Below, piece by piece: positions 1-64,000 of a stretch of 64,000 bases of DNA. The stretch lies in assembly GCF_965237495.1 (NCBI RefSeq), contig NZ_OZ250143.1, forward strand, positions 1,866,130-1,930,129. The letters run 5' to 3'. Numbering within the stretch: position 1 is the stretch's first letter; every line of letters begins with the position of its first letter. The translations under genes and the position numbers were made by a program. The notes below the pieces were generated by a model. It saw only the letters and a list, made by a program, of their open reading frames with translations, did not search any database and was not told the origin of the DNA. The DNA comes from Candidatus Palauibacter sp. Its GTDB lineage: Bacteria; Gemmatimonadota; Gemmatimonadetes; Palauibacterales; Palauibacteraceae.

Positions 1-264
1 CGTCGTGATGAAGTCGGCGCCGGCCTCCAGGTACGCGCGGTGAAGCGACGCGATATCCCGGGGCCGGGTCAGGCACAGCACGTCGTGGTTGCCGGCCAGG
101 GGACGATCGTGGTCGGCGAGGGGGCCCGAGCGGTAGGCCGTCTCATCGAGGCCGAGGCGCTGGATCATCGTCCCGGTGCCACCGTCCATGATCAGGATGC
201 GCCCCTTGAGCGCCTCCCGGATCTGTACGCTGCGCGACTCACGACTGTTGGCCACGGACCTCAC
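1..264 (-). CDS. metH: methionine synthase, N-terminal homocysteine S-methyltransferase domain (5' part; gene runs off window start)
   Basis: Minus-strand translation from GTG at 264: VRSVANSRESRSVQIREALKGRILIMDGGTGTMIQRLGLDE...HRAYLEAGADFITT, the Hcy-binding N-terminus of MetH; no stop before position 1. Confidence 0.7.
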   Translation of the reverse strand, partial: MRSVANSRESRSVQIREALKGRILIMDGGTGTMIQRLGLDETAYRSGPLADHDRPLAGNHDVLCLTRPRDIASLHRAYLEAGADFITT

Positions 265-461
265 GCCCAAAAAAATCCCGGTCGCCAAAGATCGCGCCCG
301 GGGCGTGGCTCTTTAGCGATTGTTTAGCGTGGCTGCAAGCTGCCTCAAATCACCACGGCCGGATTTTCCGGCGGGCGAAAACTAGCGCACCCGCCATGCC
401 GACGAAACCGAATACGCGCACGCGGTTAAACAGCCGGACGAAGGGACGTGTTTCGCCTCAT

Positions 462-3254
462 ATGGAAAAGCGACGACGTGAAGCGGGCCGCGTGGCGTTC
501 GCCCTCGCGGTTCTGGCGATAACAGGGGCGGGGTGGGGGCTTTCGGCGCAGGAACCGTCGCTCTCGCCGACCGCGGCCGTGGCGACCGTCTTCAGCGGGG
601 CCCCCGCTGCCGTGGAGGCGGTACGCCGCGAGGGCGAACTCTCGATCGATGGCCGGCTCGACGATCCCGCGTGGCAGCCGGCCCCCATCATCACCGACTT
701 CGTCCAGGGAGTGCCGCTGGAGGGCGCCGAGCCGTCCCAGCCGACCGAGGTCCGCGTCGTGTTCGACGACGGCGCGATCTACGTCGCCGCCCGCCTGTAC
801 GAGAGCGACCCGAGGGTGATCCGGGCGCGCCTCACCCGCCGGGATGAACGCGGTTCCTTCGACTCCTTCAAGCTCTCGCTCGATCCGAACCGTGACGGGC
901 TGACCGGTTACGAGTTCGAGGTCAGCGCCGCCGGGGCCGAGACCGACCGGTACCTGTTCGGCGATACCCAGGAAGACGTGAACTGGGACGCGATCTGGGA
1001 CTCCTCGGTGCAGGTCGACGACCGCGGGTGGACGGTCGAGATGCGGATCCCGCTCTCGCAGATCCGCTACGAAGCTCGCCCCGGCGTGCAGACCTGGGGG
1101 ATCAACTTCGCGCGACAGCGTCTCGAGACGAACGAGACGGACTATTTCGCCCTCCAGTCGCGCACGGCCCGGGGACGCGTGAGCCAGTTCGGCACGATCG
1201 ACGGGCTCCAGCTCGCGCGCTCGAACCGGCGGTTCGAGGTGCGGCCGTTCGCCGTGTCCCAGTACCACACGGCGCCCGCCGACGCCGGAAACCCGTTGTT
1301 CGACGGCAGCGAGATGGAGCCGCGCGGGGGTCTGGGCCTGAGCATGGGAATCGGCTCCGCTTTCAGCCTCGACGCGACAGTCTATCCGGACTTCGGCCAG
1401 GTCGAAGTGGACCCCGAGGTCATCAACCTCACCGCCTTCGAGACCTTCTTCCCGGAAAAACGCCCCTTCTTCGTGCGGGACGCGCAGATCTTCACTTTCG
1501 CCGGCTCGCGTGGCGGCCGGATGGGCGGCGGCAAGGCGCTCTTCTTCAGTCGCCGGATCGGGCGGGAACCGCGAGGATTCGGGCCCTACGAGGCAGACTA
1601 CCGCGATGCGCCGCATCTGACGTCCATCCTCGGGGCGGCGAAGCTGACGGGCCGGACGCAGGGCGGTCTCTCCCTCGGCGCGCTGGCGGCGGTGACCGGG
1701 CAGGAGATGGGGCAGGCGTACTTCGCGGGGCCGGATTCCCTGGGACGGTTCGTGGCGGAGCCGCAGACCGAGCACGCCGTGCTGCGGCTTCAGCAGGACT
1801 TCCGCGGCGGCGCGAGCAAGATCGGCGTCATCGGCACCGGCCTGAAACGCGAACTTCCGGGCGACGCATCGTTCGATTTCCTCCCCTCGCAGGCGTACAG
1901 CTTCGGCCTCGACTTCGAGCATCAGTGGGGCGGACGGCGCGGCCGCGACTATCGTCTGTGGGGCTTCTACTCGGGCAGCCTGGTCCGGGGGTCGAACGAG
2001 GCGCTCCTGCGGCTGCAGCGAAATCCGACCCACTACTTCCAGCGTCCCGACGCCAGCTACCTCTCGGTCGACTCCACCGCCACCTCCATGTTCGGGAGCG
2101 ACTGGCGCGTGCAGATCGAGAAGGAGGGCGAGCACTGGACGTGGGGCACATGGCTGGGACAGCAGACCCCCGGCTTCGAGGTCAACGACTTCGGGTTCCT
2201 GACCAGCGGGGAACGGCTCGATGTGGGCGCGCGCATCAGCTATCGGAACATCACCCCCGGCGATCTGTTCCGCAACTACAACATAAGCCTCTTCAGCTAC
2301 CACAACTTCCGCCATTCGCTGCTCGAAGAAGTGCGGGATCCGGAGTACTGGCGGCGGTCCTACGACACGGGCGCCGCGTGGATGAGCGGGAGGTTCACCT
2401 TCCTGAACAACTGGGGTCTCAACCTCAACCTCTCGTATTCCCCCGAGAGCCAGTCCGATACGCAGACGCGCGGGGGTCCGCTCATGACGGAACCCGCGGA
2501 GTTCAACGTCCGCCTGGACGCGAACACGGATCGGAGCCGGGCCTTCCACGTGTCGCCGCGTTTCTCCTACCGCATGGCGGCACAGGGACGTGGGCATGAC
2601 TTCAGTACCGGCTTGAACTTCTCGTTCCGCCCGGTTCCCAACTGGCGATTTTCCCTGGGCCCGAACTACTCGAATAGCCGGGACGGGGCCCAGTACGTGA
2701 CCCGGACGGAGACCCTGACGTACAGGCCGACGTACGGTACGCGGTATCTGTTCGGCGACCTCCAGCGGACGAGTTTCTCGATGGAGACCCGTCTGAACGT
2801 GTCCTTCACGCCCGACCTGAGCCTCCAGCTCTATGCGCAGCCTCTGCTCTCCTCGGGCGACTATCGCGGCTACCGGCAGCTCGCCACCGCCGGATCGTTT
2901 GATTTCCTCGACCACGCCGAGGGGCGGGCCTACCGCTTCAACGGCGTCGTCACGGGATGCACGGACGGTACGACCTGCGCCTTCGACGGCGTGCGCTATT
3001 TCGACTTCAACGGCGACGGCGCGCTGGACTACTCGACCCGGGACCGCGACTTCAACGTCCGTTCGCTGCGCGGCAACGCGGTGTTCCGCTGGGAATACCG
3101 CCCCGGTTCGGAAATCTTCCTCGTGTGGCAGCACGCCCGCCGCGAGAGCGTCCTGCTCGGCAACTTCAACATCAACCGAGACCTCGAGGGGTTGTTCCTG
3201 GCGCCGGCGGAGAACGTCTTCATCGTAAAGGTGAGCCACTACCTTTCGATCTGA
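462..3254 (+). CDS. DUF5916 / carbohydrate-binding-family-9-like domain protein, secreted (probably outer-membrane associated)
   Basis: ATG 462 (second Met of the ORF starting at 396) gives a signal-peptide-like N-terminus (AFALAVLAITGAGWGLSAQE); N-terminal motif DGRLDDPAWQ...DFVQ typical of CBM9-like/DUF5916 proteins; aromatic-rich C-terminal half; the antisense ORF 426..4205 is treated as a GC artefact. Confidence 0.5.
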   Translation: MEKRRREAGRVAFALAVLAITGAGWGLSAQEPSLSPTAAVATVFSGAPAAVEAVRREGELSIDGRLDDPAWQPAPIITDFVQGVPLEGAEPSQPTEVRVVFDDGAIYVAARLYESDPRVIRARLTRRDERGSFDSFKLSLDPNRDGLTGYEFEVSAAGAETDRYLFGDTQEDVNWDAIWDSSVQVDDRGWTVEMRIPLSQIRYEARPGVQTWGINFARQRLETNETDYFALQSRTARGRVSQFGTIDGLQLARSNRRFEVRPFAVSQYHTAPADAGNPLFDGSEMEPRGGLGLSMGIGSAFSLDATVYPDFGQVEVDPEVINLTAFETFFPEKRPFFVRDAQIFTFAGSRGGRMGGGKALFFSRRIGREPRGFGPYEADYRDAPHLTSILGAAKLTGRTQGGLSLGALAAVTGQEMGQAYFAGPDSLGRFVAEPQTEHAVLRLQQDFRGGASKIGVIGTGLKRELPGDASFDFLPSQAYSFGLDFEHQWGGRRGRDYRLWGFYSGSLVRGSNEALLRLQRNPTHYFQRPDASYLSVDSTATSMFGSDWRVQIEKEGEHWTWGTWLGQQTPGFEVNDFGFLTSGERLDVGARISYRNITPGDLFRNYNISLFSYHNFRHSLLEEVRDPEYWRRSYDTGAAWMSGRFTFLNNWGLNLNLSYSPESQSDTQTRGGPLMTEPAEFNVRLDANTDRSRAFHVSPRFSYRMAAQGRGHDFSTGLNFSFRPVPNWRFSLGPNYSNSRDGAQYVTRTETLTYRPTYGTRYLFGDLQRTSFSMETRLNVSFTPDLSLQLYAQPLLSSGDYRGYRQLATAGSFDFLDHAEGRAYRFNGVVTGCTDGTTCAFDGVRYFDFNGDGALDYSTRDRDFNVRSLRGNAVFRWEYRPGSEIFLVWQHARRESVLLGNFNINRDLEGLFLAPAENVFIVKVSHYLSI

Positions 3255-3353
3255 TCCCGCCGAGCGCCTCGCGCCGGGCTGATTGGGGGTGCAGGTTGGC
3301 GGAGCGGATGTTTCGCTGCCGCTGACGGCCTGTTCCCGCCCGGAGACGAATCC

Positions 3354-4511
3354 TTGCCGACAAGCCCACTGCGCCTGGTCGAGGTGACGCTGCGAGAGAT
3401 CGAACTGCCCCTGAAGGAGCGGTTCGTCATTTCGTCGGGATGGATGGAGAATCGCCGCATCCTCCTGCTCGAACTCCGCGACGAAAGCGGCGTCACGGCC
3501 TGGTCGGAGTGCGTCTGCGGCGACCTTCCCAACTACTCCCCCGAGACGGTGGACACCGCATGGCTCGCGCTGCGGCTCTGGCTTCTGCCCCGGATCCTCG
3601 GGCGGGAGATCGAAGGGCCGGGGGTCGTGAAGGCCCTTCTGGACGACGGGGTGCAGGGGCATCCGATGGCCAAGGCGGCGATCGAGATGGGAGTCTGGGG
3701 ACTGGCCGCGGAGGCTGCGGGGGTCTCTCTCTCCCGGCTCGTGGGCGGGACGCGGAGCCGGGTCCCGACGGGGATTTCCATCGGTCTCCAGGCCTCGCCC
3801 GCGGACCTCGTGGCGAAGGCGAGGCAGGCGGTCGATCAGGGCTACAGAAAGGTCAAGCTCAAGATCAGTCCCGAGAAGGACCTCGAGTACGTCGCCGCCG
3901 TCCGCGAGGCCCTGGGGCCGCAGACCCCGCTCGCCGTCGACGCGAACGCGGCCTACACGCTGGAGGATGCGGACCACCTGGCGAGGCTGGACGCGTTCGA
4001 CCTCATCATGATCGAGCAGCCGCTCGCGGCCGGAGACCTCGTGCGCCACGCGCGACTCCAGGAACGGATCGACACCCCGCTCTGCCTCGACGAATCGATC
4101 GTCGACCCGGCCACCTGCGAGGACATGCTCGCGCTCGGGAGCGGCCGGATCGTGAACATCAAGCCGGGGCGGGTCGGCGGGTTCCGGAGCGCCCGGCGGA
4201 TCCACGACATCTCCCGGGACGCCGACGTCCCGGTCTGGTGCGGCGGCATGCTGGAGAGCGGGATCGGCCGGGCCTACAACGTCGCCCTCGCCTCGATGCC
4301 GAACTTCGAACTCCCCGGTGACCTGTCGCCGAGCGCCCGCTACTGGACGCGGGACATCGTGACGCCCGAATGGACGATGAGCTCGGACGGCTTCGTGACC
4401 GTGCCCCGCGACCGGCCGGGCCTCGGCGTCGAAGTGGACACCGAACGCGTCGAGGCGCTCACGCGCCGGTCCGAGACGTTCGCCGCGGCCGCCCCCGGCG
4501 TCCCGTCGTGA
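3354..4511 (+). CDS. enolase-superfamily enzyme of the o-succinylbenzoate synthase / N-succinylamino-acid racemase (OSBS/NSAR) family
   Basis: TTG start 3354 with GGAGA upstream; KxK motif (KVKLKI); metal-ligand residues D (AVDANAAY), E (IEQP), D (LCLDES); second catalytic Lys in NIKPGRVGG. Confidence 0.7.
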   Translation: MPTSPLRLVEVTLREIELPLKERFVISSGWMENRRILLLELRDESGVTAWSECVCGDLPNYSPETVDTAWLALRLWLLPRILGREIEGPGVVKALLDDGVQGHPMAKAAIEMGVWGLAAEAAGVSLSRLVGGTRSRVPTGISIGLQASPADLVAKARQAVDQGYRKVKLKISPEKDLEYVAAVREALGPQTPLAVDANAAYTLEDADHLARLDAFDLIMIEQPLAAGDLVRHARLQERIDTPLCLDESIVDPATCEDMLALGSGRIVNIKPGRVGGFRSARRIHDISRDADVPVWCGGMLESGIGRAYNVALASMPNFELPGDLSPSARYWTRDIVTPEWTMSSDGFVTVPRDRPGLGVEVDTERVEALTRRSETFAAAAPGVPS

Positions 4512-5320
4512 CCGAGTTCCGCCCGCTGGAGACGCTCGACGACCTGCGCGCGTGCGTCCGCCTCCAGCGAACGACCTGGGGGGAGGGGTTCGCGGACATC
4601 GTGCCCGCGTCCGTCCTGCAGGTATCGCAGAAGATCGGCGGCTTCGCGGGAGGAGCGTTCGAGGAGGACCGTCTCATCGGTTTCGTCTATTCGCTTCTCG
4701 GGCGTTTCGAAGGCAACGAGGCGCACTGGTCCCACATGCTGGCCGTTCATCCGTCCGCGCGCGGGGGCGGGCTGGGCCGGGAGCTGAAGCTGTGTCAGCG
4801 CGAGGCTGTCCTCTCGAGCGGGATCGGCACCATCTTCTGGACCTACGACCCCATGGTGGCCCGCAACGCGCATGTGAACCTGAACCGGCTCGGCGCGACG
4901 GTGCTTCGCTACGTGCCGAACATGTACGGCTCGGATACGGGGAGCCCCTTGCACGCCGGGGGCGATACCGACCGGTTCATAGTCCGGTGGGATCTCGACG
5001 GACCGGAGACCCGCCGGGCGCTCGAGGAGGGATCCGCGAGGTCCGCCGGCCGTCTCGCGGTTCCGTTGCCGGATCCGGCCCACGTCGTGCCGCGGCCGGA
5101 CGGAATACAGGGGGCGGGCGACGGACTGCCCGGGGGTGAGGAGGTGTTCGTCGAGATTCCGGCGAATGTCGAATCGCTGCCCCCCGACGGAGCGCTGACA
5201 AGGTGGCGCGAGACCGTGCGCGACGCGGTCTTGACCTATCTCAGGAGGGGATATGAAGTGCAGAGCCTGGTCGCGAACCTCGCGGCGGATCGCTGCTTCT
5301 ACGTCCTGCGTCGGAACTGA
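4508..5320 (+). CDS. GNAT-family acyltransferase, translationally coupled to the OSBS/NSAR gene
   Basis: GTG 4508 overlaps the upstream stop (GTGA); acyltransferase-fold motif HMLAVHPSARGGGLGRELK; the ORF-track start at 4370 lies inside the upstream gene and is rejected. Confidence 0.55.
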   Translation: MTEFRPLETLDDLRACVRLQRTTWGEGFADIVPASVLQVSQKIGGFAGGAFEEDRLIGFVYSLLGRFEGNEAHWSHMLAVHPSARGGGLGRELKLCQREAVLSSGIGTIFWTYDPMVARNAHVNLNRLGATVLRYVPNMYGSDTGSPLHAGGDTDRFIVRWDLDGPETRRALEEGSARSAGRLAVPLPDPAHVVPRPDGIQGAGDGLPGGEEVFVEIPANVESLPPDGALTRWRETVRDAVLTYLRRGYEVQSLVANLAADRCFYVLRRN

Positions 5321-5324
5321 CGCC

Positions 5325-7448
5325 ATGAGCCAGGCGCAGAGTTCGCGGCGCACGCAGGCGGCCACCGCCGGGATGTGGGCCTTCCTCGCGTCCCTCGCCG
5401 CGGCCGGTGCGGAAGCCCAGACGCCGTACACCGTCGAGGACATCCTCTCCGCCCCCTTCGCGACGGATCTCGTCGCCGCGCCCTCGGGCTCGGCCTTCGC
5501 CTGGGTCGGGTACGACCGCGGCGCCCGCGGCATCTGGGTCGCCGAAGGGCCCGATTTCGTCGGCCGTCAGCTTGCGGCCTGGTCCGAGGACGACGGACAG
5601 GATCTGTCGCAACTGCGGTTCACGCCGGACGGGCGTCAGATCGTTTTCGTGCGCGGCGGCGGGCCGAACCGCGCCGGGGAAATCCCGAATCCGCGCTCCG
5701 AGCCGGAGCCGGCGAGCCGGATGGTGTGGGTCGCGTCCCTCGATGGCGCCGCCGGGCCGCTCGCGGAAGGGACGTCACCCGCCATCTCCCCCGATGGCCG
5801 AACCGTCGCGTTCCTGAACCGCGGGCAGGTCTACACCGTGACGCTCGACGGGTCGGAGCCCGCGGGCTCCCTTCTCCGCATCCGCGGCAGTGCGGGGTCG
5901 CTCACCTGGTCTCCAGAGGGGGACCGGCTGGCCTTCGTGAGTAACCGCGGCGATCACGCGTTCGTCGGCGTATTCGGGCTCGACGACCGATCCGTCCGCT
6001 ATCTGAACCCGAGTCTGGACCGGGACGGCGACCCCGTGTGGTCTCCGGACGGAACCCGGATCGCCTTCATCCGCATCCCCAACGAGGGGGGACGACTCCC
6101 GTTCTCGCCCATCCGCAGCGCCCTCCCCTGGTCCATCCGCGTGGCCGACCTCGAGACGGGGACGGCGCGCGAAGCGTGGCGCGCGCTGCCGGGCAGCGGC
6201 AGCGCCTTCCAGGGCGTGAGCGGACCCGCGCTGGTGTGGCTCGCCTCGGACCATTTCGTGTTCCCGTGGGAGCGCACGGGCTGGCAACATCTGTACTCGG
6301 TCCCGGTGGCGGGCGGCCAGGCGACGCACCTCACGCCGGGTGATTTCGAGGTGGAATACGTACTCCCCGCGCCCGACGGAGAATCCGTCTATTTCTCATC
6401 CAACGAGGGCGATATCGACCGACGGCACCTGTGGCGCGTGGCCCCCGGGGGAACGCCCGAGGCCCTCACTTCGGGAACCGGTATCGAGTGGAGCCCCGCC
6501 GTGACGGCGGACGGCGTACTGGGCTTCATCGCTTCCGACGGGCGGACGCCGGCCCACGCCGAGGTCCAGACGGGAGGGGAGCGGCGGCCGCTCATGGACG
6601 CCTTCATGCCGGACAGCTTCCCGTTCGAGAGCCTTGTGGAACCGCAACAGGTCATGTTCCGCTCAGAGGACGGGATGCTCATCCACGGGCAGCTCTTCCT
6701 TCCCTCCGCCGGCGCGGAGGGGCGCCGGCCCGCCGCCATCTTCTTCCACGGCGGGTCGAGGCGTCAGATGCTGCTCGGCTGGCATTACCTGCGCTACTAC
6801 CACAACACCTACGCGCTGAACCAGTACCTCGCGAGCCGCGGCTACGTCGTCCTATCGGTGAACTATCGCAGCGGCACGGGCTACGGCCTCGATTTCCGGG
6901 AGGCGCTGAACTACGGGGCGCGCGGGGCCAGCGAGTACAGGGACGTGATCGCGGCGGGCCACTACCTCGCCGAGCGCGACGACGTCGACCCGAACCGGAT
7001 CGCGCTCTGGGGCGGCTCCTACGGCGGCTACCTCACGGCGCTCGGGCTCGCTCGGAACTCCGACGTGTTCGCGGCCGGGGTCGACATCCACGGCGTACAC
7101 GACTGGAACGTCGTCATCCGCAACTTCGTGCCGTCCTACCAGCCCGAGACGCGAGAAGCCTTCGCGCGGCTCGCCTTCGAGTCTTCCCCCATGGCCTGGA
7201 TCGACGGCTGGCGCTCTCCGGTGCTTTTGATCCACGGTGACGACGACCGCAACGTGCCCTTCTCCGAGTCCGTGGACCTGGTCGAGTCGCTCCGCTCGCG
7301 CGGCGTCGAAGTCGAGCAGCTCGTCTTCCCCGACGAGGTGCACGGTTTCCTCCTGCACCGGAACTGGCTCGAGGCTTTCGAGCGCGCGGCGGCGTTCCTG
7401 GAGGCGCATCTCGGCGAGTCGGCAAACGCGGGAGGCGCGAGGCCTTGA
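5325..7448 (+). CDS. S9-family serine peptidase (acylaminoacyl-peptidase / prolyl oligopeptidase type) with N-terminal beta-propeller
   Basis: ATG 5325 lies 5 nt after the upstream stop; signal-like N-terminus; TolB-like SPDG repeats; nucleophile motif GGSYGGYLT; C-terminal IHGDDDRNVP / HGF. Confidence 0.75.
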   Translation: MSQAQSSRRTQAATAGMWAFLASLAAAGAEAQTPYTVEDILSAPFATDLVAAPSGSAFAWVGYDRGARGIWVAEGPDFVGRQLAAWSEDDGQDLSQLRFTPDGRQIVFVRGGGPNRAGEIPNPRSEPEPASRMVWVASLDGAAGPLAEGTSPAISPDGRTVAFLNRGQVYTVTLDGSEPAGSLLRIRGSAGSLTWSPEGDRLAFVSNRGDHAFVGVFGLDDRSVRYLNPSLDRDGDPVWSPDGTRIAFIRIPNEGGRLPFSPIRSALPWSIRVADLETGTAREAWRALPGSGSAFQGVSGPALVWLASDHFVFPWERTGWQHLYSVPVAGGQATHLTPGDFEVEYVLPAPDGESVYFSSNEGDIDRRHLWRVAPGGTPEALTSGTGIEWSPAVTADGVLGFIASDGRTPAHAEVQTGGERRPLMDAFMPDSFPFESLVEPQQVMFRSEDGMLIHGQLFLPSAGAEGRRPAAIFFHGGSRRQMLLGWHYLRYYHNTYALNQYLASRGYVVLSVNYRSGTGYGLDFREALNYGARGASEYRDVIAAGHYLAERDDVDPNRIALWGGSYGGYLTALGLARNSDVFAAGVDIHGVHDWNVVIRNFVPSYQPETREAFARLAFESSPMAWIDGWRSPVLLIHGDDDRNVPFSESVDLVESLRSRGVEVEQLVFPDEVHGFLLHRNWLEAFERAAAFLEAHLGESANAGGARP

Positions 7449-8224
7449 CGGCCCGCATCGCGGGGCAACTCGCGCTCGTCACCGGGGCCAGCGCGGGGAT
7501 CGGCGAGGCCATCGCGCGCCGGATGGCCCGCGATGGCGCGAACCTCGTGCTGTGGGCCCGCCGCTCGGACCGGCTCGCACAGCTGGCGGAGGAGATCGCC
7601 TCGACCACCGGGGTGAACGTGCAGACCGGTGTCGTCGATGTCCGCGATCACGAGGCCGTGGTGGCCGAGGCGGACCGGCTCATGGCCGAGACCGGGGCGC
7701 CCGACATCGTCATCAACAACGCCGGGCTCGCCGCGGGCATGGCGCTCGTTCAGGACGCCGAGGTCGACGACTGGAACCGCATGATCGACACGAACGTGAA
7801 GGGGCTGCTGTTCGTGACGCGCGCCTTCCTGCCGGCCATGGTCGCGCGGGACTCGGGCCATGTGGTCAATATCGGGAGCATCGCGGGCCGGCAGGTCTAC
7901 CCGGGCGGGAGCGTCTACTGCGCCTCGAAGTACGCCGTCCAGGCGCTCACCGAGGGGTCGAACCTCGACGTCCTGGGTACGGGGGTTCGCGTGTCGGGGG
8001 TCAACCCCGGAATGGTCGAGACCGAGTTCTCCCTCGTCCGCTTCGGCGGCGACGCTGCACGCGCCCGGGCGGTGTACGAGGGCACGCATCCCCTTCGACC
8101 GGAGGACGTAGCGGAGGTGGTCTCCTTCGTGCTCAACGCCCCACCCCACATCAACGTGGCCGACGTCATCGTCCTCTCGAACAGCCAGGGCAGCATACAC
8201 CACATCCACCGCGACGGGGGATGA
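7445..8224 (+). CDS. SDR-family NAD(P)-dependent oxidoreductase
   Basis: TTG start overlapping the upstream stop (TTGA); TGASAGIG, NNAG, catalytic YCASK. Confidence 0.8.
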   Translation: MTARIAGQLALVTGASAGIGEAIARRMARDGANLVLWARRSDRLAQLAEEIASTTGVNVQTGVVDVRDHEAVVAEADRLMAETGAPDIVINNAGLAAGMALVQDAEVDDWNRMIDTNVKGLLFVTRAFLPAMVARDSGHVVNIGSIAGRQVYPGGSVYCASKYAVQALTEGSNLDVLGTGVRVSGVNPGMVETEFSLVRFGGDAARARAVYEGTHPLRPEDVAEVVSFVLNAPPHINVADVIVLSNSQGSIHHIHRDGG

Positions 8225-8991
8225 GCGTCGCAGGGATCGCCGGACTCTTCATCGCCTGTCGGGACCCGGTTCACGTCCGCGAATGGTACCACCACCACCT
8301 CGGGCTCCGGTTCTCCGAGGGTGAGGGCGCACGTTTTTTCTGGCGTGAGGCCGACAGCGGAAGGCTCGCCGTCAGCCATCTCGATTTCCTCGACGAGACC
8401 ACCTCGTCCTTCCACCCCGGTACACAGCCGTTCATGGTTCGCTACCGGGTTCGCGACCTCGAGACGCTGGCCGATACACTGCGCGCAGGCGGCGACGACC
8501 TGACGATTCAGCACGGTCGGGGCGGGGGGATCATCGATCCGAACGGCCAGCGGGTGGAACTCCTGGAGGCGGTCGAACCGCCCGGACGTTCCGTCGACCA
8601 CGGGCGGGTGCAGGGGATCGGGGGCGTCTTCTTCCGCTCGCCCGACCCGGCCTCGCTGAAGACGTGGTACGCGAAGCTCGGGATCCGTCCGGGGCCTGAC
8701 GGATACGTTACGTTCCCGGCCAGTTCACCAGACGGGAGCGAGACGTTCACGGCCTGGGAAGTCTTCCCTTCGGACACCACCTACTTTGACTCCCGGGGGG
8801 AGCGCAGCCCGCACCCCTTCATGCTCAACCTGCGCGTGGCGGATCTCGACGGATTCGTGGAGAGGCTGCGCGCGGCAGGTGTGTGGGTCGATCCGAACAT
8901 CGAGTCCTACGACTACGGAAAGTTCGCCTGGATCGTGGACCCCGTCGGCGCCCGGGTCGAACTCTGGGAGCCCGCTCCGACCGCGAGCTGA
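8221..8991 (+). CDS. VOC (glyoxalase/bleomycin-resistance/dioxygenase) family protein, two-domain
   Basis: ATG 8221 overlapping the SDR stop (ATGA); 256 aa; its last ~75 codons recur at 13356..13586. Confidence 0.6.
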   Translation: MSVAGIAGLFIACRDPVHVREWYHHHLGLRFSEGEGARFFWREADSGRLAVSHLDFLDETTSSFHPGTQPFMVRYRVRDLETLADTLRAGGDDLTIQHGRGGGIIDPNGQRVELLEAVEPPGRSVDHGRVQGIGGVFFRSPDPASLKTWYAKLGIRPGPDGYVTFPASSPDGSETFTAWEVFPSDTTYFDSRGERSPHPFMLNLRVADLDGFVERLRAAGVWVDPNIESYDYGKFAWIVDPVGARVELWEPAPTAS

Positions 8992-9040
8992 CGCCGTTCC
9001 GGGCCCGGCGCCCCGCTCCTGGGTTCGCGCCACCGAACGC

Positions 9041-9082
9041 TTGACTCGTTCCGATATATCGTAGTATGTTTCGATATATCGA
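9041..9082 (+). promoter_or_regulatory. putative promoter plus paired palindromic PadR operator, copy A
   Basis: TTGACT (9041-46); palindrome CGATATATCG (9052-61) in the spacer; TAGTAT (9062-67); second palindrome TCGATATATCGA (9071-82); palindrome centres 20 bp apart; RBS and ATG at 9108. Confidence 0.5.
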
Positions 9083-9107
9083 GACCAGTCGGAACGAGGA
9101 GAGCGTG

Positions 9108-10176
9108 ATGTTTACGAATCGGGACGGTTTCGGCGCATGGGCGAACTGCTGCGGGCCCCGGCGTCTTCCGCTTCACCGGCGCCAGCGGGTTCGGCCCCAA
9201 ACGGCGCATCGTTCGGAAGGGCGACCTCAAGTTCGTCCTGCTCAGACTTCTCTCCGACGAGCCCATGCACGGCTACGAACTCATGCGGCGGCTGGAGGAG
9301 GAGTCGGGCGGGCTCTATACCCCGAGCCCGGGCTCCGTCTACCCCACCCTGCAGCTGCTCGAGGATCAGGGATACGTGTCCTCGACCCAGGAGGACGGCA
9401 AGCGCGTCTATCGGCTCACGGCCGAGGGTCGCGCCTTTCTCGACGAACACGGCTCCAGAACGCGCGACATCTTCGGCCGTTTCGTGAACATGGGCGAACG
9501 GTTCACCGGGTCGGCAATGCGCGAGGTCACGCGCTCCTTCATCCACCTCGCCCAGGTCAGCTTCGAACGGGCGACGGGCGGGCAGGGTGATCCCGAGACC
9601 CTGGCGAGAGTCAAGGCGATTCTCGACCGCGCCGCCCGCGAAATCGAGACCGCGTGGCCGGAACCGAGTCCCGCAGCATCCCGGGAGGTCCGAATCATGC
9701 TCGAATTGGCATTCCTGGGGATCATCGTTTTGGCGTTCTACCGTCGCCTCACGCGGTCGCGGGGATGGAGCCGGGCTGATTTGTGGCGGGCCCTGACCAA
9801 ACTGGAACGACGGCTGCGACGCGGGGTCGTCCCCGGTCGGCAGGCGGGACCAGGCCTGATGGCGCAATGCGCGGCCGATTTGAAGAGCCTGGGAGAGGAT
9901 ATGTTTGGGGTTGTCAGCCCTGAAGCCCGCGCTCGACTCCGACGAAGCGTCCGGAACCGGACATCTCGGCCGGCGCGGGGCCGGGTACACCGGAGTGACG
10001 GAGCGATGTCAGACGCGTCAGACCCCGCGTTCGCCCGGCTCCAGCGCCGCTATCTCGATGGACGGATCAGCCTCGAGGAATATGTGGAGGCGGCCCGGAG
10101 ACTCCGCAGCGGGAGACCGCCGCGCTTAGCCCGGTCGGACAGAAGAGGACACGCCTCCGCCGGTCTTAGCGGTTAG
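9108..10176 (+). pseudogene. PadR-family regulator copy A, frameshifted after codon ~15 and fused in frame to the downstream SHOCT-domain membrane protein
   Basis: ATG 9108 reads MFTNRDGFGAWANCC then leaves the PadR frame (extra G in a G-run plus a 6-nt indel at ~9150-9185 relative to copy B); the wHTH ([26 protein letters not shown]) is readable only in frame +1 from ~9217; no stop separates PadR from the TM+SHOCT part (REVRIMLELAFLGIIV...RLQRRYLDGRISLEEYVEAARRL). It could also be a sequencing error. Confidence 0.55.
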
Positions 10177-10243
10177 AAAGCCACAGCTTGGGCGGAGCCC
10201 GAGAGCGGCTCCCCAACCTAGAAGCGCTACCCCGGAATTCGCT

Positions 10244-11560
10244 GTGCCTGAGGTCCCCGAAACTGTTATCGTAGGTTGGGCGATTCGATTCGGTTGTTCT
10301 TGGCGTTGTTCAAAGGAAGAGGAGCGGGAGGTGGGGGTAGCGAGGGGAGCTTTTTCTAAGACCGCAGTCAATCGACGAGAGATCCCGCAGGCGGTCCTAG
10401 ACATCACCAGACGCGCGCGGGCCAATCCCTTGCCGTGGCGAGGCCAGTTTTCTCCGCAACTCGTGGATGCGCTGCTCGGACGGTACTGGCCTAGCGGCAC
10501 TACGGTCCTCGATCCGTTCATGGGGAGCGGCACCGTCTTGCTGGAATCGGGGCTCGTCGGAGCGTCCGCTAGAGGTGCCGAGGTGAACCCGGGCGCTCTC
10601 TTGTTGGCCCGACTCTACACGCTGATCAACATCGAACCTCCGGCACGCACCACGCTGCTTACAGATCTCGATTCGCGTCTCCGAGATCACTTTGGCGACG
10701 TATCGCTATTCAAGTCTACTCCAGGACTTCCGCAAGACCTCCAGCACCTGTGCGATTTCCGAGCGACTCTGGAGTTGGACGAACAAACCACACTGCTGGA
10801 TGCAGCGATTATTCTTTCGGATTTTCCACGAACTGCTGAGCCGGTCGACTTTCTGAGGCACTGGACCAAGGTGCGGGATCTCGTCCAGAAGTTGCCATAC
10901 TCCAAAGCCCCCATCGAGACGTTCGCCGCGGATGCCCGGGATCTACCGTTACCGAATGATGATGTGGGCCTCGTGATCACGTCACCACCTTACATCAACG
11001 TCTTCAACTATCATCAGCAATACCGAGGGTCGGTCGAAGGACTAGGCTATGATGTCTTAGATGCCGCACGATCTGAAGTTGGTTCGAATCGCAAGCACCG
11101 TCAGAATCGCTTCTTAACGGTCATCCAATACATCTTGGACCTGTCTCTAGCCATGAAGGAGATGACTCGCGTCGCTGCCAACGGAACTCGACTCATCCTC
11201 GTCGTTGGTCGCGAATCCAATGTGCTTGGGACGCCATTCTTCAACGGCGCCATCATAGCAGAGATTGGAAGTAAGGTGCTTGGCCTACCAATTACGTTGC
11301 GGCAGGAGCGGGTGTTCACAAATCGTTTCGGAAAGAGAATCTTCGAAGACATCCTGCATTTCGAGAACAAGCAGGTAAGCGGAGACGTTCTGGGCTCGGC
11401 TCGTATCCTTGCAGCAGAGGTCCTAGCTTCGGCTGTCCGACGTAGTGAACCGGGGGTTCGCCGCTTGATCGACGGTGCAGGAAAACAGATATTAGAGGTT
11501 GATCCCTCCCCCCGTTTCACAGGCCGGGCGGGACTCCCGGCCTCACCCCAAGTTGGATAG
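10244..11560 (+). CDS. DNA amino-methyltransferase (N6-adenine or N4-cytosine), R-M modification subunit
   Basis: Motif I DPFMGSGT (~aa 90) and motif IV ITSPPY (~aa 245); motif order I then IV (alpha-like); a GTG at 10331 has a better RBS (GAGGAG) and may be the true start. Confidence 0.75.
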   Translation: MPEVPETVIVGWAIRFGCSWRCSKEEEREVGVARGAFSKTAVNRREIPQAVLDITRRARANPLPWRGQFSPQLVDALLGRYWPSGTTVLDPFMGSGTVLLESGLVGASARGAEVNPGALLLARLYTLINIEPPARTTLLTDLDSRLRDHFGDVSLFKSTPGLPQDLQHLCDFRATLELDEQTTLLDAAIILSDFPRTAEPVDFLRHWTKVRDLVQKLPYSKAPIETFAADARDLPLPNDDVGLVITSPPYINVFNYHQQYRGSVEGLGYDVLDAARSEVGSNRKHRQNRFLTVIQYILDLSLAMKEMTRVAANGTRLILVVGRESNVLGTPFFNGAIIAEIGSKVLGLPITLRQERVFTNRFGKRIFEDILHFENKQVSGDVLGSARILAAEVLASAVRRSEPGVRRLIDGAGKQILEVDPSPRFTGRAGLPASPQVG

Positions 11561-11568
11561 GGACCCAG

Positions 11569-12483
11569 ATGGCACTCCCCACTCCTCATGGCGACAAGCT
11601 TCGGGCCCTTGCAGACAACCCGAAGCTCCCAACCGAAGACAGCCCGCGTGTCGCAGATGCGATTGGACGCTATGACAAATGGATTGAAGAGCTTGAAGAC
11701 GTCGACAATGAGAGTGCTACCGTTGTGACGGAGTTGGTGACTTTGCTGTCCAACTACAAGATGTCGGTGGATCTTGATCTTGTATTCGATAGCCCCGCAG
11801 ACTTTCTATACAGGCAGAAAGGCCAGATCAAGCTTGACAACACGATCTTGGAGGAATTCCTACCCTGGCTAGTTTGGGCCGTATTTTCGAGAGATTTGAA
11901 CGACCTTGACGTTCACCTTGGTCCCGCAACTTGTTTTTCTGCTGTCCAATTTGTGTCAGAACTGAGAGCGCCTGCTCCCGGCGGAGGTATGAGGGTGAGA
12001 TCCAAGGATCAGGATTTTGCTATCGCCCGAAAGATCTACCTCCGTACGTCGCATGAGCCAACATTTGAAGCAGTAACGGACGCAGAGGCAGCCATCGCCT
12101 ATCTTGTCGCGGAAATCAAGACCAACCTTGACAAAACCATGTTCCAAGAAGCCGCAGCCACGGCGGCCGACGTTAAGCTCGCTGTACCTGGCGCCCGTTA
12201 TCTTCTTCTCTGCGAATGGCTCGATATGACACCCATCCGGACAGCCGGTACGGCCATCGATGAAGTAGTGATACTGCGCAAGAGCAAGCGGCTCTCGTCA
12301 TCAGTCCGGCAGCACTTCGCAAACGCCGAGGGACGCCGCGCTTCTCGAGCGGCGTTCGAAGAACACTTAGTCTCCAACCCCTTCTCTACAGACTCGTTCC
12401 AGCGTCTTCTCAAGCATGTGGGGCAGCTAATGGCTGACCCCAACCTAAGCGAGCGCGGGATTCTGGAACGCGGCTGGTTCTAG
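11569..12483 (+). CDS. putative Type II restriction endonuclease (family unassigned)
   Basis: 304-aa ORF 8 nt downstream of the MTase on the same strand, GC ~50%; possible PD-(D/E)xK-like residues (D...EIK near aa 150-180); called mainly from context. Confidence 0.4.
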   Translation: MALPTPHGDKLRALADNPKLPTEDSPRVADAIGRYDKWIEELEDVDNESATVVTELVTLLSNYKMSVDLDLVFDSPADFLYRQKGQIKLDNTILEEFLPWLVWAVFSRDLNDLDVHLGPATCFSAVQFVSELRAPAPGGGMRVRSKDQDFAIARKIYLRTSHEPTFEAVTDAEAAIAYLVAEIKTNLDKTMFQEAAATAADVKLAVPGARYLLLCEWLDMTPIRTAGTAIDEVVILRKSKRLSSSVRQHFANAEGRRASRAAFEEHLVSNPFSTDSFQRLLKHVGQLMADPNLSERGILERGWF

Positions 12484-13352
12484 CCTGAATCGGTCAAGCC
12501 GAGTTTCTCCGTGATACTCACTACCGGTGCCAGGGGCTCCGGGTGAAGCCTGACTCCGTCATCTCCTTGATCTGCGGCGCCAGGAATATGAGCGCGATCA
12601 GGTTCGGAATGGATGACGATGGCCAGGAACACGTCTCCCAGCGCCCACATCACAGCCAGCGGCAGGACGGCACCAATGAAGTGCATCGCGACGAACACGA
12701 GCTTGCACGGGATGATTCACGCGGCCCGAACAGGTAGTTCGCACAGCGGTCGCCGTAGTAGCTCCACGAGATCGCGGTGGAGATGGCGAACAGGAACACC
12801 GAGAAGATCACGATGTAGTGGCCCCAGTCGCCGAGCGGCGCAGTCCCCGCTGGAACCCCATCTGGGTCAGGGGCGCGCCCGTCTCGTAGGCCTGCCCGTA
12901 CAGCACCGTCAGCTCCCGCCCGTCGTCGGTGATCGCAACCCGCGCGCGCCGGGTCCACGGCGGCGCTGAACGGCTGGTCGTGCGCCTCATCCTCGAACAA
13001 CTGCGGCACCGAGACCTCGTGCCACGCTTACGTGCGGCTCGCTCGTCACGCCCGGCCGCCCCAGCGTGTAGCGGATCGTCCCCGTGGGATCGGTGGGCAC
13101 CGAGGAGCCGCCTTCGTCGAGGACGACGTAGCTCAGATCCCCGCCCTCAAGCGCGATCTCGGTGTCGACCTGTTCATTCCAGGCCCCGGTCATGATCACG
13201 ACGAGCTCAGTCATGGTCGCGATGAACGATCGTGTCGATGAACGGCTCGAGCAGCGCGACGACCCCATCGGAGACCGGCTCATCGGTCTTCCCCGCCGCG
13301 TGCGCGATCGGCGCCGAGCCCTGCCCCACCTCGCTCGAGAACAGTCCGCTGG
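12483..13352 (-). pseudogene. fragment of a Na+:alanine symporter gene (C-terminal ~half), broken by several frameshifts
   Basis: Pieces across three minus frames match the intact gene at 14839..15740: [40 protein letters not shown]; TGAWNEQVDTEIALEGGDLSYVVLDEGGSSVPTDPTGTIRYTLGRPGVTSEPHV; [16 protein letters not shown]...[35 protein letters not shown]; [25 protein letters not shown]. Confidence 0.75.
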
Positions 13353-13355
13353 GAG

Positions 13356-13586
13356 GTGTTCCCCTCGAACACGACCTACTTCGACTCGAAGGGCGAGCCG
13401 AGCCCCCACCGCTACATGCCAAACCTGCGCGTCCAGGACCTCGACGGGCTCGTCGCGTCGCTACGCGGAGGCGGCGTCTGGGTCGACCCGAACACGGAAG
13501 CCTGCGAGTACGGGAAGTTCGCCTGGATCGTCGACCCCACGGGCGCACGCGTCGAACTGTGGGAGCCCGCTCCCGCCGCGAGCTGA
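13356..13586 (+). pseudogene. detached duplicate of the VOC gene 3' end (76 codons)
   Basis: [76 protein letters not shown] matches the C-terminus of the VOC protein at 8760..8991; no N-terminal domain present. Confidence 0.7.
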
Positions 13587-13635
13587 CGCCTTCGCCGGCC
13601 CGCCCCCCCGCTTTCTCCTCCCGCGTTCTCGCCTC

Positions 13636-13677
13636 TTGACACATCGCGATATATCGAGATAGTGTTCCGATATATCG
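13636..13677 (+). promoter_or_regulatory. putative promoter plus paired palindromic PadR operator, copy B
   Basis: TTGACA (13636-41); CGATATATCG at 13647-56 and 13668-77 (centres 21 bp apart); GGAGG RBS; ATG 13715. Confidence 0.5.
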
Positions 13678-13714
13678 AGACACGTCGGCACGGTTAGCGT
13701 ACGGAGGACGAGCG

Positions 13715-14293
13715 ATGTTCACGAACCGAGACGGACTCGGCGCCTGGGCGAACTGCTGTGGCCCCGGCGTCTTCCGCTTCTCCGGAGGCTTCGGCCCCAA
13801 GCGGCGGATCGTTCGAAAGGGCGAACTGAAGTTCGTCCTCCTCCGGCTCCTCGCCGACGAGGCGATGCACGGCTACGAGCTGATGCGGCGGCTGGAGGAG
13901 GAGTCCGGCGGGCTCTATACGCCGAGCCCGGGCTCCGTATACCCCACCCTGCAATTGCTCGAAGACCAGGGCTACGTCTCCTCGACGCAGGAGGACGGCA
14001 AGCGCGTCTACCGGCTCACGTCCGAGGGCCACGCCTTCCTCGAGGAACACGGCTCCCGGACCCGCGACATCTTCGGCCGCTTGGTGAACATGGGCGAGCG
14101 TTTCACCGGGGCCGCGATGCGCGAGGTCACGCGCTCGTTCATCCACCTCGCCCAGGTGAGCTTCGAGCGGGCCACGGGCGGGCACGGCGATCCGGAAACT
14201 CTGGCGAGGGTAAAGGCAATCCTCGACCGTGCCGCCCGCGAGATCGAGACCGCGTGGCCGGAGCCCGGATCCGCCGTGACCCGGGAGGCGTGA
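13715..14293 (+). CDS. PadR-family transcriptional regulator (intact copy B)
   Basis: 192 aa; w[57 protein letters not shown]; GGAGG RBS. Confidence 0.85.
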
Positions 14294-14296
14294 GCC

Positions 14297-14758
14297 ATGT
14301 TTGAATTCGCGCTTCTGGGAGTGATCGCGGTATGGCTCTGCCGTCGCCAGGGCTGGGGTCGGGCCGACCTGCAACGAGCCCTCGGCAAGCTGGGGCGTGT
14401 GGGCCGGAGCGCCATCGCTACCACGCATCGAGCCTTGCCTGGCCTGCTCGCGCAGTGCGCGGCGGACATGAAGGGCCTCGTGGAGGACACCGCCCGGTTC
14501 CTGCCTTCGGGCGCGCGGGCTCGTCTCGAACGGCGCGCGCGGAAACCCTCGACCCGCTCCAACCGCGGTCTTGACCGGGCCCCCGTCCGCGACGGCGGCA
14601 GAGCCATCGCGACCGCGAGCCCGAGACCCGAAGACCGGGCCGTCGCCCGCCTCCAGCGCCACTATGTCGACGGCCGCATCAGCCTCGAGGAATACGTCGA
14701 GGGCGCCGGCAGGCTCCGGACGGGGAGTCCCCGGACCCTCGCCCGTCCGCCGCGGTAG
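14297..14758 (+). CDS. small membrane protein with C-terminal SHOCT domain, co-transcribed with PadR
   Basis: Starts 4 nt after the PadR stop; N-terminal TM helix MFEFALLGVIAVWLC; C-terminal ARLQRHYVDGRISLEEYVEGAGRL (SHOCT-like). Confidence 0.6.
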   Translation: MFEFALLGVIAVWLCRRQGWGRADLQRALGKLGRVGRSAIATTHRALPGLLAQCAADMKGLVEDTARFLPSGARARLERRARKPSTRSNRGLDRAPVRDGGRAIATASPRPEDRAVARLQRHYVDGRISLEEYVEGAGRLRTGSPRTLARPPR

Positions 14759-14838
14759 GCTGTCCCGGGAAGAGTCCGCCGACGCGACCGTCGCACGTCG
14801 GCAACGACGCCTCTGCCGGCGCTACATGACCGTACGAC

Positions 14839-16536
14839 CTACCGTCCGCGCTGACGCTGCCAAGGACTGCGAGTGAAGTAGGACTCCGTCATCTCCTTGA
14901 TCTTCGGCGTCAGGAAGATGAGCGCGATCAGGTTCGGGATGATGACGATGGCCAGGAACACGTCGCCCAGCGCCCACACCACGGCCAGCGGCAGAACCGC
15001 ACCGATGAAGTGCATCCCGACGAACACGAGCTTGTAGGGGATGATCGCGCGCTGCCCGAACAGGTAGTTCGCGCAGCGGTCGCCGTAGTAGCTCCAGGAG
15101 ATCGCCGTCGAGATCGCGAACAGGAACACCGAGAAGATCACGATGTAATGGCCCCAGTCGCCGAGCGGCTCGAGGCCCCTCCGGAACCCCATCTGCGTCA
15201 GCGGCGCGCCCGTCTCGTAGGCCTGCCCGTACAGCACCGCCAGCTCCCGCCCGTCGTCGGCGACCGCCACTTCACGCGCCGGGTCGACGGCGCCGCTGAA
15301 CGGCTGCGTGTGCGCCTCGTCCTCGAACAACTGCGAAACGGAAACCTCGTGCCACGCCACGTGCGGCTCGCTCGTCACGCCCGGCCGCCCCAGCGTGTAG
15401 CGGATCGTCCCGGTCGGGTCCGTGGGCACGGAGCTGCCGTCTTCGTCGAGCACCACATAGCTCAGATCCCCGCCCGCGAGTGCCATCTCGGTGTCGACCT
15501 GTTCGTTCCAGGCCCCGGTCATGATCACGACGAGCGCCGTCATGGTCACGATGACGATCGTGTCGATGAACGGCTCGAGCAGCGCGACGACCCCTTCGGA
15601 GACCGGCTCATCGGTCTTCGCCGCCGCGTGCGCGATCGGCGCCGAGCCCTGCCCCGCCTCGTTCGAGAACAGCCCGCGCCGCACGCCCCACATCAGCGTG
15701 ACGAGGAACGCGCCCACGCCGGTGCCGGCCACCCCGGCGGTCGGATTGAACGCCTCCCGGAAGATGAGCGCGAAGGTTCCCGGCACCTGGTCGAGGTTGA
15801 GGATGATGATGAGCATCGCGGCGCTCACGTAGAGGATCGCCATGGCCGGGGCGAGGATGCTCGTGACGCGGCCGATGCGCTTGATCCCGCCCAGGATCAC
15901 GAGCGCGACGAGCGTTGAGGTGGCGAGCCCGGTCATCCACTTGGCGATCCCGAATTCGGACAGCATCGCGTCCGCGACCGTGTTCGCCTGGTTGGCGTTC
16001 CCCGTGAGGAAGGCCGTCAGCCCCAGCATGACCGCGAAGAACGCCGCCACGGGCTTCCAGCGCGGACCGAGTCCCTTCTCGATGTAGTACATCGGTCCGC
16101 CGGACACCGTCCCGCTGTATTTCGCCGAGGATTCGTCGACCTCGCGGTACCTCTGCGCCAGCGTAACCTCGCTGAACTTCGTCGCCATGCCGAGGAAGGC
16201 CGTCATCCACATCCAGAACAGCGCCCCCGGCCCTCCGAGATGGATCGCGATCGCGGCGCCGGCGATGTTCCCGATCCCCACCGTGGCGCTGAGCGCGGTG
16301 GTCAGCGCCTGGAAGTGCGAAACGTCGCCCGGATCGTCCGGGTCGTCGTAGCGGCCGGTGGCGACCGCGACGCCGTGCGCGAACTTGCGGATCTGCGGCA
16401 GGCCCAGCTTCAGCGTGAGGTAGGTCCCGATGCCGAGGAGGAGCAGGACCTGAAGCGTCAGGCGCTCTCCAGCGATCGTGATCCCGAACTGCGCGATGTT
16501 CCGGTCGAGCCAGTCGACGATTGTGGCGAAGTCCAT
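14839..16536 (-). CDS. sodium:alanine (amino acid) symporter, AGCS family, with a ~115-aa hydrophilic insertion
   Basis: Start ATG (cat at 16534-36) gives MDFATIVDWLDRNIAQFGITIAGE...GIGNIAGAAIAIHLGGPGALFWMWMTAFLGMATKFSEV, the canonical AGCS N-terminus; 565 aa; the ORF-track N-terminal extension to 17874 is rejected. Confidence 0.85.
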   Translation of the reverse strand: MDFATIVDWLDRNIAQFGITIAGERLTLQVLLLLGIGTYLTLKLGLPQIRKFAHGVAVATGRYDDPDDPGDVSHFQALTTALSATVGIGNIAGAAIAIHLGGPGALFWMWMTAFLGMATKFSEVTLAQRYREVDESSAKYSGTVSGGPMYYIEKGLGPRWKPVAAFFAVMLGLTAFLTGNANQANTVADAMLSEFGIAKWMTGLATSTLVALVILGGIKRIGRVTSILAPAMAILYVSAAMLIIILNLDQVPGTFALIFREAFNPTAGVAGTGVGAFLVTLMWGVRRGLFSNEAGQGSAPIAHAAAKTDEPVSEGVVALLEPFIDTIVIVTMTALVVIMTGAWNEQVDTEMALAGGDLSYVVLDEDGSSVPTDPTGTIRYTLGRPGVTSEPHVAWHEVSVSQLFEDEAHTQPFSGAVDPAREVAVADDGRELAVLYGQAYETGAPLTQMGFRRGLEPLGDWGHYIVIFSVFLFAISTAISWSYYGDRCANYLFGQRAIIPYKLVFVGMHFIGAVLPLAVVWALGDVFLAIVIIPNLIALIFLTPKIKEMTESYFTRSPWQRQRGR

Positions 16537-16824
16537 GCGCTTTTCCTGTTGAGCTGCCGGTGGCAGGGAGTTGCGCTGAGTTTGGCCCCCGGCAGCCGGG
16601 GCTGCAACCGGGAGCGGTTCGCCGGTCCGCCGATGACGGGCCGGCCGGTACCTGCCGCGCCACCCCCGGATCGGTAAGTTCGTTCGCGCCAGCGGCGGCC
16701 CGGAGCCGGCGTCGCTCCAACACCCGGCCCCGAAACCACATCCGACACACCCACCGGAAGCACGCAAGGGGAGACGTGGGCCCAGACTTCGAGCCGATGA
16801 CGGTGACGCGATGACAGTGAGGCA

Positions 16825-18945
16825 ATGACGGTGGACGCACGCGGTCCCGGCCTGCCGGCCCGGATCGGGCGGCTGTGGGAGTTCGCGACCAACCTCTCGT
16901 GGACGTGGAACCGGGAGGCCCGGTCCGTCTTCCGCGCCATCGACCCGCCGCTGTGGCGTCGCTCGCTGAACAACCCCGTGGCGCTGCTTCGGGAGGTCGG
17001 GGACGCGCGCCTTCGCGCCCTGGCCGGGGATCCGGCGTTTCTGCCGCGCTACGACGCACTGTGCGCAGCGGTGGACGCGGCTGCGAGCCGCGAGTCGACC
17101 TGGTTCCAGCGGCGATACCCCGAGTTCGCCGCCACCCCGATCGCCTATTTCTGCGCCGAGTTCGCTCTGCACGAGTCCATCCCCATCTACTCCGGAGGGC
17201 TCGGGGTGCTGGCCGGAGATCACCTGAAGGCCGCTTCGGAACTCGGCGTCCCTCTCGTAGGCGTAGGCCTGATGTACGCGCACGGCTACTTCGACCAGAC
17301 GCTGGGCCCCGACGGCTGGCAGGAGGACGCCGATGATCCGCTCGATCCCCGGCTGACGCCGCTCGAGCGGCTGCGCGGGGCGGACGGCGTGCCCTGGCTC
17401 ACATGGATCCAGGGCGCGGGCCGACGCATCCACGTCGGAGCCTGGCGGGTCCGGGTCGGCCGCGTGCCGCTGTACCTGCTCGACACGGACCTGGACGAGA
17501 ACGACCCGGCGGACCGCGGCCTCTCGCACCAGCTGTACGCGGGTGGCGTCGACCACCGGCTGCGCCAGGAAGCGCTCCTCGGCGTCGGGGGGGTGCGGGT
17601 CCTCGCGGCGCTCGGGATCGAGCCCAGGGCGTGGCACGCCAACGAGGGCCACGCGGCGTTCATGATGGTCGAACGGGTACGCGGCCTCATTCGGGAGGGT
17701 CTTCCCTTCCCGGACGCCGTGGCCCGCGTGCGGGCCTCGACCGCATTCACCACGCACACGCCCGTGCCCGCCGGTCACGACGTGTTCTCCCACTCTCAGA
17801 TGCGGGACTGGACGGGCGAGAAGTTCTGGGAAGAGATCGAGGCGCGGGACGAACTTCTGGGGCTGGGGCTTCATCCGGACGACGAGGGACGCGACCGCTT
17901 CAACATGACGGCGGCCGCGATCCGGCTGTCACGGAGGGTGAACGGCGTCTCCGCGCGCCACGGCCACGTCAGCCGGGAGATCTGGCGCGGATTGTGGGCG
18001 AACCGGCCGGCCGGGGATGTCCCCATCCGGCACGTCACGAACGGCGTACACCTCGGGACGTGGATGCACGAGGACATCGTCCGTCTGCTGGACGACCACC
18101 TCCCGGCGGAGGCCCTGTGGCGGGTGCGCCGGCGGCTCAAGCTCAGACTCCTCGACCTGATGCGCGAAGAGGCCCGGGGCCGTTGGCGCGAACACTGGCC
18201 GGAAGCGGAGCACCTCGTCGGGGCGGGCACGCTCATGAGCCCGTATCCGCTCACGATCGGCTTCGCGCGGCGCTTCGCAGCCTACAAGCGCGCGGACCTC
18301 ATCTTCCGCGACCGCGACCGGTTGCTGGCGCTGCTCTCGGATCCGCGCCGGCCGGTGCAACTGATCTTCGCGGGGAAGGCGCACCCGCGGGATGACGAGG
18401 GCAAGCGGGTCCTGCAGCGCGTCTACGAGCACACCCGTGACCCCCGGTTCGAGGGACGGATCGCCTTCATCGAGAACTACGGGCTCCACACGGCCCATCG
18501 TCTCGTCGAGGGCGTCGACCTGTGGCTCAACCTGCCCCGGGTCCCGCTGGAGGCGAGCGGGACGAGCGGGATGAAGGCCGCGCTCAACGGCGTACCCCAA
18601 CTCGCGACGAACGACGGATGGTGGGAGGAGGGATTCGAGGGAGACAACGGCTGGATCCTGCCGCGCGCGCCGGAAGACGCGACCGAGGAGGAGACGGACC
18701 GCCACGATCACGAGCACCTCTTCCGCCTTCTCGAGGACGAGGTCGTCCCCCTCTTCTACGACCGGCCGGGCGAGGGCTCATGGGACGACGCCCCCGCGGG
18801 CTGGCTCGAGCGGGCGCGGCGGGCCATCGAGGTGGCCGGCGCGCGGTTCACGGCCCAACGCATGGTGCGAGAGTACGCCCGCGACTACTACGTCCCGGCG
18901 CTGCGTGGACTCTCCGATGGCGACGACCCGCCGACTCACATGTAG
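16825..18945 (+). CDS. glgP: alpha-glucan (glycogen/maltodextrin) phosphorylase, GT35, ~700-aa type
   Basis: FCAEFALHESIPIYSGGLGVLAGDHLKAASELGVPLVGVGLMYAHGYF; 706 aa. Confidence 0.85.
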   Translation: MTVDARGPGLPARIGRLWEFATNLSWTWNREARSVFRAIDPPLWRRSLNNPVALLREVGDARLRALAGDPAFLPRYDALCAAVDAAASRESTWFQRRYPEFAATPIAYFCAEFALHESIPIYSGGLGVLAGDHLKAASELGVPLVGVGLMYAHGYFDQTLGPDGWQEDADDPLDPRLTPLERLRGADGVPWLTWIQGAGRRIHVGAWRVRVGRVPLYLLDTDLDENDPADRGLSHQLYAGGVDHRLRQEALLGVGGVRVLAALGIEPRAWHANEGHAAFMMVERVRGLIREGLPFPDAVARVRASTAFTTHTPVPAGHDVFSHSQMRDWTGEKFWEEIEARDELLGLGLHPDDEGRDRFNMTAAAIRLSRRVNGVSARHGHVSREIWRGLWANRPAGDVPIRHVTNGVHLGTWMHEDIVRLLDDHLPAEALWRVRRRLKLRLLDLMREEARGRWREHWPEAEHLVGAGTLMSPYPLTIGFARRFAAYKRADLIFRDRDRLLALLSDPRRPVQLIFAGKAHPRDDEGKRVLQRVYEHTRDPRFEGRIAFIENYGLHTAHRLVEGVDLWLNLPRVPLEASGTSGMKAALNGVPQLATNDGWWEEGFEGDNGWILPRAPEDATEEETDRHDHEHLFRLLEDEVVPLFYDRPGEGSWDDAPAGWLERARRAIEVAGARFTAQRMVREYARDYYVPALRGLSDGDDPPTHM

Positions 18946-18982
18946 CGGCCCACCCCCGGAGGGAAGGCGGCGGCTCGCGCTC

Positions 18983-19735
18983 CTAGCGGGGCGGCAGCAG
19001 TTCGTCCAGGTAGCGGAGCAGCATGTTGCGCCATGTGGGCCAGTCGTGGTGCCAGTCTTCGCCCCAGTCGTCCACCCGGTTCGGCACGCCCTTCCCGCCC
19101 AGCCGCGACGCCATGCGCCACGATTCGTCGATGTCCTCGGCGCGCCCGCGTCCTGACGCGAAGAGGGCGAACCGTTCCCGCAGCCGGTCGAGCGTCTCAC
19201 CCGTGAGATCCGGCAGGTAGTGCAGAGGGGACGCGTGGTAGAAGTCTTCCGTGATCCCCGCCCGAATCCCGGTCTCGTGCTTCAGGAACCGCTCCAGGTC
19301 GTAGGTCCCGCTCATGCAGAGCGCGTGCGAGAAGGCGTCCGGGAAGCGGCACAGCATGGCCAGCGCGTGGAAGGCCCCGATGGAGGATCCCGCCGCCATC
19401 ACGTCGATCGACGGGTCGTTGCAGTCGTCCTGGATCCAGGGGACGAACTCGTAGCCGACGAAATCCTGGAATCGGTTGAGCACGCGCATGCGGTGCTCGG
19501 GCGTCCCCTCCTGGCCGAGCATGGCGCGTCCGGCCACGCTGTCGCACGAATAGACCTTGAGACGACCGTCCGTGAGGTAGTCCGCCACCGTGTCGATGAC
19601 GAGGAAGCGCTCGATCTCCTCCGCGTCGCCGGCGGCGGTGGGGAACATGAGGAGGGGGACGCCGACCTCGCCCCAGCGGACGACGTCGACTTCCTGCTCG
19701 AGACGGTCCGACCACCAGCTGGCGATGAGTTTCAT
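18983..19735 (-). CDS. alpha/beta-hydrolase esterase (PF00756-like)
   Basis: Start ATG (cat 19733-35) overlapping the upstream stop (ATGA); MKLIASWW...; GxSxG as AGSSIGAF; 250 aa. Confidence 0.6.
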   Translation of the reverse strand: MKLIASWWSDRLEQEVDVVRWGEVGVPLLMFPTAAGDAEEIERFLVIDTVADYLTDGRLKVYSCDSVAGRAMLGQEGTPEHRMRVLNRFQDFVGYEFVPWIQDDCNDPSIDVMAAGSSIGAFHALAMLCRFPDAFSHALCMSGTYDLERFLKHETGIRAGITEDFYHASPLHYLPDLTGETLDRLRERFALFASGRGRAEDIDESWRMASRLGGKGVPNRVDDWGEDWHHDWPTWRNMLLRYLDELLPPR

Positions 19736-21018
19736 GACGCGAGGATGGGTACGCTGCCGGGCGGCTCTTCCCGCCGGGCCGCCTGGATGCGGTTGAAGAG
19801 GAGATCTGTAAACTCGTCGATCTCGTGATCCGGGTACAGCGACGACACCTTCACGTGGACCGCGTCGCGGGCCGCCTCGCTGCCGAAGAACTCGTCGGCC
19901 ACCTCGTCGAGCTGGCCGAGGTGCGTCTCGCAGAAATCCACGAAGCGGTCGGTCTCCAGGCGCGCCTCGGCGATTTCGCCGCAGACCCGCATCCTCTCCT
20001 CCGGCGTCATCCCGGCGCGGCACGCGTCGAAGAACGGTTGCCAGTCAAGGTTGATGCGCATTCGCCTCCGGGTCGCCGCGCAGAAGATGGACCAGCGGAT
20101 ATTCGCCTTGATGAGCCACGGAAAATGATAGTGGAGCGACGTGACCTGGGAATCCGGGCACGGGTTCGCGAAGTCGATCGGTATCCACCGCCCGCCGCTG
20201 CGGAGGGCTTCGCAGGAGTTGAAGTCCCACCCGAAGAAGGCGTTGATCGTGAGCGTCATGTCGCGGATCTCGCGGGCGTCGCTCGCGCCGAGAAAATCCC
20301 GCTCGAGGGTGTACCGGTCGTGCTGCGGGGCGCCGGGGTCGTAGAGAACGGCGCGCGTCTGTGGTCCCAGCCCGACGCAGCGGACGAAGCGGTCGTACGC
20401 TTCCACGCCCCGCTGCAGGTGCATGACGAACTTGCCGCTCTCGTCGTAGGCGGCCTGCAGCGCCTCGTCGTCCTCGATCCGCGAGACCCCGCGCCAGCCC
20501 CCGCCGTCGTAGGGCTTCATGAAGACGGGATATCCGAGATCGCGCGCCACTTCCCGGAGATCGAACAGCCGCGCGTAGCGCCGAAGGGTGACGGCCAGGT
20601 CGTCTTTCGGCTCGTACGACTTGGGCGGGATCAGCCAGGTCCGCGGCACCGGGAGACCCAGCCGCATCATGGCGCAGTAGGTGGAGTGCTTCTCCATCGA
20701 CTGGACGCTCCACGGGTTGTTGAACACGTAGAGGTCGTCCATGACGACGCACTTCTTGATCCACTCGCGCGTCGGGAAGTACCAGCGCGTGAGGCGGTCG
20801 ATGACGAGGTCGTATCTCACCGGCTTCTGAATGTCGAAAGGCTCGATCGTGACGTCCTCGACCTGGAACCGGAGGGTGCCATCCGGGGAGGGAATCCGGA
20901 GGTCCAGCCGCCGGAGGATCTCGCGATAGGCGATGGGCCAGCAGAGGTCCGCCCCGAGGGAGAGCCCGATGCGGCGCGTGACTTCGGGCGCCGGGGTGGC
21001 GGCTCGAGGGGGGGTCAT
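19732..21018 (-). CDS. ATP-grasp domain protein (divergent fourth member of the cluster)
   Basis: GYPVFMKPYDGGGWRGVSRIEDDEALQAAY; ...WIPIDFANPCPD; start ATG (cat 21016-18) overlapping the upstream stop. Confidence 0.55.
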   Translation of the reverse strand: MTPPRAATPAPEVTRRIGLSLGADLCWPIAYREILRRLDLRIPSPDGTLRFQVEDVTIEPFDIQKPVRYDLVIDRLTRWYFPTREWIKKCVVMDDLYVFNNPWSVQSMEKHSTYCAMMRLGLPVPRTWLIPPKSYEPKDDLAVTLRRYARLFDLREVARDLGYPVFMKPYDGGGWRGVSRIEDDEALQAAYDESGKFVMHLQRGVEAYDRFVRCVGLGPQTRAVLYDPGAPQHDRYTLERDFLGASDAREIRDMTLTINAFFGWDFNSCEALRSGGRWIPIDFANPCPDSQVTSLHYHFPWLIKANIRWSIFCAATRRRMRINLDWQPFFDACRAGMTPEERMRVCGEIAEARLETDRFVDFCETHLGQLDEVADEFFGSEAARDAVHVKVSSLYPDHEIDEFTDLLFNRIQAARREEPPGSVPILAS

Positions 21019-22202
21019 TCGTACACCAACCACAACGGGCCCGGGAAGAGCCACGTGAGCCCCTCGCGGAGCCGGTCGCGCCAGTTCTCCCAGTTGTGGC
21101 CATCGCGCGACTCGACGAAACGAACGTCGACGCCGACGCGCCGGAGGACGGGGATGAGCGCGCGGTTCTCGGAGGCCAGCGGCTCGTACACGCCGACGGA
21201 GACGAACGCCTTTTCGGCGACAGGGGTCGGCGCGTCCCGGTACCCGTTCATCATGTCGACCATCCGGTCGAAGACGGGGCCGCCCTCATTGCCGCCGATG
21301 TCCGTGAAGAGGAACGAGCCCGACTGGAGCAGCAGCCGGCCGAAGCGGTCGGGGTAGCGGAGCGCGACGTGGAAGGAGGCGACCGCCCCCAGACTGGCGC
21401 CCATGAGGCCGCGCGAATCGGGCTCGGGGAGGAGCGGGTAGTCGCGCTCGAGTCGCGGCAGCAACTCCTCGACGACGAACCGGGCGTGGGCCGGATCCGC
21501 CGAGTATTCCGACATCCGGTCGCCCGGGTGCAGCAGCGCGACGATCAGGCGCGGAAGCTCGAAGCGCCCGATGAGCTGGTCGAGCACCGGCCGCAGGCTG
21601 GCGTACTCGAGGTAGTCGGCCCCGTCGTGCACGATGAGCAGCGGGTAGCGACGCGTGGGGCGGAAGTCCGCCGGCCGGTACACGGTCACATGCCGGGCGG
21701 AGTCGAACGCCTCGCTCTCGACCACGAGTTCGTCCATGACGCCGGCGGGCGCTTCGCCGGTCTCGCGGGCCCAATCGGGGATCTCGTAGCCGCGCGCCTG
21801 AACGACGGAGTTCGCGCCGAACGGATCGCGCGCACGGAGGGGGTTCAGGGGGTCCTCGATCCATTCGGCGCGGCCGCGGGCGAGCACTTCGATCTTGTAC
21901 TCCACGCGGGAACTGTCCGGCAGTTCGAGCGTGTAGCACCAGAGATCGGTCCCCTCCAGACGGCGGAACGGGGCCGAAGTGTGGAGCCCGTGCACCCAGT
22001 GCCGGAGCCGTACGGCGTCGGCCTCCCCTCGATAGACGAAGGTATAGAGAGGCGGTTCCGCGAGCGGGAACTCGTGGGCTTCCAGGAAGGCATCCACGGC
22101 GCGGGGATCGGATGCGAGCCGCGCCTCCAGGGCCGCGATCGAGGCGGAGCGCGGCATGGACGCGTCGTGCCCGCGCGGCCGGGGGCTGGCGTCGAATCGC
22201 AT
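21015..22202 (-). CDS. esterase-family alpha/beta hydrolase (PF00756-like) with N-terminal Ig-like domain
   Basis: YPLLIVHDGADY; nucleophile in MGASLGAVASFH; HNWENW; start uncertain between 22202 and 22157. Confidence 0.6.
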   Translation of the reverse strand: MRFDASPRPRGHDASMPRSASIAALEARLASDPRAVDAFLEAHEFPLAEPPLYTFVYRGEADAVRLRHWVHGLHTSAPFRRLEGTDLWCYTLELPDSSRVEYKIEVLARGRAEWIEDPLNPLRARDPFGANSVVQARGYEIPDWARETGEAPAGVMDELVVESEAFDSARHVTVYRPADFRPTRRYPLLIVHDGADYLEYASLRPVLDQLIGRFELPRLIVALLHPGDRMSEYSADPAHARFVVEELLPRLERDYPLLPEPDSRGLMGASLGAVASFHVALRYPDRFGRLLLQSGSFLFTDIGGNEGGPVFDRMVDMMNGYRDAPTPVAEKAFVSVGVYEPLASENRALIPVLRRVGVDVRFVESRDGHNWENWRDRLREGLTWLFPGPLWLVYE

Positions 22203-22210
22203 CGCTCGGG

Positions 22211-23161
22211 CTACGCCGCCGCGAGGAAACGGACCCGGCGGCCCGTCGGGTCGAGCCGTTCGACTCCGCCTTCCCCGCTCCAGCCCTCGGCGGCCAGATC
22301 GATCCGGTGTCCCGGGTCGAGGAGGACGCAGGAGGCCGGGGCAAATCGGGCCGCGAGCCGCGCACCCAGCGCTCGGTCGTCGAGCGCGAGACGCGCGGAG
22401 GCGTGGGGCAGCGCCACGATGTCCTCGGCCAGTCCGAGCCCCGCATCGAAGACCTCGGGGTGCCCCGCGCCCCACGGCGGCCGGTCGTGGAAGAGCACGA
22501 TGCGCGGGGTGAGCACCATCGCCCCGGCCGAGCGGGCGATCACGGCGCGTCCCTGGAGGAGCTCCCGTCCCCCGAACAGGCGGAGGCGGCTGAGCAGGTT
22601 CGCGACGTGTCCGCCCTCGATCACGACCGCCTCCGTCCCCTCCAGTCGCGCGTCGACTTCCCGCCGCTGCGATCGCACCGCGTCGCGCTCAGCGGACTTC
22701 ATGCGCCGCTCGAACTCCGACCGGATCTCGGCGACCCGGTCCAGGTGCCGGGCGTCGAGCCGCCGGATGGCCTCCAGGGCCTCGTCCCGTTCCGCCCGAA
22801 GAACGGATTCGTCTCCACGCAACTCGGCCAGCCCCCGGTGTGCCCCGACGAGGCCATCGAGTCGCAGGTTGTAGGCGCGACGCAGGGCCTTGAGCCGACC
22901 CTGGGTGGCCCGGTGCGCCCGGGCGAATTCCGGGTCCGCCTCCGCCACCCGGTCCGAGCGCCGGTACAGTTCGAGATCGACGACGCGGTCGGCGAGGCGG
23001 GGATCGATGAAGCCCTCGTTCGCTTCGCGGTCCCGCCACCCGGCGGTGACGGCCGCAATCCTCGAACCGCGCGATATCACGCCCGAGGCTTCCAGTTCCG
23101 CGACCACCCCCGGGAGGGTGAGGCCCCCGCCGCGCGGCCCGATGAGGACGACCGGATTCAT
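22211..23161 (-). CDS. peptidase S51-like (dipeptidase E / cyanophycinase family, class-I glutamine-amidotransferase-like fold) with a ~100-aa coiled-coil insertion
   Basis: EAVVIEGGHVANLLSRLR...AVIARSAGAMVL parallels PepE EIIIVGGGNTFQLL...IGWSAGANL (GGG and nucleophile-Ser motifs); start ATG (cat 23159-61) overlaps the upstream stop. Confidence 0.45.
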   Translation of the reverse strand: MNPVVLIGPRGGGLTLPGVVAELEASGVISRGSRIAAVTAGWRDREANEGFIDPRLADRVVDLELYRRSDRVAEADPEFARAHRATQGRLKALRRAYNLRLDGLVGAHRGLAELRGDESVLRAERDEALEAIRRLDARHLDRVAEIRSEFERRMKSAERDAVRSQRREVDARLEGTEAVVIEGGHVANLLSRLRLFGGRELLQGRAVIARSAGAMVLTPRIVLFHDRPPWGAGHPEVFDAGLGLAEDIVALPHASARLALDDRALGARLAARFAPASCVLLDPGHRIDLAAEGWSGEGGVERLDPTGRRVRFLAAA

Positions 23162-24381
23162 GCGGCGCGAACCCTGACCCAGCGCCCCACCGAATCCAGC
23201 ATCCCGCGCAGTTCGTCGTAGTCGGGATGCCGCAGACGCAACCACGCGTTCGCCATATAGCCCGCCTCCACCGGCTGGGTCGGCGTGCCCGGGGACGGCA
23301 GGTGCACGTCGATGATCCACTCTCCGAACCGCGATTCCACCTTCTCCAGACCCTCGTACCCCGTGATCCGGCCATCGCGCTCCGGACGCAGCGTGACGAT
23401 GCCCGCGGAGTAGCGGCGGGTCGCCTCCTGCGCCGTGCGCCCGTGCACGATGCAGGCGGCCCATTCCCGGTACAGGTCCATCTCGTTGGCGGCGGCGTAC
23501 AGATCCCACGCCCGGACGCCGGGAGGGCGGCAGCCGATCTCGGAGAACTTGAGCCCTTTCTCCCCGAAGAACCACTCCATGTGGGTCGCCGAGGTCCCGA
23601 TCTCGAGCGCGTCGATGACCTTCTTCCCGAGCTCCCGAACCTCGGCATAGGGGGCGGCGGCATCGATCCGGTTCGTCGTGATGAACTGCGGCGAGACCTC
23701 CCGCGTCCGCATCGCCTCGAGCACGTTCGGGTAGTAGTGGGTCATGAAATCGTGCACGATCACGCCGCCGATCGAGAGCGTGTCGTAGAACGCCTCGTGC
23801 CCCTCGACGAACTCCTCGACCGCGACTTCGGCGCCGTGACCCACCCCGAGGCGGGGGAGGAGCGCGGCGAGTTCGGCTTCGCTGTCGACGCGATAGGTCC
23901 CGGAAGCGCCCGCCCCGGCGCGCGGCTTGACGATGAGCGGATAGCCGACGCGGCTCCCGAAGCGCAGGATCTCGTCCGCATCGCCCCCGCCCATCGACTG
24001 CGCGGTCGCGACGCCCGCCTCGCGCAGCGCCTCCTTCATGGCCGGCTTGTCGCGGCACAGATGCGCGGTCTTCACGGAGGTGCCGGCCAGCCCCGCCGCC
24101 TCCCGGACGCGGGCCACGGGCAGGATGTGCGCCTCCACGGTGGCCTCGAGGCGGTCCACGAGCCGGCGGCGATGGATCTCGTACAGCGCCCGGGAGAGGG
24201 CGGACTCGTCGCACACCGAACCCACCTGCTCGTAGCAGGTGAGCCACCGGGGCAGGTCGGGGCCGAGTGCATCGAGCGGGGCTTCACCGACCGCCGACAC
24301 CTCCGCGCCGACCTCGTGAAGACCGCGGACGAAGTCCTTCTGATTCCCGGGAAACCGGGGTTCGACGAATACGACGTGCAT
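23158..24381 (-). CDS. ATP-grasp ligase, paralog 1 (L-amino-acid-ligase-like)
   Basis: MHVVFVEPRFPGNQ...; GYPLIVKPRAGAGASGTYRV; EEFVEGHEAFYD; HMEWFFGEKGLKFSEIGCRPPG; 407 aa. Confidence 0.7.
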   Translation of the reverse strand: MHVVFVEPRFPGNQKDFVRGLHEVGAEVSAVGEAPLDALGPDLPRWLTCYEQVGSVCDESALSRALYEIHRRRLVDRLEATVEAHILPVARVREAAGLAGTSVKTAHLCRDKPAMKEALREAGVATAQSMGGGDADEILRFGSRVGYPLIVKPRAGAGASGTYRVDSEAELAALLPRLGVGHGAEVAVEEFVEGHEAFYDTLSIGGVIVHDFMTHYYPNVLEAMRTREVSPQFITTNRIDAAAPYAEVRELGKKVIDALEIGTSATHMEWFFGEKGLKFSEIGCRPPGVRAWDLYAAANEMDLYREWAACIVHGRTAQEATRRYSAGIVTLRPERDGRITGYEGLEKVESRFGEWIIDVHLPSPGTPTQPVEAGYMANAWLRLRHPDYDELRGMLDSVGRWVRVRAA

Positions 24382-24517
24382 CGTTCTCTCAGACGGGTTT
24401 TGCGAGAGGCGCCGTGAAGCTTCACTTTGTCGGCCCGGCATTGTACAGTCCTTCCTCTCAAGCGCCAGCCCGGCGGTCCGTACCCGGTCCGTACCTGTCC
24501 GAAACCCTGGAAGTTCC

Positions 24518-25741
24518 ATGCGCAACGTCGCATTCGTCGCCCCGTTCTATCTCCCTGCCACGCTTCGGTTTCTGGAAGCGGCGGCGGGACTCGAGAACGT
24601 GCGTCTGGGGGTCGTGACGCAGGAGCCGATCGAGAAGATGCCCCCGGCGCTACGGCGGCGCATCGCTGCTACGGCGCGGGTCGAGGACGCGCTGTCGGCG
24701 GAGGGGATCCACGCCGGGCTCGGACAGCTCTCCGCGGAATTCGGGGGGATCGACCGGCTGCTGGGCGCGCTCGAGGATCTCCAGGTGCCGCTCGGCGAGC
24801 TGCGCGACGCGCTCGGACTCCCCGGGATGGGCGCCGCGGCGGCACACAATTTCCGCGACAAGTCGCGGATGAAGGACGTGCTGCGCGCGCACGGCCTGCC
24901 CTGCGCCCGGCACGCGCTCGTCCGCGACCAAGCCGAGGCGGCGGCGTTCTCCGCCGAGCAGGGGTTCCCGCTCATCGTGAAGCCCCCGGCCGGCTCCGGC
25001 GCCCGCGGCACCTTCCGGGTCGAGACGCCCGAGGAACTGCGCGCCGCCGTCGCAATGTCCGCGCCGAGCCCGGATCGACCCACCCTCATCGAGGAGTTCG
25101 TGGTCGGCGAGGAACACTCGTTCGATGCCGTGTCGATCGGCGGCCGCCTCGTGTGGCACTCGATCAACCACTACCTCCCCTCGCCGCTCGAGGTGCTGCG
25201 CGAGCCGTGGATCCAGTGGTGCGTCCTCCTCCCGCGCGAGGTGGACTCCCCGCGCTACGAGGAGATCCGCCACGTCGCGGGACCCGCGCTCGACGCGCTG
25301 GGGATGGAGACGGGCCTCAGCCACATGGAATGGTTCCGGCGCCCCGACGGGACGGTCGCCATCTCGGAGGTCGGCGCCCGCCCGCCCGGTGCGCAGTTCG
25401 TCACGCTGATCTCCCACGCGCACGAGTTCGACCTCTATCGGGCCTGGGCGCGCCTGCTGGTGTTCGACGACTTCGATCCTCAGGCCCGGCCCTACGCGGC
25501 GGGCGCGGCGTATCTCCGGGGACAGGGACACGGAAGGGTCCGGCGGGTGGCGGGACTCGAGGAGATCGCGAGCGAACTGGGGCCGCTATGCGTCGAGTGG
25601 CGGCTGCCGCGGCCGGGACAGGCCCGGAGCGCCTCCTACGAGGGAGAAGGTTACATCATCGTGCGTCACCCTCGCACCGAAATGGTCGAGGAGGCGCTGG
25701 GACGGATCATTACCCGCGTGCGGGTGGAGCTACAGCCATGA
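24518..25741 (+). CDS. ATP-grasp ligase, paralog 2
   Basis: MRNVAFVAPFYLP...; GFPLIVKPPAGSGARGTFRV; EEFVVGEEHSFD; HMEWFRRPDGTVAISEVGARPPG; 407 aa. Confidence 0.7.
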   Translation: MRNVAFVAPFYLPATLRFLEAAAGLENVRLGVVTQEPIEKMPPALRRRIAATARVEDALSAEGIHAGLGQLSAEFGGIDRLLGALEDLQVPLGELRDALGLPGMGAAAAHNFRDKSRMKDVLRAHGLPCARHALVRDQAEAAAFSAEQGFPLIVKPPAGSGARGTFRVETPEELRAAVAMSAPSPDRPTLIEEFVVGEEHSFDAVSIGGRLVWHSINHYLPSPLEVLREPWIQWCVLLPREVDSPRYEEIRHVAGPALDALGMETGLSHMEWFRRPDGTVAISEVGARPPGAQFVTLISHAHEFDLYRAWARLLVFDDFDPQARPYAAGAAYLRGQGHGRVRRVAGLEEIASELGPLCVEWRLPRPGQARSASYEGEGYIIVRHPRTEMVEEALGRIITRVRVELQP

Positions 25742-34472: not shown

Positions 34473-35949
34473 GGCGCACGCGGTCCCGGTGACCGCGGCG
34501 GAGCCGACGGCGGTCGTTCTCCACGGCCACTTCTACCAGCCGCCGCGCGAAGACCCGTGGACGGGGCGGACCCGCCCCGAACCGACGGCGGCCCCGTTCG
34601 AAAACTGGAACGAGCGCATCACCGCCGAGTGCTACGCGCCCCTTGCCGCGGCGGAAGCGTTCGAGTGGCTGAGCTTCGATCTCGGCCCGACCCTCGCCCG
34701 CTGGCTCGAACGCGAACACCCGCAGGTCCACGACGGTTTCGTGCTGGGGGACCGCGCGAGCCGCGCGCGCCTGGGCCACGGGAACGCCGTCGCCCAGCCC
34801 TATCACCACATCATCCTGCCGCTCGCCAGCCGCCGCGAGAAGGAGACCGAGGTGCGCTGGGGGCTGCGCGACTTCGAGCGGCGCTTCGGGCGGCCCGCAG
34901 AGGGAATGTGGATGCCGGAAACCGCGGTCGACACGGCCACGCTCGAGGTGCTGGCGGCGGAGGACATCGCGTTCACGATCCTGGCCCCGCATCAGGTCGC
35001 GGACCCTCCGGCGGGCGGTGTGGGGCGCGTCCGGCTCGGCGGCGGGCGCGAGATCCCGGTCGTCGTCTACGACGGGGGACTCTCGCACGGCGTGGCGTTC
35101 GGGGCGCTGCTCGAGGGCCGCGACGCCTGGTTCGAGGCGTTGCGCGCGGCGACCGGAGGAGGCGGGGGCCTCGTCGCGCTGGCGACGGACGGCGAGACGT
35201 TCGGCCACCACCACCGGGGTGCGGACCGCAGGCTGATGCGGGTGATCACCCGCGCGCGCGGCAGCCGGGCGCTGCGGCTCGAGAACTTCGCCTCCGCGCT
35301 GGCCCGGGCCGGCGAGCTTCCCGCGGTGACGCTGCGTGAACCCACTTCCTGGAGTTGCGCGCACGGCGTCGAGCGCTGGCGCTCCGACTGCGGCTGCAGG
35401 ATGGCGCCGCACCTCGACTCGCAGCAGCGCTGGCGCGCCCCCCTGCGCGCGGCGCTCGAGCAACTCGCCGCGGGCCTCGATGAGGCGTACGGAGCCCTCG
35501 CCCCCGGACGGTTGTCGGAACCCGAACGAGCCGTAACCGCACTGGGCGATGTCCTGGGCCAGCCGGCGGGACCGGCGGACTTCGCCGGGGATGTCTCCGT
35601 GGCCGGGTCCGAGGAGGAAGCCCTCGCCCTCCTCGAGATGGTCCGGGACCGGGCCGCGATGTTCACGTCGTGCGCGTGGTTCTTCGACGACGTGGCCGGG
35701 ATCGAACCGATCCAGGTCCTCGGCTACGCGGCGCACGCGCTGGACCGCCTCGCCGCGCTCGCCCCGGAACGCGCGGCGTCACTCGAGCGTGCGTTCGTCG
35801 AGGGTCTGGGCTCGGCCCCGGCCAACGATCCCGGGATCGGGACCGCCGCCGGCGTCTATGCCCGCGAGTTCGGCGACGGCTCTCGCGTGTCGGCCGGGAG
35901 CGCGGGGGCCGGCGACAGCCCGACGCGGGCCAGCGCGTCGGGCGAATGA
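34456..35949 (+). CDS. glycoside hydrolase family 57 protein (branching-enzyme-like)
   Basis: HGHFYQPPRE motif; ATG 34456 overlaps the glgA 3' end by 17 nt. Confidence 0.7.
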   Translation: MPPTPEAHAVPVTAAEPTAVVLHGHFYQPPREDPWTGRTRPEPTAAPFENWNERITAECYAPLAAAEAFEWLSFDLGPTLARWLEREHPQVHDGFVLGDRASRARLGHGNAVAQPYHHIILPLASRREKETEVRWGLRDFERRFGRPAEGMWMPETAVDTATLEVLAAEDIAFTILAPHQVADPPAGGVGRVRLGGGREIPVVVYDGGLSHGVAFGALLEGRDAWFEALRAATGGGGGLVALATDGETFGHHHRGADRRLMRVITRARGSRALRLENFASALARAGELPAVTLREPTSWSCAHGVERWRSDCGCRMAPHLDSQQRWRAPLRAALEQLAAGLDEAYGALAPGRLSEPERAVTALGDVLGQPAGPADFAGDVSVAGSEEEALALLEMVRDRAAMFTSCAWFFDDVAGIEPIQVLGYAAHALDRLAALAPERAASLERAFVEGLGSAPANDPGIGTAAGVYAREFGDGSRVSAGSAGAGDSPTRASASGE

Positions 35950-37967
35950 CGCCTCCTCCCCTCCGGTTCGCGTTCGCGATCCATCTCCACCAGCCGGTCG
36001 GCAACTTCGACCCGGTGTTCGAGGATCACCTGGAGGGCGTGTACCGGCCGCTCCTCGATGCGATCCATGAGCGGGGCGCGTATCCGATCACGCTTCACAT
36101 GTCGGGGCCGCTGCTCGACTGGCTCGAGCGCCATGGCCCGGACTTTCTGGACGAAATCGGCGCCCGTGCCGCGGACGGGCGGATCGAACTCCTCACCTCC
36201 GGTCGCTACGAGCCCATCCTCGCGGCGCTCCCGCCTCGCGACCGTCTCGATCAGGTCGAATGGATGCGCGCCGATCTCCGTTCCCGGTTCGGGGTCGAGG
36301 CATGCGGACTCTGGCTGACGGAACGCGTGTGGGAGCCCGACCTCGCCGCCGATCTGTCCCGGGCGGGGATCGAGTACACGCTCCTCGACGACCGGCACTT
36401 CCTCGCCTGCGGGCTGGAGCGGGCGGAGCTGGATCGGGCGTTCACGACGGAGCACGGCGGACGCTCTCTCAAGTTGCTCCCGATCGATGAGGATCTGCGC
36501 TATCTGATCCCGTTCCGGCCCGTGGCGGAAATCGTGGAGTTCTTCGCGGCCCGACGGCGGGACGGCCGCCATCAGCTCGTCCTCGGAGACGACGGGGAGA
36601 AGTTCGGAGGCTGGCCGGGGACCCGCGCGTGGGTATACGACGGCGGCTGGCTGGAAAGGTTCCTGACTGCGCTCGACGACCTGCGGAGCGGGGGCGACCT
36701 GGAACTCATCACGACCCGCGAGGCGGCGGCCGGCCTGAGCGGAGGACTCGTCTATCCGGCGGCCGGATCGTACCGGGAGATGGAGGAGTGGACGCTCCCC
36801 CGCCCCGCCGCCCTGCGTCTGGAGCGGCTCGCGGCCGACACTCCCGGAACGGCCGCTACCGTCGCTGGCGCCGGGAGCCGCCGCGACGAAATGGGTGCAG
36901 GCCCGCTCGTGCACGGCGGTCACTGGAAGGGCTTCCTGCGCAAGTATCCCGAAGCGAACCGCATGCACAAGACGGCGCTGCACCTCTCCCGGCTGTGCCG
37001 CGACCGCGGAGATCCCGGGGAGGCCCGGAGGGCCATCGCGCGTGCGCAGTGCAACGACGCGTATTGGCACGGGGTGTTCGGCGGCGTCTACCTTCCCCAC
37101 CTGAGGCAGGCGATCTGGCGCGAGCTGGCCGCGGCCGAACGGCACCTGCGGGAGGGTGAAGAGATCGCGTGCGAACTTCTCGACTTCGACTTTGATGGCC
37201 ATGACGAGATCTGGATTCACTCATCCCGGAGTTCCGTCGTGATCAGCCCCGCGCGGGGCGGCGCGATCGAGATCCTCACCGTCTTCGGGGACGCCGTGAA
37301 CTACGCCGATGTGCTGTCACGCCGCCTCGAGGCCTACCATCGGGACCCTGACGACCCGGCGCCGGGGTCCGCCGACTTAGCAACGGCCACCGACGGCGAC
37401 GATCCGGTTGGCTCGGAGGAGGCAGCCCAGGCCAGCGGCATCGCCTCGGTCCACGATCGGCATTCGGGGGCACCCCTGCCGCCCACCCCGGACGAGGCGC
37501 CGCTCGCGCTGATGCAGGAGGTCGCGGTGGATGAGGCGGGCCCCGACGGAACCGTGCTGGCGGACTGGCGCCTCCATCCCTTCCGGCTCAGGGGTGCACC
37601 CACCATCGGGGACGGGAAGGTCCGCCTTCGGTTCGTTTCCGAACCCGGGGCGCCACGACTCCAGAAGATGCTCGACATCCACGACGACGGGCGCATCGAC
37701 GCGAACCTCGACTGGAGCGAAGCCGGTCTTCCCGCCGGGGCGGTGGTCGTCACGCGCCTGCCGCTCGCGCATCCGGGACGAGTGGAGGCGACGCCCGCCG
37801 CCGCGGAGTCGAGGGAGCGCATCGTCACGCTGGCCCGGTCCGAGCGCGGGTTCGAACGGATCGACCAGGGAGAGATCGCTCAACTCGCGTGGCCGGCTTC
37901 GGCTGGCGGCGCGCGTGTCCGATTGAGGCCGGGCGGCGGGCCCGGAACGGTCGGAGGTCCGGCATGA
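35946..37967 (+). CDS. glycoside hydrolase family 57 protein (alpha-amylase / 4-alpha-glucanotransferase-like), 674 aa
   Basis: ATG overlapping the upstream stop (ATGA); FAIHLHQPVGNF... Confidence 0.7.
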   Translation: MTPPPLRFAFAIHLHQPVGNFDPVFEDHLEGVYRPLLDAIHERGAYPITLHMSGPLLDWLERHGPDFLDEIGARAADGRIELLTSGRYEPILAALPPRDRLDQVEWMRADLRSRFGVEACGLWLTERVWEPDLAADLSRAGIEYTLLDDRHFLACGLERAELDRAFTTEHGGRSLKLLPIDEDLRYLIPFRPVAEIVEFFAARRRDGRHQLVLGDDGEKFGGWPGTRAWVYDGGWLERFLTALDDLRSGGDLELITTREAAAGLSGGLVYPAAGSYREMEEWTLPRPAALRLERLAADTPGTAATVAGAGSRRDEMGAGPLVHGGHWKGFLRKYPEANRMHKTALHLSRLCRDRGDPGEARRAIARAQCNDAYWHGVFGGVYLPHLRQAIWRELAAAERHLREGEEIACELLDFDFDGHDEIWIHSSRSSVVISPARGGAIEILTVFGDAVNYADVLSRRLEAYHRDPDDPAPGSADLATATDGDDPVGSEEAAQASGIASVHDRHSGAPLPPTPDEAPLALMQEVAVDEAGPDGTVLADWRLHPFRLRGAPTIGDGKVRLRFVSEPGAPRLQKMLDIHDDGRIDANLDWSEAGLPAGAVVVTRLPLAHPGRVEATPAAAESRERIVTLARSERGFERIDQGEIAQLAWPASAGGARVRLRPGGGPGTVGGPA

Positions 37968-39361
37968 GCCGAGGACGATTCGCCATTGGGCGCACGACCG
38001 CGCTCCTCGCCCTGACCGCACTGGCCGGGTGCGGGGACGCCGACACGCTCACGCCGCCGGGGGGCGGATCGGCCACCGTCGTCCTCGTGTCGGGCGGAGA
38101 TCAGCGCGCCATCGGGGGCCGCCCGCCGGCCGAGCCGATCGTCGTCCGGGTGCACGATGCGTCGGGTCGTCCCGCCCCCGGCGTCACCGTCTCCTTCACT
38201 CCCGCCCTCGGGAACGGGAGCTCGGTCCCCATCTCGACCGCATCGGACGGGAACGGCGAGGCGGCGACGACGTGGACCCTGGGGTCCTCCGCCCCCGGCC
38301 GTCAGACGCTGACGGTCTCCGCCGGTGCGTCTTCGGTCACGGTCGGCGCCGAAGCGATCGATCTCGAGGCCGAACTGGACGCGCTGTTCGCGCCGGCCTC
38401 GGCAGCGGAGATCGAGGTCGTGCGCGCCGACTGGGCCGGCCGCGACGTATCGGCGGCCCAGGTGTCCGTCGAACTCACCGAGGAGATGGCGCTGGGCCCC
38501 TCAATGGCCACGCTCCGGATCGTCTCCCACGTCGTGGCCGGCGTACGCCACTTCGGGGCGATCATCGTGCCCGCCGGCGCGGAACCCGAGAGCCTGCCCG
38601 TGCTCATGTACGCCCACGGGGGCGACTCGGGCGTGTCGGTGGACGACCTCCAGTTCGTCGCCCTCTCGCTGGGCGAACTGAGCACCCGCTTCATGTACGT
38701 GGTCCCCTCGTTCCGCAGCGAACCGCTCCGGTACGGGGGCCGCACCTGGGTATCCGAGGGTCCCTCCGGCCACTGGGACCAGGACGTCGACGATGCCCTC
38801 GCCCTCGTGAACGTCGCCTTCGAGTCCACGCCGGAGGCCAAGCCGGGCACGTTCAGCATCCTCGGCGGCAGCCGCGGGGCCGGCGTCGCGCTCCTGGCCG
38901 GGGTCCGCGACCCACGGGTCGACCGCATCGTCGCGTTCTTCGGTCCCACGGATTTCTTCGACGACTGGATCCGGGTGATCGCCTGGAAGACGGCGCTGGA
39001 CGGCCCCTGGGATCTGCCCGGCCTCATCCACCTCGACTCCACCCTGATCAAGCCGTTCGTACGGGGCGGAATCACGATTCCCGAGGCGCGTCTCGGGCTC
39101 GTCCGGCGATCGTCCGTCCTCTTCGCCGCTGACCTCCCGGCGGTGCAACTGCACCACGGGACCGCGGACTTCACGGTTCCCGTGTCCCAGGCCGAGTCCC
39201 TGATCCGGACCATGGAGACGCTCGGGCGCGCCTCGCCCGACTTCGAGGCTTTCATCTACGAGGGGGGCGGGCACGACTTTCTGTCCCTGACCGGCGCCAT
39301 CCCGCGCGCGGTCGAGTTCATCACCCAGACGCTGACCGGCGAAGGAGCCACCAGGAGATGA
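37964..39361 (+). CDS. lipoprotein with N-terminal Ig-like domain and C-terminal alpha/beta-hydrolase (S9/dienelactone-hydrolase-like) domain
   Basis: ATG overlapping the upstream stop; lipobox LTALAGCGD; GGSRGAG nucleophile motif; HHGTADFTVP. Confidence 0.6.
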   Translation: MSRGRFAIGRTTALLALTALAGCGDADTLTPPGGGSATVVLVSGGDQRAIGGRPPAEPIVVRVHDASGRPAPGVTVSFTPALGNGSSVPISTASDGNGEAATTWTLGSSAPGRQTLTVSAGASSVTVGAEAIDLEAELDALFAPASAAEIEVVRADWAGRDVSAAQVSVELTEEMALGPSMATLRIVSHVVAGVRHFGAIIVPAGAEPESLPVLMYAHGGDSGVSVDDLQFVALSLGELSTRFMYVVPSFRSEPLRYGGRTWVSEGPSGHWDQDVDDALALVNVAFESTPEAKPGTFSILGGSRGAGVALLAGVRDPRVDRIVAFFGPTDFFDDWIRVIAWKTALDGPWDLPGLIHLDSTLIKPFVRGGITIPEARLGLVRRSSVLFAADLPAVQLHHGTADFTVPVSQAESLIRTMETLGRASPDFEAFIYEGGGHDFLSLTGAIPRAVEFITQTLTGEGATRR

Positions 39362-39855
39362 AGCGGAAGATCACGCAGACGATCGAGATCCTCGAAGCCG
39401 CCCGGCGGCCGCTGTTCACGGTCCTCGACGGAATCTCCCGCGAGGACCTCGACTGGCAGCCCGCCGACGGGATGCGCGGGATCGGCAAGATCTGCCGCCA
39501 CATGTACCGGGTCGACATCTGGTTCCTGAAGCGGCTCGGCATCGTCCCCGTGACTCAGGAGGACGCCCCGGGGCCGGCCGAGGAGATCGCCGCCCGCATG
39601 CGCACGATCCAGGAGCAGATCATCGTCGAACTGCAAGCTCTGGATGACGACGCCGACCTGTTCACCGAGCGCACGTCGCTCGACGGCGACGCGACGTCAC
39701 GCATGGGCGACACCGTGATCCACATCGCCCAGCACTACCTGTACCACCTCGCCCAGATCACCTACCTGCGCCGCATCCGCGACCGCGACTGGACGGCGCC
39801 CCTGGACGAGTGGGAGACCGCGACCTACCTCATCGGCGATCGGATTCTGGAGTAG
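39358..39855 (+). CDS. DinB/YfiT-like (DinB_2) family protein
   Basis: ATG overlapping the upstream stop; 165 aa; four-helix His-rich pattern (HMYRVDIWFLKRLG...HIAQHYLYHLAQITYL). Confidence 0.55.
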   Translation: MKRKITQTIEILEAARRPLFTVLDGISREDLDWQPADGMRGIGKICRHMYRVDIWFLKRLGIVPVTQEDAPGPAEEIAARMRTIQEQIIVELQALDDDADLFTERTSLDGDATSRMGDTVIHIAQHYLYHLAQITYLRRIRDRDWTAPLDEWETATYLIGDRILE

Positions 39856-40774
39856 CCCCGTACTTCTCGAAGAAGGCGTCGGTCCCCGCCGGGAGGAGCA
39901 GTTTGTCCGCGATCGCGGCGATCTCCTCCGCCTCGCGCCACGCCTGCTCCAGCACCCATAGGTCGCCTTCGAGCGCGCGCCGTTCCTGCTCCTCGTGAAG
40001 CGCCATCTCCAGCGCGAGTCGCGTCGGCTTGCGCATGTTCGTGACGAGGCCCGGGGGACTCTCCCGGTCGACATCCGGGTTGCCTCTCACGGCTTGGGCG
40101 ACGTAGCGGCTCGGGTGACCCTGCGCCTCGATTTCGGCCACGGCGGCCTGGACGGTTCTCCGCATGCCGCCAGACGCGTTGAGCACCGGCAACACCGCGG
40201 CCGCGACCCGGTGCGCGTCCTCGCCGGCGAACGACGCGGTCCGGGTGCGCTCGATCCCCTCGAACCCCTGCCGGATATCGACCGTGAACCCGGGTTCGTG
40301 TTCGGCGGGGAGCATCCGGATCGAGCGAATGTTCGTGTGCTTGAACTTGACGACCGTCCCCGGTTCGACCGGCGCCCGGCAGATTCATGAACACCAAATT
40401 GGTGGCGAAACCACCCGCAAGGGTGAACCCCACGTTCCGCATCCTGCGCAGGAACTGGTCGCCGTAGCGCCACGCCGCAAACTCTCCGCGCGGCGGCTTC
40501 CCGGTGCGGACGAGTTCGAGACCCTCGCCGTGGCGGGCAAGCCCGATGTTGTCGGTGGAAGCGCGCAGGGGCGTGGCGCGGAACAGCCATTCGCACGTTT
40601 CCACCGCCTCCCAGCACTCGTCCAGCGGCGTGAGATTCCACCGCAGGCACTTCCGACACACGACCCGCAGCCGGCCTTTCGCCGCGTCGAAGGCGAGCCT
40701 GGTCCCACGGGGAAGGTCTCGACGACCTCGTTGGACCCCAGCGGCTTCTTGCAGAACATGCACGTCTGGTACAC
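39830..40774 (-). pseudogene. conserved zinc-ribbon (CxxC..CxxC) protein gene interrupted by two frameshifts
   Basis: N-terminus MYQTCMFCKKPLGSNEVVETFPVG (frame a); continuation RLAFDAAKGRLRVVCRKCLRWNLTPLDECWEAVETCEWLF...AWRYGDQF...NLPGAG (frame b, shift ~40700); C-terminal part TVVKFKHTNIRSIRMLPAEHEPGFTVD...ALHEEQERRALEGDL (frame c, shift ~40340). Confidence 0.5.
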
Positions 40775-40931
40775 GGCCCCTCCGGGTGATTCGCGCCCAT
40801 GTCAACGTGTGGTGCAGCGGCCCGGGCACCACGAGAACGCGGGCTGACGAGGACCACCGGACCACACCTTAAATTCTTGCGTGAGAGGCACAAATAACCC
40901 ATCAGCTGGGCTATAATAGCCCACGCCATGG

Positions 40932-41657
40932 GTGATATGCCCTAGTGGCGGATACCCGTTTCCGGCGCTGAACCTCGCCTCCGAAGCGGACCGTGCCGCC
41001 TGGTTCGAAGCCTACCTGCGCACCTACCTCGAACGCGATCTGCGGCAACTGGCGGCAATCGAGAACCTCACGCGATTTCAGCGGCTCGTGCGCGCGACCG
41101 CCCTTCGCCTCGGCGGCCTCTCGAACCAGGCCAATCTGGCGAGAGATGCCGGGATTCCCTCGACGACGGCGCAACGATACCTCGACCTTCTGGAGGTCTC
41201 GTATCAGCTGCTGAGGATCGAGTCCTACGCCGTCAATCGGGACAAGCGACTCGTGAAGCAGCCGAGACTGTACTGGAGCGATCCCGGACTCGCGCTACAC
41301 CTGGCGGGCGGCATCGAGCCGACGGGGGCGCATCTGGAGAATCTCATCGCGGGCGATCTCTTCGCGTGGCGGGAGAGTCGGACGCACCGACCCAACATCC
41401 TGTTCTGGCGGACCAGCAAGGGCGCCGAAGTGGACTTCGTCATCGAGACGCCGCGCGCACTGATTCCGGTGGAGGTGAAGAGCCGCCAGCAGCTCCGCGT
41501 AGCGGATGCCCGCCACCTGGCTACCTTCATGCGAGACTATGGCGACGCGGTTCCCGCGGGGGTCATCATCCACGGCGGCCGCCGACACGTACTGGCTCAC
41601 GGAGCGCGTACTGGCGGTCCCGTGGAACCGGGCAATTTGAGCGGGCAATCCGACTGA
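40932..41657 (+). pseudogene. 5'-truncated remnant of an AAA+ ATPase gene (AAA_14 + DUF4143 family); only the DUF4143 half is present
   Basis: EAYLRTYLERDLRQLAAIENLTRFQRLV...WRTSKGAEVDFVIETPRALIPVEVKS matches the C-terminal DUF4143 region; no Walker-A N-terminal domain; preceded by an atypically AT-rich stretch with palindrome TGGGCTATAATAGCCCA. Confidence 0.55.
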
Positions 41658-41671
41658 CGGAGAGTGCCGGA

Positions 41672-42574
41672 ATGACGGTCATACCGCAGAGACCGCTGGG
41701 GTTCGGTGAGATCCTCGACGGCGCCATCCAGTTCTACCGGCGCGACTTCGGCCTCTACTTCCTCATCGCCCTCGTGGGCGCGCTTCCCGCATACGCGATG
41801 CTGCTCGCCCTCGGGACGCCCAGCACCGGCATCGACGCGGCCGGGAATCCGGACTTCGGGGGCGTCGGATTCGACGGACTCATCGTGCTCCTCGCGATGA
41901 TCGTCTCGTGGGTCGGGACGGTCGCCGTGGCCGTCGCGATGCGCGCCCGCCTGGAGGACGGCCGGGCATCCCTCGAGAGCGCCTACCGCGGCGTCCTCCG
42001 CCCCTTCCCAAGCACGCTCGGAGCGCACCTGTTGGCCATCCTGCTCGTGGGCATCGCCGGCTTTGTTCTCATGCTATTGGGAATGATGCTCGCGGTGGCG
42101 GTGGCGGCGGCCGGAAGCCTCGTGCTTGCGCTCGTGGTCTTCGTGCCGATGGGCCTCGCCGCTGCCCTCCTGGTGTTCGCACTGTGGTTCTCGATCACGT
42201 TCGCGATCCTGCCGGCCGTCCTGCTCGATGGGCGGTCCGCGTCGGCCTCCCTTCGCCGCTCGTTTCAGCTCGCCCGCGGGGCGCGGCTCCGGGTCCTCGG
42301 TATCATGCTCGTGGTAGTCATCATCCAGAACGCGGTTTCGGTCGGCCTCTTCGCGTTCTCGGGAGGCTTCGAGATGTTCACGTCGCCCGAGACGGTCGGC
42401 ACCGTGGGCGGCGGCTGGATCGCCGTGCAGAACACCGTTGAGCTGCTGATCGGAGCCCTCACCACGCCGTTCGGGGTGGCGACCGTCTTCTTCCTCCACC
42501 ACGACCGGAGGGTACGCCTGGAGGCGTCGGATCTCGAGACGACCGCGGCCGCGATGGCGACGGACGGGCCTTGA
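41672..42574 (+). CDS. polytopic membrane protein (GPDPase_memb / DUF975-like N-terminus)
   Basis: MTVIPQRPLGFGEILDGAIQFYRRDFGLYFLIALVG...; multiple TM helices. Confidence 0.5.
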   Translation: MTVIPQRPLGFGEILDGAIQFYRRDFGLYFLIALVGALPAYAMLLALGTPSTGIDAAGNPDFGGVGFDGLIVLLAMIVSWVGTVAVAVAMRARLEDGRASLESAYRGVLRPFPSTLGAHLLAILLVGIAGFVLMLLGMMLAVAVAAAGSLVLALVVFVPMGLAAALLVFALWFSITFAILPAVLLDGRSASASLRRSFQLARGARLRVLGIMLVVVIIQNAVSVGLFAFSGGFEMFTSPETVGTVGGGWIAVQNTVELLIGALTTPFGVATVFFLHHDRRVRLEASDLETTAAAMATDGP

Positions 42575-43284
42575 TCCGATTCCCGTGGCCGGCCTCGCCG
42601 CGCGGGGGGCAGGAACCTCCGGCCGACCCGCTCCCCTCGCCGGACGAGATGTCCGCCGTTCTGCGCGAGATCCTCGCCGAGCCGGACTTCGTGACGGCGG
42701 CCCTGCCGCTGCGGCAGCGGATCATGCAGTGGATCGGCGAGGCGATCAGCGACGCCTGGGAATGGTTGCGCCAGCTCCTGTTCGACGAGGGCACCGGGCT
42801 CATGACGGTCCTCGCGATCCTGATCCCGCTGGCCGCCCTCGTGGCCCTGGGCGTCGTGGCGTTCCGGCACGTTCCGGGGTGGGTCGGTGGAGGCTCCGGC
42901 GAGAGCGATGATGGAGCCGGATCCGGCCGCACGCCCCGGTCCGCGGGGGAGTGGCTGCGCCTCGCTCGCGCGAGGGCCGGAGAGGGAGACTTCCGGCCCG
43001 CCGCGAGCGCCCTCTACCGGGGCTTCCTCCTCACGCTGGACCAGCGGGGGGCGCTGGCGTTCCACCCCTCCAAGACGCCCGGTGACTACGCCCTGGAGAT
43101 CGATCCGCAGCGGCGTGAGGCCGCTCCCGACGCCGGAGCCGGAGAGAGATTCCTCCGCTCCTTCCAGCGTCTCTCCTTCGGCCAGGAGGCGCCGACTCCC
43201 GGGGGGTACGCGGATCTGGAGGCGCTGGCCCGGAACGCGGGATGCCGGGGTCCGGACGAACCTTCGGAGTCCGACGCACCGTGA
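42571..43284 (+). CDS. DUF4129 domain protein
   Basis: TTG start overlapping the upstream stop; one TM helix then FHPSKTPGDY region; MoxR-operon context. Confidence 0.5.
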   Translation: MIRFPWPASPRGGQEPPADPLPSPDEMSAVLREILAEPDFVTAALPLRQRIMQWIGEAISDAWEWLRQLLFDEGTGLMTVLAILIPLAALVALGVVAFRHVPGWVGGGSGESDDGAGSGRTPRSAGEWLRLARARAGEGDFRPAASALYRGFLLTLDQRGALAFHPSKTPGDYALEIDPQRREAAPDAGAGERFLRSFQRLSFGQEAPTPGGYADLEALARNAGCRGPDEPSESDAP

Positions 43285-44543
43285 ACAGAGCGAGAAGCAG
43301 GACCATAATCTTGGTCACCGCGATCGCGCTCGTCGCCGGGCTCGCCGCGTTCTTCACCCGTCCCGAAGGACGCGCCGCGACGGACGTCAAGCGCAGCTTC
43401 TTCCGGACGACGCCGGACGGGGTGGCGGCACTCGCACGCGGCATCGCCCGCCTGGGACGGCCCACGGCGCCGCGCATCACGCCGCTCGCGGACGCGGAAC
43501 CGGTGCCGGGGGCGATCGTCCTCCTCTCGCCGCAGGTCGTGCCCAGTCCCGCCGAGGTACACGCACTCCTCGAGCGGGTGCGGGCGGGGGGCACGCTCGT
43601 GTATGCACCTCTCCTCGTGCCGACCGTTTTCGGCACGCTGAGGGTGACCCCGCTCATGGACTCGCTGGGCATCGCCTTTCGTCTGCCCCAGGAGGGCGAC
43701 ATCGAGGATCCGCAGTGGGCACCTCACGCCCTCACGGAAGGATTGCCTGCACCGGACCCGCCGCGCCGCGTCCTCCATCGGCTGACGGAGCGCGGACTCG
43801 TGGCGCGCCGTGACGCCGAGCGAGGCGACATCCAGGTCGTGGAGGACACGTCGGAAGCGTCGGGTCCCCCGCTCGAAGATCTCCTGACGACGGGGCCGAG
43901 CGAAGACCGGCGGTGGATCGGGGCCGGCCTCATGCCGCTCGGCGACGGACGCGTCCTCGTCCTGAGCGACGCCCAGTCGCTCTCGAACGCGAGCGCGGCG
44001 GAGAACCCGCTGGCGCCCCTCGTCATCCGCGCCCTGCTGGCGCATACGACCCCGGCCGACACGGTGTTCTTCGATGAGTTCCATCAGGGGATCCGGGGCT
44101 ACGACAGCACCGCGCGGCGCTGGGCCGGCTTCGTCCTCGGCACCCCGCGGGGGCGGACGCTGCTCCACGTGCTCGCCGCCGCCTTCCTGGCCCTCGTGTG
44201 CACGGGGCTTCGTTTCGGGTCGCCGATGACATCGGTGGCCCCTCAGGACCGGGAGCGGCGGTCGCCGCTCGAACACGTCTCCGCCCTCGGGGACCTGTAC
44301 GAGAAGGCGGGCGCCGCCCGCGCGGCCGCTCTCCTCCTGTCGGCGCGCCTGGCCCGCACCGTGCGCCGGCCGCCCCCGCGCGACCTGTCCGAGGCCGAGG
44401 CGCTGGTCCGGGAATTGGAAGCCCGGCGCGGAGCGCACCCCTCGCTGGCGCGCATTCGGCGCGGCTTGCGCGCCGATCCGGCGGACCTGACCATGATCGC
44501 CGCCGGAATCGACGACCACCTCGCGAAGAGACCCACGCCATGA
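43281..44543 (+). CDS. DUF4350 domain protein
   Basis: GTG overlapping the upstream stop (GTGA); N-terminal TM helix; MoxR-operon context. Confidence 0.5.
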
Positions 44544-45487
44544 CGACGCCCGACGCGGCGCTACGCCTGCTCGGCGACATCGAGCAGGTCATCCTCGGCC
44601 AGCAGGTCGTACTCAGACAGCTCATGATCACGCTCCTGGCCCGGGGCCACGCGCTCCTCGAGGGCGTGCCGGGAACGGCCAAGACGCTCTCCGTGCGGGC
44701 GCTGGCCAGGGGACTGGGGCTCGACTTCGGTCGCGTCCAGTTCACCCCCGATCTCATGCCCACCGATCTCGTCGGCGTGAGTGTCCTCGACGAGGCGCGC
44801 GGCAACTTCCGCTACCGCCCCGGGCCCGTGTTCACCGACCTCCTCCTGGCCGACGAGATCAACCGGGCGCCGCCCAAGACGCAGGCGGCGCTGCTCGAGG
44901 CGATGGAGGAGCGGCAGGTCACGGTGGACGGCACGACGCGCCCGCTCCCCTCGCCGTTCACGGTGTTCGCGACCCAGAACCCGGTGGAATACGAGGGGAC
45001 CTACCCCCTCCCCGAGGCGCAGGTCGACCGCTTCCTGATGAAGATCGTCATCGACTACCCGCCGGAAGAGGCGGAGCGCGCGATCCTCGACCGGCACGAG
45101 GCGGGCTTCCGGGCGGACGACGAGTCGACCTATCCCATGGGCGAGCCGCTCACGCGCGACGCGCTGCTGGCGGCGCGCGACGCGGTGAACCGGGTTCACA
45201 TGGACGAGCGGATCCGGCGCTACGTGACCGACATCGTGCGCTCGACGCGGGAGGACGCGGCCTTCGCCCTCGGCGCGAGCCCCCGGGCCGGCGTCGCCCT
45301 CTTCCAGGCCGCCCGGGCCGAGGCCTACCTGTGCGGCCGGGACTTCGTCACCCCGGACGACGTGAAGTCGCTCTCCTTCCCCGTGCTCCGGCACCGCGTC
45401 GTGCTGACGGCGGAGGCGGAGGTCGAGGGCCGTTCCTCGGACGACGAACTGCGGGCCCTCCTCGAGAAGCTCGAGGCGCCCCGATAG
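44540..45487 (+). CDS. MoxR-family AAA+ ATPase
   Basis: GVPGTAKT Walker A; [28 protein letters not shown]; 315 aa. Confidence 0.9.
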
Positions 45488-46806
45488 CGCGCGTCGTCCT
45501 CATCCCCAGCGGCCGCACGCTGTGGCTGCTGGGGCTGGCGTCGTTCCTCTTCCTGGTCTCCGCGGGGGGCGGGTTGGCGGCGGACGCGATCATCCTCCTC
45601 GTGGCCTGGCTCGACGGGCGTCGGACCCCGTTGCCCTCGGCCTCGCGGCTCGTCCCGCGCATCGCCGCGCTCGGCGAAGTCACGGAAGTCTCGATCGACG
45701 TGGTGAACCCCACCCGTCGCGCCCTCTCGCTCCGACTCACGGACGACCTCGACCCCAGCCTGCGGCGCCTCCCCCACCCCGGCGATACCGACGAATGGGA
45801 AGACGGGGTGCGGCTGCATCTCCCCGCCGACTCGACGATCCGCTGCAGCTACGAGGTACGGCCCCGAACGCGGGGGTTCCTCGCTTTGGGCGCGATCCAC
45901 CTGCGGACCCGGTCGCCGTGGGGGTTCGCGTGGCGGCGTTCCACCATCGAGGCCGCCGACACGCTGCAGGTGCAGCCGGGCATCCGGAGGCTGCTGCGCG
46001 ACCGGAGCGGCCATGCACTCCGGTGGGGACTGCGGACGGCGGGGGCCCGCCGCAGCCGGCAGTGGGGCGAGGGGCGCGAGTTCGAGAGCCTGCGCGACTA
46101 CGCCGAGGGGGACGACCCCCGCATCATCGACTGGAAGGCGTCGGCCCGGCGCCGGCGTTTCGTCGTACGCAACTACGAGGCGGAGCGGAGCCAGAACATC
46201 GTGCTCGCGATCGACGCGGGCCGCCACATGCGCGAGCGGCTGGAGGACCGGGAGCGGGTCGACTTCGCCCTCGCGGCGGGGATGATGCTCGCCACCCGGG
46301 CCCGGAATTTCGGTGACCGCATCGGAGCCATGGTGTTCGACGATCGCATCCGGCACGTTTCGCCGCCGCGCCGCGCCGACCCCGGCGCGCTGGCCCGGAT
46401 CTTCGCCGGCGTGGAGACGCGGCCCGTCGAACCCAACTATCCCCTGGCCTTCGCGACCCTCGCGCGCACCTTCCGCAAGCGGGCGCTCGTCATCCTGTTC
46501 TGCGACGTGATCGACGAGGCCGTCTCGAAGGCCCTCGTGACCTCGCTCACGAGGATCGGGCGCGCCCACCTCCCCCTGGCCGTCGCGATCCGCAACCCCG
46601 CCCTCGAGAAAGCCGCGGCGCGGCCGGCGCCGACGCCCTCCGAGGCCTTCCACCGAGCGGCCGCCGAGGAACTCGTCCAGGCGCGGGCCACGACGCTGCA
46701 GGTCATGCGCCAGTCCGGGATCCTGGTGGTGGACACGCCGCCCAGAGACGCGCTCGTCCGAACCCTGGACAAGTACGTCGAAATCAAGGAGCGGGGGCTG
46801 CTCTGA
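45481..46806 (+). CDS. DUF58 domain protein (vWA-like, MoxR partner)
   Basis: [26 protein letters not shown] motif; start unresolved (no ATG/GTG/TTG between the MoxR stop and the TM segment; the only in-frame ATG is at 45331 inside moxR). Confidence 0.6.
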
Positions 46807-48541
46807 CCCCCCGACCCGCGAACCCGAAGTAGACGGCGAGAAGGACCGCCGTGGCGCCCCCGAATGCGAACTTCGCCACCGCGGGCAGCCCGGATGGAGA
46901 GTAGAAGCCCTCGACCAGCCCGGCCACGAGGAGCAGCAGCACCGCGCCGCCCAGCAGGGAGAGGAACTCCCGCCCGCGCTCCCTCAGCGCCTCCCGGCGG
47001 GTCCGCCGCCCCGGAACGAGGAGCGCCGACCCGAGACCCAGTCCCGCCCCGCCGGCCAGGCAGATGGCGGTGAGTTCCATCACGCCGTGCGGAAACACGA
47101 AGGCGAGGATCACCCCGAGCACCTCGTTGTTCGCGTACAGCCCGAACGCGGCACCCAGCAGGACCCCGTTGAAGACGAGGATCAGCACGGTGCCCACCCC
47201 CGCCAGCAGACCGCCCGCGAAGGCGGTAAACGTGACGCCGACGTTGTTCGTCATGACCATCGACGAGAGCGCCGGCATCTCGGCGCCTCCAACCTCCAGA
47301 TAGGCCGCGTCGGGGTCCCCGCGCACGGTATTCTCGGCCCGCGCCAGCATTCCGGGCGGCATGATCGCGCGGGCCCGCGCTGGTCCGTCCCGGACGGCGG
47401 CGTACGAGGCCAGCATGGGGCCGAAGAGCAGGAGCGCCGCGAGAAGCACCTGACGGTGGTGGCGCCGCACCGCCCGCGGGAACTCGCGGGCGACCCAGCG
47501 CCCGAGCGGGACCGCCGCCCGCCCCTTCGCCCGGTAGAGGAGGTTGTGCCCCGAGCCGGCCCACCGCTCCACCGCCTCCATCATCGCCGGCGAGGCGCCG
47601 TAGGTTCGGGCGCGAGCCAGATCCGCCGTCACGCCGCGGTAGAGACGACCGAACGCCCGGACTTCCTCTTCGGTGAGCGCCCCCAGGCCGCGGGCGCGTC
47701 CCTTCTCCACCAGCGCGGTGTACGCCTCCCACGCCTCCCGCCGCTCCCGAGCCATCGCGGCGGCCTGTAGACTCGCCCCTCCCCGGCGGGCGGCGTGCCG
47801 CGGCGCCTCCGCCCCGTGCAGATGGGCGAGCCTCGCGTCGGGATCCGCCTCCGATTCGGCGAGATCCCCGCCGACCGATTCGCGAAGGGCACCCCAGACG
47901 GAACTCGCGACCCGGGCCCGCACCCCAGGCTCCAGTCCCTCCCGACGCGCCATGTATCCCGCCAGCAGCTCGAATTGTTCGGGGGAGAGCGTCGGGCGCG
48001 TCGGGCGACCGGAAACCTCGACCTCGTCCCCGAACATCTCGCCGCCTCCGGTGTCCCGGACCACGATCGTGCCCGCGACGATGTCCCCCAGCCGCTGCGC
48101 GCGCCGGTTGAACAGGATCGTCGCGGCTCCCGCCATCCCCGTCACGCCCGGCTGCAGATCGACAAAGCGGATCAGGTTGCGGAGGACGGACCCCTGGAAG
48201 GAGAGCGGCTCACCGCCGTCGTGCAGCACGCGCAGCCCCAGCGCCCGTTTCCCGGGCGTGCGTCCGTCCCACACGGCTTCGAAGAAGAGGAAATACCCCC
48301 AGGTGGCGAAGAAGAGGACGATGTAGAGGACGGCCATCCCGAATCCCGCACCCGCACCTCCGAGCGCCCCCGTGAACCTCACGACGAGGGCGACCAGCAG
48401 GATCGTCGTCACGATGATCGCCAGATCGAGGGCGAGGGCCGCCGCCCGCGATCCCAGGTCCGCGAGCTGATATTCGAGCCGGACGTGCTCCGGCGTCTCC
48501 AGCGCGATGCGGCGGTGCAGACCACCTCGCGCTTCGGGCAT
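46784..48541 (-). CDS. RDD-family domain fused to SpoIIM/DUF95-like membrane domain
   Basis: N-terminus RRIALETPEHVRLEYQLADLG...WGYFLFFEAVWDGRTPGKRALGLRV (RDD); C-terminus TNNVGVTFTAFAGGLLAGVGTVLILVFNGVLLGAAFG (SpoIIM-like); convergent with the DUF58 gene, 23-nt overlap. Confidence 0.6.
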   Translation of the reverse strand: MPEARGGLHRRIALETPEHVRLEYQLADLGSRAAALALDLAIIVTTILLVALVVRFTGALGGAGAGFGMAVLYIVLFFATWGYFLFFEAVWDGRTPGKRALGLRVLHDGGEPLSFQGSVLRNLIRFVDLQPGVTGMAGAATILFNRRAQRLGDIVAGTIVVRDTGGGEMFGDEVEVSGRPTRPTLSPEQFELLAGYMARREGLEPGVRARVASSVWGALRESVGGDLAESEADPDARLAHLHGAEAPRHAARRGGASLQAAAMARERREAWEAYTALVEKGRARGLGALTEEEVRAFGRLYRGVTADLARARTYGASPAMMEAVERWAGSGHNLLYRAKGRAAVPLGRWVAREFPRAVRRHHRQVLLAALLLFGPMLASYAAVRDGPARARAIMPPGMLARAENTVRGDPDAAYLEVGGAEMPALSSMVMTNNVGVTFTAFAGGLLAGVGTVLILVFNGVLLGAAFGLYANNEVLGVILAFVFPHGVMELTAICLAGGAGLGLGSALLVPGRRTRREALRERGREFLSLLGGAVLLLLVAGLVEGFYSPSGLPAVAKFAFGGATAVLLAVYFGFAGRGVRAAPAP

Positions 48542-48641
48542 CAGCCGGTTGTCCGCCGACAGGTCAACACCCAGGACCGCTCGTCGTCCCGCGCCCCCGC
48601 CGTAGACCGCCGATATGCAGCATCGATCCCCGCCCGGGGGA

Positions 48642-48944
48642 TCATTCTCCACTCGCTCGCGTCTTGCCCGGCGAACTCCGCCAGCCGGGGACCAGGAACA
48701 GCGCCAGTTCCAGGCCCGCCAGAAGGCCGGCAGTGGCGGCGGTCGCGACCGCGAGGGCCATGAGCAGAATCCTCGGCTCGTCCATCGACGTCGCCCAATA
48801 CCACGTGGAGAAGAACGTCGAGGCAAAGCTGCCCGCGAAGATCGAGCGCTGCGGCACGTTCCGGTAGCGTTGCCACTTGTTCACGGGTTGAGCTTCATGG
48901 AGTCCCCCTTGCGCCAAGGCTACACGCCGACCCCCGGAGTGCAA
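48642..48944 (-). CDS. small hypothetical membrane protein (2 TM)
   Basis: ORF just downstream of the ABC permease on the same strand; shorter GTG start at 48884 also possible. Confidence 0.25.
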   Translation of the reverse strand: MHSGGRRVALAQGGLHEAQPVNKWQRYRNVPQRSIFAGSFASTFFSTWYWATSMDEPRILLMALAVATAATAGLLAGLELALFLVPGWRSSPGKTRASGE

Positions 48945-48956
48945 GACACCACTGCG

Positions 48957-49790
48957 TCACAGATCGCGGCGGCGGAACCAGATGAAGGCGCCGCCGATGA
49001 AGAGCACGGTCCAGAGGGTAGCCATGATCACATGCGAGCCGAGATCGACGGCCTCGGGAGCCGAGCGACCGGCCGCCTCCGCGGCGGCGGCGATCCGCTC
49101 GAACGTGGGGGCGTCGTAATTCCGAAACTCGAGGAGCGGGAAGACGTTCCTCCACGGGAGGTACTCGAGCCGCTCGGAATAGTCAGGCAGGATACGCTGC
49201 ACGAGCAGGGGGAGCATCCCGAACTCGATCGCTCCAAGCCACAGGAACCAAACGGCAAGCGCCGCGCCGGTCTTGCGGATCGCCAGGGACAGGAAGAAGG
49301 CGAAGGCCCCCACGCTCAGGAACGCGAGCACCAGCCCGCCCGTCGCCTGGAAGACCGAAAGCGGCACGAGCGACGATGCGGCAGCCCCCATGTCGGTGCG
49401 AATCAGCGCCAGCACGCCGGGAATCAGTACGTGCGCGGCGACGAAAGCGAGGCCCACGATCGGCAACAACAGGGTTTTGCCCCAGAACCACTGGGACTTC
49501 GACAGACCGTCGATCACGTTCTGCCGCGCCGTCCGCCAACTGAACTCCGTCGCCGTCAACAGAACCAGGGTAATGGCGGCAAAGAGGAAGAGCGTGGCCG
49601 AGTCGTCGCCGAATACCGACGCCCAGATGTCCGGGAGCCGGAAGCCCTCGCTGCGCTCGAAGAAGGAGTACGCTTTGTCCATGAACGTGACGAGTGCGTA
49701 GAAGCCGAGCGCCATCCACAGGACGATCCGCTTCCTCGCCTTGAACCACTCGTTGCGCAGCAGCACGCCGAACACCCGACCGCCCTTCAT
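48957..49790 (-). CDS. ABC-2 type transporter permease
   Basis: 6-TM 277-aa protein; start overlaps the ATPase stop (ATGA). Confidence 0.7.
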   Translation of the reverse strand: MKGGRVFGVLLRNEWFKARKRIVLWMALGFYALVTFMDKAYSFFERSEGFRLPDIWASVFGDDSATLFLFAAITLVLLTATEFSWRTARQNVIDGLSKSQWFWGKTLLLPIVGLAFVAAHVLIPGVLALIRTDMGAAASSLVPLSVFQATGGLVLAFLSVGAFAFFLSLAIRKTGAALAVWFLWLGAIEFGMLPLLVQRILPDYSERLEYLPWRNVFPLLEFRNYDAPTFERIAAAAEAAGRSAPEAVDLGSHVIMATLWTVLFIGGAFIWFRRRDL

Positions 49791-50722
49791 TGCACTTCTC
49801 CGAACCCGTGGGACCCGCCCGTAATCTCCATGAACGCGTCCTCCAGCGACTGCCGTTCCAGCGACAGGTGCGAAGCGTAGATCCCCCGCTCCGAGAGGAA
49901 GCGGTTCAGCTCCGCGAGCCCCCCGCCCTCGAGTTGCGCCAGCACCCGGCCGTCCACGACCCGGGTGTTGCTCACGCCCTCGAACTCGGCCACCGCGAGC
50001 TTCAGCGCCTCCACGTCCATGTCGGCCCCCACCGCGGCCACCGTCCGGGCGGAGGTGATCTCGTCCACGCTCCCCTCGCGGATGAGCCGGCCGCTCTCGA
50101 TGATCGAGACGTGCGTACAGGTGCGCTCCACCTCGTGCAGCAGGTGGCTCGAGAGGAAGATCGTCTTCCCGCGCGCGGCGAGTTCGCGGATGATGTCGCG
50201 GATCTCCCGCTGCCCGGCCGGATCGAGGCCGTTGGCCGGCTCGTCGAGGATGATGAGTTCGGGGTCGCCGATCATCGTCGCCGCGAGCGCGAGCCGCTGC
50301 TTCATCCCCAGCGAGCAGGCCCTGAACTTCGTCTTCTGGCGCGCGGCCAGCCCCACGACATCGAGCGCCTCCGTGACCTCGGTCTCGTCCCGCCCCTTCA
50401 CCCGCGCCACGAGCCGCAGGTTGTCGCGGCAGCTGAGGTAGGGATAGAAGTTGGGATACTCGAGCGTGGCCCCGATCCTCTGGCGCCCGGCGTGGAGTTC
50501 CGCCGGCGACGAGCCGCCGAAGAGGCGGAACGAACCGCCTGTCGAGGTGATGACCCCGAGCAGCATCCCGATCGTCGTCGTCTTCCCGCTCCCGTTCGGG
50601 CCCAGGAAGCCGTACACCTGCCCGGCCTCCACCTGCACCGAGAGCTGGTCTACGGCGAGCGTCCCCTCGCCGCGAATCGCGGCGTACCGCTTGGAGAGCC
50701 CCTGCGTCTCTATGATCGACAT
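49787..50722 (-). CDS. ABC transporter ATP-binding protein
   Basis: GPNGSGKTT Walker A; LSLGMKQRL signature; ILDEP Walker B; 311 aa. Confidence 0.9.
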   Translation of the reverse strand: MSIIETQGLSKRYAAIRGEGTLAVDQLSVQVEAGQVYGFLGPNGSGKTTTIGMLLGVITSTGGSFRLFGGSSPAELHAGRQRIGATLEYPNFYPYLSCRDNLRLVARVKGRDETEVTEALDVVGLAARQKTKFRACSLGMKQRLALAATMIGDPELIILDEPANGLDPAGQREIRDIIRELAARGKTIFLSSHLLHEVERTCTHVSIIESGRLIREGSVDEITSARTVAAVGADMDVEALKLAVAEFEGVSNTRVVDGRVLAQLEGGGLAELNRFLSERGIYASHLSLERQSLEDAFMEITGGSHGFGEVQ

Positions 50723-50747
50723 GTGCGAGTGCCCGGTTGACTGTTGA

Positions 50748-51086
50748 TCAGGGGCCCGGGGGCGGCGAGCCGGGGGCGGCGGGGGTCGGAGTCGCGGGGG
50801 GTGGGATCGCGGGCGTCGTGCCGCCGGCACGCTCCTCCAGCTGCCGGCGGAACAGCTCCGCTTCCGCCAGTTCGTTCAGCCTCTCGTCCCGCTCCCGGCC
50901 TTCGAGTTCGAGCTGGGCGACGCGCTCCCTCAAGAGGGCGATCGTCTCCCGGTCCTGCTTCCGGGGCCCGAGCGCCTGCGTGACGTCCCGCACCAGTGGC
51001 CGCAGCGCGAAATGCGTCGCGAACGCGAGGACGGGGACGCCGATCGTGAAGAAGATCGCGAAGAGGGGGATAAGCAGGTCTTCCAT
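50748..51086 (-). CDS. small single-TM protein with coiled-coil, first gene of the ABC operon
   Basis: MEDLLIPLFAIFFTIGVPVLAFATHF then RERVAQLELEGRERDERLNELAEAELFRRQLEE. Confidence 0.4.
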   Translation of the reverse strand: MEDLLIPLFAIFFTIGVPVLAFATHFALRPLVRDVTQALGPRKQDRETIALLRERVAQLELEGRERDERLNELAEAELFRRQLEERAGGTTPAIPPPATPTPAAPGSPPPGP

Positions 51087-51147
51087 GTGGAAACCGAACG
51101 CAAGGGGTGGCGAGAAGGTTTCGGAAGAAGGATGTGGGCCGCGGCCA

Positions 51148-53211
51148 CTACCCGGGCGGGGTTCGACCGATGATGCCCCGGCCCCACACGTTGTTGCCGC
51201 GGTTCACGTCGGGCAGGATCCCGTCCGGGTCGAGTTGCACGTTGCGCACGAATCCGTCGACCACCTCGAGCACATAGGTGCCGTCCACCTGCCACGCCTC
51301 GACCGGGACGTCGTGCCGCTGTTCGTCCCCGCCCCGGTACAGGATCCGGATCTCGAGCGGCATCGGGATCCCGCCGCGGTTCTCGATCGTCACCGTCGTC
51401 GTGTCCCCGATCCTCTCCACGGAAGCGATCGCCTGGTCGAGCACCGCGTCCTCGTAGATCCAGCCCTTGAAGAACCAGTCGAGATCCTGCCCCGACACGT
51501 CCTCCATCGTGCGGATGAAGTCGGCCGGCTGCGGGTGCTTCCACGCCCAGCGGCGGATGTACTCCCGGAACCCCTCGTCGAACACCTCGGGACCAAGCAC
51601 ATCCTCGCGCAGGAGGACGAGGACCGCGGCGGGCTTGTTGTAGGCGAGGACGCCGATGTCCTCCTCGGGGATGCTGTCGGCCGGCGTGAGGATCGCGTAC
51701 CCCGGCCGCTGCGTGTCCACGGCGATCTGGGCGGGCGACATGAACTGGCCCAGGATCGGCTCGCCGCCCGAGAACTCGATCCCGGAGTAGTAGTTGATGA
51801 ACGTGTTGAAGCCCTCGTCCATCCACGCGTATCGCCGCTCGTCGGAGCCCACGATCATGGGGAACCAGGTGTGTCCGATCTCATGGTCGGTGACGGAGAA
51901 GAGGAACGCGCCGCGCGACTCCCACGAACAGAACACGATCATGGGGTACTCCATCCCGAGCGCGAGCCCGGCCACGTTGATCGCCACCGGATACGGATAG
52001 CGGAACCACTCTTCCGAGTAATACTGGACGCTGTGGCGCAGGTATTCCGTCGAGCGCTCCCACCCGCTGACGCCGCGCCCTCCGAGGCTCTCCTCGGGGT
52101 AGGCGGACATGATGAGCACGTCCTCCCATCCCGCCGCATCCCACACGAAGCGGTCCGACGCGGCCCACGCGAAGTCGCGCACGTCCTGCGCCCGGAAGCG
52201 CCACGTCAGCGGCAGCTCGCCGGGGGGGCGGGTTTCATCGTCCCCCGCCTCGTCCGGCTCGATGATGTGGATCGTCTCTTCCGAGTTGCGCGCCCGCGCC
52301 AGCCGTTCGCGCTGCGTCGGCGTGAGGACATCCTCGGGATTGAGCAGTTCACCGGTCGCGACGACGACGAAGTCCCGGGGGACGGTGAGTTCGACCTCGA
52401 AGTCCCCGAACTCCAGATACCACTCGCCCTGCCCGAGGAACGGGGACTGGTTCCAGCCGTTCACGTCATCGTAGGTGAACATGCGGGGGTACCACTGGGC
52501 GAGCTGATAGATGATCCCGCCCCGGATGTCGAGTTGCCCCATCCGGTCGCCGCCCGTCTCGGGGATCTCGAACGCGAAGTCGATGTCGACCTCGAGTTGC
52601 GCGCCCGCGGGCGGGAGGGGCTCGTCGAGGAGGATCTCCATCATCGTGTCCTCGGTCCGGTACTCGGGGACGGTCATCTCTCCTTCGTGCTCGACCCGCA
52701 CCCCCGAGATCACGAAGCCGCCGTCCCGGAAGAAGCCGCCGTGGCGGACATCTCCCTCGACTTCTTCCGCTCTCAGCGCACCGTAGCTGTTCTCGCGGAA
52801 GAGGTTCTGGTCGAGTTGCACCCAGAGGCTCGTGAGGGAATCGGGGCTGTGGTTCGTGTAGGTGATGCGTTCGGTGCCCTCGATGCGGTCGCCGACGAGG
52901 CTCGCCCGGATGTGGTAGTCCGCGCGCTGCTGCCAGTACTCGGGGCCCGGCGCGCCCGTGGCGTCGCGGAATGGCCCGGGTTCGGGGAGGTCGAGCGGCT
53001 CGAAAGCGGCGGCCGGGTCGAAGATCCGCCGGAGCGAGTCGCGGCGCGCGAGTTCCGCCGCCGCCGCCGCCTCACGTTCTTCCGGGTCCCCCTCCTGCGC
53101 CGCCAGACCGCCGGGAAGCGCCCCGGCCGCCAGCGGGAGCAGAACCAGCACGGCCAGCGCGGCGAGCAGCCGTGCGCGAGGCGTCTGCGGCCGCGCACCC
53201 ATCACCCTCAT
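51148..53211 (-). CDS. M1-family zinc aminopeptidase (secreted)
   Basis: Signal peptide; gluzincin motif VTDHEIGHTWF...WMDEGF. Confidence 0.8.
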   Translation of the reverse strand: MRVMGARPQTPRARLLAALAVLVLLPLAAGALPGGLAAQEGDPEEREAAAAAELARRDSLRRIFDPAAAFEPLDLPEPGPFRDATGAPGPEYWQQRADYHIRASLVGDRIEGTERITYTNHSPDSLTSLWVQLDQNLFRENSYGALRAEEVEGDVRHGGFFRDGGFVISGVRVEHEGEMTVPEYRTEDTMMEILLDEPLPPAGAQLEVDIDFAFEIPETGGDRMGQLDIRGGIIYQLAQWYPRMFTYDDVNGWNQSPFLGQGEWYLEFGDFEVELTVPRDFVVVATGELLNPEDVLTPTQRERLARARNSEETIHIIEPDEAGDDETRPPGELPLTWRFRAQDVRDFAWAASDRFVWDAAGWEDVLIMSAYPEESLGGRGVSGWERSTEYLRHSVQYYSEEWFRYPYPVAINVAGLALGMEYPMIVFCSWESRGAFLFSVTDHEIGHTWFPMIVGSDERRYAWMDEGFNTFINYYSGIEFSGGEPILGQFMSPAQIAVDTQRPGYAILTPADSIPEEDIGVLAYNKPAAVLVLLREDVLGPEVFDEGFREYIRRWAWKHPQPADFIRTMEDVSGQDLDWFFKGWIYEDAVLDQAIASVERIGDTTTVTIENRGGIPMPLEIRILYRGGDEQRHDVPVEAWQVDGTYVLEVVDGFVRNVQLDPDGILPDVNRGNNVWGRGIIGRTPPG

Positions 53212-53500
53212 ATAACTCCCCTTCTCATCCTCAGCGGCCTTTCCTCATCGGCTGACATCTCCCGTAGGACAGCGTACACCACAGCGGCGACGATGCCGAC
53301 GCACCCTGCACTCCCCACGCGAGGCAATGTAGTTGGTCAGTGCCATCCGACCGAACGCCACGGTCGCTCGGATCCCGACACCGGAGCGGCGGCGTGGGTG
53401 GCCCGCATCGTTTCGGACATCGTGTACCTGTTCGCTATGTTGGATGCGCGGTGCGATGCGCGAGCACGCAACGGCGCCACGTCAACCGAGAGGTGTGAGC

Positions 53501-55669
53501 ATGCCCGGGTCCCGGAACATCCTGTCTCAGCCCTTCCCCTTCCGCACTCCGAGGCGGGCCCTCGCGCTCGCCGCGATCCTCCTCCTGGCCGCGACGGCCG
53601 GAGCGCAGACCGCCACCGCCCAGGACGACGACGCATGGACGCCGGCCTTGAGCATGCGGTACCACGCCGTCTCGGGGACCGCGATCTCCCCCGACGGCTC
53701 CCGCATCGCCTTCGTCGTGCGCGAACCGCTGATGGAAGGACCGCAGTCGGAGTACCTGAGTCACATCTGGCTGACGGACGCCGAGGGATCGCGGGCCACG
53801 CAGTGGACCCGGGGCGAGGCCTCGGCGGGCTCTCCCCGCTTCTCGCCCGACGGCGAGTGGCTGACCTTCACCACGAGCCGGGACGGCGAGGGCGAAGGCG
53901 GAAGCCAGCTCTGGGCCCTGCCGCTGGCGGGCGGAGAGGCCCGGCAACTCACGGAGGCGGGCGGCTCGGTGGGGGCGTATCGCTGGTCGTCGGACGGGAC
54001 GCGCATCGCGTTCCTCATGCGGGATCCGGAGACGGCGGACGAGAAGAAGGCGCGGGAGGAGAAGCGCGACGTCATCCTCGTGGACCGGAACTACAAGTTC
54101 TCCCACCTGTATGTGGTCGCCGTCGACCCGGAGTCGGACGAACCCGCCGAGCCGGTGCGGCTCACGGCCGGCGACTTCCACATCACGGGGTTCAGCTGGG
54201 CCCCGGACGGCGGGCGGATCTCCTTCTCGCATCAGGCCGACCCGCGGATCAACACGGCGCGGCTGAGCGGCGACATCTCGACGACGACCGTCCCGGACGC
54301 CGGGGCGATCGCCGACCTCCTGGCCGCCCGTGAAGAGACCGAGGAGGAGGAGGAGGAGGAGGAGGAAGGCGACCCGGCCGCGGTCGGAGACTTGTCGGCG
54401 CTCGTGACCGGGGCGGGGATCGAGAGCGGGCCGGTCTGGTCACCCGATGGGGCGTGGATCGCCTACGTGTCGACGGGCGACCAGCCGGAGCCGATCGGGT
54501 TGGGCGACGTCCATGTGATGCCGGCCGCGGGGGGAGAGGCGCGGCGCCTCGATACGCCCAACCGCAGCGCATCCGTGCTGGGGTGGTCGGGCGATTCCTC
54601 CGAACTGCTCCTGCTCGAATCGCTCGCGACCCGGCGGCACGTCCTGGCCGTCCCGGTGGATGGAGGCGAGACGCGGTTCATCTCGTACGGAGACGGCGTG
54701 GTCGGCTCGGTCGCGCTCACCGACGACGCGAGCCGCATGGCCTTCACCTGGCAGACGACCGAGGAGCCGTGGGATGTCTTCGTCTCGCCCACGAACGGAT
54801 ACGCGCCGACGCGGGTCACGGACCTCCACGCCGATGTGCCGCGACCAGAGATGGGCCCGACCCGGCTCGTCTCATGGACCTCGACCGAGGGGTTCGAGAT
54901 CGAGGGCCTCCTCACCTACCCCGTGGGATACGAAGAGGGCGAGCGGGTACCCATGATTCTGAACGTGCACGGCGGCCCCGGCGGCGTGTTCAGCCAGAGC
55001 TTCACCGGGTCGCCGGCCGCCTACATGCTGCAGTACTTCGCGCAGGAGGGGTTCGCGATCCTGCGCCCGAACCCGCGCGGGTCCACGGGCTACGGCAAGG
55101 ACTTCCGCTACGCGAACTTCCAGGACTGGGGCTACGGCGACTTCCGCGACCTCATGTCGGGTGTGGACCACGTCATCGAGATGGGCGTCGCGGACCCGGA
55201 CCGGCTCCTCCTCATGGGCTGGAGCTACGGCGGCTACATGACCTCGTGGGCCGTCACGCAGACGGACCGCTTCGTCGCCGCGAGCATGGGCGCCGGCCTC
55301 CCCAACCTCATCTCGATGACGACGACGACGGACATTCAGGACTACCTCGTCGGCCACATGGGGGTGGAGTTCTGGGAGGACTACGAGCGCTACGAGCGAC
55401 ACTCGGCCATGTACCACATTGCGAACGTGGTGACGCCGACCCAGGTCATCCACGGGGCCGAGGACCTGCGCGTCCCGTTCACGCAGGGGCAGGAGTTCTA
55501 CCGGGCGCTCGACCGGCGCGGGATTCCGACGGAGATGGTGGTATACCCGCGGACCCCGCACGGGCCGCGGGAGCCGAAGTTCGTCATGGACGTCTCCGAC
55601 CGGATCCTCGCCTGGTTCCGCAAGCACCTGGACTCGGATGCGGTCACCGCTGCGGACGAGGGCCGCTGA
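53501..55669 (+). CDS. S9-family serine peptidase with beta-propeller and an internal poly-Glu linker
   Basis: Signal peptide ALALAAILLLAATAGAQT; GWSYGGYM nucleophile motif; HGAEDLRVP; EETEEEEEEEEEGD linker. Confidence 0.8.
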   Translation: MPGSRNILSQPFPFRTPRRALALAAILLLAATAGAQTATAQDDDAWTPALSMRYHAVSGTAISPDGSRIAFVVREPLMEGPQSEYLSHIWLTDAEGSRATQWTRGEASAGSPRFSPDGEWLTFTTSRDGEGEGGSQLWALPLAGGEARQLTEAGGSVGAYRWSSDGTRIAFLMRDPETADEKKAREEKRDVILVDRNYKFSHLYVVAVDPESDEPAEPVRLTAGDFHITGFSWAPDGGRISFSHQADPRINTARLSGDISTTTVPDAGAIADLLAAREETEEEEEEEEEGDPAAVGDLSALVTGAGIESGPVWSPDGAWIAYVSTGDQPEPIGLGDVHVMPAAGGEARRLDTPNRSASVLGWSGDSSELLLLESLATRRHVLAVPVDGGETRFISYGDGVVGSVALTDDASRMAFTWQTTEEPWDVFVSPTNGYAPTRVTDLHADVPRPEMGPTRLVSWTSTEGFEIEGLLTYPVGYEEGERVPMILNVHGGPGGVFSQSFTGSPAAYMLQYFAQEGFAILRPNPRGSTGYGKDFRYANFQDWGYGDFRDLMSGVDHVIEMGVADPDRLLLMGWSYGGYMTSWAVTQTDRFVAASMGAGLPNLISMTTTTDIQDYLVGHMGVEFWEDYERYERHSAMYHIANVVTPTQVIHGAEDLRVPFTQGQEFYRALDRRGIPTEMVVYPRTPHGPREPKFVMDVSDRILAWFRKHLDSDAVTAADEGR

Positions 55670-64000: not shown

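Follow-up and report, generated by a model that had tools for sequence, protein, structure and literature searches.

Insertion of restriction-modification (R-M) genes with long target duplication was reportedly described by Nobusato et al. in 2000, and to our knowledge the mechanism behind such long target duplications has never been established. In the class as defined by comparative work, the R-M genes are directly flanked by two copies of the target (Furuta, Abe & Kobayashi 2010, PMC2853133), and the published copies are near-identical, 46 to about 420 bp long (e.g., 417/423) and share a left-right identity of about 93–100% (PMC2853133). The term homology-facilitated illegitimate recombination (HFIR) denotes events in which one end recombines homologously and the other illegitimately, with an insertion that is coupled with a deletion (PMC3240628, which summarizes the studies of de Vries & Wackernagel 2002, Prudhomme et al. 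2002 and Meier & Wackernagel 2003). In transformable bacteria a microhomology of 3–10 bp at the illegitimate joint is usual but not obligatory, and none was present in three of four E. coli HFIR clones (PMC3240628). HFIR has also been proposed as the mechanism that generates displaced orphan modules at T6SS effector-immunity and Rhs loci (PMC5361080). Here we describe an R-M locus of Candidatus Palauibacter that is a clean example of an already known route for R-M spread, and not a new kind of system. With a probability of about 0.7, it consists of two alleles of one neighbourhood, from two Palauibacter lineages, which one recombination event placed head to tail.

The locus lies in a 64-kb stretch (the window, to which all coordinates refer) of contig NZ_OZ250143.1 of Candidatus Palauibacter sp., a metagenome-assembled genome of a sponge symbiont belonging to the Gemmatimonadota. 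The closest genomes, L001 and L002, share 94–100% identity with the window at 4000–8200 and 95–100% at 13350–22000. A search of related genomes for an empty site, which the sequence-only reading had recommended, was successful: a single padR-shoct-symporter unit without R-M genes was found in L001, L002 and about a dozen other genomes, and the allele termed donor-type below was likewise found with an empty site in L166. In L006, a second genome of the donor clade, the junction between shoct and the symporter gene was occupied by cargo other than the R-M cassette. The locus was variable across Palauibacter, the VOC gene being present or absent and the shoct|symporter junction occurring in three states.

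Self-BLASTN of positions 8000–17000 revealed three repeat pairs: 8754–9748 matched 13349–14348 (80.0% over 1018 nt, 10 gaps), 10020–10118 matched 14632–14730 (78.8%), and 12525–13349 matched 14855–15677 (89.8% over 827 nt, 6 gap openings). Alignments showed that 8754–~10140 and 13350–~14758 are co-linear repeats with 80% nucleotide identity, in the order VOC 3′ end, intergenic region, padR and SHOCT-like gene, and that the other repeat corresponds to the last ~275 codons of the intact Na+:alanine symporter gene (14839–16536, minus strand, 565 aa). Both methods thus bear out the earlier description of co-linear imperfect repeats, including PadR bodies ~93% identical in amino acids (92% in our alignment), whereas the nucleotide identity between the left and right copies was only 80–85%. 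The paired palindromes noted in both repeats were also recovered. The sequence CGATATATCG occurs four times in the window versus zero expected, at 9052 and 9072 upstream of the left padR (pair at 9052–9081) and at 13647 and 13668 upstream of the right padR (pair at 13647–13677), and is presumed to be the PadR operator. The symporter repeat carried the reported frameshifts; its ends were corrected to 12521–13349 (829 nt, minus strand), with its own stop codon at 12521–12523. The resulting layout is A-RM-B′-A′-B, in which the R-M cassette is flanked on the left by the end of shoct and on the right by that of the symporter gene, two ends that do not repeat each other.

The low-GC segment between the repeats was as described (GC 55.8% versus 69% in the flanks, GC3 ~60% versus 82–94%), and both of its genes were identified by profile. 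Compared with the empty donor-type site of L166, the insertion spans 10119–12523 (2405 nt replacing ~30 nt), with CCGG at both edges (10132–10135 and 12524–12527). The first gene (10331–11560, plus strand) encodes a 409-aa DNA methyltransferase with FMGSGT and SPPY motifs, classified as type II by Pfam N6_N4_Mtase (34.3 bits, cut-off 26.7) and PADLOC MTase_II (1.7e-18); the gene call itself stands, and its start is probably 10331 rather than 10244. The second (11569–12483, plus strand) encodes a full-length, 304-aa restriction endonuclease of the Bpu10I family, which matched PF09549 over profile positions 1–218 of 218 (E=6.5e-85, 284.6 bits, cut-off 25). Bpu10I itself is a heterodimer with two methyltransferases. 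The window endonuclease resembles it in fitting the full family model and in having a methyltransferase gene adjacent, but differs in that a single R gene is paired with a single M gene, an arrangement shared with the more than 2800 endonuclease homologues of 301–306 aa. The M-R pair is conserved as a unit in an unrelated context in L082 (72% nucleotide and 75% amino acid identity), and the core common to the two loci spans 10216–12483. No integrase or transposase ORFs, tRNA genes or terminal repeats beyond chance were detected in the 2.4-kb cassette. The cassette is a predicted type II R-M pair, foreign by composition, that entered between a SHOCT-like and a symporter gene.

The two copies differ in their nearest relatives. 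The left copy and the symporter fragment share 93–95% identity with L006/L166 (95.1% for the left padR and 93.8% for the whole tract), and the right copy shares 96–99% with L001/L002. At 8300–10140, identity was 68–88% to L001/L002 versus 92–100% to L006/L166, and for the symporter fragment it was 87% to L001 versus 92–93% to L006/L166. In a neighbour-joining tree of padR, the left copy was sister to L006 and the right copy was sister to L001. The fragment also shared 20 derived states that are private to L006, versus only 2 that are derived in L001/L002. Upstream of the repeats, the short-chain dehydrogenase (SDR) gene (7445–8224, plus strand) is of recipient type. It is followed by an intact VOC/glyoxalase-family gene (8221–8991, plus strand, 256 aa, PF00903), whose protein falls in a 90% cluster that contains the VOC proteins of L166 and L006. 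When informative sites were scored as recipient (L001) or donor (L006) type, a sharp switch appeared inside this gene: the last recipient-type run ended at 8298 (plus one site at 8310), and donor-type sites began at 8301/8313. The VOC gene is therefore chimeric, of recipient type for about its first 80 nt and of donor (L006/L166) type thereafter, and L006-type sequence begins ~450 nt to the left of the repeat boundary (8754), in single-copy sequence. The second, truncated VOC copy (13350–13586, plus strand, last 78 codons) matched the functional L001 VOC gene at 98.7% identity, versus 79% for the adjacent intact copy.

The differences between the truncated copies, which by their nature cannot function, and the intact ones point the same way. 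Between the symporter fragment and the intact gene dN/dS was 0.19, with 46 of 72 differences at third positions (P=2.5e-4), and between the VOC remnant and the intact VOC gene it was 0.16, with 28 of 48 differences at third positions (P=7.8e-3); both are binomial tests against omega=0.5, the approximate expectation if one copy had drifted since duplication. Taken together, these comparisons suggest that a stretch of about 5.05 kb (8299–13349), holding the greater part of VOC together with padR, the SHOCT-like gene, the R-M pair and the 3′ end of the symporter gene, was probably imported from another Palauibacter lineage, in which case what looks like a local duplication is one locus in two versions, each from its own lineage, placed next to each other. 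Judged from identity, the donor of the tract was neither L006 nor L166, because the tract differs from both by 5–6%.

The imported genes other than VOC and the R-M pair have suffered damage, and the lesions in padR and in the symporter fragment that the sequence-only reading had taken as signs of a decaying left unit, with a PadR-SHOCT fusion among them, were confirmed. Relative to L006, the donor-type padR (9107–9693, plus strand) has a +1 frameshift caused by an extra C at 9156 in a C run, and its stop codon is changed to CGA (9691–9693), which fuses it in frame with the SHOCT-like ORF. The donor-type SHOCT-like membrane protein gene (9697–10176, plus strand; DUF1707 match below threshold) has its C-terminus altered by the R-M insertion, and the donor-type symporter fragment, a pseudogene, contains five indels of one base each and about 21 private substitutions distributed across the codon positions. 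On the resident side, padR (13715–14293, plus strand, 192 aa, 97.8% identity to L001) and the SHOCT-like gene (14297–14758, plus strand, 153 aa) are intact.

The product agrees with what HFIR would be expected to leave, and HFIR is probably how it arose; the product is read directly from the DNA, and the mechanism is what we infer. One end of the import lies in sequence homologous to the recipient (switch at 8299–8313, an only approximate exchange point). The other end joins non-homologous positions at 13349|13350, namely an internal position of the donor symporter gene (counterpart of 15677) and one of the resident VOC gene (counterpart of 8755). An adjacent deletion accompanies the insertion: ~450 nt of L001-type VOC (the equivalent of 8300–8754) are missing and the last 237 nt remain. 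The usual 3–10 bp of microhomology was absent at 13349|13350, where we found 0 nt against L001-type VOC and 1 nt against donor-type sequence.

We propose the following sequence of events. A low-GC type II R-M cassette would have inserted in a donor related to L006/L166, precisely at the ends of the convergent SHOCT-like and symporter genes; the in-frame stop retained by the symporter fragment right at the edge of the insertion suggests insertion into a working symporter gene, and hence in the donor. Because no genome was found to carry the R-M cassette in an intact donor context (the nearest endonuclease homologue was 75% identical and the best JGI metagenome match 58%), we infer both this step and the order of the two steps. 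Linear donor DNA with VOC, padR and shoct as well as the R-M cassette and the final ~830 nt of the symporter gene would then have entered the ancestor of the window genome, a close relative of L001/L002. Its left end would have recombined in homologous sequence, at the SDR 3′ end or the VOC 5′ end, leaving the detectable switch at 8299–8313. With L006 as donor proxy, the alleles around this switch are only ~75–80% identical with short identical runs, a poor RecA substrate, so the exchange may have begun further left, where the alleles are 95–98% alike and markers are few. The 3′ two-thirds of the SDR gene (about 7600–8200), which are 95–98% identical between recipient-type and donor-type genomes, are for this reason a possible homologous anchor. 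At the right end, an illegitimate joint lacking microhomology would have linked the piece to an internal site of the resident VOC gene. By this event the recipient would have gained ~5.05 kb and lost ~450 nt of resident VOC, with the chimeric VOC gene still intact, and the redundant donor copies would have decayed beside the resident VOC remnant, padR, shoct and symporter. Recombination between the 80–90% identical copies would remove the tract, and the methyltransferase would be lost with it. The intact symporter gene is itself a mosaic among Palauibacter lineages. It includes some donor-type patches, among them sites beyond the repeat (e.g., 16006–16012), so the history of the locus may involve more than one exchange, and in the patch at 14959–15006 the gene has L006-private states in common with the fragment.

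The locus resembles published insertions with long target duplication in that an R-M pair without integrase or transposase is absent from an otherwise co-linear relative, and in that it is accompanied by long direct repeats of sequence that is single-copy in the R-M-free genome. R and M homologues are both in the insert, which at 2.4 kb is below the 20-kb limit of PMC2853133 and contains no other mobility genes. However, the direct repeats (>30 bp) of one single-copy sequence that should directly flank the R-M genes were not found, and the copies do not derive from the recipient's own target (80%/89.8% identity, different nearest relatives). The window repeats are 0.83 and 1.4 kb long, only 80–90% identical and arranged as A-RM-B′-A′-B. 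As they come from two lineages, nothing was duplicated; the product looks like a duplication because its foreign part is a diverged homologue of the recipient locus. With laboratory HFIR the locus shares one homologous boundary, one illegitimate joint, and an insertion with an adjacent recipient deletion. It differs in scale, with a 5-kb insert and a 0.45-kb deletion where laboratory events average about 1 kb for each, in its microhomology of 0–1 nt versus 3–10 bp, and in being a presumed natural instance from an uncultured symbiont of the Gemmatimonadota. As in the T6SS/Rhs orphans, an incoming allele with a conserved upstream part lies beside the resident one and the old genes are displaced downstream, but the cargo is an R-M pair instead of a toxin-immunity module, a single round is seen, and it is the displaced padR, shoct and symporter genes of the resident that stay intact.

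The sequence-only reading had explained the repeats by duplication of the host's own [voc-3′|padR|shoct|symporter-3′] unit, either in tandem or as a long target, followed by R-M insertion into the left unit and decay. The co-linear, head-to-tail repeats would be expected from such a duplication, 13349|13350 could be its single novel joint, and the frameshifts in the left padR and symporter piece would be its decay. Nevertheless, the copies are not each other's closest relatives, divergent sequence reaches 450 nt past the repeat, where VOC is single-copy, most differences between the truncated pieces and the intact genes are synonymous (dN/dS 0.16–0.19), and the VOC remnant is 98.7% identical to L001 VOC but only 79% to its intact neighbour, making this explanation highly improbable. 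Nearest relatives, dN/dS and foreign sequence outside the repeat contradict a tandem duplication of a host unit, and an insertion with long target duplication fails because two copies of one target do not directly flank the R-M genes. The insertion site at the shoct|symporter junction of the left unit holds, whereas the identity of that unit as a host duplicate does not. Equally improbable is an assembly artefact, a chimeric contig built from the reads of two co-occurring Palauibacter strains. The genome was assembled from a metagenome, and at the left switch (8299–8313), which lies in homologous sequence, an assembler could jump between strains. The right junction, however, joins non-homologous positions, for which an assembler would need supporting reads, and inactivating changes such as those in the donor-type padR and symporter pieces are unexpected in the intact locus of a free-living strain. 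Moreover, an independently assembled contig from another assembly record (L081, 32.9 kb, 4.03x) shows the identical structure, with all three junctions and 99.98% identity (4 differences in 19.6 kb).

Two other histories would place the same two alleles side by side. The polarity may have been reversed, so that a donor-type allele with the R-M pair was resident in an L001-like genome and the incoming piece was an L001-type fragment running from the VOC 3′ end through padR and shoct to the symporter gene and further. Homologous recombination would have taken in its right end, within the symporter gene or farther on, and an illegitimate joint its left end, inside the resident symporter gene. Given the symmetry of the product, the junction and layout are just as compatible with this polarity, and the patchwork of recipient, donor and ancestral states that runs through the symporter gene to about 16400, giving way to purely L001-type sequence beyond 16500, could mark a zone of homologous exchange. 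This polarity requires two events, a prior replacement by the donor-type allele and then the capture. Both closest genomes (L001 and L002) have the L001-type allele with an empty site, and much of the mosaic consists of derived L001/L002 patches rather than donor-type tracts in the window; we consider this polarity unlikely. Somewhat less likely still, the donor tract was captured without R-M genes and the cassette inserted later, in the window lineage, into the redundant copy. No donor-clade genome is known to have the cassette, the donor-type site is empty in L166, and a hit in redundant DNA would be neutral. Yet the cassette sits exactly at the convergent ORF boundary and brings an in-frame stop that costs the symporter only four codons, a precision expected if selection on a working gene had screened the insertion; the same junction is occupied by other cargo in L006; and persistence of a 5-kb redundant tract would, without the cassette, have no obvious reason.

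Capture of a donor allele with its cassette would mean that an R-M pair lacking any mobility gene can pass from one species into a related one, carried by its chromosomal flanks, by one homologous and one illegitimate end, and it would document gene flow between lineages of sponge-symbiont Gemmatimonadota that differ by about 15–20% in nucleotide sequence. Diverged direct repeats around an island need not reflect a duplication. Duplication followed by decay can be distinguished from two alleles side by side by dN/dS of the truncated copies, by their nearest relatives and by foreign sequence beyond the repeat. It is a doubtful extension that the SHOCT|symporter junction of Palauibacter is a cargo hotspot from which the flanking allele moves together with the cargo, that selfish R-M pairs drag their flanks along by one-sided homologous capture and so produce the catalogued long target duplications, and that addiction protects the redundant arrays from collapse; if generally true, many published R-M target duplications would be juxtaposed alleles of two lineages. 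In the window locus, R and M are intact while the neighbouring pseudogenes have decayed, which suggests selection on the pair for defence or addiction. Counts of candidate sites in the window, against shuffles that ignore codon structure, were on the low side, at 7 versus 13.7 expected for CCTNAGG, 16 versus 29.1 for CCTNAGC and 12 versus 16.4 for GCTNAGC.

Comparison of positions 8000-17000 with themselves revealed two pairs of repeats. Members of the first pair (8754-9748 and 13349-14348) were co-linear direct repeats sharing 80.0% identity over 1018 nt, and the similarity picked up again at 10020-10118 and 14632-14730 (78.8%). The second pair (12525-13349 and 14855-15677) was 89.8% identical over 827 nt, with 6 gap openings. 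ORF and Pfam analyses showed that the first repeat consists of the 3′-terminal ~78 codons of a VOC/glyoxalase gene, an intergenic region, padR and a gene for a small membrane protein that weakly matches a SHOCT-like family (DUF1707), and that the second corresponds to the 3′ end of a Na+:alanine symporter gene. By the same analyses, one VOC gene (8221-8991) and one symporter gene (14839-16536, minus strand) are intact. Each padR copy is preceded by two CGATATATCG palindromes, 20-21 nt apart (9052-9081 and 13647-13677), which are the only occurrences in the 64 kb (4 vs 0 expected) and probably represent a PadR autoregulatory operator. The left padR is frameshifted (+1, at 9156) and reads CGA in place of its stop codon at 9691-9693, and the symporter fragment (12521-13349) carries five single-base indels. 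The segment between the repeats has a GC content of 55.8%, vs 69% in the flanks (GC3, ~60% vs 82-94%), and encodes a DNA methyltransferase (10331-11560; N6_N4_Mtase in Pfam, MTase_II in PADLOC) and a full-length Bpu10I-family endonuclease (11569-12483; PF09549, E=6.5e-85). The co-linear repeats, the frameshifted symporter piece beside the intact gene, the low-GC R-M segment between the repeats and the decay of the left unit, all described in the sequence-only reading, were thus borne out, with small coordinate adjustments. The feature is real and was correctly observed; it is the mechanism that we reinterpret.

The symporter protein was searched against one genome per species, which returned 16 close Candidatus Palauibacter (Gemmatimonadota) loci; a further locus, L166 (2.0-Mb contig), was found via the VOC protein. 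Many of the related Palauibacter genomes are of sponge metagenome origin. The genomes closest to the window, L001 (NZ_OZ244149.1) and L002, were 94-100% identical to it at 4000-8200 and 95-100% identical at 13350-22000. Each has one VOC-padR-shoct-symporter unit without R-M genes, which is the empty single-unit site that had been anticipated in related genomes. Positions 8300-10140 of the window shared only 68-88% identity with L001 and L002, vs 92-99% with L006 (NZ_CBDANE010000004.1) and 93-100% with L166; in the genes around this segment, these last two match the window at only ~79-89%. Similarly, the symporter fragment was 92-93% identical to L006 and L166 vs 87% to L001, and it carried 20 L006-private derived states and only 2 L001/L002-derived states. 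The right copy was 96.4% identical to L001 with no indels (98.7% in the VOC remnant), and in a neighbor-joining tree of padR, L006 was sister to the left copy and L001 to the right copy. When the left boundary was scored at sites that differ between L001 and L006, the window was L001-type through 8298 (plus one site, 8310) and L006-type from 8301/8313 onward. The position of this switch delimits a foreign tract of ~5.05 kb (~8299-13349), and we regard its origin in another lineage as shown (probability about 0.9 or more).

The sequence-only reading had explained the locus by duplication of a host unit in place. The symporter and VOC 3′ fragments cannot have worked after their truncation; had they been duplicated here, neutral drift would be expected in one copy of each pair, with a pairwise dN/dS of about 0.5. 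The values obtained were 0.19 for the symporter fragment (46 of 72 differences at third positions; binomial P 2.5e-4) and 0.16 for the VOC remnant (binomial P 7.8e-3), indicating that most of the divergence arose in working genes, i.e. in separate genomes. Moreover, the alleles switch within the VOC gene, in single-copy sequence some 450 nt left of the repeat boundary (8754), a pattern that duplication cannot yield but import of a tract can. Duplication in place is therefore contradicted by the dN/dS values, the nearest relatives and the start of the foreign sequence. Reciprocal loss in L001 and L006 following an ancient duplication was rejected as unparsimonious and as incompatible with both the 98.7% identity of the VOC remnant to the functional L001 gene and the low dN/dS of the truncated pieces. 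In insertion with long target duplication, the other term applied to the locus, R-M genes lie directly between two near-identical target copies of 46-~420 bp (PMC2853133). The window instead shows the order A-RM-B′-A′-B (A and A′, VOC 3′ end, padR and shoct; B′ and B, symporter fragment and intact gene), and its copies are only 80-90% identical and of different ancestry, so that the term fails on two defining features, the layout and the identity and ancestry of the copies.

Relative to the empty donor-type site in L166, the R-M cassette comprises 2405 nt (10119-12523) in place of ~30 nt and is inserted where the ends of the convergent shoct and symporter genes overlap. The symporter fragment retains an in-frame stop at 12521-12523, making the protein four residues shorter. 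The same comparison revealed CCGG at both cassette edges (10132-10135 and 12524-12527), which may have served as microhomology during insertion or may be coincidental. A search for terminal repeats or a target-site duplication of the cassette gave only 10-nt matches at chance level and this 4-nt CCGG, and no integrase, transposase or tRNA gene is present with the cassette. Its core (10216-12483) was found again as an M-R pair (72% nt and 75% aa identity) in the unrelated loci L082 and L083. This nearest homologue (L082:8648-10915; R, 75% aa) lies between CarboxypepD_reg-like and TRAP transporter genes and is itself low in GC (58%) in another 68%-GC organism, indicating that the cassette travels as a unit among high-GC hosts. 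The window endonuclease is a Bpu10I-family member by sequence, and its system has a single R and a single M gene, an arrangement shared by thousands of homologues of 301-306 aa. A tblastn search with M and R found neither in 80 related loci, a search of 5.8 billion proteins with the endonuclease returned only the window's own (next best, 75% identity), and the best match in a JGI metagenome scan was 58%. CTNAG-type heptamers were somewhat fewer in the window than in shuffled sequences, which ignore codon structure (CCTNAGG, 7 vs 13.7; CCTNAGC, 16 vs 29.1; GCTNAGC, 12 vs 16.4). One CCTGAGG is located at 10247, shortly upstream of the methyltransferase gene.

The intact VOC gene is chimeric; its resident counterpart lacks ~450 nt, with only the last 237 nt left at 13350-13586. 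The right joint (13349|13350) connects donor symporter sequence (15677 equivalent) to resident VOC sequence (8755 equivalent), with a microhomology of 0 nt against the L001 VOC sequence and 1 nt against the donor-type sequence. The tract ends in homologous sequence on one side and at a blunt illegitimate joint on the other, and its insertion goes together with a deletion beside the anchor, which matches homology-facilitated illegitimate recombination (HFIR) as defined previously (PMC3240628); HFIR is also the mechanism put forward for displaced orphan modules at T6SS and Rhs loci (PMC5361080). The donor tract would have been taken in with a homologous left end and an illegitimate right end, and we favor this route, with some reserve, as the best inference for its capture. 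A Campbell-type single crossover of a circularized donor fragment was rejected, because a circle recombining at ~8300 leaves donor-type sequence from ≤8300 past the closure joint, but the right copy is L001-type from its first base, starting at the 8755 equivalent. The reverse polarity, in which the R-M-bearing allele was resident and an L001-type fragment came in, seems unlikely to us. Still less probable is that the cassette arrived only after capture of the tract; its position exactly at two ORF ends and the neat replacement stop argue that selection was acting on the donor symporter gene when the cassette went in. The locus is a natural example of an R-M pair acquired along with a relative's flanking genes, giving a pseudo-duplication. 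Both R-M-linked rearrangement and HFIR-type insertion-deletion are already-known kinds of event that will not surprise the specialist, and the locus is useful as an instructive case and a warning about "target duplications".

NCBI annotation places the endonuclease in a Candidatus Palauibacter sp. genome with a 4.29-Mb contig. A second contig, L081 (ENA assembly, 32.9 kb, 4.03x), differed at four positions in 19.6 kb (99.98% identity) and contained all the junctions; searches for proteins identical to the resident PadR or the chimeric VOC led back to these two contigs only. The non-homologous right joint and the mutations that inactivate the donor-type copies of padR and of the symporter 3′ end also argue against a strain chimera. 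L081 has one extra base near window position 6514 (L081:3678 region), in the S9 peptidase gene (5253-7448), where the gene call is only 284 aa, whereas the window has an intact ORF of 731 aa; the extra base reflects either strain variation or an error from low coverage.

The surroundings of the locus are also variable. At the shoct|symporter junction, L006 carries a different, high-GC insert of 3.7 kb (L006:11692-15414) with three ORFs (475, 250 and 386 aa), two of which look paralogous, the only match being a weak one to a 6-bladed beta-propeller. Since its sister genome L166 is empty there, the junction looks like a recurrent insertion point. The convergent ends vary even without cargo: shoct and symporter overlap in L166, and the spacer between the resident stops (14759-14838) is about 80 nt, vs about 14 nt in L001 and L002. 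The VOC gene is accessory in Palauibacter, being missing from the SDR-padR interval in about half of the relatives (absence or deletion in L002, L004, L005, L009, L012 and L014-L016; about 200 nt deleted in L002). The 3′ two-thirds of the SDR gene (7600-8200) are 95-98% identical between the L001 and L006/L166 clades, vs only 79-89% in neighboring genes and 76-85% in other species; this identity pattern suggests that the two clades exchanged DNA here on an earlier occasion. Positions 7841-7900 include a small patch of L006-type sites. Along the intact symporter gene, the best match switches every 100-200 nt, so that no one genome is closest throughout, and the gene contains a cluster of private changes at 15434-15484. 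Six L006-private states at 14959-15006 are common to this gene and the nearby fragment, a patch that could reflect gene conversion or mosaic integration. The dS between fragment and intact gene was 0.26, vs 0.56-0.81 in the other repeat; gene conversion could account for the lower value, and the 14959-15006 patch would fit, but the gene is a mosaic among all lineages.

What the first reader, a model, noticed from the sequence alone, without database searches (positions are those of the whole stretch)
10244..12483. Low-GC MTase + endonuclease pair: the endonuclease has no recognisable family, so it is a candidate new Type II enzyme
The MTase has the unambiguous motif I DPFMGSGT and motif IV SPPY. 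SPPY rather than DPPY/NPPY is more often seen in N4-cytosine enzymes, though the motif order I then IV is alpha-like.

The 304-aa downstream ORF (8-nt spacer, same strand, GC ~50% against ~70% for the host) shows no family signature I can place. It has only a possible D...E-I-K catalytic pattern. Specificity is unknown. The strong GC contrast marks a recent transfer from a lower-GC donor.
Basis: partly seen in the sequence, partly recalled or inferred. Interest (0 to 1): 0.55.

Follow-up and report, generated by a model that had tools for sequence, protein, structure and literature searches.

The report
Bsu36I-like restriction-modification gene cassette
This is an ordinary two-gene restriction-modification defence cassette whose endonuclease belongs to the well-known Bpu10I/BbvCI/Bsu36I family and is already labelled as such in NCBI, so it is not a new kind of enzyme.

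Summary
The two ORFs, the motifs, the 8-nt spacer and the GC dip are real. The central claim, that the endonuclease has no recognisable family, is wrong.

**Endonuclease.** The 304-aa protein matches Pfam PF09549 (RE_Bpu10I) end to end (E=6.5e-85). NCBI already names it [quoted passage not shown]. Its predicted fold matches only BbvCI. The catalytic D149...E182-I-K184 aligns with the mutagenised BbvCI residues.

**Architecture.** Characterised Bpu10I and BbvCI have two subunits. This clade has one MTase plus one REase in 65 of 65 related loci, so it should act as a homomer on a palindrome.

**Specificity.** The recognition residues (D-K-T-M loop, D219, R241) match the BbvCI subunit that reads the CC half-site. 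CCTNAGG is also the most depleted interrupted palindrome inside the cassette genes. I predict CC^TNAGG, like Bsu36I (about 0.6).

**MTase.** The true start is probably 10331 (409 aa). It carries TSPPY and resembles a Pandoravirus MTase annotated as N4-cytosine-specific, so N4mC is likely.

**Origin.** The cassette (GC 0.55-0.57, host 0.69) is absent from the closest relatives. It arrived inside a ~5.1-kb block of DNA from another Palauibacter lineage.

**Verdict.** An uncharacterised new member of a known kind; low interest.

The parts
10216..10330 (+). Conserved leader of the cassette (presumed promoter and ribosome-binding site; GGAGG just before the GTG start).
   Evidence: The 72% nucleotide identity with the closest homologous cassette (L002, unrelated genomic context) begins at 10216. 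No sigma-70 consensus match was found, so the promoter is inferred, not shown.
10331..11560 (+). DNA methyltransferase, 409 aa from GTG 10331. It is an amino-MTase with motif I DPFMGSGT (aa 61-68) before motif IV TSPPY (aa 217-221) and a ~100-aa helical insert between them. It is probably N4-cytosine-specific. The maximal ORF starts at 10244.
   Evidence: Pfam PF01555 (3.1e-8) and PF01170. PADLOC MTase_II at 2e-18. 3,831 homologues of 404-430 aa. Motifs are invariant in a 32-sequence alignment. AF2 model pLDDT 89.8. Best viral structural match is Pandoravirus dulcis S4VQ82, annotated cytosine-N4-specific (E=4.3e-32, TM 0.82, 36% identity).
11561..11568 (+). 8-nt spacer between the MTase stop and the REase ATG. 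The two genes are likely co-transcribed.
   Evidence: Read directly from the sequence. Homologous cassettes have the same tight M-to-R order.
11569..12483 (+). Restriction endonuclease, 304 aa, Bpu10I/BbvCI/Bsu36I family (PD-(D/E)XK). Catalytic residues are D149, E182 and K184. The recognition loop is D188-K-T-M191. The outer-base-pair residues are D219 and R241.
   Evidence: PF09549 at E=6.5e-85 over the full profile. BbvCI R2 at 3.5e-11 and R1 at 2.4e-10 by sequence. Foldseek against the PDB finds only BbvCI chains (E down to 1.6e-15, TM 0.62-0.84). The key residues are invariant in 42 homologues. Residue mapping by multiple alignment.
10138..12516 (.). Whole insert relative to the empty site of close relatives. 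It fills the short convergent intergenic space between the PadR operon and the Na+/alanine symporter gene.
   Evidence: In L007 and L008 the PadR-operon end and the symporter end lie about 30 bp apart, with no cassette. tblastn with M and R finds nothing in 80 related loci.
8260..13349 (.). About 5.1 kb of imported DNA of another Palauibacter lineage (L009-like). It carries glyoxalase*, PadR*, the R-M cassette and a symporter 3' fragment. The left end is a homologous crossover at about 8230-8290. The right end is an illegitimate join at 13349/13350.
   Evidence: Informative-site runs switch from L008-like to L009-like near 8250 and back to L008-like at 13350. Sliding identity agrees. The right junction has 0-1 bp of microhomology.
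12517..13349 (-). Decayed 3' fragment of the donor's Na+/alanine symporter gene (a pseudogene with at least 3 frameshifts).
   Evidence: 86-96% identical to the intact gene at 14855-15677. 91% identical to L009 against 87% to L008. It is split over three reading frames.
13356..13586 (+). 3' remnant of the native glyoxalase gene, truncated by the import.
   Evidence: A 76-aa ORF matches the C-terminus of the full gene at 8221-8991. It is 97-99% identical to L008.

Best explanation
This is a two-gene Type IIP restriction-modification cassette. The 409-aa amino-methyltransferase modifies both strands of a palindromic site in host DNA, most likely by N4-methylation of a cytosine. The 304-aa PD-(D/E)XK endonuclease of the Bpu10I/BbvCI/Bsu36I family cuts unmodified copies of that site in incoming DNA.

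There is one subunit gene and one MTase gene. The enzyme should therefore act as a homo-oligomer, either a dimer or, by analogy with BbvCI, a dimer of dimers. Two identical active sites (D149/E182/K184) would cut two bases into each half-site and leave 3-nt 5' overhangs.

The most likely site is CC^TNAGG, which would make it a Bsu36I isoschizomer.

Shown here: family membership, fold, intact catalytic residues, the one-M-plus-one-R architecture, and horizontal acquisition. Inferred: the site, the methylated base, the oligomeric state, and activity in vivo.

The cassette reached this genome inside a ~5.1-kb block of DNA from another Palauibacter lineage. One end was integrated by homologous crossover and the other by an illegitimate join.
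For: **Family**
- PF09549 at E=6.5e-85 over the full profile.
- BbvCI R2 and R1 by sequence.
- Only BbvCI chains match significantly by fold, TM up to 0.84.
- NCBI names it 'Bpu10I family restriction endonuclease'.

**Catalysis and essential residues**
- D149, E182 and K184 align with the BbvCI residues shown essential by mutagenesis (PMC6326814; alignment). They are invariant in 42 homologues.
- E216 aligns with R2 E211, whose mutation abolishes activity.

**Homomeric architecture**
- 65 of 65 homologous loci with room upstream have one homologous MTase directly upstream and exactly one REase-family gene.
- There is no second M or R homologue anywhere in the window.

**Specificity**
- The loop 3 aa after the catalytic Lys is D-K-T-M. 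Met marks an unspecified central base in Bsu36I, BlpI and Bpu10I.
- D219 and R241 equal BbvCI R1 D204 and R227, proposed readers of the outer C:G of the CC half-site. They do not equal R2 K214 and N236.
- Q86 equals R2 Gln83, the proposed T:A reader.
- In 138 cassette coding segments, against a synonymous-codon shuffle, CCTNAGG occurs 4 times against about 20 expected. No shuffle of 200 was as low. It ranks 1 of 64 and has the lowest ratio of 144 palindromes tested. GCTNAGC occurs 21 times against 19 expected.

**MTase**
- I-T-S-P-P-Y is invariant.
- The best viral structural relative is annotated cytosine-N4-specific.
- Pandoraviruses carry N4mC only, including at CCTNAGG.

**Acquisition**
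- Empty site in L007 and L008, a foreign-lineage block, and an abrupt junction.
- The redundant imported genes have frameshifts while both R-M ORFs are intact. This argues that the cassette is maintained.
Against: - No enzymatic or methylome data exist.
- The assignment of D/R to the outer C:G pair is called speculative by its own authors. I could not obtain the Bsu36I or BlpI sequences to check it.
- CCTNAGG is also depleted in control genes without the cassette (ratio 0.45-0.61). Host genes beside homologous cassettes (0.58) and this window's host genes (5 against 6.5) show no extra avoidance. The cassette-internal signal of 0.21 is therefore only about 2-3 times beyond baseline (rough Poisson P about 0.01-0.03).
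- The paper text does not say which motif Pandoravirus S4VQ82 methylates.
- The N4 versus N6 question is not settled by any test here.
- No promoter consensus was found upstream.
Confidence: 0.9

Rival explanations
1. Same family and same homomeric mechanism, but a different palindromic site: GC^TNAGC (BlpI-like), or another NCTNAGN-type or new 7-bp palindrome.
For: The family contains BlpI (GC^TNAGC), and the authors call the outer-base assignment speculative. Nearly all 44 diverse family representatives share D-K-T-M, D and R, so these positions may not discriminate specificities. Baseline depletion of CCTNAGG in unrelated genes weakens the avoidance argument.
Against: D219 and R241 match the CC-reading BbvCI subunit, not the GC-reading one. 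GCTNAGC is not depleted in cassette genes (21 against 19), while CCTNAGG is the most depleted of 64. One GCTNAGC lies inside the MTase gene itself, at 10835.
Confidence: 0.25
2. A heterodimeric Type IIT enzyme like Bpu10I or BbvCI that needs a second, different subunit and cuts an asymmetric site.
For: The two best-characterised family members, Bpu10I and BbvCI, are heteromeric, and their single subunits are inactive alone.
Against: There is no second family member in the window or next to any of 82 homologous cassettes, and only one MTase, whereas Type IIT systems normally have two. [quoted passage not shown]
Confidence: 0.03
3. One reading: the 304-aa protein is a founder of a new Type II endonuclease family.
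For: NCBIfam and PADLOC have no specific model for it.
Against: Full-length Pfam match at E=6.5e-85, sequence hits to both BbvCI subunits, a fold match only to BbvCI, and the existing NCBI name.
Confidence: 0.01
4. The cassette is an inactive remnant, for example an orphan MTase beside a dead endonuclease gene.
For: No activity data exist. The imported block around it is decaying. Catalytically dead family members do exist (P0263 lacks the D and the K).
Against: Both ORFs are full length. All catalytic and recognition residues that are invariant across 42 (REase) and 32 (MTase) homologues are intact. The adjacent 832-bp symporter fragment has at least 3 frameshifts, against none in 2.15 kb of R-M coding sequence.
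Confidence: 0.07
5. Context only: the duplicated flanks come from an old tandem duplication within this genome, followed by divergence and a separate insertion of the cassette. They do not come from import of foreign-lineage DNA.
For: The order A, R-M, B', A', B is formally that of a tandem duplication with an insert in copy 1.
Against: Copy 1 and B' are closer to another species (L009: 92% and 91%) than to this genome's own lineage (L008: 77% and 87%). Foreign-type informative sites start about 500 bp to the left of the repeat boundary, inside single-copy DNA. The closest relatives have a single copy.
Confidence: 0.08

Closest known systems
Bsu36I (CC^TNAGG), the homomeric Type IIP member of the Bpu10I/BbvCI family
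   Same: It is in the same protein family according to Shen et al. 2019 (PMC6326814). It has a single subunit type, Met at the central-base position of the recognition loop, and Gln at the proposed T:A-reading position. The predicted site and cut position are the same.
   Different: I could not retrieve the Bsu36I sequence or its MTase type, so identity to it and isospecificity are inferred, not measured. The host here is an uncultured Gemmatimonadota (Candidatus Palauibacter), not a Bacillus.
BbvCI (CC^TCAGC; structures 6eg7, 6m9g, 6maf, 6mag)
   Same: The fold matches (TM up to 0.77 on the query and 0.84 on the target). The PD-(D/E)XK residues are in register. The recognition loop sits 3 residues after the catalytic Lys. 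D219 and R241 equal R1 D204 and R227.
   Different: Sequence identity is only 17-24%. BbvCI is an R1/R2 heteromer that reads an asymmetric site and specifies the central base through R1 Lys176. Here there is one subunit, with Met at that position.
Bpu10I (CC^TNAGC), the founding member of Pfam PF09549
   Same: Full-length match to the family model, and Met at the central-base position.
   Different: Bpu10I has two different subunits. As I recall from Stankevicius et al. 1998 (not held in the library), it also has two m5C MTases. Here there is a single amino-MTase with no PF00145 match.
BlpI (GC^TNAGC)
   Same: Same family and homomeric.
   Different: Its half-site begins with G. The query carries the residues of the CC-reading BbvCI subunit rather than the GC-reading one, and GCTNAGC is not avoided in cassette genes.
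Pandoravirus dulcis DNA MTase S4VQ82 (annotated cytosine-N4-specific)
   Same: It is the best structural match of the MTase in the viral library (E=4.3e-32, TM 0.82, 36% identity). Pandoravirus genomes carry N4mC, including at CCTNAGG.
   Different: It is a solitary viral MTase with no REase. The text I could read does not say which motif it writes.
Homology-facilitated illegitimate recombination, and R-M insertion 'with long target duplication'. These concepts are from my own knowledge of the literature (de Vries and Wackernagel; Kobayashi group), not checked here.
   Same: One end of the foreign block joins by homology and the other by an abrupt join with 0-1 bp of microhomology. The R-M genes end up flanked by direct repeats of host-type genes.
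   Different: The repeats are not a duplication of the recipient's own DNA. They are one donor copy and one native copy, 76-96% identical.

Membership tests
Bpu10I/BbvCI/Bsu36I/BlpI restriction endonuclease family (Pfam PF09549) | Full-length match to the family profile above the curated threshold | tested here: met
   284.6 bits against a cut-off of 25, E=6.5e-85, profile positions 1-218 of 218.
Bpu10I/BbvCI/Bsu36I/BlpI restriction endonuclease family (Pfam PF09549) | PD-(D/E)XK catalytic residues in register with the mutagenised BbvCI residues (R1 D140/E167/K169; R2 D146/E177/K179) | tested here: met
   D149, E182 and K184 align with them and are invariant in 42 homologues. The BbvCI residues are from PMC6326814.
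Bpu10I/BbvCI/Bsu36I/BlpI restriction endonuclease family (Pfam PF09549) | BbvCI-type fold | tested here: met
   The AF2 model has pLDDT 89.9. The only significant PDB matches are BbvCI chains (E 1.6e-15 to 8.5e-8). The next hit, PspGI, is at E=0.1.
Bpu10I/BbvCI/Bsu36I/BlpI restriction endonuclease family (Pfam PF09549) | Four-residue recognition loop 3 aa after the catalytic Lys, with Met where the central base is unspecified | tested here: met
   D188-K-T-M191 follows K184-T-N-L.
Bpu10I/BbvCI/Bsu36I/BlpI restriction endonuclease family (Pfam PF09549) | Cleaves a 7-bp NCTNAGN-type site two bases in, leaving 3-nt 5' overhangs | not testable with these tools
   This needs in-vitro digestion and run-off sequencing.
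Type IIT heteromeric enzymes (Bpu10I, BbvCI) | Two different, similar-sized subunit genes side by side | tested here: not met
   There is one family member in the window and one per locus in 82 homologous loci.
Type IIT heteromeric enzymes (Bpu10I, BbvCI) | Two MTases, one per strand of an asymmetric site | tested here: not met
   A single MTase gene lies directly upstream in 65 of 65 loci.
Homomeric Type IIP branch (Bsu36I-like, CC^TNAGG) | One R gene and one M gene | tested here: met
Homomeric Type IIP branch (Bsu36I-like, CC^TNAGG) | Residues proposed to read the outer C:G pair (Asp and Arg, as BbvCI R1 D204 and R227) | tested here: met
   D219 and R241. The authors call the assignment itself speculative.
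Homomeric Type IIP branch (Bsu36I-like, CC^TNAGG) | Avoidance of the recognition site in DNA exposed to the enzyme | tested here: inconclusive
   In cassette genes the ratio is 0.21 (rank 1 of 64). Host genes next to cassettes (0.58), control genes without a cassette (0.45-0.61) and this window's host genes (0.77) do not differ from one another.
N6/N4 amino-DNA-methyltransferases (Pfam PF01555) | AdoMet-binding motif I (FxGxG) and catalytic motif IV ((D/N/S)PP(Y/F)) | tested here: met
   DPFMGSGT and TSPPY are both invariant in 32 homologues. PF01555 scores 34.3 bits against a cut-off of 26.7.
N4-cytosine-specific subgroup of amino-MTases | T-S-P-P-Y type motif IV (as I recall, PROSITE N4_MTASE is [LIVMF]-T-S-P-P-[FY]) and N4mC as the product | tested here: inconclusive
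   The sequence I-T-S-P-P-Y is present, and the closest viral structure is annotated N4C-specific. The product base cannot be determined from sequence.
C5-cytosine MTases (the partner type of Bpu10I and DdeI, from memory) | Match to PF00145 and the m5C motif set | tested here: not met
   Only PF01170, PF01555 and a sub-threshold PF08241 hit were found.

The most novel reading that the evidence does not exclude
This large and uncharacterised one-M-plus-one-R clade pairs a Bpu10I-family nuclease with an amino-MTase (probably N4C) that has no solved structural relative. Its members are only 17-24% identical to BbvCI. The clade could have a specificity not yet described for the family. In addition, such cassettes may spread between related species by dragging neighbouring host genes along as a one-sided homology anchor (homology-facilitated illegitimate recombination), without any mobility gene.
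Probability: 0.2. Interest if true: 0.35.

Novelty: new member of a known kind. Interest (0 to 1): 0.15.

Why it matters
It matters little for enzyme discovery. The family, fold and catalytic mechanism are known, and the predicted site would duplicate that of a commercial enzyme (Bsu36I).

There are three modest points of value:
1. The sequence-based specificity call (CC^TNAGG, N4mC) is easy to test. A result would check the residue-to-base assignments that Shen et al. proposed for BbvCI.
2. The public annotation of the MTase is wrong. It is called as a truncated 'hypothetical protein', so automated surveys would score this as a solitary endonuclease gene.
3. The locus is a clean natural example of an R-M cassette moving between species inside a block of homeologous DNA. 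One end joined by homology and the other illegitimately, and the redundant passenger genes are decaying while the R-M genes stay intact.

Tried and rejected
CCTNAGG occurs 6 times against 6-14 expected, and GCTNAGC 11 times against 9-15. This is uninformative.
2. **Host avoidance in 235 kb flanking homologous cassettes.** CCTNAGG ranked 1 of 64 under a Markov null (13 against 42). I rejected this as evidence because cassette-free control loci show the same depletion (ratios 0.31 and 0.44). The depletion also disappears as a specific signal under a codon-shuffle null.
3. **A recognition site conserved in the promoter as a sign of autoregulation.** CCTGAGG lies 84 nt upstream of the MTase start (10247). 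It is not conserved in L002, and CCTNAGG is not enriched upstream of 56 homologous MTase genes.
4. **Linking Pandoravirus S4VQ82 to the CCTNAGG motif.** The assignment sits in a figure and is not in the text or supplements I could read.
5. **Finding the MTase type of Bsu36I, BlpI and relatives in the literature.** Nothing useful turned up, and the Bpu10I cloning paper is not held.
6. **A solved DNA-MTase structure for class assignment.** Only the motif-I region matches by sequence. By fold, only generic Rossmann MTases match.
7. **A defence-island reading of the insertion site.** The different insert in L009 matches no defence family.
8. **NCBIfam and PADLOC.** Neither has a specific model for the endonuclease.
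Full report
**1. The observation**

Both ORFs exist as described: 10244-11560 (+, 438 aa from GTG) and 11569-12483 (+, 304 aa from ATG). They lie on the same strand, 8 nt apart.

DPFMGSGT and SPPY are present in that order. The 304-aa protein has D149 and E182-I183-K184.

GC falls to 0.51-0.58 across 10600-12600, against 0.66-0.73 around it. Per gene:

| Feature | GC | GC3 |
|---|---|---|
| MTase | 0.567 | 0.61 |
| REase | 0.544 | 0.59 |
| Neighbouring genes | 0.67-0.70 | 0.77-0.92 |

So the GC contrast is real, but the cassette is at 54-57% GC, not about 50%.

The MTase more likely starts at GTG 10331 (409 aa). A metagenome gene caller chose that start. Homologues of 404-430 aa cover 94-100% of the 409-aa version. 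The nearest homologous cassette starts at the equivalent GTG, behind a conserved GGAGG.

**2. The endonuclease has a family**

- The 304-aa protein matches Pfam PF09549 (RE_Bpu10I) at E=6.5e-85 over the whole model.
- It hits both subunits of BbvCI in the PDB by sequence (3.5e-11 and 2.4e-10).
- The identical sequence is in NCBI under the name 'Bpu10I family restriction endonuclease [Candidatus Palauibacter sp.]'.
- It has more than 2,800 homologues at 90% clustering and 401 clusters at 50% identity.
- A confident AlphaFold model (pLDDT 89.9) matches only BbvCI chains among solved structures (E 1.6e-15 to 8.5e-8, TM 0.62-0.84). The next hit, PspGI, is at E=0.1.

D149, E182 and K184 align with BbvCI R1 D140/E167/K169 and R2 D146/E177/K179. 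Those residues were shown to be catalytic by mutagenesis (PMC6326814; alignments). They are invariant in 42 homologues.

**3. What kind of family member it is**

The characterised family comprises two heteromers and two homomers:

| Enzyme | Site | Subunits |
|---|---|---|
| Bpu10I | CC^TNAGC | heteromer |
| BbvCI | CC^TCAGC | heteromer |
| Bsu36I | CC^TNAGG | homomer |
| BlpI | GC^TNAGC | homomer |

Type IIT heteromers have two subunit genes and normally two MTases. Here there is one of each.

- tblastn finds no second copy of either gene in the window.
- Among 82 homologous loci from metagenomes, every one of the 65 with room upstream has a single homologous MTase directly upstream on the same strand. 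Each has exactly one family endonuclease gene.

This is the homomeric, palindrome-cutting branch of the family.

**4. Predicted specificity**

Shen et al. place the readers of the inner base pairs in a four-residue loop 3 aa after the catalytic Lys. The loop is D-K-N-K in R1 and E-R-N-M in R2. Its last residue faces the central base pair: Lys specifies it, and Met, as in Bsu36I, BlpI and Bpu10I, does not. They tentatively assign the outer base pair to R1 D204 plus R227 (the C:G of the CC half-site) and to R2 K214 plus N236 (the G:C of the GC half-site).

In a multiple alignment that includes the BbvCI fragments, the query has:
- the loop D188-K-T-M191;
- D219 and R241, which are the R1 (CC) type;
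- Q86 at the position of the proposed T:A reader R2 Gln83;
- E216 at the position of the essential R2 E211.

All of these residues are invariant in the clade. This predicts two CCTN half-sites, that is CC^TNAGG.

An independent statistical test points the same way, but only modestly. I took 138 coding segments (135.6 kb) of homologous cassettes. I compared them with synonymous-codon shuffles that keep each protein and its codon usage.
- CCTNAGG occurs 4 times against about 20 expected. None of 200 shuffles was as low. It ranks 1 of 64 interrupted palindromes and has the lowest observed/expected ratio of 144 palindromes of three classes.
- GCTNAGC occurs 21 times against 19 expected.

Controls temper this result. 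CCTNAGG is also depleted in genes of cassette-free Gemmatimonadota loci (ratios 0.45 and 0.61), in host genes beside the cassettes (0.58), and not significantly in this window's own genes (5 against 6.5). An apparent rank-1 depletion in host flanks under a Markov null is fully matched by the controls, so I do not count it. Against a baseline of about 0.5, the cassette value of 0.21 corresponds to a rough Poisson P of 0.01-0.03.

I put CC^TNAGG at about 0.6. Another palindrome of the family type gets about 0.25.

**5. The methyltransferase**

It is an amino-MTase: PF01555 and PF01170 and PADLOC MTase_II at 2e-18. Motif I (aa 61-68) comes before motif IV (T217-S-P-P-Y221). In the model (pLDDT 89.8), a helical insert of about 100 residues lies between them and is presumably the target-recognition region.

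No solved DNA-MTase structure resembles it beyond the motif-I region. In the viral structure library the one strong match is Pandoravirus dulcis S4VQ82, annotated cytosine-N4-specific (E=4.3e-32, TM 0.82, 36% identity). Jeudy et al. found only N4mC in pandoraviruses, including at CCTNAGG, written by MTases acquired from prokaryotes. The text does not say which motif S4VQ82 writes.

With the invariant I-T-S-P-P-Y, N4-cytosine is the better guess. As I recall, that sequence is the PROSITE N4 signature. N6-adenine is not excluded.

As I recall from Stankevicius et al. 1998, Bpu10I is accompanied by m5C MTases. Here there is no PF00145 match, so the nuclease family is paired with a different MTase family in this clade.

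NCBI calls this gene as a 340-aa 'hypothetical protein' starting at TTG 10538, just after motif I.

**6. How it got here**

The flanks look duplicated, but they are not a duplication of this genome's own DNA. The closest relatives (L007 and L008, 94-100% identical in the surroundings) have a single glyoxalase-PadR-symporter array. Only about 30 bp separate the PadR operon from the convergent symporter gene, and there is no cassette. None of 80 related loci encodes either protein.

A three-way comparison gives 536 informative sites on the left side.
- The window is L008-like up to about 8250.
- It is L009-like (another Palauibacter species) from there to 10130.
- It is L009-like again in the symporter fragment 12517-13349.
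- It is L008-like again from 13350.

The sliding identities agree. The right junction is abrupt, with 0-1 bp of microhomology.

The simplest reading is a single import of about 5.1 kb from a donor that already carried the cassette between PadR and the symporter. The left end was anchored by a homologous crossover at the start of the glyoxalase gene. The right end was joined illegitimately inside the native glyoxalase gene, which removed about 490 bp of it.

The passenger genes that became redundant are decaying. The symporter fragment has at least 3 frameshifts. The imported PadR copy has lost its N-terminal helix through an indel and reads through the stop that separates the two genes in the native copy. 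The 2.15 kb of R-M coding sequence is intact.

The unit shared with the nearest homologous cassette, which lies in an unrelated context and is also lower in GC than its host (0.58 against 0.70), runs from 10216 to exactly the REase stop at 12483. It is 72% identical at the nucleotide level. The cassette contains no mobility gene.

The immediate donor, however, was a high-GC relative, and only the cassette's ultimate origin is lower-GC.

**7. Verdict**

This is an intact, horizontally acquired Type IIP R-M cassette. Its endonuclease belongs to the Bpu10I/BbvCI/Bsu36I family, in the homomeric branch. It probably cuts CC^TNAGG, and its MTase is probably N4C-specific.

It is a new, uncharacterised member of a known kind, and its family is already recognised in public annotation. 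Interest is low (0.15).

The most novel reading not excluded is a new specificity in this large clade, together with cassette spread by one-sided homology. I rate that at about 0.2 probability and modest interest.

Noticed in passing
window 8260-13349: A block of about 5.1 kb from another Palauibacter lineage (L009-like) lies inside an L008-like genome. It has a homologous crossover on the left (about 8230-8290) and an abrupt join with 0-1 bp of microhomology on the right (13349/13350). It carries the R-M cassette plus donor copies of glyoxalase, PadR and a symporter fragment, which makes the flanks look duplicated.
   Followed up: yes
window 12517-13349 (-), 9107-10176 (+), 13356-13586 (+): Redundant genes created by the import are decaying. 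The symporter fragment has at least 3 frameshifts. The imported PadR copy has an indel after 'ANCCGP' that removes its start and first helix, and it reads through the stop that splits the native pair (13715-14293 and 14297-14758). The native glyoxalase gene survives only as a 76-aa 3' remnant.
   Followed up: partly
window 10538 (TTG) to 11560: NCBI annotates the MTase as a 340-aa 'hypothetical protein' that starts just after motif I (P0121). In the public record the endonuclease therefore appears to have no methyltransferase partner.
   Followed up: yes
L009 9998-13722: A related species has an unrelated 3.7-kb insert at the same PadR/symporter junction. It has three ORFs of 386, 250 and 475 aa and native-like GC. 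There is no PADLOC hit and only a sub-threshold beta-propeller Pfam hit. The junction is a variable site.
   Followed up: partly
protein P0247 (720 aa): This is a single polypeptide that fuses the same MTase family (N-terminal, with DPFAGSGT and TSPPY) to the same endonuclease family (C-terminal residues 421-720).
   Followed up: no
protein P0263 (328 aa): This family member has Gly in place of the catalytic Asp, Gln in place of the catalytic Lys, and a degenerate recognition loop (N-K-N-S). It is probably an inactive derivative.
   Followed up: no
window 10247-10253: The only CCTNAGG in or near the cassette (CCTGAGG) lies 84 nt upstream of the MTase start. It is not conserved in the closest cassette (L002), and the motif is not enriched upstream of 56 homologous MTase genes.
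   Followed up: partly
loci L007-L086 (1.1 Mb, Gemmatimonadota): All NCTNAGN words (CCTNAGG, ACTNAGT, TCTNAGA) are generally under-represented, even against a synonymous-codon shuffle, in loci that lack this cassette. Any site-avoidance argument must subtract this baseline.
   Followed up: partly
window 14719-16500 (symporter gene, - strand): Informative sites alternate between L008-like and L009-like runs. This suggests further recombination between lineages within this gene, independent of the cassette import.
   Followed up: no
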